In this document: in pieces, positions 1 to 64,000 of the stretch
Layout of the letters: each line of letters starts with the position of its first letter
Position numbering within the stretch: position 1 is the stretch's first letter
DNA from: Glycera tridactyla
Lineage: Eukaryota
Direction: 5' to 3'
Assembly: GCA_965644265.1 (NCBI GenBank)
Contig: OZ286462.1
Location: 37,758,001-37,822,000 of the forward strand
DNA: 64,000 bases
Notes under the pieces: generated by a model
The model's input: the letters and a program-made list of their open reading frames with translations, nothing else
What the model was told of the DNA's origin: nothing
Database searches by the model: none
Program-made: the position numbers and the translations under genes

Positions 1-21
1 CTCAACTTTGTTGAGATGAGG

Positions 22-734
22 TAACAAGAGCGCAAAGCTGCGCTGGGTGATCTCCAGTGTGAATTGGGGGATAGTGACAAGGCCTTCTTCAGGAATTTGA
101 GATCGCATCGAATCGCCGTCATTTGTGCAAGTGCTGCTCTCTGATTGGCTGGTTTTACAAATGTTATCTACAACTTCAATCATGATTCGGCGCAGTGATC
201 TTTGAAACCTGGTAATGAGGTGCGAACAAGAAGCACTACTTTACACCCCCTATAAACGACCAAAACTCAGATTTTTTGAGATTTATGCAAATAGATAAGA
301 CAAATGGATGTCGAGGAACTAATTCAGATGATTGTTCCAACAGAGTGTTCGATTTTGTCCATGAAACCTGATAATGAAGTGCAAACAAGAAGCACTACTT
401 TTTCAAAGTGGGCGTGCCCAAAGAACTCGATTGACAGGCATTTACTATTCGTGCGTAGCTATACATCTCTGAGCAGTCGTATCTGTGTGCTTTGATGATC
501 GGCCACAAAAACGAGTGTTGAGAGAATTTCGTATTTCGTAATCGCTACATTTCCTCGAATTGTCGTTCATCAGATCAATAAATCATCTTAAAATTGTGTC
601 AGATTAGATCATTTGATCCTTTTATACAGATCCGATCCAGATTCGTTCAGTCATATTATCCTCGAGAGTCAGAATCGGCGAAGTTAGAAAGCATTTCGAG
701 CAGAGAGGTGGTAGCATAGTAGAGATCACAAAAA
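22..734 (-). mobile_element. Possible non-autonomous Helentron/DINE-1-like element
   Basis: Left end TAACAAG followed by hairpin AGCGC-AAAGCT-GCGCT and GTGATCTC (47-54); reverse complement GAGATCAC (722-729) followed by AAAAA. Only an 8-bp inverted match, so tentative. Internal ~40-bp duplication at about 205-250 and 363-410. Confidence 0.35.
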
Positions 735-877
735 GCATATGAAATGAAAAGGGTTTTGGTGATTCATTATCACTCCTCAGCCTCAAACTAAAACACAGCT
801 GATTTGGATATCAGGTGTTCAGTGTCTTCGGATCTGGAAAGATTGTCTCTCATGAGATTGCTGTTATCCCCCGGAAT

Positions 878-964
878 TCAAGACAAGTAGCATATTAGTG
901 CTTCTTCCCTGCCAATATTTTTCACTGTCCATTGACCTGGCACTGGATATTTGTGGCACAATAC
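878..964 (-). CDS. Last coding exon of SGNH-domain gene (VLCHKYPVPGQWTVKNIGREEALICYLS*), isoform using the 4958 acceptor
   Basis: Acceptor CCTTGTTTCTAATAG| at 965-979, phase 0, matches the phase-0 donor at 4841; TGA at 878-880. Confidence 0.55.
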   Translation of the reverse strand, partial: VLCHKYPVPGQWTVKNIGREEALICYLS

Positions 965-971
965 CTATTAG

Positions 972-3900
972 AAACAAGGCTGTCTCATGGGCGAGACATA
1001 ATAATGGCAACGCCAGTTGTATGAGGGGATGGAATCACCACCACCGCCACAACCACAGATTACTGCCACCAAAATCCACCATCACCACCGCCATGGACCA
1101 CCAACACCACCACAATGGACCACCAACACCACCACAATGTATCACCACCACAATGGACCACCAACACCACCACCACTGCCATGTACCACCACCACCACCA
1201 TTGCCATGTACCACCATTATGGACCACCATGGACAACCACCACCATCACTATGTACCACCACCACCACCACCACCACCACCACCACCGTCATGTACCATC
1301 ACCACCACTGCCATGGACCACCACCACCACCACCACCACCACCGTCATGTAACATCACCACCATGTACCACCACCGCCATGGACCACCACCACCACTATG
1401 AACCATCACCAACACCATGGACCACCACCAGCACCATAGACCATCACCACCACCATGGACCACCACCACCACCACTGCCATGGAGTTCCACCACCAGCAT
1501 GGACCACCACCACCGCCATGGACTATCACCACCACCACCATGGACCACCACCACCACCATAATGGACAGCCACCACCACCACAATGTACCACCACCACCA
1601 TAGACCACCACCACCACCATGGACCACCACTACCACCACAATGGACCACCAACACCACCACAATGGACCACCACCACCACCATTGCCATGTACCACCATT
1701 ATGGACCACCACCACCACCACCACAATGTACCACCACCACCATAGACCACCACCACCATGGACCACCACTACCACCACAATGGACCACCAACACCACCAT
1801 CATGGACCACCACCACCACCGCCATGTACCACCACCACCACCATCATTGCCATGTACCACCATTATGGACCACCACCACCGCCATGGACCACCACCACCA
1901 TGAACAACCACCACCATCACTATGACCACCACCACCACCAACACTGCCATGTACCACCACCACCGCCCAACACCACAATGGACCACCACCACCGTCATGT
2001 ACCATCACCACCACCATCACCACCATGTACCACCACCACCCCCATGGACCATCACCACCAACACCATGGACCACCACCACCATGAACCACCACCACCGTC
2101 ATGTGACATCACCACCACCATCACCACCATAGACCACCATAGACCACCACCACCACCACCACCACCACCACCACCATAGACCATCACCACCACCATGAAC
2201 CACCACCACTCTCACCTACATGTAACATCACTACTGCCATGGAGTACCACCACCACCATGGACCACCACCACCACCATGGACCATCACCACCACCATGGA
2301 CCATCACCACCATGTACCACCACCACCACTGCCATTGACCATCACCACCACCACCATCATGATCCACCACCACCACCATGAACCACCACCACCACTGTCA
2401 CCACCATGTAACATCACCACCATGTACCACCACCAACATTTACCACCACCACCATGGACCACCAACACCGCCATGGACCATCACCACCACCACCGCTATG
2501 GACCATCACCACCACCATGGACCACTACCACCACCACCATAGACCATCACCACCACCATGGACCACCACCACCGTCATGTACCATCACCACCACCATCAC
2601 TACCATGTACCACCACCACCACCGCCATTGACCATCACCACCACCACCATGGACCACCACCACCATGTAACATCACCACCATGTACCACCACCAACATGC
2701 ACCAGCACCACCATGGACCAGCACCACCACCATGGACCATCACCACCACCACCATGGACCAGCACCACCACTATGGACCATCACCACCATCATGGACCAC
2801 CACCACCACCACCATAGACCATCACCACCACCATGGACCACCACCACCACCACCACTGCCATGGAGTACCACAACCACCATAGACCACCACCACCACCAT
2901 GGACCAGCACCACCACTATGGACCATCACCACCATCATGGACCACCACCACCACCACCATAGACCATCACCACCACCATGGACCACCACCACCACCACTG
3001 CCATGGAGTACCACAACCACCATAGACCACCACCACCGCCATGGACCACCACCACCACCACCGCCATGGACCACCACCACCACAATGTACCACCACCACC
3101 CCATGTACCACCACCACCACAACCATAGACCACCACCACAATGGACCACCAACACCATCACAATGTACCACCACCACCACCACCACCACCACCGCCATGG
3201 ACCACTACCACCACTGCCATGGAGTACCATCACCACCACCATGGACCACCCACCAGCGTTCGGAGCGGACTGCCGCGCAACCATGGCCCACGCTACTTCG
3301 GCGCCGATCGTCGAGAGGGGCGGGCGTCCCTCCCCATGGAATCTCGAGCTGGAGGTCCGTAGCGAACCGGTGAGTCACCCGTGGGACCACATTATCTGGT
3401 TATGGCCAAACACTACCGAAACCGACGTGTCCGGTAAAAGTTCGCAAATCGCCGTCATTAGGCGCTTTCCTTCACGGTTTGGTCACAATTTTCGAAACAG
3501 TATGTATTCTCGCATCATATTAATGGTGTATTAGGTGATATTTCGCCAAATAAGCGTCGAATGAAGTCTGTGTTCAGGCGAGGAACTCGCGCATCTTCTT
3601 GTCGTTTGATTCGGCAATTTCCGTAGGTCTTCGGTTACTTTCGGCTCACCGATAATAAGATTCAAGATGGCGGCGGCCGGTTTTTTGTGCCCTATACCGG
3701 AAGCAAGAACCCAATTTCCAGCCTCGTTCTCGCATTCGGCCGCCATCTTGCTCGAGGTGCCGACAACTTCGCGTTATGAAAAAATACTTTCGATCGGATT
3801 TTTGAGGAGGTGGAACATATCTTATCACAGCTTTGATACAAATTGTATAGAGTAATCCTAACAGAATACGTTCGTCCTACCGCTTTTCGTTCGACACGAG

Positions 3901-4704
3901 AAAAATTTCGAGAACATTAAGCCACAACGTGATGTGGAACCCTACGTCAAGAGATCAACGTGTCGGAACGCCGACTTCAAAGATGTGCTGTATTATCGAT
4001 GACAACTTCGACGTTTTTCAATGGCGATTTATGGAAACATTTTTTTCAGCAATATGGTCTCCATGTGAAGCTTATTTTTGTTATTCCGCACATTTTCGTG
4101 CAAATTCTGTCATTCTAGCACCAGTAGTCACTTCTGTGGGGAATGCATGGAACCCTATGTAAAAAATGGTTTTTCCCAAAAAAATCGAGATCGAGGCTGA
4201 AATTCAAAAAACGAAGAAATGTAGTATCAGGAGAATTGCGGTACGCACGCGTTGATATGTGACACATGGTTGAGCATTCTATTTCAAACGAGAGATTTCC
4301 GTACGAAAATTTGACCAAAAAAATTTGTTTTCATTCTCACGACCTTGAAAATGCCCTGAGGTCAACCATATTGGGTAAAATTGTAGACACTATAGGAAAG
4401 AGGTTGTGTGTCGAATATCATTCAAAACGGATGACATTCCCATGAGATATGGACGCTCGAAGTTTGCATGTGATGCTATGGGCGCCGATTTTCGAGGGCC
4501 CAAACGACCTTGAACTTTGACCTGGATCAAGACGAAACTTAGATGGACGCGTGCGTCTGACCTCAGAGATTCTTAGCTATAGGAGGTCAAAGTTTGTGCG
4601 ATCGACGGTTTTCGCGCTATGAAGTGAAATTCGCTAAAAACCACGTCATTTTGCAAAAACCAAGTGAGATAAATCCAAATATAATGGCGTTGCCATTATA
4701 ATAA
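972..4704 (-). mobile_element. Helentron-associated (HINE/DINE-1-like) non-autonomous element, about 3.7 kb, carrying a central tandem array
   Basis: Perfect 15-bp inverted pair ATAATGGCAACGCCA (1001-1015) / TGGCGTTGCCATTAT (4685-4699). The 4680-4700 end is itself a hairpin (TATAATGGC-GTT-GCCATTATA). On the minus strand the other end reads subTIR, stem-loop TGTCTC-GCCCAT-GAGACA, then GCCTTGTTT, as in DINE-1. Confidence 0.7.
1045..3255. repeat. (CAC)n-based complex minisatellite, about 2.2 kb, punctuated by CATGGA/CATGTA/CATAGA/CAATGG motifs
   Basis: Direct reading; produces overlapping poly-His/Pro/Thr ORFs in all three plus frames and poly-Val/Trp/Gly ORFs on the minus strand. Confidence 0.95.
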
Positions 4705-4840
4705 GAGATTCACCTGTCTGATAGCAGTTTGTACATCAGTCAGACACAGTATGTTCGCATATTACATACCCAGTGGAGTCATATCTCTCAGCTATTATAT
4801 GATAAGGAAAAATGAGCTGATGAAATGTGGATAAACTTAC

Positions 4841-4958
4841 CTTCATCTTCCACTTCTCCATTTTCGTAAGTGGCAATGGTTTACACTGCCTTTGCTTCTC
4901 ATGGTATGATGATGAGAAATTGTGAAACTTCTTTTGATCATGTTGTGACTTGATGTGC
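4841..4958 (-). CDS. SGNH-domain gene exon, basic C-terminal region (HIKSQHDQKKFHNFSSSYHEKQRQCKPLPLTKMEKWKMK); alternative acceptor would start the exon at 4963
   Basis: Strong donor AAG|GTAAGT at 4840; tandem acceptors TTCATTCAG|GGCAG|. 118 bp, phase 2 to 0, keeps the frame open into exon 878-964. Confidence 0.65.
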
Positions 4959-5533
4959 CTGCCCTGAATGAAGAAATTGAAGAAAGGTTTTCAACAACAT
5001 TAATGATTACAGCTTTGAAATATGAGAACTTCTGGATTGATGTGCTGACCATTATACCTGCATCTTGCTTCCAAAATGAGAGAAAAGTCGAGTGACCCTC
5101 GAATCCCATGATAATGGATGACACAAAAACAAATAATTTGGTTTGTATCAAGTAAGGGCTAATCAGACATGGATTACAGTAAACTCACCCCAGTCTTTCT
5201 TCGGAACTGTCGTAGTGGTCGGTTCATCCTGAGTATACATTTCTGCTTGAATTGTCTTCTGAAAAAAACACATAGATATACAGCATTACCAGTGGCAGAA
5301 ATTCTCACATATTCTTGTACACATATGGCCAGACAGACAGACAGACAAAGTCAGGCAAACAGGCATGCTTGCAACTGGCAGACAGGCGGAGAGGCAAGAC
5401 GGCCACTGACGGAGAGTCAGATATTAAGAGAGTAGGGAGAGAACATCGGATGGACAGAAAGACAAATAGACTGATTTAGTTGGAGAATATGCATGGATAA
5501 CTCCGAGTGGGAATTTGAGGGGAAAGAGTTTAC

Positions 5534-5608
5534 CTCTTCTTGTCGCGAATGTACCTTCCAAACCTTCTTCTCGACTCTGTTGCAGATCTCGATTCTCCTG
5601 CCAATAAT
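5534..5608 (-). CDS. SGNH-domain gene exon (LLAGESRSATESRRRFGRYIRDKK)
   Basis: Acceptor TTATCCTTTCAG|, donor GAG|GTAAAC, 75 bp, phase 2-2, open in the frame set by the upstream exon. Confidence 0.75.
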
Positions 5609-6269
5609 CTGAAAGGATAAAACCATAACATCTGTTGTTAGTGCAGGTGATTATATGTGTCAGCCTGCCCGATGGGCAGGTACTAAACCACTTTTCAGTT
5701 TATGATTATACGCAGCAGGGCAGTTGAAAATAACAAGGAGGGCAGGTGTAAATCACACTTAACCTGCCTACAGGACAGAGACCTGCTTGATGATCTTGAA
5801 ATTCACCATGACCGCATGTGAATCATATGTGTTTTGCCACATGTAAAGGGGGTTCATGAGGGGACCTGAACCCTGACCATGGGCTAAACATTCTCACCCA
5901 TCCCCGAGGAAAACCCACACACGAATCTCCATCGGGATGAAACTCTAACATCCCAAGTTACCATAGTTCACCCACACATCAAATCACACTTTTAAAATAT
6001 AATCCCCTTCAGTGTATAAACACCACAGGGCATAACAATGAAGATGCACCAGCCCAATGTGCGGTCAGCTTGTAAAATCACCTGACATAACAACGACGGT
6101 ATTGCATGTATTGCAGTATGGCGGGTGACCGCATGAAGCTCAATCCATCATAATGTTCTAAATGAGCCAAAGATGAAGGATGTGTGTCAATTTACCACCC
6201 CCCCCCCCTCTCATGAAGGCAACAGTGCAACAGTGCAATTGTGATACAAAACAAAATAATAGATGATAC

Positions 6270-6389
6270 CTCTTGCAAGCTGATTCCTCTGCATCGAAAT
6301 TGCGCTCCATTTCATGCTTGACAACTGAGCAGATGAATGAGTGTAGGATTGAATTTCCATATCTGGAGGGGTGTAGCTGATCATGCACT
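6270..6389 (-). CDS. SGNH-domain gene exon with block V (VHDQLHPSRYGNSILHSFICSVVKHEMERNFDAEESACK)
   Basis: Acceptor ATGTTTTGTAG|, donor GAG|GTATCA, 120 bp, phase 2-2; D-x-x-H-P-S-x-x-G catalytic Asp/His motif. Confidence 0.88.
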
Positions 6390-6945
6390 CTACAAAACAT
6401 AAGATCAGGACCAATCACTTGCTGTCCATGGTATGATCCAAATTATTATTTCAGTAGAAAATACTATCTTAAATAAAAATTCATTCTCTCTGAGTTTACC
6501 CTGAACTAAAATTGTCAGCATGCACTGTATAACGTTCATAAAAATGAGCAAAATCAATTAACAATTGATTTCAAAATGGATTCAGGTACAAGTGATAAAC
6601 ACCTCATAGGGTTTGCTCTAAATTAAGATTTCAGGCCCAACACATTAATATGACAACTCATCCTGAGTTCCCCACTTGCATGTGTGGAGCTGTGTGAAAG
6701 ATCAGATATGATCCTGTTCGATTTGATCATACAAAAGAGACTCCACTTGAGCCAAAGATAATAATTCCCAAAGAAAGTAATACTTCTTTGGTAAATTTTA
6801 GCAACATTTTCACACAGAATTACACCTCCTTGCAGTGAAGGCTGTAAATCTGATCCATAATATTTCCCTGTCTAGCAAAAATTGCCATATATCTGTGTTT
6901 ATCAAGAATGACAAGTGCGCGATAATGGGTGCATTTTTTCATGTA

Positions 6946-8442
6946 CCGAATATACTCCCATATCAGCCCATTTTTTTAGACCAAAATATCAGGGCAAAAG
7001 TCGAGTATAAATTTCCTCAGAGCCAAATATCAATGTAAACAAAGAGCCGTGGTTGGGTTTCGCTAGCGCCGGCCGCCATCTTGGATGTTGAAACAACCGG
7101 TGCTCATACCAACAAAGACACGTGCAAATGTCATCAAATTTTACAAAGTTCCTATCCTAATAAAAGTCTATCAATGCAAGAAATACGTCAGCAATATATT
7201 GTGTTATTCATCAAACAATCTTTTTCATCACTAGCGATCATTCTCAAAACGCCAAAATTACTCGCCGGATGTAAATTGTTAGTCCCATACGCACAAATAT
7301 GGAATCTAATGGCAGGTTTGATTATCGGTTGGTAGAAAATCCCGACAAATTCGCCATAAATGTGATGAAAACAATACGTGTATAACCATCAGATTTTGTT
7401 CCGCCACTTCAACCACCATTCGTCACATGATCGATGATGACCAAATATGGCCAAGGACAAGAAAAAACTAATTTGCATAATTTATGTGAGCTATTCATGA
7501 CATAATTCCGAAATTTTGCTTTATATCCGGGATGCCAGCCTCATCACATGACATACCGTATTCTACCTAATTAGCACCCGGGGCGCTTGCTAATTGAGAA
7601 AGGGGGGCGCTTATTAGTTCAAAATGTCGAAAATCGCCGATGGGCGATAATCGGGTATTTTGGCGAACAATCGCCGATGGCAGGTGAAATATCAAAGAAA
7701 CATTCGATAAATGTATCACTAGGGTTCTATTCGTGTCATATAGCAGAAAAAGGGATAAAGCTACAAGGATACGACGAATATTCATCGAGTAAACAGTGGC
7801 GGCGTTTGCATATCCACTCTCACTTTGACAAGTCAATCTCGTGTAATCAGACGTAGCTTGCCGCGATGAATAACCAAGAAATATTGAACTCACGGTAAAA
7901 ACGATCATGCGAATGAGTTTCTAGGCATTAAATTGTGTGGTATCCATCCATAAATCTCGAAAATCCGTCGAATATTCGCCGAAAACAGTGGAAATATCGA
8001 GCGGCAAGCACTGGCAACTTCTCCCTCCCATGGGAGGGGGGGGGGCGCTTATGAGGGTGGGGGCGCTAATTAGGGAGAATACGGTAACAATGGTGCTCAA
8101 ATCGCTGGGGAAGAAGCCAGCCTTTCGTTTTCATCGCGAAATACATGCTTTTTCGGCCTTGTCACGTGTTTTCACTGACGGAGATCGCCTCAACATAGAT
8201 AGTACTCGTGAATCATTTGAGTATGAAGGCGCGAACGAACAATGGCTGGGTTAAGGCGTGAAATGGCTTCTCTACACGATTGTCTTTGATGTATCACGGC
8301 AATAGTCGCAAGTTGACTTGCTGAAATTCGCCATGCTCAATCAACAGCTTATATTTGCGATATTGACTAAATCCCAACGTTTGGAGGAGAAAACGTACAC
8401 CCGGGTTAAACGCGGAGAAGGCTTATATGTGAGTATATACGG
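6946..8442. mobile_element. Tc1/mariner(pogo)-type MITE hosting a nested MITE
   Basis: TIRs CCGAATATACTCCCATATCAGCC / GGCTTATATGTGAGTATATACGG, TA on both sides. Confidence 0.7.
7556..8084. mobile_element. Tc1/mariner(pogo)-type MITE, CCGTATTCT family, nested in 6946-8442
   Basis: TIRs CCGTATTCT(A/C)CCTAATTAGC; TA duplication; homologous to 13072-13724 (inverted) and the fragment starting at 15659. Confidence 0.85.
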
Positions 8443-8739
8443 TATACATATCTAATAAGGTGTTTTTTCAAAAATTCCGATGAATGACAGAGTACTCAGA
8501 AACGATGATGAAATAGAAGTTGAATTGAATTGAAGTTCATGAGACCTGACTCAATTTGGTCAAAGAACTACTTCCTTGATTAGGAGATATTCTAGCATTC
8601 ATTGTGATTATATTCGATTCTGTTATGATATTTTTACAGAGTGAATTTTCATGCCTATGGCTGTTTATGAAGCTTGATGAATGTTGTTGGGAGTTCATTT
8701 TGGTGCAATCCTGCTCACGAGGTTTTCTTACAGACAGAC

Positions 8740-8890
8740 GGACAATACAAATTCTATATGTCTACCCCACCGGGGCGGGGGGGGGGGGGGGGGGGAGGGG
8801 GAGACATGATGAAGTAAATAGCAAGACCAAAATCTGACAAGTTCATTGGATCCTTCCACGAGGTATGCTGACCAGATTTCAACGAATATG
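8740..8890. mobile_element. DINE-1/HINE-like terminal fragments (GACA microsatellite plus stem-loop ending in AGACAT)
   Basis: ACAGACAGACGGAC...ATGTCT...poly-G...AGACAT; 8820-8890 resembles 15880-15950. Fragmentary. Confidence 0.4.
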
Positions 8891-8987
8891 GATGAGTAGT
8901 TCTACCGCAATCATGCTAACAAGATTCGAGACAGACATTAGGTCATTACAAAATCTATAAGTCTCCTCCATTAGGGGTGATACTCAC

Positions 8988-9122
8988 GATAGCAGCTCAT
9001 GCGACCATGGCTGATCGAACACCACGTAACTCACGATGCGAATCTCTTCAGGGTTTGGAATCAATTTGTGCAGTTTTCTCAGCTCATATGTGTATAAGTT
9101 TGCACATACTTCATAAGAATCC
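8988..9122 (-). CDS. SGNH-domain gene exon (DSYEVCANLYTYELRKLHKLIPNPEEIRIVSYVVFDQPWSHELL)
   Basis: Acceptor TATTATCTTTTCAG|, donor ATC|GTGAGT, 135 bp, phase 2-2, links block III exon to block V exon in frame. Confidence 0.85.
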
Positions 9123-9188
9123 CTGAAAAGATAATACCTTCGAATGTACAACAGTCCTGTGAGCAAAAATGGCTCGGGATAAAGAATA

Positions 9189-9365
9189 CAGTAAAACCTG
9201 GCTTAAGTGAAAAGTCATGGGACCAAATTTTTCTTTCACTTAAGACAGGATTTTGCTTAGCGCAGGACAATTATAGTGAGAAAAAAACATACGGGAAGAC
9301 CGTGGGGTGTGTGCTTAAGACAGGATTTTGCCTAGCGCAGGTTTACTCTCAAGCAGGTTTCACTG
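9189..9365. mobile_element. Tc1/mariner-type MITE, CAGTNNAACC family
   Basis: TA-CAGTAAAACCTG ... CAGGTTTCACTG-TA. Confidence 0.75.
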
Positions 9366-9615
9366 TACATTCAGTGTGTGAGCTTGTGTATGTGCTTGTG
9401 TGTGATTTTTCTGGTGTCAGTGAAGTATCACAAACGAAGATATGATTCATGTGGGAAATACTGGATAATTCGGGGAATGGGCTATCCCCAATAACACAAT
9501 ATCTTCTCATCCTAAAGTAACTTGATTATTGATCTTGTGCAGGGTTGACATCAAAGACAGACTTGACAGGATTCTAAGTAATATGCTATTCGGTATCGGT
9601 ATCACCTATACCCAC

Positions 9616-9805
9616 CTTCGACTCAGGATTTCTCCGATAAGAACCAACTTATTATGTCTCTTATGTAAGGTCTGTGCGAGCTGGAGATGCTGCTGTGCTG
9701 TTGGTGTGAGGTTATGTGGTAGGAGCCACGGGATATTGTTTGTGCCAACATGTAGAAAAATGACATCAACTTCACTGTCAATCTCATATGCAGGGGAATT
9801 AGTGA
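9616..9805 (-). CDS. SGNH-domain gene exon with block III (TNSPAYEIDSEVDVIFLHVGTNNIPWLL...KLVLIGEILSR)
   Basis: Acceptor CTATGTTTCAG|, donor AAG|GTGGGT, 190 bp, phase 1 to 2; VIFLHVGTNN motif. Confidence 0.9.
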
Positions 9806-10972
9806 CTGAAACATAGAGCCAATATTACCTACATCAATCTAGTGGATGAAATTAACAATACGTTCATAATCTTTAATGTCTCTCACTACTGATTGATTTT
9901 TTTTCACCAGAATCAGCCATGGCATGGTATGATATCCAACTCAAGCAACATGTCTTTGCTCAAAGCACACAGTTTCATCAGGGTCTTATACCAGGGAGGA
10001 GCTTGACTGTACGGTCCCTCAAGATTAAAACTTTCTTGTATGCATGCATGTTTAAAGCAGGCAGGCAAGTTGGTAGTGATGACCTGCTGACCTGTTCTCC
10101 AGCTCTCTCATTAAAGTGTTGCCAGTGCTATGTAGCCCCTACCCCAACCCCCACCCAGCAGGCAGCACATCCTGCCTGCACTGTAGGCAGGCCCATGAGC
10201 ATGGTCGAACCACAGTAGATTTCACAATCATTTGATTCAGACTCCTCAAAACGTCCATCAATCTTGGATTACTGGCTGCAGATCTCACTGATATCACCAA
10301 CATGCAACAGTAGTATCGCGATACATACATTTCCATATATTGCGATTTGATACAGCTGACAGTATCGTGGTGCACCAATGCACGGTGATTCTTACCACAT
10401 AGTGATGAGCCGAACTAGAATATAGTCGAATTTGATTTGATTGCACCAAGAAATCAAACATTTGAATGCCAACTTGATGTTTGATTATTTGATTTTATAG
10501 ACCACCTGATCCACAGTCTGTATATTTTGATGATGGATACATCCAAATCTGACCACTATATCAGCTCACCTTACCCCCAACTCCATGCTCCAACCCCTCT
10601 CAGCCACATGCTGGAACAAATGTGCTCTATGAGTAAATGGGGAATACTTGGTTACCATGGAAACTCAATGAGGCCTGGTACAAGGCAAGTTCGAATGTTA
10701 TTGGCCCAATCCCTAAATGTCATTTCCTTAATACTGTTTTGATAATTCCCATCTACACTTGTCATCCAAAATCCCCTCATGATGAAAGTGCTTGAGCTTG
10801 TAAAGGAGTACAGTCAAAGCTCCTTTGAAGACCACCTCCCAACACTATTACCACACATACACAGTACATCTGAGTCCCTAACATTATGACTTGTTTTTGG
10901 TGCTAAATATACTTTTTTATATGGTATTCAGGCCTGAGATGTCCAATCATGACACTAGAGACAGTGTATTAC

Positions 10973-11081
10973 CTTGTCGTAATGTTTGAATAGTAGCTCC
11001 AGGGTATGCATCCACTGTAAACTCACATCCATCCATTAGTTCAGGGACGTATTTCAAAATACTATCAGAAATGATGTGCAC
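10973..11081 (-). CDS. SGNH-domain gene exon with blocks I-II (VHIISDSILKYVPELMDGCEFTVDAYPGATIQTLRQ)
   Basis: Acceptor CCTCTCTTTACAG|, donor AAG|GTAATA, 109 bp, phase 0 to 1; (G/S)DS nucleophile motif and PGA oxyanion-hole glycine. Confidence 0.9.
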
Positions 11082-12236
11082 CTGTAAAGAGAGGAATGAA
11101 CAGGAACCAGATGTCAAAATTTAAGAATGTTTGAAATGGTGGGACCATTCGCTGAAACCAATTTCAATGGCAAGAGTGGAATACATAATACACTACCAGC
11201 TACATAATGTAGCTGGATGGTCATGAAATGTGTATGTGTACTAACGGTTTTTATTCATTTATTTATTTACTGTTGTTTATAGACAAGATTAAGAAATAAA
11301 AAACAATTCTGATTTCCATTCAGAAATCGTGTTACTGTTACAATAGAACTGGATCTTCGGGTTAGTCGAGCGTTAGTAGGTGGTAGTACATACATTCAAT
11401 ACCACATGGCGGCTCCGGTTGTCATCAGCTATATCATTTAGCAGATAGCTATGAGCCATTCTTATCATTCAGGACAAACAAACTAATAAGTACTTTCAGT
11501 ATACAAGTGATCTATCTTCGGTGTTAGATAAATAAAAAAAGATCAAGGTACAGTTGCTGCTACAACCAGGAGAACATCAACTGTTCCGATTAAATTGAAA
11601 ATTTGGTGGCAAAGTTTTGGTAGGCAATCACTACCAAGTACCACCGCTCCGGACTTTAGAGGGCAACTCGCTCCTGACTTTTAAAATATGGTGGCCAGAG
11701 GGTAAATTTGGTAGCCATCGGCTACCCACAGGTAGCAATGTAGAGCCCTTCAAATGGTAATACTGCTGGCGACGTTAGACTGACTGCAATGCCCCTCAGC
11801 AACTTTGGTGAGGCGAAGTAATGAGGAATTTCGTCTGAAGGATCATTCAGCGTCATCAGAAGTCCTCACCCAATGCTAGGATTAATGTGGGATTACTATG
11901 AAATGCATATGTGTCAAGTTTGTCATGGCTTGGAGAAAGGACCTTAGAAACAAGCAGATCAATGGAGCAATATGTCCCACCAACAAGAGCTAAAGCATAT
12001 GGGACAAAAACTGGACCTTTAAATGCCACATTAGAATATGACCAATGTCTTGCCTCTGAACGCATCCCGACCCAAACCACACACACAACTACTTGATATT
12101 CATCCCCTTGTTGTATTCTGCATATAGTTCAGTGAGAATTAAATGTTAGATAATATGGAAAACTTCTTTGCTTGGATGAAACATGAGCAGCTGGGATTCA
12201 TTCATTCATTCAAATCTGATATCAGCAGATACTGAC

Positions 12237-12329
12237 CTTGATATTGTATCTATCAGTGTGACTAGCAAGCTCATTGAAATCATCCATGCTCCTCCTACTG
12301 ACTGGCGATTCTCTATAGTAAGAGGGATG
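12237..12329 (-). CDS. SGNH-domain gene exon (HPSYYRESPVSRRSMDDFNELASHTDRYNIK)
   Basis: Acceptor GTTTTGTTACAG|, donor AAG|GTCAGT, 93 bp, phase 0-0, open in frame. Confidence 0.75.
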
Positions 12330-12709
12330 CTGTAACAAAACATTCACAACAATGTTAGAACACACAAAAGAAACTGGTCTGCCTGTGGCAGCTGGACAGA
12401 GTGAGAGCTCTTTAAAGTCAGATCTGCCAACCGCAGTGCCATGTACACCATGTCCTGGCAGGCTGAAATAAGCAAATCTTCTTCGAGATTCTCAGCACCA
12501 TCAGTGAGATAGATTCTTTTGAATTTATTGAGTGAGTTTCAGAAAAGGATGACACATGCATGAAACGTATAAACAAACACTGGAACTAGAGCTTTGTCAC
12601 AGACCCGAATCATTGTCTTGATACCGAATGTACACAATATAAGCAACATATGTGTGTGCATGCATATGTGTGCGTGCATTTGCAGAGTAAAGAAAGTTAG
12701 GGGTGTTTG

Positions 12710-12933
12710 CAGGGATGCATCCAGGATTTCCCAAAATGGGGCTTTGCCCCCTTAAATTTGAGAAAAGGGGTTGTTTCTTCACAATCTCTCCAATAATGGG
12801 TTCAATAAATATGAGAAAGTGCAGCCTGCTTGTTGAATTAGGTGGCACTGTGGCCCCTAGTTGCCCTGAAAAGGGGCCCACAGTCTGTAAAATGTGTGAA
12901 ATGCCCATATGCCCCACTCTGGATGCAACCCTG
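12710..12933. mobile_element. hAT-like MITE with imperfect 6-bp target duplication
   Basis: TIRs CAGGGATGCATCCAG / CTGGATGCAACCCTG; flanks TGTTTG / TGTATG. Confidence 0.7.
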
Positions 12934-13071
12934 TGTATGTGTATCTGAAGTGAACTTCTCGTTTTGTCTATTTCTTTGTTCTCTTCACTGAACAGAACAA
13001 AGAAATAGATGAAACTATAATTTTAATGAGGCACCTCCTCACTCAATATGTCTCCCCAAACTTTGTAATCA

Positions 13072-13724
13072 CTGTATTCTCCCCAATTAGTGCCCCCACC
13101 CTCATAAGCGCCCCCCCCCCCTTCCCCCACACACCCCCACGGGAGAGATAAATTGCCGACTGGCTTCGATGCTCCCGGACATTTGAATTTCCCGCACTTT
13201 CTGAGCCAGCGTGGAGCCCAGATCCAAGATGGCGGTGCACATGTGGGTGAAAATTTCGCTCCTTGCCGCCTGATATTTCCGCCATTTTCGGCAAATATTC
13301 AACGGATTTGAGAGATGTATGCATGGATACCACACATTTTCCACAAGTCATTCGCACTATCGTTTTTACAATGAGTTCGATATTTCATGGGTTTTAATCG
13401 CGGCAAACTATGTCTGAAAACACAGGATTGACTTGTCAGTGACAGTGGTTAAACAGACGACGGCAGACGCTGCTCTTCATCACTGTTTTTCGGCTAATTT
13501 TCGTCATATCCTTAAAGTTTTATCGTTATTCTCCTATGTGACACAAATAGAACCCGAGTGATACGTTTATCGAATGTTTCTTTGATATTTCGCCAACCAA
13601 TGGCGTTAGATTTGCAAAAATAATCTATTATCGCCCATCGGCGATTTTTCATATCATGAAGAAATGAGCGCCCCCCTTTCTCAATTAGCAAGGCGCCCCG
13701 GGGTACTAATTAGAGAGAATACGG
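13072..13724. mobile_element. Tc1/mariner(pogo)-type MITE, CCGTATTCT family, inverted relative to 7556-8084
   Basis: Ends CTGTATTCTCCCCAATTAG and CTAATTAGAGAGAATACGG-TA; internal similarity to 7556-8084 in reverse orientation. Confidence 0.8.
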
Positions 13725-13853
13725 TAAAAGCTACCCGCATACATGCCTGGCTTCCCACCTGCTTGCTTATTCATCTTCAAGTGAGCATGCTCACTGAAAA
13801 GCTAGACATTATTGGTTGACAACTATCTTTGAGTGACCAATGATGTAGTACAC

Positions 13854-14001
13854 CTTGTCATGAGTACGAAAATGTGTTCTGGGGTATGAGGTGTACTGGG
13901 GTAAAGGGGTCTCCTTGTGTAGGATTTGTCCTCGAGAATATGCAATAGAGGCATCAGAGAAGTTCAGTTGAATTTGAGTCAGCGGTTTCAGTTGAATTTT
14001 G
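13854..14001 (-). CDS. Probable N-terminal-region exon of SGNH-domain gene (KIQLKPLTQIQLNFSDASIAYSRGQILHKETPLPQYTSYPRTHFRTHDK)
   Basis: Acceptor CTTCCCTTGTCAG|, weaker donor AAG|GTGTAC, 148 bp, phase 2 to 0, open in the required frame. Confidence 0.5.
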
Positions 14002-14075
14002 CTGACAAGGGAAGCTCTTGATCAGGTCTTGATCAGTGACCCAGGAAACTAGATCAATTCACCATGTGAGATTTG

Positions 14076-15483
14076 CAGGGCCTGGACAAATCCGTGTTGC
14101 AGAAAATACAGACGGAATCGCAGAATTGACACAAATACATGCAATAGTCGATAAACACGTATCGTGCAGAATACAGCTGGAATAAAATAGAAAGCACAGA
14201 ACACCAACTTCTAGATCGCACGGAAATCACATAATTCCACCTCGAATTATCGCGGTGAATGCATATTTCCCTCTCATCAACACCCTTTGTCAAATGCACG
14301 GAAACGCGAAAATGCCGGAAGAATGAACAAGAAGCGATCTTTTTACTTATCATGGTATACGAATCGCCATCTTATATCCGTCTCTTTTGCGCATTGCATG
14401 ATGGGAGATTTTGAAAAAAATATAAATCGTGCGTACCCTGTTCCCTCCAACCCCAGCCTCATTCTCTATTTGCGCCATACAAATATAAGATCGCAGACAG
14501 TACTGTCGGGACTAGGGTTCGCGATCCCAAGGCATCATGGGAAAAATAAAATTTATTTCGAAACGATTTTCTCTCTATATACCAATAATAGTCAAGATAG
14601 GCCACTGATCTTTCGTTTTGCTCGCAATATGAGATGCAGACGTGGGTTTATTGCGTCTAAAAGCTGGATTTCTGGCCCCTATTTGTGCCTTACAAGAAAT
14701 ACCAAGATGGGGCCCGATATTAAACTAGCCTTGCTATGCAGTCAATCTCTCGCGATCGGATGAATTACCTCGAGTTGGCCTTATACAGTCAAGATGAGCT
14801 ACTGATCTTTCGTTTGGCTCACGATAAGAGTTGCAAACGTGTGTTTATTGCGTATAAAAGCACCATTTCCGGTCGCTATTTGTGCCTTATAAGAAATAGT
14901 CAAATCTCCTCTAGAGACCACCTCTCTATAAAGACCACCTCTCTATAAAGACCACCCTGAGCTGTGACCATGGGAGTATTTTCAAGAGTGAATGACCTCC
15001 ATAAAGAGACCACCCCCCTATAAAGACCACTTTCTGATGCGACCGAAGGTGGTCTCTATAGAGATGTTCGTCTGTACCAAGTTGGAGACATTCTATGCAG
15101 AAAATCACGGAATATATGAAATTTGAACATGGAAAATTAGCGCTTGGTGCAGAACTTCATGATCCAGAATGCAGGAAATGCAGAACACCCAATTTCTATG
15201 GTTGCAGACAACACAGATTTGACCGGAAAATTAGGTGAATCTTCACAGACAAAACAGAAAGTACCCCAAAATAATAACACAGAATCTTAATCAAAAAGTT
15301 GGCGTGAAGCATGGAATTTGCCGAATTTGACCAAATTGACAGGAATTCCTGAGGTTTCACATGGATTTGACGCGGAATTTGGTATTGAACTGCGGAAAAA
15401 TGCAGAAATTCTGTGTTTTGCAGAAAGTGGCAAAAATAAACACGGAATTGGCAACTTTTAAACACGGATTTGTCCAGGCCCTG
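14076..15483. mobile_element. hAT-like non-autonomous element with 6-bp target duplication
   Basis: TIRs CAGGGCCTGGACAAATCCGTGTT / AACACGGATTTGTCCAGGCCCTG; GATTTG on both sides. Confidence 0.85.
14897..15074. mobile_element. Tc1/mariner-type MITE (AAAGACCACC sub-repeats) nested in 14076-15483
   Basis: Degenerate TAGTCAAATCT start, repeated TATAAAGACCACC, ends CGTCTG-TA. Confidence 0.55.
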
Positions 15484-15658
15484 GATTTGTCCATATCCTC
15501 AAATTCTGAAAATAGCTCCCATGACCTTGACCTTTGACCATTTGGCACCATCTTCAAAACGTCAGTGTATCACCACTAGCCTGTAGATGCACTCAATGGG
15601 TGTGAATGCCCTGCAGAGTGCATGATGTCACAGGAAGAGGGGATGAGAAAAGTCAATA

Positions 15659-16035
15659 CCGTATTCTCCCCAATTAATGGCCCAGGGCGCTTGCTAATTG
15701 AGAAAGGGGGCGCTTATTTGTTTGAGATGACGAAAATCACCAATCGGGTGTTTTGATGAACAAACGCCGATGGCTGATGATATGATAGAAGAAACGATAG
15801 ATAAATGTATTCCTCGAGGCTTTTTGTGTCATACAAAAGAAAAAATGATAAAACTATGAGTATACAACAAACCGATATCTGGTCAGTTCATTGGACCCTG
15901 GGGGTATGCCTGCCAAATTTCATCAAATTCGATGGTTAGATTTCGGATGTTAGATTTGTGACAGACAGACAGACAGACAGACAGACAGAGGCTTGTCTCT
16001 AACCCTATCCAGACATACAGCTACACAAATTTGTG
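15659..16035. mobile_element. Truncated CCGTATTCT-family MITE followed by a DINE-1-like terminal fragment with (GACA)n
   Basis: TA-CCGTATTCTCCCCAATTAATGG start; (GACA)n at about 15960-15988; ACACAA-AT-TTGTGT hairpin then GACATAAA. Confidence 0.55.
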
Positions 16036-16700
16036 TGGACATAAATCTAACTTCAAAGTTCAACTTCTACATGGAGAAGTGTAAGACCAGGCAGACAAAC
16101 TAGGTGTTTTGCTTTGCTTGTCAGGGCGCCTCACTAATGTCCTGGGCGTGCCGAAATCACGGTCGGGTGGGTGGATCTCAAAGTTACACGTCTTCTCCTG
16201 TGCATATTCATGTTGATTTGCATCTAAAAGATGAGAAAACCAGTCATCTTTGTCAAATTTGCTAGCAGGTGTCTTCAGTTTCACAAGTTCGATCGCTATC
16301 TTTGAAGCTGGAGATAAGAAAGAAACAACAGATATCTGTCGCGATCCCCGATTGGCCAAATCCCCACTCCTGGTGAAATCAACAAATCAGCGACCTGCTT
16401 TCATGCAGCTCACGTTGTTCGAATTGCACAGTAGACAAGTTCCATGTCTCCATCAAACGAATAGATTTTCCGAAAATGGCCACATCATCGATCCTAGATC
16501 AAATTTGTCATCTTTCTGGTATGATTTTCAAGAAATAGCGATCGATAAACGTTTCATGAGTGAAGATAAAGCAGTCGCGAGATGTCAACAACAATTGCAG
16601 AGGACGATTTTTGAGCAACTGCTTTCGGAACCAAGAGGAAGCCGATCTTACGAATGAATTTATCACGTTTGATGCGTTTTCTAAGGAAATTTGACTTATA

Positions 16701-17553
16701 CAGTCCAACCTGGTCTAACGAGCACCTCTATATAACGGATCCCTGTCTATACCGACCACTATCGGTAACGACCTTCGTATTTTCTCTTTATTTCACCTGT
16801 ATATAGCGACCACCTGTCCAACGCGACCACCGACCGCCATTTTGATGTTTGGTAATCGAAAATACCTGCATATAACGACCGCATCTTGTCAGGCTAGTGA
16901 GCAAGGCGATCGGTGACGAGAGCCGTGAAACATGAGATGACCGTGTAGAGAAGCCAATTCACGCCTTACCACGGCTATTGTTCGATCGTTCGCGCCTTCA
17001 TACTTCAATGATTCACGGGTACAATCCATGTTGAGGCGATCTCCGCCATTGAAAACACGTGTCACGGCCAGATAAGCATGTATTTCACGATAAAAACAAA
17101 AGGCTGGGCGCCATTGTTGTGGCTAGACACGAGTCTGAAGACCCGGATGTACGACAATCACGGAACCAAAATATCTAATTTGCATATGACCTTGACCTCA
17201 TCACCTGATCGAGATGGTGGAACTTTCACGAATCGTTGTTTTCGTTCAATGTTTTCATCACGTTTATCAGCATCTATGGCGAAATCGTCAGGATTTTCTC
17301 AGAAACAATCATCAATTACGCAAGTAGAGTCGCCATTTGTGTGTTTGGTACTATTTATTGACATTCGGGCGTATTCTGGCCATTTTCGAGCGCGATCAAG
17401 ATTCGAGAAGAACATCGTTGACAGCGGCATGTCAGGAATCTGACGTTCTGGTTCTGGTTCTGGTATGATTCTGATCTGCATATAACGACCACCTCCCCAT
17501 AACGACCATTTTCTGACCTGACCGTCCATGGTCGCTATAGACAGGTTTGACTG
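16701..17553. mobile_element. Tc1/mariner-type MITE (CAGTCNAACC, ATAACGACCACC sub-repeats)
   Basis: TA-CAGTCCAACCTG ... CAGGTTTGACTG-TA; interior 16930-17110 resembles the reverse complement of 8100-8290. Confidence 0.8.
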
Positions 17554-17591
17554 TACATACAAGTGTTTTCTCAATCCAGTTGATGTTCATG

Positions 17592-18155
17592 CAGGGCGCA
17601 AAGAGATCACCTCACTTCCCGGGCGTGCCGAAATCGCTGTCGGGCGGGTGGATCTCAAAGTTACCAGTCTTTTTCGGTCGGGCTCATCTGCACAGACTTA
17701 TGTTGTATTGCATCAGAAAGTCACGAAAACGAACTATATTTGTCAAATTCTCTGGCGAGTTTCGTTACTTTGACAAGTACAATAGCCATCTTTGAAGCTC
17801 GAGATGAGGAAGAACCGACAAATATCTGTCACGATATCTGATTGGCCAAATCGAGAATCGCGGCGAAATCCACCAATCAGCAGGCTGCTTTCATAACGCC
17901 GAGATGTCAACAACATGTGCGGAGGACGATTTTTCAAGCATCTGCACAGCTTTTGTAACCATGTGGAAGCCAATCTTACGAATGAATTTAGCACATCTGC
18001 ACATATTTTCTATGGAAAATTCAACTTGTATATAAGTGTTTCCTCATTCCATGTGACATTCGAGTACGGACATATTGTTTTTCGACTGGGGCGGGTGACA
18101 TTGAATTTCACCCGCCCGATTGGCAGGTGGGTTTTTTCGATGTCTTCGCGCTCTG
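17592..18155. mobile_element. hAT-like MITE (CAGGGCG family) with 5-bp target duplication
   Basis: TIRs CAGGGCGCAAAGA / TCTTCGCGCTCTG; TCATG on both sides. Confidence 0.85.
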
Positions 18156-18418
18156 TCATGAACGGACCGGTTGTTTTTTGAGGTGGGCTGGTGATTTGAG
18201 TTTTTCTGATGTCTTTGCACCCTGCATGTGATCCAAAAATTTTCATGTTGAACATAGAAGTTTACCTGCCTGATCTTGGATCCACATAATTTGGGCATGC
18301 TCGTGCCTCTCTCTTGCCGCCTGCCCCTACCTCAGAGAGCCCTACTATATGTTAATGACATTAACCATAATATTCCATCCATCCCACAGGCAGATGAATT
18401 TGGAATGAATATGCTCAC

Positions 18419-18501
18419 CTTGGGCATATACCAGATGCAGGCCCTGTCAAAACAGGCCAGAGAGGCATGGTATCACTGAGAGTCGCCAAATACAGGAAAA
18501 C
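18419..18501 (-). CDS. Tentative early exon of SGNH-domain gene (VFLYLATLSDTMPLWPVLTGPASGICP)
   Basis: Strong donor AAG|GTGAGC; weak acceptor CAATTAG|. 83 bp, phase 0 to 2, bridges 19968 and 14001 in frame; contains an in-frame ACCATG alternative start. Confidence 0.4.
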
Positions 18502-18592
18502 CTAATTGTACTGTTTGGTTTGATGATTCTTGAGAAAGAAGACTTGGGTGCTGGAGGAATGGGTGTCATGAGCAGCATGTGTAAGTATGTAG

Positions 18593-19014
18593 CAGTCTTC
18601 ACAAAAAACTTTTTCAGCCACTCTCCCGTCGGGAGGGCAGTCTGAAAAAATCACTCTCCCGAAAATGAATTCACTCTCCCGAATTTGTTCAAAAGGTGCA
18701 AGAAAAACAATCTCGAGAGCATGACATTTGTGTGAGTAAATGCCTGATCATGTCATGAATTCCAACTTATCTATCATGTGAGTGAATATCTAAGTAACTC
18801 CAACCCATTTTTTGCCCAGTCTCGTTCTTCAGAATCAAATATGCGCAGGTATATGCGAAGTAATCTTGCCGTGGATAGGGTGAAATTTCATAACTTTCGG
18901 ATCAACTGAAAAATTTACACTTTCCCCATGGGAGAGTGAGTTTGGTCTTTTTACTCTCCTGAAACCGAATTCGCTCTCCCAGGGTTTCGGGAGAGTGGCT
19001 AAATTCTAAGATTG
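18593..19014. mobile_element. hAT-like MITE with 6-bp target duplication
   Basis: Ends CAGTCTT...AGCCACTCTCCCG / CGGGAGAGTGGCT...AAGATTG; ATGTAG on both sides. Confidence 0.75.
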
Positions 19015-19066
19015 ATGTAGAATGTGAAAATCTGAAAATTTCACCTTTGACCAATACCTTCAACAT

Positions 19067-19287
19067 CAGCATTTGTGAAAAGTTTTCGGGCTTGTCAGAC
19101 AATTTGTCAGACATGAATTTGCCCATCGTCTGACAATTAGCTGTTTATGTCAGACATTTCTATTCACTATTGATCAAATTTGTGTCATTATGTCTGACAA
19201 TTTGTAAGACAGAATTCTAGATTACGTCTGACAACTGAGAGTCCTTGTCTGACATGTCAGACGTCTGACAAGTTTTTGCGAACACTG
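19067..19287. mobile_element. hAT-like MITE with TGTCAGACA sub-repeats and 6-bp target duplication
   Basis: Ends CAGCATTTGTGAAAAGTT / AAGTTTTTGCGAACACTG; CAACAT on both sides. Confidence 0.75.
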
Positions 19288-19613
19288 CAACATAGGTCAC
19301 ATGCATTGAATAGGGGATGATAAACCTTCGCTTTCCCATAACAGCTTGATCTATAGTCAACAATTCTAGCAATACAACAATATGAAAACGTAAAAAGGCT
19401 ATGGGGAGTCAGCTGGCTGCGCATTATGACTTGGGTATGTGTACCAGTGGTCCTGACGGCTCATATTCTACATCCTTCTGTTCAAGGCGTACGGGCACTA
19501 ATTGTGGTATATAATCATCATCAACAGGGTTTTATCTAGTCCAATATATAGTAACCCATTAATGAGATAAAAATGGCTTTATATGCGGATAAACAGTACT
19601 GAGCAAATGGATA

Positions 19614-19777
19614 CAGTCAAACCTGTTCTAAGCAGCCACCGTTCGGGAAGACAAAAAGTGGCTGCTTAGGGCAGGTGGCTGCTTAGTGCTTGCACAGGTT
19701 AATTATAATGAAAAAAAAAACAGGAAATTGACAAGTGGCTGCATAGGGCAGGTGGCTGCTTAGGACAGGTTAGACTG
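19614..19777. mobile_element. Tc1/mariner-type MITE (GTGGCTGCTTAG sub-repeats)
   Basis: TA-CAGTCAAACCTGT ... ACAGGTTAGACTG-TA. Confidence 0.8.
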
Positions 19778-19967
19778 TATATGAAATCTCATCCCAGCTG
19801 TGCACCCCAACATCAATGCCAATATTGAGAACCTGACAGCCCATTATCAATTTCATGAGAAGTAAAAAGGTGGTAACATAGAGCCCTAAGATAGCCTCAG
19901 TCAAAGTGTGTCTTTTCACATGAAAGGGCCTTGACATTGAAAATGAAAACTGAAATTCCACACTTAC

Positions 19968-20087
19968 CATATTATCAGCTTCCGCTCCCATCGTCTGCAA
20001 TTGTGTATGTTCTGCTGGCACGGGTAAACTTATTTGAGGGCAACCTTGTTCACTCTGGAGGTTATTTCTTTCTTGAGGCTCATCCAT
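19968..20087 (-). CDS. Probable first coding exon of SGNH-domain gene (MDEPQERNNLQSEQGCPQISLPVPAEHTQLQTMGAEADNM); exon would extend to 20105
   Basis: ATG in GTAATGG context; consensus donor ATG|GTAAGT; acceptor TTCTCATTACAG| before 20105. Full model gives 1278 nt, 425 aa. Confidence 0.5.
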
Positions 20088-20379
20088 TACCAGTATCAGT
20101 ACTCACTGTAATGAGAATTGAATGGAACAAACTGTACATCAGCAGATAAATCAAGACATGACACAAACAGGTGAATCAACTCAAAATTGGTCAACTAACT
20201 GGAGAATGTCCAATTATTGGTTATCTGCCTACAGGAAGTGACACAAACTCAAGCACCTTTTGAAACAAGATTTTGATTGATGCCTGTTTTTTTTAAAATA
20301 TGTCACAAGAGATATTAGTAATTATGTGGCGGCCTAGTCTAATGGGCTCAGGAGGGCAATTAGCTTTCTTTTAGAGGCC

Positions 20380-22790
20380 ACTTTTCATGATACCCAATCA
20401 TTTTCTGTTTGTCTGCCTGCCATCATATTTCTTCAAATTCACTCCAACCAGCCCAGATTTCTTTTGTTGGCCTTCTCTGTGCTTGAATGAGTTCAGATCA
20501 TATCAGACATTGGAGATAGCAGCAGTTAGGGATTCTAGAAAGGTCAATTTCTTTGTTGAAACACTCCTGGTTTACAGGTTTGAGCAGATTTCTGGTCTTG
20601 AGTGTGTTTCAACAACCACCATGAATTTCAACCAGAGTCCAAACATAGCTCATGATGACTTTCCCACATCCTATTGGATGGTATGAATGCATTTCATGGT
20701 GTTTTCCAAATATCAAGGTAGCCTGCTGAGCACAGAAGCACAATTTCTTTCATCCAATGAGCAATTATCATGATATCAAGTCATTTTCTATTGTCGGCCT
20801 GCCATCATATTTTTTCAAATTCACTCCAACCAGCCCAGATTTCTTTTGTTGGCCTTCTCTGTGCTTGAATGAGTTCAGATCATATCAGACATTGAAGATA
20901 GCAGCAGTTAGGGATTCTAGAAAGGTCAATTTCTTTGTTGAAACACTCCTGGTTTACAGGTTTGAGCAGATTTCTGGTCTTGAGTGTGTTTCAACAACCA
21001 CCATGAATTTCAACCAGAGTCCAAACATAGCTCATGATGACTTTCCCACATTCTATTGGATGGTATGAATGCATTTCATGGTGTTTTCCAAATATCAAGG
21101 TAGCCTGCTGAGCACAGAAGCACAATTTCTTTCATCCAATGACCAATTATCATGATATCAAGTCATTTTCTGTTTGTCTGCCTGCCATCATATTTCTTCA
21201 AATTCACTCCAACCAGCCCAGATTTCTTTTGTTGGCCTTCTCTGTGCTTGAATGAGTTCAGATCATATCAGACATTGAAGATAGCAGCAGTTAGGGATTC
21301 TAGAAAGGTCAATTTCTTTGTTGAAACACTCCTGGTTTACAGGTTTGAGCAGATTTCTGGTCTTGAGTGTGTTTCAACAACCACCATGAATTTCAACCAG
21401 AGTCCAAACATAGCTCATGATGACTTTCCCACATTCTATTGGATGGTATGAATGCATTTCATGGTGTTTTCCAAATATCAAGGTAGCCTGCTGAGCACAG
21501 AAGCACAATTTCTTTCATCCAATGGGCAAATATCATGATATCAAGTCATTTTCTGTTGTCGGCCTGCCATCATATTTTTTCAAATTCACTCAAACCAGCC
21601 CAGATTTCTTTTGTTGGCCTTCTCTGTGCTTGAATGAGTTCAGATCATATCAGACATTGAAGATAGCAGCAGTTAGGGATTCTAGAAAGGTCAATTTCTT
21701 TGTTGAAAGACTCCTGGTTCACAGGTTTGACCAGATTTCTGGTCTTGAGTGTGTTTCAACAACCACCATAAATTTCAACCAGAGTCCAAACATAGCTCAT
21801 GATGACTTTCCCACATTCTATTTGATGGTATGAATGCATTTCATGGTGTTTTCCAAATATCAAGGTAGCCTGCTGAGCACAGAAGCACAATTTCTTTCAT
21901 CCAATGGGCAAATATCATGATATCAAGTCATTTTCTGTTGTCGGCCTGCCATCATATTTTTTCAAATTCACTCCAACCAGCCCAGATTTCTTTTGTTGGC
22001 CTTCTCTGTGCTTGAATGAGTTCAGATCATATCAGACATTGAAGATAGCAGCAGTTAGGGATTCTAGAAAGGTCAATTTCTTTGTTGAAAGACTCCTGGT
22101 TCACAGGTTTGAGCAGATTTCTGGTCTTGAGTGTGTTTCAACAACCACCATAAATTTCAACCAGAGTCCAAACATAGCTCATGATGACTTTCCCACATTC
22201 TTTTTGATGGTATGAATGCATTTCATGGTGTTTTCCATATATCAAGGTAGCCTGCTGAGCACAGAAGCACAATTTCTTTCATCCAATGGGCAAATATCAT
22301 GATATCAAGTCATTTTCTGTTGTCGGCCTGCCATCATATTTTTTCAAATTCACTCCAACCAGCCCAGATTTCTTTTGTTGGCCTTCTCTGTGCTTGAATG
22401 AGTTCAGATCATATCAGACATTGAAGATAGCAGCAGTTAGGGATTCTAGAAAGGTCAATTTCTTTGTTGAAAGACTCCTGGTTCACAGGTTTGACCAGAT
22501 TTCTGGTCTTGAGTGTGTTTCAACAACCACCATAAATTTCAACCAGAGTCCAAACATAGCTCATGATGACTTTCCTACATTCTACTTGATGGTATGAATG
22601 CATTTCAAGGTGCTCTTTAAATTTCAAGGCTGCCTGCTGAGCACAGGAAGGCAATTTCTTTGAGGGAAATGCATAATTCAGTCAATTTCTGATGTTGGCC
22701 TGCCTCAAATCCATCCCATATCCACTCCAACATGGCCAGACTGATTGAGAAGACCTTGTCTGGGTTGATATGAGTGCATTTCATCTAGAT
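20380..22790. repeat. Satellite array, 382-bp unit, six near-identical copies plus degenerate edge
   Basis: Repeated ORF-track entries at 21522, 21904, 22286 are spaced 382 bp; unit is not a multiple of 3. Confidence 0.95.
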
Positions 22791-23470
22791 TTAAGTGTAT
22801 TTCATGCTAAATAGTGTAGGATGCAAGAGATTTGAGATCAGGAGAGGCCACATTTCAGTGTTAAATCATAAATGTCCGTGTTTGACTCATTCTTGATGCA
22901 ACCTCAATTGTTCCAATTCAGCTAAAAGGAACTGTCTCTCTTCTGGCTGATAGGAGGGGTCAATTTCATAATAAATACGGTTCAATGATCTATTCTAGTG
23001 GGTACACTCTTTTAACGGAAATGAAGAATGTTCTGTGATAGGACTTCCAACTTTTACAATGGACACCAAACTACAAGGCATGATGTGGCCCATTGATACG
23101 CATGTTGATGTCAGGTTTGATGCATGTCTGTGCATGTTATGCATGTCAGATGAGACATCATGGTTTGCAAATCATGAGTATTTCTGACATTTTATTTTGG
23201 AAATAGTTCTGTGATGATGAACACTAAAATACCAAATATTCGGAAATGACCTCTGATGAGTGACCACCTAACTAACACAACCAGCGACTGGCATAAATAG
23301 TTGTGATTAACTGCAACTACTGACTACTCGAGGTGACCACTTAGCGACAAAGACAAAATGATCCTCTATCAGTTTATCGGATGATGATATTTCGGTGCAA
23401 ATTCAATGTTTTGAACCTTGAAATGGTTAATACAACTCCATACAAACTCCCTGCTGTATCTTCAGTAATA

Positions 23471-23642
23471 AAGTGAAACCTGTCTTGGGAGACCCCTCTT
23501 TTGGGAGACCACCCTCTAATGGGAGACCGCTCATTATCGACTTCTTTATTTGACAATCAAACATACCTCCAATGAGACCACCTGTCTTGAGAGACCACTT
23601 TTCGTTGGCGTTTTGGGTGGTCTCCCAAGACAGGTTTCACTG
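23471..23642. mobile_element. Tc1/mariner-type MITE (GAGACCACC sub-repeats)
   Basis: TA-AAGTGAAACCTGTCTTGGGAGACC ... GGTCTCCCAAGACAGGTTTCACTG-TA. Confidence 0.8.
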
Positions 23643-23647
23643 TAATA

Positions 23648-24231
23648 CAGGGCGCGAAGAGATAGCCTCCCGAACGCCTCGGGCGTGCCGAAATCGCCGT
23701 CGGGCGGGTGAATCTCAAAGTTACACGTCTTTTTCGGGCAGGCAGTTTTGGCGCATATACATGTCAGATCGCATTGAAAAGTCGTGAAATACAAGTGTAT
23801 TTATCAAATTATTCGCAGGTGAGTTTTGTTTGTTTCGGACCATGAATCGCCATCTTCAAAGCTGGAGGTGATAAAGAACCGGCACAGATATCTGTCGCAA
23901 TCCCTGATTAGCCAAATTGCCAAAATCGCGGCGAATTCCGCCAATCAGCGACCTGCTTTCATGGAGCTCACGCCGCAGGATGTCAACAACATGCGCAGAA
24001 GACGATTTTTTATCACCTGCGCAGGTTTCGGAACCACGAGGAAGCCGAGCTAACGAACAAATTTTACCACGTTTGACGTGTTTTTCTAGGCAATTTGATG
24101 TATATATATACAAGTATTTCCACAATCCCGATGACATTCGTGTACAGACGAGTTGTGTTTCGAGCGGGCGGGTGATATTGAATTTCACCCGCCCATTGGG
24201 GGGTGTTTTTTTTTTATGTCTTCGCGCCCTG
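23648..24231. mobile_element. hAT-like MITE (CAGGGCG family) with 5-bp target duplication
   Basis: TIRs CAGGGCGCGAAGA / TCTTCGCGCCCTG; TAATA on both sides; homologous to 17592-18155. Confidence 0.85.
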
Positions 24232-24410
24232 TAATAGTCTGATCTTCATGATCTAAAAGCCAAAATGAGACAATAGCCTGGTCTCCCCGAAGATGACTCG
24301 AGAAAAATCGCGATAACTTTTAAAGCAAGTGCCCGATTCACACAATTCAAAAAGCATGTGAAAGCCAAAGTGTTACTGCGTGTGGTTTCAAAGTTCTGAT
24401 TAATCAAGTA

Positions 24411-25074
24411 CAGGGTTCCCACACTTTTGGACAAATGAAATTCAAGGGCTTTTCCCGGGCTTAGATGGCAATTTTTCCCGGGCTACTTTGTCAGTCTGAC
24501 ACAGTCACGATAGCATTCAAATTTTCGCGCCAAAACGTAAGCTGCTGATAGTTAACATTGATCTCACTCCGCGCCAAGTGGCGCTGCGATCGAATCGCGA
24601 AAAGCGCCACACGACGGAATTATCGGAAACTAACGCGAAAACAAGATGCGCAGAAGACGTTTTTACGAGCATCCCGTGTATCATGCGCGCAGCTTCTGAA
24701 CCGGCGTTCTGTCAAATGCAATTAACCAGTAGGATTAGCGATTATCAGCCAGTCTAATGGTAATACACAGCCGTCTTTTGTTCGCGTTAGTCCCCCGAGA
24801 CGTTCTTAACTATCCCCGGGCCATGGCGAGAAACCAGCCGTTGCTCGAATGTTTGTGTTTCGCTCCCGATTACGCGCAAAGAAAGTGACGATTGAACAGC
24901 CATCACCTGAGCAAGGCGCCGATTTTGTCGAGTTTCACACAATTTTAGTGATTTTCCCGGGATTTCAAAGGTTTTTACAGGCATTTCACTGAAATCCCGG
25001 GCTTTTCCCGACCGGGAACGCCGATTCGCCGATTCCCGGGCTTTTCCTGGTTTCCCGGGTGCGTGGGAACCCTG
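24411..25074. mobile_element. hAT-like MITE with 6-bp target duplication
   Basis: TIRs CAGGGTTCCCAC / GTGGGAACCCTG; TTTTCCCGGG subterminal repeats; CAAGTA on both sides. Confidence 0.85.
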
Positions 25075-25217
25075 CAAGTATTCGCGAGCGATCAGAGGCG
25101 ATATCAATAGAAAATGGATCAGACGTTGATCGCCTTTTTGTTCTGCATATGCTGTGGTGTATCTCACCTCAAAACCCAACTTCAACCAACTGAGAAGCAG
25201 GCTTCTGTGTCGATTAC

Positions 25218-26158
25218 CAGGTCGCGGACAACGTCTCTATTGGGCTACGTAGCTTATTTGGAGGGCGTTAGTCAATTAACGGACGCCTCTCATTTGACGG
25301 ATGCTGAACAAAAGGCAGATTCTCGCCATTATAAGTCAAACTTCATTAAAAATCCCACACTAACAGATAGAACATGTAATAATCTTCTAATGTGAGAAAT
25401 TTGATGGCTATCGGTCACGTTTCGGAGCGCTGGCGATGATTTTTTCGAGTGACAACGATCACGAATATCAACCTTCCTCCAGTAATTCCTCTGCGCGCAA
25501 AATTGAGGAAGCCGCCGCAACGGGATTTTTCTTATGTATAAAGAAAACAAAATTCCCCATCGATTGTATGTATTACATTTTGAATCGTATGTATTCATTT
25601 TTCTATATCTTGGTCGAAAGTCGGCAATATCGGATGTAAACAATCGCCGCCATCTTGTTTTTGACTCACCAGCTTCTCAACTTTGAGGCTGGATATTTCA
25701 GCAACCGCTCAATATAGAACGAAAACGAATACGGCGTACTAATGGCAAGGGATGAAAGATGATCATACTCGAGTCTCATAATTTTCCAATGTGTTTATCC
25801 CCTTCAAATCCGAGTGCAAAGTTACGATTTTACGGCAAACTTACGCCATTGCGAATCATCCTTTCCCGCCTGCCGTGTTGGTGACATCTGGCGGGGGTTC
25901 CCGGCGATCGCCCAGCGATGGATTTCCGCCAAGAACGCCGCCATTTGCCGTTGTTGTATCACAAAATGTGTGCAAACTATCGTTTTCTGACATGTTATGG
26001 TGGTTACTGGTGAGAGTTGATGTATGTATGGCCGTATATCGCAAATATTCGCGATTTTTCGAAATCCTGATGACGTCATCGCGAAACCCCCGTCCGTCAA
26101 ATTACTAACGCCCTCCAAATGAGCTACGTAGCCCAATAGAGACGTTGTCCGCGACCTG
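25218..26158. mobile_element. Non-autonomous DNA transposon with about 68-bp TIRs and 5-bp target duplication
   Basis: CAGGTCGCGGACAACGTCTCTATTGGGCTACGTAGC... nearly perfectly inverted at the right end; ATTAC on both sides. Confidence 0.9.
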
Positions 26159-26538
26159 ATTACAGCCTCCATCAGACAGGTGGTCATTGATGAGTGCAGG
26201 TAGCAAGCTCGTGATGTGTGATTAGCGCCAGAGATGAGTGGCGTTTGACAACTTGACACCAAATACATGGCGGCCCTGGTTGCCACATCATCCTATCAAA
26301 GGGCCTGCCTATCTTCTATCATATCTCAGCTAATACTGGTCCGATTTCTACAATCTAAACACCAAAATGATCAGCGGATTGAGATCATTCCTTGGATACC
26401 AACGAATTTGATCCGACATAGAATTTTCAATTCGCGATCGTGGCACATCGCCGATGTCATGTGGGAGACCCTGAAATCGCCTCAAACAAACGAATAGAAA
26501 GGTTATCACCATTACTATAATGTCTGGGTAATACTCAC

Positions 26539-26760
26539 AGTGGCAATGGAGCAGATGATCACAGATAACAGTTGCAGCTTGACTTGGTAACCATGCACGC
26601 TTACAAGATGGCCCCGGGGCCACTTCCGATTCTGTACCGGTAACCCTAAAGACCGGTAGCCCCGGTAACCCTAAATACCGAAATAAGCCGAAATGCCGAA
26701 ATACACCGAAATATACCGGAATACACATAAAAATACCGGAAAAAAGCCTATATAAGCCAC
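26539..26760 (-). promoter_or_regulatory. Candidate promoter and non-coding first exon of the SGNH-domain gene
   Basis: Minus-strand donor ACT|GTGAGTA at 26538; ETS-type CGGAAGTG (26621-26628) and YY1-type GCCATCTTG (26604-26612) motifs; CpG-rich. No transcript evidence. Confidence 0.4.
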
Positions 26761-26767
26761 TTCTTCA

Positions 26768-29700
26768 CGAGAACGCAGTTTACTGAAATTTAATAGGTAC
26801 TCCATGGCTTTTGAATCTTGTTCCTGATGGTACAGGACATGGGCTTCAGGCATGCAAAGAATGGGGAGGATTCATGTCAGCTTTTGAGAGCAAGATGGAT
26901 TCAAAGTTTGGGTGTCCGTCAGAAATGAAAATAATCACAGTCCATAATTTTCACATGTTAGCAATCTGAACCGCATGAGAACAATTCTATCTCTGCCAGT
27001 CTGGAGCTCGGTTTCCTCTGTTATCAGGACTGGACAAGCCAAGAGAACAGCCTGTTGTCATCAGGCATTGTATTTGGTGGATCAGCGGGGAGTATGAGGA
27101 GGCGTGTTGATGGGCATGACATATTTGAAAGCATTAAAAGTCAATTACGGAAACGCAGTTTACTGAAATTTAATAGGTACTCCATGGCTTTTGAAACTTG
27201 TTCCTGATAGTACTGGACATGTGCTTCAGGCATGCAAAGAATGGGGAGGATTCATGTCGGTTTTTGAGAGCAAGATTGATTCAAAGTTTGGGTGCCCGTC
27301 AGAAATGAAAATAATCACAAACCTCAATTTTCAGATGATTGACATCTGAAAGGCCAGTCTGGAGCTTGGTTTCTTTTGGCATTAGGACTGGACAAGCCAA
27401 GAGAACAGCCTGTTATCATCAGGCATTGTATTTGGTGAATGAATGCGGAATATGGGGAGGCGTGACGATGGGCATGACATATTTGAAAGCATTAAAAGTC
27501 AATTACGGAAACGCAGTTTACTGAAATTTAATAGGTACTCCATGGCTTTTGAATCTTGTTCCTAATGGTACAGGACATGGGCTTCAGGCATGCAAAGAAT
27601 GGGGAGGATTCATGTCAGCTTTTCGGAGCAAGATGGATTCAAAGTTTGGGTGTCCGTAAGAAATGAAAATAATCACAAACCTAAATTTTCAGATGATTGA
27701 CATCTGAACCGCACAAGAACAATTTTATCTCTGCCAGTCTGGAGCTTGATTTCCTTTGTTATCAGGACTGGACAAGCCAAGAGAACAGCCTGTTGTCATC
27801 AGGCATTGTATTTGGTGGATCAGTGGGGAGTATGAGGAGGCGTGTTGATGGGCATGACATATTTGAAAGCATTAAAAGTCAATTACGGAAACGCAGTTTA
27901 CTGAAATTTAATAGGTACTCCATGGCTTTTGAAACTTGTTCCTAATGGTACAGGACATGTGCTTCAGGCATGCAAAGAATGGGGAGGATTCATGTCAGCT
28001 TTTGAGAGCAAGATGGATTCAAAGTTTGGGTGTCCGTCAGAAATGAAAATAATCACAGTCCATGATTTTCACATGTTTGCAATCTGAACCTCACAAGAAC
28101 AATTCTATCTCTGCCAGTCTGGAGCTTGGTTTCTTTTGGCATTAGGACTGGACAAGCCAAGAGAACAGCCTGTTGTCATCAGGCATTGTATCTGGTGAAT
28201 AAATGCGGAATATGGGAAGGCATGACGATGGGCATGACATATTTGAAAGCATTAAAAGTCAATTACGGAAACGCAGTTCACTGAAATTTAATAGGTACTC
28301 CATGGCTTTTGAAACTTGTTCCTAATGGTACAGGACATGGGCTTCAGGCATGCAAAGAATGGGGAGGATTCATGTCAGCTTTTGAGAGCAAGATGGATTC
28401 AAAGTTTGGGTGTCCGTCAGAAATGAAAATAATCACAGTCCATAATTTTCACATGTTAGCAATCTGAACCGCATGAGAACAATTCTATCTCTGCCAGTCT
28501 GGAGCTTGGTTTCCTTTGTTATCAGGACTGGACAAGCCAAGAGAACAGCCTGTTGTCATCAGGCATTGTATTTGGTGAATCAGTGGGGAGTATGAGGAGG
28601 CGTGTTGATGGGCATGACATATTTGAAAGCATCAAAAGTCAATTACGGAAACGCAGTTTACTGAAATTTAATAGGTACTCCATGGCTTTCGAATCTTGTT
28701 TCCGATGGTACAGGACATGGGCTTCAGGCATGCAAAGAATGGGGAGGATTCATGTCAGCTTTTCGGAGCAAGATGGATTCAAAGTTTGGGTGTCCGGAAG
28801 AAATGAAAATAATCACAAACCTAAATTTTTAGATGATTGACATCTGAACCGCACAAGAACAATTTTATCTCTGCCAGTCTGGAGCTTGATTTCCTTTGTT
28901 ATCAGGACTGGACAAGCCAAGAGAACAGCCTGTTGTCATCAGGCATTGTATTTGGTGGATCAGTGGGGAGTATGAGGAGGCGTGTTGATGGGCATGACAT
29001 ATTTGAAAGCATCAAAAGTCAATTACGGAAACGCAGTTTACTGAAATTTAATAGGTACTCCATGGCTTTTGAAACTTGTTCCTAATGGTACAGGACATGT
29101 GCTTCAGGCATGCAAAGAATGGGGAGGATTCATGTCAGCTTTTGAGAGCAAGATGGATTCAAAGTTTGGGTGTCCGTCAGAAATGAAAATAATCACAGTC
29201 CATAATTTTCACATGTTAGCAATCTGAACCGCATGAGAACAATTCTATCTCTGCCAGTCTGGAGCTTGGTTTCCTTTGTTATCAGGACTGGACAAGCCAA
29301 GAGAACAGCCTGTTGTCATCAGGCATTGTATTTGGTGAATCAGTGGGGAGTATGAGGAGGCGTGTTGATGGGCATGACATATTTGAAAGCATCAAAAGTC
29401 AATTACGGAAACGCAGTTTACTGAAATTTAATAGGTACTTCATGGCTTTTGAAACTTGTTTCTGATGGTACAGGACATGGGCTTCAGGCATGCAAAGAAT
29501 GGGGAGGATTCATGTCAGCTTTTCGGAGCAAGATGGATTCAAAGTTTGGTGTCCGTAAGAAATGAAAATAATCACAAACCTAAATTTTTAGATGATTGAC
29601 ATCTGAACCGCACAAGAACAATTTTATCTCTGCCAGTCTGGAGCTTGATTTCCTTTGTTATCAGGACTGGACAAGCCAAGAGAACAGCCTGTTGTCATCA

Positions 29701-32700
29701 GGCATTGTATTTGGTGGATCAGTGGGGAGTATGAGGAGGCGTGTTGATGGGCATGACATATTTGAAAGCATTAAAAGTCAATTACGGAAACGCAGTTTAC
29801 TGAAATTTAATAGGTACTCCATGGCTTTTGAAACTTGTTCCTAATGGTACAGGACATGTGCTTCAGGCATGCAAAGAATGGGGAGGATTCATGTCAGCTT
29901 TTGAGAGCAAGATGGATTCAAAGTTTGGGTGTCCGTCAGAAATGAAAATAATCACAGTCCATAATTTTCACATGTTAGCAATCTGAACCGCATGAGAACA
30001 ATTCTATCTCTGCCAGTCTGGAGCTCGGTTTCCTCTGTTATCAGGACCGGACAAGCCAAGAGAACAGCCTGTTGTCATCAGGCATTGTATTTGGTGGATC
30101 AGCGGGGAGTATGAGGAGGCGTGTTGATGGGCATGACATATTTGAAAGCATTAAAAGTCAATTACGGAAACGCAGTTTACTGAAATTTAATAGGTACTCC
30201 ATGGCTTTTGAAACTTGTTCCTAATGGTACAGGACATGTGCTTCAGGCATGCAAAGAATGGGGAGGATTCATGTCAGCATTTGAGAGCAAGATGGATTCA
30301 AAGTTCGGGTGTCCGTCAGAAATGAAAATAATCACAGTCCATGATTTTCACATGTTTGCAATCTGAACCTCACAAGAACAATTCTATCTCTGCCAGTCTG
30401 GAGCTTGGTTTCTTTTGGCATTAGGACTGGACAAGCCAAGAGAACAGCCTGTTGTCATCAGGCATTGTATCTGGTGAATAAATGCGGAATATGGGAAGGC
30501 ATGACGATGGGCATGACATATTTGAAAGCATTAAAAGTCAATTACGGAAACGCAGTTTACTGAAATTTAATAGGTACTCCATGGCTTTTGAAACTTGTTC
30601 CTAATGGTACAGGACATGGGCTTCAGGCATGCAAAGAATGGGGAGGATTCATGTCAGCTTTTGAGAGCAAGATGGATTCAAAGTTTGGGTGTCCGTCAGA
30701 AATGAAAATAATCACAGTCCATAATTTTCACATGTTAGCAATCTGGACCGCATGAGAACAATTCTATCTCTGCCAGTCTGGAGCTTGGTTTCCTTTGTTA
30801 TCAGGACTGGACAAGCCAAGAGAACAGCCTGTTGTCATCAGGCATTGTATTTGGTGGATCAGTGGGGAGTATGAGGAGGCGTGTTGATGGGCATGACATA
30901 TTTGAAAGCATTAAAAGTCAATTACGGAAACGCAGTTTACTGAAATTTAATAGGTACTCCATGGCTTTTGAAACTTGTTCCTGATAGTACTGGACATGTG
31001 CTTCAGGCATGCAAAGAATGGGGAGGATTCATGTCGGCTTTTGAGAGCAAGATTGATTCAAAGTTTGGGTGCCCGTCAGAAATGAAAATAATCACAAACC
31101 TCAATTTTCAGATGATTGACATCTGAAAGGCCAGTCTGGAGCTTGGTTTCTTTTGGCATTAGGACTGGACAAGCCAAGAGAACAGCCTGTTATCATCAGG
31201 CATTGTATTTGGTGAATGAATGCGGAATATGGGGAGGCGTGACGATGGGCATGACATATTTGAAAGCATTAACAGTCAATTACGGAAACGCAGTTTACTG
31301 AAATTTAATAGGTACTCCATGGCTTTTGAATCTTGTTCCTAATGGTACAGGACATGGGCTTCAGGCATGCAAGGAATGGGGAGGATTCATGTCGGCTTTT
31401 GAGAGCAAGATGGATTCAAAGTTTGGGTGTCTGTCAGAAATGAAAATAATCACAGTCCATGATTTTCACATGTTTGCAATCTGAACCGCACAAGAACAAT
31501 TCTATCTCCGCCAGTCTGGAGCTTGGTTTCCTTTGTTATCAGGACTGGACAAGCCAAGAGAACAGCCTGTTGTCATCAGGCATTGTATTTGGTGGATCAG
31601 TGGGGAGTATGAGGAGGCGTGTTGATTGGCATGACATATTTGAAAGCATTAAAAGTCAATTACGGAAACACAGTTTACTGAAATTTAATAGGTACTCCAT
31701 GGCTTTTGAAACTTGTTCCTAATGGTACAGGACATGTGCTTCAGGCATGCAAAGAATGGGGAGGATTCATGTCAGCTTTTGAGAGCAAGATGGATTCAAA
31801 GTTTGGGTGTCCGTCAGAAATGAAAATAATCACAGTCCATAATTTTCACATGTTAGCAATCTGAACCGCATGAGAACAATTCTATCTCTGCCAGTCTGGA
31901 GCTCGGTTTCCTCTGTTATCAGGACTGGACAAGCCAAGAGAACAGCCTGTTGTCATCAGGCATTGTATTTGGTGGATCAGCGGGGAGTATGAGGAGGCGT
32001 GTTGATGGGCATGACATATTTGAAAGCATTAAAAGTCAATTACGGAAACGCAGTTTACTGAAATTTAATAGGTACTCCATGGCTTTTGAAACTTGTTCCT
32101 AATGGTACAGGACATGTGCTTCAGGCATGCAAAGAATGGGGAGGATTCATGTCGGCTTTTGAGAGCAAGATGGATTCAAAGTTTGGGTGTCCGTCAGAAA
32201 TGAAAATAATCACAGTCCATGATTTTCACATGTTTGCAATCTGAACCTCACAAGAACAATTCTATCTCTGCCAGTCTGGAGCTTGGTTTCTTTTGGCATT
32301 AGGACTGGACAAGCCAAGAGAACAGCCTGTTGTCATCAGGCATTGTATCTGGTGAATAAATGCGGAATATGGGAAGGCATGACGATGGGCATGACATATT
32401 TGAAAGCATTAAAAGTCAATTACGGAAACGCAGTTTACTGAAATTTAATAGGTACTCCATGGCTTTTGAAACTTGTTCCTAATGGTACAGGACATGGGCT
32501 TCAGGCATGCAAAGAATGGGGAGGATTCATGTCAGCTTTTGAGAGCAAGATGGATTCAAAGTTTGGGTGTCCGTCAGAAATGAAAATAATCATAGTCCAT
32601 AATTTTCACATGTTAGCAATCTGAACCGCATGAGAACAATTCTATCTCTGCCAGTCTGGAGCTTGGTTTCCTTTGTTATCAGGACTGGACAAGCCAAGAG

Positions 32701-35700
32701 AACAGCCTGTTGTCATCAGGCATTGTATTTGGTGAATCAGTGGGGAGTATGAGGAGGCGTGTTGATGGGCATGACATATTTGAAAGCATCAAAAGTCAAT
32801 TACGGAAACGCAGTTTACTGAAATTTAATAGGTACTCCATGGCTTTCGAATCTTGTTTCTGATGGTACAGGACATGGGCTTCAGGCATGCAAAGAATGGG
32901 GAGGATTCATGTCAGCTTTTCGGAGCAAGATGGATTCAAAGTTTGGGTGTCCGTAAGAAATGAAAATAATCACAAACCTAAATTTTTAGATGATTGACAT
33001 CTGAACCGCACAAGAACAATTTTATCTCTGCCAGTCTGGAGCTTGTTTTCCTTTGTTATCAGGACTGGACAAGCCAAGAGAACAGCCTGTTGTCATCAGG
33101 CATTGTATTTGGTGGATCAGTGGGGAGTATGAGGAGGCGTGTTGATGGGCATGACATATTTGAAAGCATTAAAAGTCAATTACGGAAACGCAGTTTACTG
33201 AAATTTAATAGGTACTCCATGGCTTTTGAAACTTGTTCCTAATGGTACAGGACATGTGCTTCAGGCATGCAAAGAATGGGGAGGATTCATGTCAGCTTTT
33301 GAGAGCAAGATGGATTCAAAGTTTGGGTGTCCGTCAGAAATGAAAATAATCACAGTCCATAATTTTCACATGTTAGCAATCTGAACCGCATGAGAACAAT
33401 TCTATCTCTGCCAGTCTGGAGCTCGGTTTCCTCTGTTATCAGGACCGGACAAGCCAAGAGAACAGCCTGTTGTCATCAGGCATTGTATTTGGTGGATCAG
33501 CGGGGAGTATGAGGAGGCGTGTTGATGGGCATGACATATTTGAAAGCATTAAAAGTCAATTACGGAAACGCAGTTTACTGAAATTTAATAGGTACTCCAT
33601 GGCTTTTGAAACTTGTTCCTAATGGTACAGGACATGTGCTTCAGGCATGCGAAGAATGGGGAGGATTCATGTCAGCTTTTGAGAGCAAGATGGATTCAAA
33701 GTTCGGGTGTCCGTCAGAAATGAAAATAATCACAGTCCATGATTTTCACATGTTTGCAATCTGAACCTCACAAGAACAATTCTATCTCTGCCAGTCTGGA
33801 GCTTGGTTTCTTTTGGCATTAGGACTGGACAAGCCAAGAGAACAGCCTGTTGTCATCAGGCATTGTATCTGGTGAATAAATGCCGAATATGGGAAGGCAT
33901 GACGATGGGCATGACATATTTGAAAGCATTAAAAGTCAATTACGGAAACGCAGTTTACTGAAATTTAATAGGTACTCCATGGCTTTTGAAACTTGTTCCT
34001 AATGGTACAGGACATGGGCTTCAGGCATGCAAAGAATGGGGAGGATTCATGTCAGCTTTTGAGAGCAAGATGGATTCAAAGTTTGGGTGTCCGTCAGAAA
34101 TGAAAATAATCACAGTCCATAATTTTCACATGTTAGCAATCTGAACTGCATGAGAACAATTCTATCTCTGCCAGTCTGGAGCTTGGTTTCCTTTGTTATC
34201 AGGACTGGACAAGCCAAGAGAACAGCCTGTTGTCATCAGGCATTGTATTTGGTGGATCAGTGGGGAGTATGAGGAGGCGTGTTGATGGGCATGACATATT
34301 TGAAAGCATTAAAAGTCAATTACGGAAACGCAGTTTACTGAAATTTAAAAGGTACTCCATGGCTTTTGAAACTTGTTCCTGATAGTACTGGACATGTGCT
34401 TCAGGCATGCAAAGAATGGGGAGGATTCATGTCGGCTTTTGAGAGCAAGATTGATTCAAAGTTTGGGTGCCCGTCAGAAATGAAAATAATCACAAACCTC
34501 AATTTTCAGATGATTGACATCTGAAAGGCCAGTCTGGAGCTTGGTTTCTTTTGGCATTAGGACTGGACAAGCCAAGAGAACAGCCTGTTATCATCAGGCA
34601 TTGTATTTGGTGAATAAATGCGGAATATGGGGAGGCGTGACAATGGGCATGACATATTTGAAAGCATTAAAAGTCAATTACGGAAACGCAGTTTACTGAA
34701 ATTTAATAGGTACTCCATGGCTTTTGAATCTTGTTCCTAATGGTACAGGACATGGGCTTCAGGCATGCAAAGAATGGGGAGGATTCATGTCGGCTTTTGA
34801 GAGCAAGATGAATTCAAAGTTTGAGTGTCTGTCAGAAATGAAAATAATAACGAACCATAATTTTTAGATGTTTGACATCTGAACCGCACAAGAACAATTC
34901 TATCTCTGCCAGTCTGAAGCTTGGGTTCTTTTGGCATCAGAACTGGACAAGCCAAGAGGACAGCCTGTCATCATCAGGCATTGTATTTGGTGGATCAGTG
35001 GGGAGTATGGGGAGGCGTGTTGATGGGCATGACATATTTGAAAGCATTGAAAGTCAATTATGAGAACGCAGTTTACTGGAATTTGATAGGTACTCCATGG
35101 CTTTTGAATCTTGTTCCTGATAGTACAGGACATGGGCTTCAGGCATGCGAAGAATGGAGAGGATTCATGTCGACTTTCAAGAGCAAGATGGATTCAAAGT
35201 TTGGGTGCCCGTCAGAAATGAAAATAATCACAAACCTCAATTTTTAGATGATTGACATCCGAACCGCACAAGAAAAATTCTATCTCTGCCAGTCTGGAGC
35301 TTGGTTTCTTTTGGCATTAAGACTGGACAAGCCAAGAGAAGAGCCTGTTATCATCAGGCATTTCATTTGGTGAATCAATGGGGAGTATGGGCAGGCGTGT
35401 TGACGGGCATGACATATTTGAAAGCCTTAAAAGTCAATTACGGAAACGCAGTTTACTGAAATTTAATAGGTACTCCATGGCTTTCGTAACTTGTTCCTGA
35501 TAGTACAGGACATGGGCTTCAGGCATGCGAAGAATGGGGACAATTCATGTCAGCTTTTGAAAGCAAGATGGATTCAAAGTTCGGGTGTCCGTCAGAAATG
35601 AAAATAATCACAGTCCATAATTTTCAAATGTTTGCAATCTGAACCGCACAAGAACAATTCTATCTCTGCCAGTCTGGAGCTTGGTTTCTTTCGGCATTAA

Positions 35701-36960
35701 GACTGGACAAGCCAAGAGAACAGCCTGTTGTCATCAGGCATTGTATTTGGTGAATAAATGGGGAAAATGGGGAGGCGTGTTGATGGGCATGACATATTTG
35801 AAAGCATTAAAAGTCAATTACGAGAACGCAGTTTACTGGAATTTAATAGGTACTCCATGGCTTTTGAAACTTGTTCCTGATAGTACAGGACATGGGCTTC
35901 AGGCATGCGAAGAATGGGGAGGATTCATGTCAGCTTTTCAGAGCAAGATGGATTCAAAGTTTGGGTCTCCGACAGAAATGAAAATAATCACAAACCCTAA
36001 TTTTTAGATGATTGACATCTGAACAGCACAAGAACAATTCTATCTTCGCCAGTCTGGAGCTTAGTTTCTTTTGGCATTAAGACTGGACAGGCCAAGAGAA
36101 CAGCCTGTTATCATCAGGCATTGTATTTGGTGAATAAATGGAGAGTATGGGGAGGCGCGTCGATGGGCATGACATATTTGAAAGCATTAAAAGTCAATTA
36201 CGGAAACACAGTTTACTGAAATTTAATAGGTACTCCATGGCTCTCAAAACTTGTTCCTGATAGTACAGGACATGGGCTTCAGGCATGCAAAGAATGGGGA
36301 GGATTCAAGTCGGCTTTTGAGAGCAAGATGGATTCGAAGTTTGGGTGTCCATCAGGAATGAAAATAATAACAAACCATAATTTTTAGATGTTTGCCATTC
36401 GAGCCACACAAGAACAATTCTAACTTTGCCACTCTGAAGCTTGGTTTCTTTTGTCATTAGGACTGGACAAGACAAGAAAACAGCCTGTTATCATCAGGCA
36501 TTGTATTTGGTGAATCAATGGGGAATATGGGGAGGCGTGTCGATGGACATGACATATTCGAAAGCATTAAAAGTCAATTACGGAAACGCTGTTTACTGAA
36601 ATTGAATAGGTACTCCATGGCTTTTGAAACTTGTTCCTGATCAAACAGGACATGGGCTCCAGGCATGCAAAGAATGGGGAGGATTCATGTCGGCTTTTGA
36701 GAGCAAGATGGCTTCAAAGTTTGTGTGTCTGTCAGAAATGAAAATGATCACAAACAATAATTTCTACATGTTTGCCATCTGAACCGCACAGTAACAATTC
36801 TAACTCTGCTACTCTGGAGCTTGGTTTCATCTGTCATTAGGACTGGACAAGCTGAGAGAACAGGCTGATATCATCAGGCAGTGTATTTGGTGAATCAATG
36901 GGAATATGGGGAGGGGTGTCAAAGTATGCGGAGGATTCATGTCGGCTTTTCATAGCAAGT
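26768..36960. repeat. Satellite array, 380-bp unit, about 27 copies, with variant monomers and higher-order duplication
   Basis: Direct reading; ORF-track repeats at 27697/28837 (3x380) and 29596/32994. Three 358-bp monomers with a 22-bp deletion at about 27343, 31120, 34518. Confidence 0.97.
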
Positions 36961-36984
36961 GGGCCATCATTATGGGGACATTGG

Positions 36985-38500
36985 AAGTAGTATGTTCAAG
37001 TTGTCTATTGCTGTCAGTTGACCAGCATATACCTAATTCAATACTTTTTTCACTTAATTGCTTGACACCTCCACTTCCAGTGCTTTTCATTCGATGAAAT
37101 ATTGCTGCCATTTCGAAATTGAGTATATAAAATAGTATCTGTCCAACTTTTCAAGGGTATGTCAAATAGTGTGTAGCTGTTATATTGATTGAGCGTGATA
37201 CGGCGAAAAAAATAATCATTTTTTCTAAAAAGTCTGTAGCTACTAAATTGAGTGAGAACCATGCTGCAAAAAAAAAAACTGAAATAGCTGGTTACCTCCA
37301 CTCCCAGAGCTCGTTACTCCAAGAAATATAGCTTCGATTTCAAAAGTGCACATACATGTACCTTCAGAAAGAACATGACCTGACTTTATAGCAGTATGTT
37401 CAAGATGTATGTAGCTGCTATATTGAGCGAACGCCGCACGTCGAAAAAATACGTTTTCACTCAAACTGCTGGACACCTCAAATTCAAACACTCGTTGCAC
37501 CATGAAGTATTGCTTCGATTTCAAAATCGCACATACCTCTGGGAATATCATGACCTGAACTTTATAACAGTATGTTTAAATTGTATGTAGCTGCTATATT
37601 GAGCGAGCGCCGCTCATCAACAGAAGTACATTTTACTAAAACTGCTTGACACCTCCTGTTTCAGCACTCATTTCATCAGGAAATATCGCTCCAATTTTAA
37701 GATTGAACACAGCTTTCAAACGATCATAACTTTGAGTTTGCAAAGGCATGTTCAAATTGTATGTAGCTACTACATTGAGCGAGCGCCGCACATAAACAAA
37801 AGTTTGTTTTCACTGAAACTGCTTGACACCTCCTGTTTCAGCACTCATCACATCATGAAATATTGCTCCGATTTCAAAATCAAACACAGCATTCAAATGA
37901 TCATGACTTGGAGTTTGCAAAGGTATGTTTGAATTGTATGTAGCTACTATATTGAGCGAGCGCCGCACATAAACAAAAGTACGTTTTTACTGAAATTGCT
38001 TGACACCTTCACTTTCAGCACGCATTACATCATAAAACATTGCTTCGATTTTAAAATTGAACACAGCATTCGAACGATCATGACTCGGAGTTTGCAAAGG
38101 TATGTTTAAATTTTATGTAGCTACTATATTGAGCGAGCGCCGCACATAAACAAAAGTACGTTTTTACTGAAATTGCCTGACACCTCATCTTTCAGCACGC
38201 ATTACATCATGAAATATTGCTCCGATTTCAAAATCAAACACAGCATTCAAATGATCATGACTTGGAGTTTGCAAAGGTATGTTTAAATTGTATGTAGCTG
38301 CTATATTGAGCGAGCGCCGCACATAAACAAAAGTACGTTTTTACTGAAACTGCTTGACACCTCCACTTTCAGCACGCATTACATCATGAAATATTGCTCC
38401 GATTTCAATAATAAACACAGCTTTGAAACGAGCGTGCCTTGGAGTTTGCAAAGATGTGTTTAAATCATATGTAGCTGCTATATTTAGCGTTCAACTAGCG
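36985..38500. repeat. Satellite array, 177-bp unit, about 8 copies
   Basis: The G(T/C)AT(G)T...TGTAGCT unit start recurs at 37746, 37923, 38100, 38277, 38454 (177-bp steps); more diverged toward the left. Confidence 0.92.
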
Positions 38501-41500
38501 TGGAAAAGAAACGGTTTTTCCAATGATGACGTGCGATTTTGCGGGAAAACTCAGTGCTATCACTGGTATGGAACGAACTATAGACACGTCAACGCGGAAC
38601 CGCGATGCGTCAACCCGTCAATTGTTCGCTAACTTCACTCTCATCCTCTAAACTACACAACAAGAGAGACAGTACCAATGAATGTCCCGGCCGATATAAA
38701 TAATTATCGCATTGTTGCATGGCAACCACGTTCGATCCATCTCTTATGTATGCTCATATATATTTCTGCTTCTGCGCATTTTTATCTCCTCTCTGGTCAT
38801 CCACAGGCTTGTTCACCATCAAGTCAATAAGCTAGTACTTTTTTCTGTACCTCGAATCACCTCCGTTTCTAATTTGTCTGGCCAATCCGCTGCCTAATCG
38901 CAAGACGACGTGCCTAATTTATCCGCTAGATGGCATGCTAGTCGTCAGTAACCCATACTGTAATGAATCGGAATCTTATGAGAAAAGTTCGAAACACTTT
39001 AATTTGAGAGAATCAGAAACAAATCTTCATTCTTGGCGTTGCATCCTTACCATGGAAATGGAGTTAGATGGAGTTTTCCTGAAGGCATTATCTGGATATT
39101 CCCTTAACTGTAATAAAAACATTACTGGAGCGAGGACAAGTGGGCCCGGGGAGGGCAGATACTAAAATATGCGTACACATGACAATAAGGAAAACGCGAC
39201 AAAAGAAATAGAATGAGAAAAGCAAGTGACAGGAATGTTGAGTCCGAGCAGTATCATAACGGTATTGTCGATTCAAAATCTATGTCAGACTATGTACATC
39301 ATTTTACTACATTGCATGGAGCAATAGAAAAGACGAATATTTTCCTCAAATGTTCTGGGCAGGTCTGCAGAGTCGATATTGTATAACTAGAAAGAAAGAC
39401 GTCCATGTCTTTATGACAAAGTTGCGACAAGAAATGTTTGTAGCCTACTCAACAACATGACTCATGTGTGAAAATCTCGATCAAATCACGGATTCATCGA
39501 CTGTTCTCAGGCAGACTATTTCAAATTCATGGCCCAATGATTCAAGATTATGATTGAAATATATGGTTTATAAAAGCTAGTCCAACATGAGGATATGAGT
39601 AGATCTGAGTACACACAGTTCAGGATTCAGTCTCATGGAATATCCATCCTAGTTTCCAACATGAAAACCTCGGATCACATCTCGACGACCACCGGGAAAA
39701 CCATCATCTCACAGAAAACTACTACTCAAATAATATGAGCATAGTGGTCAGAAATATCTTTAGAAATTGTATAACTGCTGAATAATCTGTCACAGAAGAA
39801 TCCGCCTCGCCATTCCAGGGCGAAATGGGTTGAATATCCACTAATCAATTTGAATCTTTCAGTTAGGTCATCTCAAGATCATACCGCTCGGATGAATCCT
39901 CATATTTGATTTTGTGAGTTACCTGGAGCACCACTAATCCCCTCATTAGGAGAGTGAATGGCACATAAAGAGGTAGATGAATAGTTATTCAATTTGAATG
40001 ACAAGTTGGTGACCGGTGGAGAAGATTCGAAAATAGAACGCAGGTCATATCAAAAGGTTGAGGAGTCTTACTCAGTCATCGTGATGGCTGTGAACAACAC
40101 ATCATTGTAAGACCACCCTATGCGATACTGAGTACCAGTGCCTTGTTCAACATATACGTCGTACTATTGACAATATATCTAATTATATATTAATCCGGTC
40201 AAGTATGAATGGCATAGCTAGAACTGACACGTGAGAGATGGTAATGGCCTATCTAACAGAAAGCATTTTTATTGGGTACGAATGTACAAATGCCGCCGAC
40301 ACCACCACCGAGCCTTACTCCACGACTATAGGTCACCAAGACAATCAGCACCACCACTACCTCGAAAATTACTTTCAGGTATTTTTATCTTCCATTTGAT
40401 ACCCAGTACATGTAGTCATGATTGGTCCCGCCCATGCCCGTCGCATGGGTGTCTCAATATTTTTCCGAAAAAGTGTTCATGGGGCGTACAACAAATAACC
40501 AACCCACCAACCACCAATATCACCACTGACACGACGAATATCATAATTATAGAGACAGCCATTTCCATCACCACTACCACCATCATTATCACCATCACTT
40601 TCACTCCGTGCATGATGATCGACGGAAGCAGCAGGCTCCTCTCAATGTGTTTCGTTGTTTGTGTGTTTGTGAGTTAGATAGAATTCGCCGAAATCCGCAA
40701 TGATTTGTGCTATTTCCAATACGAAATAAACAAGATAATTGGCCATCTGGGAAATCTATACCTCCTGCACAGGTACCCAAAATAGATACTAGCTCTCATG
40801 GATTACGGAAACTTATCTCATTCTGTCTCGCTTACCTTGATACTTTCGCCGTGAGCTATCGGGTCCACTTATTGTTACTCTCTATAGCTTTCGCAGTCGA
40901 AAGAGTCGGCAGATCTTTTCAGCACCTGAGTTGTTCTGTGTATCATGTGGATTCATGCGGATTCTCGTATTCTCTAAGGTAAACGTGGCTTCTCATACAT
41001 GGGGGATGAAGGGTCATTCAATGCTAATAATCTTGGTATTGAACTCATGAGAACCCGACCTGGATTCGTGGGCAAACGCATAAAATAAGCAGGTGACTCG
41101 ACTTATAGTGCTCAGTAGTTGCAGAAGATGACGGATTTGGGGGTGTATATCCTCAACAATAACTTGCTGAGATGTTTGTCTACACGCAGAAATATGATTT
41201 CATCAATACAAATATAACCACAATGTCTACACATACCGAGTAGGCTTGACTCTGCTATTCTCATCTTGTGAGTGTCTTGTGAAGGTCAGAATGTGATCTC
41301 CGATATCCCCAAATATGGCAGGACCTCAGGCTGACATTCCCAGAACATGGTCCTGTGAAATAGCCTGAAGCAGGTCTGGATACGATAGCCTGTCTTTTGT
41401 TGAGTGGGTTGTTCCGCAGGGGGTGGGTGTCTGTACTGGTCATTATCGGGGCGGGTCCTCACTATATCCGTGTCACCTTCAGCTCGACCTACGCTTATTT

Positions 41501-41564
41501 ACAACGCAGATTCGTCCGAATGAAGTCATCAGGTTGTAGTCAGTTGTTCAGTCAGGAATTGGCA

Positions 41565-41855
41565 AATATTGGTGTAAACTATGAGCTTGATCCGACGAAT
41601 ATTAGTGTGGTCTATGAGCATGATCCGGCGAATATTAGTGTAGACTATGCGCGTGATCCGACGAATATTAGTGTAAACTATGAGCATGATCCGACGAATA
41701 TTAGTGTAAACTATGAGCATGATCCGACGAATATTAGTGTAAACTATGAGCATGATCCGACGAATATTACTTCGAATTATTAGCATGATCCGATGAATAT
41801 CAATGTGAACTATGAGTATGATCTGACGTACATTAGTTTAAGCTATGACGGCCAT
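41565..41855. repeat. 33-bp minisatellite (AATATTAGTGTAAACTATGAGCATGATCCGACG), about 9 copies
   Basis: Direct reading; translates as (NISVNYEHDPT)n with an in-frame stop in the seventh copy. Confidence 0.9.
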
Positions 41856-42705
41856 CCAAATATATTCTTTTAATGTTAGTGCCAACCTGTATTTTTTTAA
41901 GTATAATCGAATAATTTTCGTGCATTTTCTCACCTTCGACTCACCTGCGCTACTTTCGATCAAATATGCAATTACCAATGCATCAACTCGAGTCGGCCTC
42001 TGCCGTAGTACCGTACCATTTTGTAGATATACCTCAGGCATGCAACACCCTCCAGCATTAATTCCACCCTCCATCAAAGGTTCTTATATCTCATTTTTTG
42101 AATAACAGTGTGTTGGCGAGAACTCGATAAGTCCATATGATGATCATTATGCCCTTCTCGAAAAAGTCGAACCTTCCGGATATTCTTCTGTCCATGACAG
42201 TTCACCTATGTTAGGGGACAAAACATCTCTGTATTTTACTGCACTGAAGATTTCTATCATGAATTATACATATTCCGTCAGTCAACAGAATGAATGATCT
42301 GAATTGTGAGACCACCCTCATGAGTAAATGTTTACGTTAAGGCATATATTGTATCAGATATATCCTCCTTAGTTTATCCATAAATTTATCGGGGCTTGTC
42401 CAACCCTTGAAATTAGTCACCTGTGATCCAGAAACGCGAAGTGGAACCTAACCCAATAGCCGGTTTGTAGAGAAAAGTAATCAATTGAAGTCTTCATCCC
42501 TTAGCATAGGGTAAATTCTGGCATGTGTTGTGTACCTGATTTCAATACGGAATCTCTTGAGTGAGTAGGTCGTTTTGGTAATTTGTGTGATATATCTATC
42601 TCAAATCCCGGATTGGTTGAAATTCCCTCCTATTTGAGGAAGTTTATCAGATACGATGTGTTACTATGACGATCCAAATGAGGGAAGTAATGAAGGTGAT
42701 CAGAG

Positions 42706-42751
42706 ATGCAGTCCATGGAACTACCTATGCTCGAGGCCATACTCAACCTAG
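42706..42751 (+). CDS. Tentative first coding exon of unidentified plus-strand gene (MQSMELPMLEAILNL)
   Basis: ATG to donor TAG|GTAGGA, phase 1, matches the next exon; the gap at 42989-43120 could hide other exons. Confidence 0.3.
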
Positions 42752-42988
42752 GTAGGACATCTAATGACATACGGGAATATGCTAAATAGATGTGTTCATT
42801 GCGAGTCGCCCAGGTCCAATATAGCAGAATGGGGCATTAAAACACTATTTTGCGGGGTGGTCAAGCGGCTCGCATCCTGCATATATTATTGGCAATTTGA
42901 TGAAAAAATTATCGAGTTTGATGCATCAATACATCCGACCCAGGCGTAGCCATGCACTCGTGGGGAGCCATGACACCGTTCTCCAGGC

Positions 42989-43120
42989 NNNNNNNNNNNN
43001 NNNNNNNNNNNNNNNNNNNNNNNNNNNNNNNNNNNNNNNNNNNNNNNNNNNNNNNNNNNNNNNNNNNNNNNNNNNNNNNNNNNNNNNNNNNNNNNNNNNN
43101 NNNNNNNNNNNNNNNNNNNN
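42989..43120. other. Assembly gap (132 N)
   Basis: Run of n. Confidence 1.
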
Positions 43121-43364
43121 GGCGGCTGTGAGAATTGAACATGAGTCTTAAAGATGAATGAGAATATACGGGATTATCTAGAGGTGTGTTCAGTGTCTTG
43201 AAAATGATATCTTCTTTTTCTATCAAAGCTGCTCGGAAGATGACATGATTGATCGATTGATTGATTGATTGATTGATTGATGTCCAACCGCATGTATCAA
43301 ACCAGAGGGTTGTGTATGTATTCTATTACTGGTCAATGGAAGCTAGATATTCTGTACCCCACAG

Positions 43365-43478
43365 GCATCACTCACACAATCACTGAACACAAGGTGATGG
43401 GGAACTTGGAAGAAGGTCAAGTGGAAGGAGCTGACTCGGAAGATGGCAGTTCCAGGATATTGTGGATATACGAGATCC
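43365..43478 (+). CDS. Penultimate exon of unidentified plus-strand gene (ITHTITEHKVMGNLEEGQVEGADSEDGSSRILWIYEI)
   Basis: Acceptor TTCTGTACCCCACAG|, donor TCC|GTAAAG, 114 bp, phase 1-1; following 70-nt intron has a GCTAAT branch-like site and pyrimidine tract. Confidence 0.65.
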
Positions 43479-43548
43479 GTAAAGTGTTTAAACATGTTGA
43501 CTATATTTGGGTGAAAGCTAATTTGCTCGATTTTGTTGTCTGTTTCAG

Positions 43549-44090
43549 GTAACCTAACCTACCCGCGGCGCACGGAGAGCGCCTACTCTCGCCCACCCAC
43601 GCGAGATCCCGTCAACAAGAGTCACGTGGCTTACGTCACACCTCAACGTCACGTCCGCATGTCGCCGTCTCCACTAGGAAGTTTCAAATCGCCCAACGTC
43701 ACACAAAACTGCGTGGGAAACTCCAAACCAGTTTCTAGTCATTACCACGCTCCTGGCACCCTCCGTAGCTATACCCCAAAGCGTACGATACAGTTCGATA
43801 CGACCCCGACGAAAACGCTACCCCCTCAGAGACAATATCACGGTGGTGGTGGCCGTGTTGGGGACGGGATCCTGAAGAAGCACCACAACCCAGTCGGGGA
43901 ATCTAACTGTGATTGTAATGGACCTTGTGAGCATGTTCGCTACGCCATTAAAAGACCGCACGAGGGGGACAAATCCCCATCGAATGGATGCGAACTGGTG
44001 ACACTACAGCATGGACGAGTAGGTCCCCGGATGGCCAATGCTAACCATATTAACCCAGACAGACCTGCGGTTCTTGATTCAGTCGTGTAA
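43549..44090 (+). CDS. Terminal exon of unidentified protein, S/P/R/T-rich, ending ...PAVLDSVV*
   Basis: Acceptor TTTTGTTGTCTGTTTCAG|; 180 open codons in a GC-richer, codon-like stretch; longest ORF in the window outside repeats and N-gaps. Confidence 0.75.
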
Positions 44091-47000
44091 CCTCTATTGT
44101 CATCAATATCATGTCTATTACCTAACTTCAGTTTCTTGACTCTGATTTCATGTTGTGATGTGTTCCTTGTGATCTCATATACATCAATCAGAACACCGGG
44201 AATCGATCCAATTCGATTCGACCAAATTCATTTCAGGTCAAAATCCTTCTCGTATCTCATCCATCGAGATGCGCTCGGTATCAATATTCACTATCTTGCC
44301 GCAAATCTTTTCTTCTGATCGAGGTTTGACTATTTGCGGTGTAATCCAAGGACATAAACCTGCATGAATGGAGAGTGTCTGAGAAACTGGAGTTAGGATA
44401 TTATTTGTATGATAATCAGCACGGTTTCTCCCAACCCATTTGTTTTCCATGAATTCATAAACTGCAAAATACAATACATCTATTTTCGACATTTTTTTCC
44501 GATATGAGAAGACTATGTTTATACATAACCCGATTCTCCAGCCTATCCAACTTTTTGAAATGGTGACGAACTGATTATCTGACACACGTCTTGTGCTTGG
44601 ATACAACAGGGATAAATTGTATAATTGATATTCTACACAGAACAAAAAAGTGCATACAAAGGAGGAACAACGTGTAATACTTAGGTTGCCAACAACTTTA
44701 ACAAATAATTTGGAAATCATTGAATCATCCGATTAATTTATGACTTCACCAATTTCTCATTTTCTTGAAACTTTGATGCTTTTATTTCGACATTCATAGT
44801 TGGGGAGCCGTGCGTGATTTTGTCTTCTACTGAGATGGAAATGGCTCTATATTGTTTATCTTTCTGCGCCGTCGTTTCTTCATCTACACTTCGTCATTCT
44901 TCATAGACTGTCATTCAATGGATCATTTAATGGATGTATCGATGTCGTTCAAACATGGAGTCTCCTCTATGACTTTCAACAGGTCATGGAATATGCCATT
45001 TATATTGACCAACCAGTGGGTACTTGACTAGCTTAGGACCAATCCTAACCACACGATTTGCACTGGACACGATGTTCGCGTGGTAGGACAAAACCAGTAT
45101 TGATTTGCTTCGACGAAATACACCCAAACGTAGCAGGACCAAACACTAAGTGATTTTCTTAAGGAAATCTGATGGGGCCATACTTGAAAAGTGACGCAAC
45201 TTTCATGGATATTGAATGATCTCAAGTCTTTTGTGGAAAAGGGGAAAAAGGGGATAAACGCAGTTTATTTATATTTTAACTATAAATTTATAAATTGCAG
45301 TCATCCCAATAAGGCAGTTTGTTATATACTAAAGTCTAACGAATCAGATTTGCGTTGAAACTTCACCTGGAAAGACCTTAATGATTACGACTCATATGGT
45401 ATATGGTTCCCTGGCGACAGTGGATCCCGTATGATGACCATCCAACCATCCTTTCCATAGTGTCATGGCATGCTATGTTCGTAGTCCATGAGAAAACAAA
45501 TATTGAGATTTTTTATGATGTTTGTGCCAGTGATTGATTGATCGTAACCCATAACTTTGATGTGCATTCAAACGTGCAGGAGTGAATGTCCATCGCTGAA
45601 TCTATGTTTATTTGCGGCGTTGAATGGCAATTCGCGTGTGTATGAGAAAGAAGGTAGTTGGGATGAAAAATGTACCACGAATGGATGTGCTCGCGCGAGT
45701 GTGAGAGTCGCGTGCTCATGTGCTATGAAGGTTAAGGAGGTAAGGGTGAGGATAAATGTTTCCATGTGTGAATTCACTTGAGGAAGTCCATTCAGGTGAG
45801 CGCATTCTTTGAATATTTGATGCGCTCAGAGAAAAAGCTGAAACATCCATTTCCGGAAATCACTATCTCTTTCTGTTTCCGCTGTCTATATTGCTACCAT
45901 GCTGGCTTCCCTGCAGGCGCATAAGCTATGTTCGACTTGATATTTCAGGAATAGACTAGTGGAATCATTTCAGCATAATATTCGGAAGGACCCAACAGAA
46001 TCAAATTGATTACACAATACAAATCAGAAACTGGCTTCGCACGGATTCCAGAGGTTGCTTCATTGATAAGGTGCTTGTATTTCTGTATCTCTTTCTTAGC
46101 TCACAATTCTCAATGAGTAGTCACATTTGGCAACCAATTCATCGAGAAATGTACTTCACAAGGTGGGAGCTCAGATGTTACATCTGATTCACTCTTCTTG
46201 GAAATCCAAACAGAAAAAAATTAGTCTGAGTTAATACGTACGCAGTCGTTTGTTCGAGTTGATTGAGAAAGAAAATAACATCAAATGGCCAGTATAAAGA
46301 TACTTTGATGAACACTTAACTTTAGCTGAAGTCAATCGAAACTGAATGTTCAAACAGTGTCCTACGGCAATCCTATGTGTTTGCTTGCACAGTGTGGCAC
46401 AAGATATTCAACATCAAACGAGAAGTAAATGGAACTATCAGTTGGCGCGTGGCATTGCATCTGACAAAACAGACAGCGACCCAATATCCTTCCCAGTTTT
46501 GAAAGATATTATGAGATTTTAACGAGCGCCTGCATGCCTGGTATAATGCCGAACAAACACAGTATACAATGCTGTGTGGCTTCATCATACAAATACTGTA
46601 TTTGCTCAACCACGTTTCCCGATTGAAATCTGAGCCAAACACCATCCATGCTATTGCGGTTTGTGGAATATGCACAAAGCAGATCAGAATCAAGTTCGTA
46701 GTCCTGTTGTTTTGGGGATGCGGTGTCATTCCTGTCCACCCACTCTTTTCAATTAACGTCTATGTATTACTGTTGCGATTACTCCACATTGGCTTCTGTT
46801 TATTTTGCATGAAAGTTCAGTCTCTTGTTATTGCAATCACCGCCTACACAACATCGCTGGATATTTATGTGATGTCAATGAACTGTTTCATTTTAAACAA
46901 TGTAGGCAGATTGGCATACTGATGTGAATGATACGAAGCATCCGTCTCACGTGGGAGTTACCACAAGAGGCATACATGATCCCTCAATTTCCTGCATTCT

Positions 47001-64000: not shown

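Follow-up and report, generated by a model that had tools for sequence, protein, structure and literature searches.

Does a minus-strand locus in the genome of Glycera tridactyla encode a single spliced SGNH esterase and, if so, does that gene descend from the esterase domain of a LINE ORF1 protein? The original prediction answered yes to both questions for a locus in the window analyzed here, by which we mean the whole stretch of 64,000 nucleotides (64 kb). Our own reading, held at a probability of about three in four, is that a functional host gene with introns occupies the locus, that it belongs to a set of seven paralogues falling into four old lineages, and that it encodes a compact serine esterase of the SGNH type, about 165-185 residues long and followed by a short Arg/Lys-rich tail. 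Its descent is a more tentative matter.

Exon structure of the locus

The five minus-strand exons proposed at the outset do join in phase, with AG acceptors and GT donors at all five and no stops, and a scripted join yielded 215 codons without a stop, open in one frame only. The claim of a multi-exon host gene whose compact SGNH domain is catalytically intact and interrupted by three introns is supported. Together with a sixth exon and a candidate first coding exon, the locus comprises 6-7 recognisable exons (Table 1).

Table 1. Features of the esterase locus and of the adjacent repeats in the window. C17 denotes the 90%-identical duplicate of the gene.
Feature	Position	Strand	Remarks
Candidate first coding exon	19968..20087	-	ATG at 20087; 40 codons, 120 nt, phase 0
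Exon 1, upstream of the domain	12237..12329	-	First exon of the original prediction; AG/GT flanks, open frame; coding status uncertain
Domain exon 2	10973..11081	-	Strand beta-1, block I (S-D-S-I, nucleophile Ser), block II (P-G-A)
Domain exon 3	9616..9805	-	Block III (H-V-G-T-N-N: oxyanion Asn, LINE-type His), next helix and strand
Domain exon 4	8988..9122	-	99.3% identity to C17
Domain exon 5	6270..6389	-	Block V (D-Q-L-H-P-S: catalytic Asp, His), last helix; 98.3% identity to C17
Exon 6	5534..5608	-	Absent from the original prediction; Arg/Lys-rich tail; acceptor AG at 5610-5609
Stretch of raised conservation downstream of exon 6	4846..5533	-	95-97% identity to C17 vs 91-93% in introns
Insertion missing from the C17 duplicate	979..4700		Not part of the gene; minisatellite and interspersed repeat
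CCA-rich minisatellite	1076-3255		Within the 979..4700 insertion
High-copy interspersed repeat	3380-4700		2705 or more candidate copies sharing about 89% identity

The candidate first exon has its donor GT at 19967-19966, which gives an in-frame junction to the start of exon 1, and it is 95.8% identical to the C17 duplicate, with one in-frame 3-nt indel and flanks that are equally conserved. Exon 1 shows no sign of coding constraint, all six of its differences from C17 being non-synonymous; its identity to that copy (93.5%) is at intron level, and it was not detectable in the older paralogues. The exons ahead of the domain show neither constraint nor conservation among the paralogues, so that the ATG at 20087 is only a candidate start codon. 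Exon 2, by comparison, shares 96.3% of its positions with C17, where the adjoining introns reach 93%, and it has the same AG/GT sites and phase at all seven loci.

At the other end of the gene, exon 6 closes on AG/GTAA, which can be read either as a stop codon (TAA, 5530-5532) or as a donor site. Three paralogues (C4, C11, and C31) conserve this exon with its reading frame, and it has a counterpart basic stretch in a relative from outside this genome, P0001. The conserved stretch that follows could possibly represent the 3' UTR of the esterase gene, as judged from its identity to C17, and a search of it for AATAAA on the minus strand found none. The attempt to rebuild the full 425-aa model initially proposed, which reached down to position 878, was unsuccessful. 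In agreement with the original prediction, neither a reverse transcriptase nor any further Pfam domain was detected across the 64 kb. Outside the CCA repeat, no open frame exceeded 191 aa, and Pfam gave no match for the ten longest of the frames lying there.

Paralogues, selection and distant relatives

Exons 2-5 recur at six further loci of the 2.04-Gb genome with identical boundaries and phases, the exception being the C4 paralogue, which has no exon-4 acceptor, and this recurrence is far beyond chance. With seven loci, all of them with open frames, the gene is not single-copy. The paralogues form four old lineages between which dS is saturated, and conservation among the old paralogues is limited to the coding exons, the other common pieces being widespread repeats. 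The domain exons are 96-99% identical to the C17 duplicate and the introns 91-93%. The dN/dS ratio, a measurement that the original prediction had put forward, is well below 1 in these within-genome comparisons, at 0.15 against C17 (90% identical; 9 synonymous and 5 non-synonymous changes) and about 0.11-0.13 between old paralogues, which shows that the domain exons are under purifying selection. An open frame arisen by chance, or a pseudogene in decay, would agree with the unconstrained upstream exons and with the damaged acceptor of the C4 paralogue, but it is very improbable in view of seven open copies, low dN/dS, conserved splice sites, retention of every catalytic residue, and conservation across species.

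Conservation across species is documented by relatives found in other assemblies. A profile of exon 3 alone retrieved the proteins P0001, P0002, and P0003 among 1.84 billion proteins, and our script-built family HMM scored 60 bits against P0001. Word searches of 5.8 billion proteins, one starting from P0001 and one from alignment A6, gave back the query alone. In the relative on L060 (GCA_003704795.1), the introns between exons 2 and 3 and between exons 4 and 5 have the same place and phase as in the esterase gene, and the intron between exons 3 and 4 has the same phase and a position within two codons. Conservation of the exon structure extends from the paralogues of this genome to one other species, and domain introns held in common with so distant a relative must be old.

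The surroundings of these relatives introduce another explanation, according to which the esterase gene is the cargo of an intron-containing DNA transposon that dispersed the seven copies. P0003 lies within a unit that is present twice in its assembly; upstream of it is a NADAR ORF, downstream an ORF that combines a ULP-like protease with a PHD (E 1.9e-7 for the PHD), and a MULE-transposase match in the vicinity is weak. On L060, a C2H2 finger comes after the esterase exons, as does a 986-aa ORF with a Cys-protease-like motif. Besides, the SGNH hydrolase genes named texim are associated with, or carried by, Helitrons in fish (PMC4021074). Against dispersal by such an element, the old paralogues are alike in their coding exons only, there are just seven loci with saturated dS between lineages, transposase, ULP, PHD, and zinc-finger exons were not found in the window or in the paralogue loci examined, and the 986-aa ORF had no match in the Glycera tridactyla genome in a search with a strict first look. 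We consider cargo status improbable, and the following sections treat the locus as a host gene.

Catalytic domain and predicted activity

The four SGNH blocks announced for this gene, with the catalytic Ser, Gly, Asn, and Asp-x-x-His, are all present. The block I nucleophile lies in S/T-D-S-I in all seven paralogues; the oxyanion hole would be formed by block II (P-G-A, or R-G-G in the C28 copy) and block III (G-T-N-N), with its Gly and Asn kept in 7/7, and block V reads D-Q-L-H or D-G-L-H in every copy. Single exons of the gene had no match in Pfam because they are too short, and evidence for the fold and the Pfam family was obtained on P0001, which is about 40% identical, rather than on the joined protein. 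P0001 matched PF13472 (Lipase_GDSL_2) with 50 bits, the gathering cut-off being 32.9, and the AlphaFold model of its residues 1-185 (pLDDT 75) matched many SGNH esterases in Foldseek with probability 1.0 and TM 0.5-0.6.

The enzyme would use a Ser-His-Asp triad and a Gly/Asn oxyanion hole. Ile beside the Ser, Thr beside the Asn, and Leu beside the His match the residues by which the ZfL2-1 esterase and PAF-AH limit their acyl pocket, and for this reason the enzyme most likely removes short, acetyl-type acyl groups from an ester. Plausible substrates would be lipids, for instance a molecule resembling PAF, or other O-acetyl esters, and the candidate N-terminus has no signal peptide, so that the protein would probably act in the cytosol or nucleus.

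Affinity to LINE esterases and comparison with known systems

Among solved structures, the best sequence match was 4c1b, the esterase of zebrafish ZfL2-1 ORF1p, with 63 bits against at most 26 for any other natural SGNH protein when profile A3, which includes two transposon rows, was used. With profile A5, which has no transposon rows, 4c1b still came first (E 0.011 over half of the domain). On these sequence grounds, the gene belongs to the same SGNH sub-group as the LINE ORF1p esterases. Transposon esterases have been argued to be monophyletic from a His and a Ser (H191 and S228 in ZfL2-1) that are conserved only among them (Schneider et al., 2013; PMC3905857). At the position of H191, which precedes the oxyanion Asn by four residues, six of the seven paralogues have His, in H-V/I-G-T-N-N, and the C28 copy has Asn; P0002 and P0003 also have His and P0001 has Ser. 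At the S228 position (V-S-G-P-L-P), Gly occupies all seven genes (I/L-G-E-I/V-L) and Ser the foreign relatives P0001, P0002, and P0003. The family matches the LINE esterases of its own genome weakly (HMM at most 24 bits, hhalign P about 3e-6), and more than 2000 candidate intronless copies of these were counted, some apparently inactive. In hhalign comparisons, the family matched each of two LINE esterase lineages with P about 3e-6, those two matched each other with 3e-4, and P0001 matched the coiled-coil-plus-esterase ORF1 lineage of the genome with P 2.4e-13 and the gene family with 3e-15.

The domestication of an intronless LINE ORF1 esterase by the host, with introns gained later, is the descent that was first proposed for this gene, and it draws on the LINE protein being the closest solved relative in sequence, on the transposon-specific His, accompanied in P0001-P0003 by the transposon-specific Ser, and on the many intronless copies as possible sources. 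Moreover, P0001 is nearly as close to the coiled-coil-plus-esterase lineage as to the gene family, and the family is closer to each of the two LINE lineages than these are to each other. The scheme has to contend with the Gly in place of Ser228 in 7/7 genes, an acidic domain, low scores against the LINE esterases of the same genome, and the lack of any coiled coil, PHD, or RRM remnant found, while old introns common to a distant relative fit an ancient host gene equally well. Of the initial claim, the host gene and its affinity to LINE esterases (4c1b, the His) can be retained; descent from a LINE was not supported by the Gly at the Ser228 position or by the weak scores within the genome, and we hold it to be rather doubtful.

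The family may instead be an ancient cellular SGNH lineage of the texim type, sister to or donor of the LINE esterase, with the likeness due to common ancestry or to capture by LINEs. Such a lineage is consistent with introns held across species, long-standing selection, four old paralogue lineages, and profile distances that put the family between two lineages of LINE esterases divergent from each other, and it has a parallel in the multi-exon texim genes, which have no reverse transcriptase and form their own group related to CR1 esterases (PMC4021074). The His191-equivalent stands against it, since by the argument of Schneider et al. this residue places the family with the transposon clade and not outside it. 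We entertain this origin tentatively, at less than even odds.

A bolder proposal, and an unlikely one when taken as a whole, is that this old protostome host family, with introns pre-dating the split from the GCA_003704795.1 animal, is the nearest cellular relative of the LINE esterases, either as an ancient domestication or as the source of a LINE capture, and that, in a genome with thousands of LINE esterase copies, it might share their substrate, perhaps competing with retrotransposition or serving it as a cofactor. We know of no established function of the LINE esterases, for which a lipid or membrane role in retrotransposition has been proposed. An intact and conserved host paralogue provides a route to the substrate of the enzyme outside a mobile element, and the family could help to root the esterase tree, which bears on the question of whether a host gene was captured by LINEs or a LINE protein was tamed by the host.

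The esterase (ES) domain of LINE ORF1p, reportedly described by Kapitonov and Jurka in 2003, is found in CR1/L2, RTEX, and Penelope-like elements and, like the domain encoded here, is a compact SGNH unit some 170 residues long. Both have the catalytic Ser, Gly, Asn, Asp, and His, the pocket Ile, Thr, and Leu, and the L-P-R / L-S-R and D-G/Q-L-H-P-S motifs. Unlike the intronless ORF1, the gene has three introns inside the domain and more on either side; it occurs at seven loci only and has no ORF2/RT, whereas LINEs are dispersed repeat families with an APE/RT ORF2. The coiled coil, PHD, and upstream Arg-rich motif of ORF1p were not found in the gene, and its domain differs from that of ZfL2-1 in the Gly that replaces Ser228 and in being acidic (pI 5.8-6.4) instead of strongly basic (10.8).

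PAFAH1B2/3 (1wab, 1fxw, 3dt6) resembles the gene as a small cytosolic SGNH esterase with block III G-T-N-N, block V L-H, and a short-acyl pocket, and a PAF-AH Ib structure superposed on the P0001 model with TM 0.59, rmsd 3.4, and 22% identity. PAF-AH Ib does not have the His of H-x-G-T-N and is about 45 residues longer. It is not the closest relative by sequence, since profile A3 gave it 19-20 bits and 4c1b 63, and it was absent from the matches of P0001 alone and of profile A5 in the solved-structure search.

A parallel in gene organization is texim (teximY and texim1-4 of platyfish), described as multi-exon SGNH hydrolase host genes with no linked RT (Tomaszkiewicz et al., 2014; PMC4021074). 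Relatives of texim occur in other fish, amphioxus, sea urchin, and Oikopleura; such genes, with about 15 exons, have been described only from deuterostomes, and the group is related to CR1 esterases, PAF-AH, and bacterial hydrolases, a CR1 origin not being excluded by the authors (PMC4021074). As judged from the published description, both are small multigene families of this kind with recent duplicates and with relatives associated with DNA transposons, but texim is a deuterostome family of about 15 exons and the esterase family a protostome one of 6-7 recognisable exons. The gene probably belongs to the same SGNH sub-group as the texim genes, in which case a texim-type situation would extend from deuterostomes to protostomes. 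Multi-intron host SGNH genes related to CR1 esterases have been known since texim was described (2014; PMC4021074), and on present evidence the locus belongs to a solid but unannotated gene family and not to a new kind of system.

Gene structure and the seven-member family

The SGNH esterase gene belongs to a real gene family and is neither a chance ORF nor a dispersed element. With exons 2 and 3 as queries, the 2.04-Gb genome yielded exactly seven loci (Table), at which exons 2-5, encoding the esterase domain, have equal lengths and phases and AG/GT flanks, with the exon-4 acceptor of the copy on contig C4 as sole exception. The 184-codon frames are open in all seven paralogues and retain all catalytic residues. 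The dN/dS ratio was 0.15 against the near duplicate on contig C17 (9 synonymous and 5 non-synonymous changes) and 0.11-0.13 among the old paralogues, for which dS is saturated. Moreover, exons 2-5 share 96-99% identity with the C17 duplicate, compared with 91-93% for the introns, and conservation among the old paralogues is confined to the coding exons, common repeats aside.

The five exons of the original prediction each lie between AG and GT and, when joined by script, give 215 codons in a single stop-free frame, the other two frames being full of stops. The four SGNH blocks were also recovered (S-D-S-I, P-G-A, H-V-G-T-N-N, and D-Q-L-H-P-S, supplying Ser, Gly, Asn, and Asp-x-x-His), while the attempt to rebuild the proposed 425-aa model was unsuccessful. 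These joined exons served to check the frame, to calculate dN/dS and pI, and to make local HMM and hhalign comparisons with the sequences retrieved. An extra conserved exon (exon 6) encodes an Arg/Lys-rich tail and ends in AG followed by GTAA, which is either a TAA stop codon or a strong donor site. The approximately 700 bases downstream are 95-97% identical to the C17 locus, a level compatible with a 3' UTR and a protein that stops at this TAA; no AATAAA poly(A) signal was found on the minus strand between 578 and 11250. At the other end of the gene, exon 1 shows intron-level identity to the C17 duplicate, with all six differences non-synonymous, and no upstream exon common to the old paralogues was found, so either the N-terminus evolves fast or its model is wrong.

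Three pairs on different chromosomes account for six of the seven genes (C10/C17, C10/C4, and C11/C31, with dS of 0.077, 0.023, and 0.026, respectively), a pattern suggestive of large, recent duplications or of homeologous chromosomes that differ in age. In the C4 copy, GT replaces the AG acceptor of exon 4 and four residues are changed at the exon start, and its twin on C10 (66.63 Mb) is intact. The two have a dN/dS of 0.83, so the C4 copy may be undergoing decay.

Coordinates of the gene, its surroundings, its paralogues and related sequences (window positions unless a contig or locus is named)
Feature	Position	Description
Candidate ATG exon	19968-20087, minus	120 nt, phase 0, in-frame junction with 12329
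Exon 1	12237-12329, minus
Exon 2	10973-11081, minus
Exon 3	9616-9805, minus
Exon 4	8988-9122, minus
Exon 5	6270-6389, minus
Exon 6	5534-5608, minus
TAA after exon 6	5530-5532, minus
Downstream insertion	979-4700	3.7 kb
CCA-rich minisatellite	1076-3255	19-22-bp units
Interspersed repeat	3380-4700
Upstream satellite array	20321-23646	~382-bp satellite
Satellite array of C17 duplicate	L022 1334-4666 (C17:56126334-56129666)	~90% identity
Gene under study	C10, 37.77 Mb	exon 3 aa identity 100%
Paralogue	C17, 56.13 Mb	98%
Paralogue	C10, 66.63 Mb	67%
Paralogue	C4, 132.03 Mb	67%
Paralogue	C11, 27.41 Mb	57%
Paralogue	C31, 9.92 Mb	52%
Paralogue	C28, 44.40 Mb	45%
Exon 4 of C4 copy	L028 3975-4106
P0001	1.66-kb contig, ENA ERZ21818088	367 aa
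P0002	locus L060, 2-4895 (RCNA010000331.1), NCBI GCA_003704795.1	81 aa
P0003	L058 9364-11802 and L059 8125-10500, ENA ERZ22147071	129 aa
LINE-like unit L009-L012	C7:93.01 Mb, C10:26.76 Mb, C29:8.20 Mb, C34:36.64 Mb	multi-copy

Surroundings of the gene and relatives in other genomes

In agreement with the original prediction, no reverse transcriptase (RT) linked to the gene was found, and the longest frame outside the CCA minisatellite in the 64-kb window does not exceed 191 aa. None of the ten longest non-repeat frames in the window had a Pfam match, and no long RT-like frame adjoins the gene in the fetched paralogue loci (170 kb). Likewise, neither the downstream part of the window nor the paralogue loci yielded any of the C2H2, ULP-like protease, and PHD modules that are C-terminal in the relatives, though this does not show that they are absent. 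The insertion lying just downstream of the gene, which combines the minisatellite and the interspersed repeat, is missing from the C17 duplicate. Its repeat portion has at least 2705 candidate copies in the genome at about 89% identity, and was for that reason rejected as a link between the gene and the C10b/C4 paralogues. The satellite array upstream of the gene also lies upstream of the C17 duplicate, indicating that it is older than the duplication of the two loci.

Outside this genome, a search of 1.84 billion representative proteins with profile A1, built on exon 3 of the seven paralogues, returned three proteins only (P0001-P0003). The script-built family HMM scored 60 bits against P0001, the match extending across the entire domain together with the basic tail region, and P0001 itself scored 50 bits on Pfam Lipase_GDSL_2 (cut-off 32.9); single exons of the gene, each run against Pfam, gave no meaningful match. 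Word searches with P0001 residues 1-175 and with alignment A6 returned the query alone, with no named relative, texim (deuterostome SGNH) gene or outgroup, and the language-model and shape neighbours in the ESM Atlas were clusters, chiefly of mollusc and annelid origin, that had no name or were labelled "SGNH hydrolase-type esterase". The relative at L060 is also split by introns: those between exons 2 and 3 (phase 1, GC donor) and between exons 4 and 5 (phase 2) match the gene in position, and that between exons 3 and 4 has equal phase and lies within two codons of its counterpart. Therefore, the domain introns are older than the split of the two animals.

The relatives differ in their neighbouring modules. 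At L060, the frame ahead of the first esterase exon has a hydrophobic stretch, a possible signal or anchor. Downstream of the esterase exons come a C2H2-type finger, likewise present at the P0001 C-terminus, and an open frame of 986 aa that contains a His/Asp/Cys protease-like motif. A strict first look gave no match to this 986-aa frame in the Glycera genome, which does not in itself establish its absence. In P0003, exons 2 and 3 are fused, and the esterase is flanked on one side by a NADAR-domain ORF and on the other by an ORF that has a ULP-like Cys-protease motif and a terminal PHD finger; a weak MULE-transposase match lies 5 kb upstream. The whole unit occurs twice in its assembly and may mark a large DNA transposon carrying the esterase.

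Likeness to LINE ORF1 esterases

It had been proposed that the gene is a domesticated LINE ORF1 esterase that later gained introns, and this interpretation is partly supported, in that the gene is LINE-type in sequence, with domestication as a possible origin. The nearest solved structure by sequence was 4c1b, the esterase of the zebrafish ZfL2-1 ORF1p. P0001 alone aligned to it end to end, although weakly (E 0.04), while profile A3, which joins P0001-P0003 and the L060 exons with two LINE esterase rows and with exons 2, 3, and 5 from six of the seven paralogues, reached 63 bits (E 2e-16), against 26 bits for the next natural SGNH protein, about 20 for PAF-AH and 14 for TesA. In profile A5, which lacks the LINE rows and models the exon 2-3 half only, 4c1b was again the top match (E 0.011). 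Alignment A4, without transposon rows, was discarded owing to misplaced exon-5 fragments, and exon-4 fragments were misaligned in A2.

According to Schneider et al. (2013; PMC3905857), conservation of residues H191 and S228 of ZfL2-1 is restricted to transposon esterases. His occupies the first position in six of the seven genes, whereas the second is Gly in all seven and Ser in P0001-P0003. The residues closing the ZfL2-1 acyl pocket (I144, T194, and L281) are matched by Ile, Thr, and Leu, but the domain is acidic (pI 5.8-6.4, compared with 10.8 for the ZfL2-1 esterase), and no coiled coil or PHD was found. Foldseek comparison of a P0001 model (pLDDT 75) with the PDB confirmed the SGNH fold without ranking the sub-families; 4c1b, a domain-swapped dimer in the crystal, gave the highest identity (24%) yet an rmsd of 20 Å.

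Pfam Lipase_GDSL_2 also yielded 2387 first-look candidates in this genome (150 scored), in frames that lack introns and reach about 1100 aa. Those sampled (e.g., L038-L057) encode ORF1 proteins in which a low-complexity N-terminus and a coiled coil accompany an esterase bearing the motifs G-T-S, G-S-N-D, and D-G-V-H-P-N. In local hhalign comparisons, the family matched two LINE esterase lineages from this genome with P of about 3e-6 in either case, those two matched each other with only 3e-4, and P0001 matched the coiled-coil-plus-esterase lineage with 2.4e-13. The family HMM gave at most 24 bits against the sampled LINE esterases, this best score belonging to the L009-L012 unit, in which a coiled-coil/RRM-type ORF1 precedes a separate esterase-like frame without its own start codon. 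With G-A-E-D as block III and no Asp-x-x-His, these copies look catalytically dead. A common intron site with this unit was rejected, the two sites being close but distinct, since its AG acceptor lies seven codons upstream of the catalytic Ser in phase 1, compared with four codons and phase 0 in the gene.

Predicted function and precedent

The product most likely acts as a soluble esterase that relies on a Ser-His-Asp triad and combines a Gly/Asn oxyanion hole with a pocket for short acyl groups; it would deacetylate a lipid or another O-acetyl ester, and the conserved basic tail might bind nucleic acid or an acidic lipid. The concept of the original prediction is not new, considering that the texim genes, described from fish, amphioxus, sea urchin, and Oikopleura, likewise encode SGNH hydrolases in several exons, lack RT, and form a separate group with ties to CR1 esterases, PAF-AH, and bacterial hydrolases (Tomaszkiewicz et al., 2014; PMC4021074). 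What may be novel is that a protostome has a family of this kind and that its introns are conserved between species.
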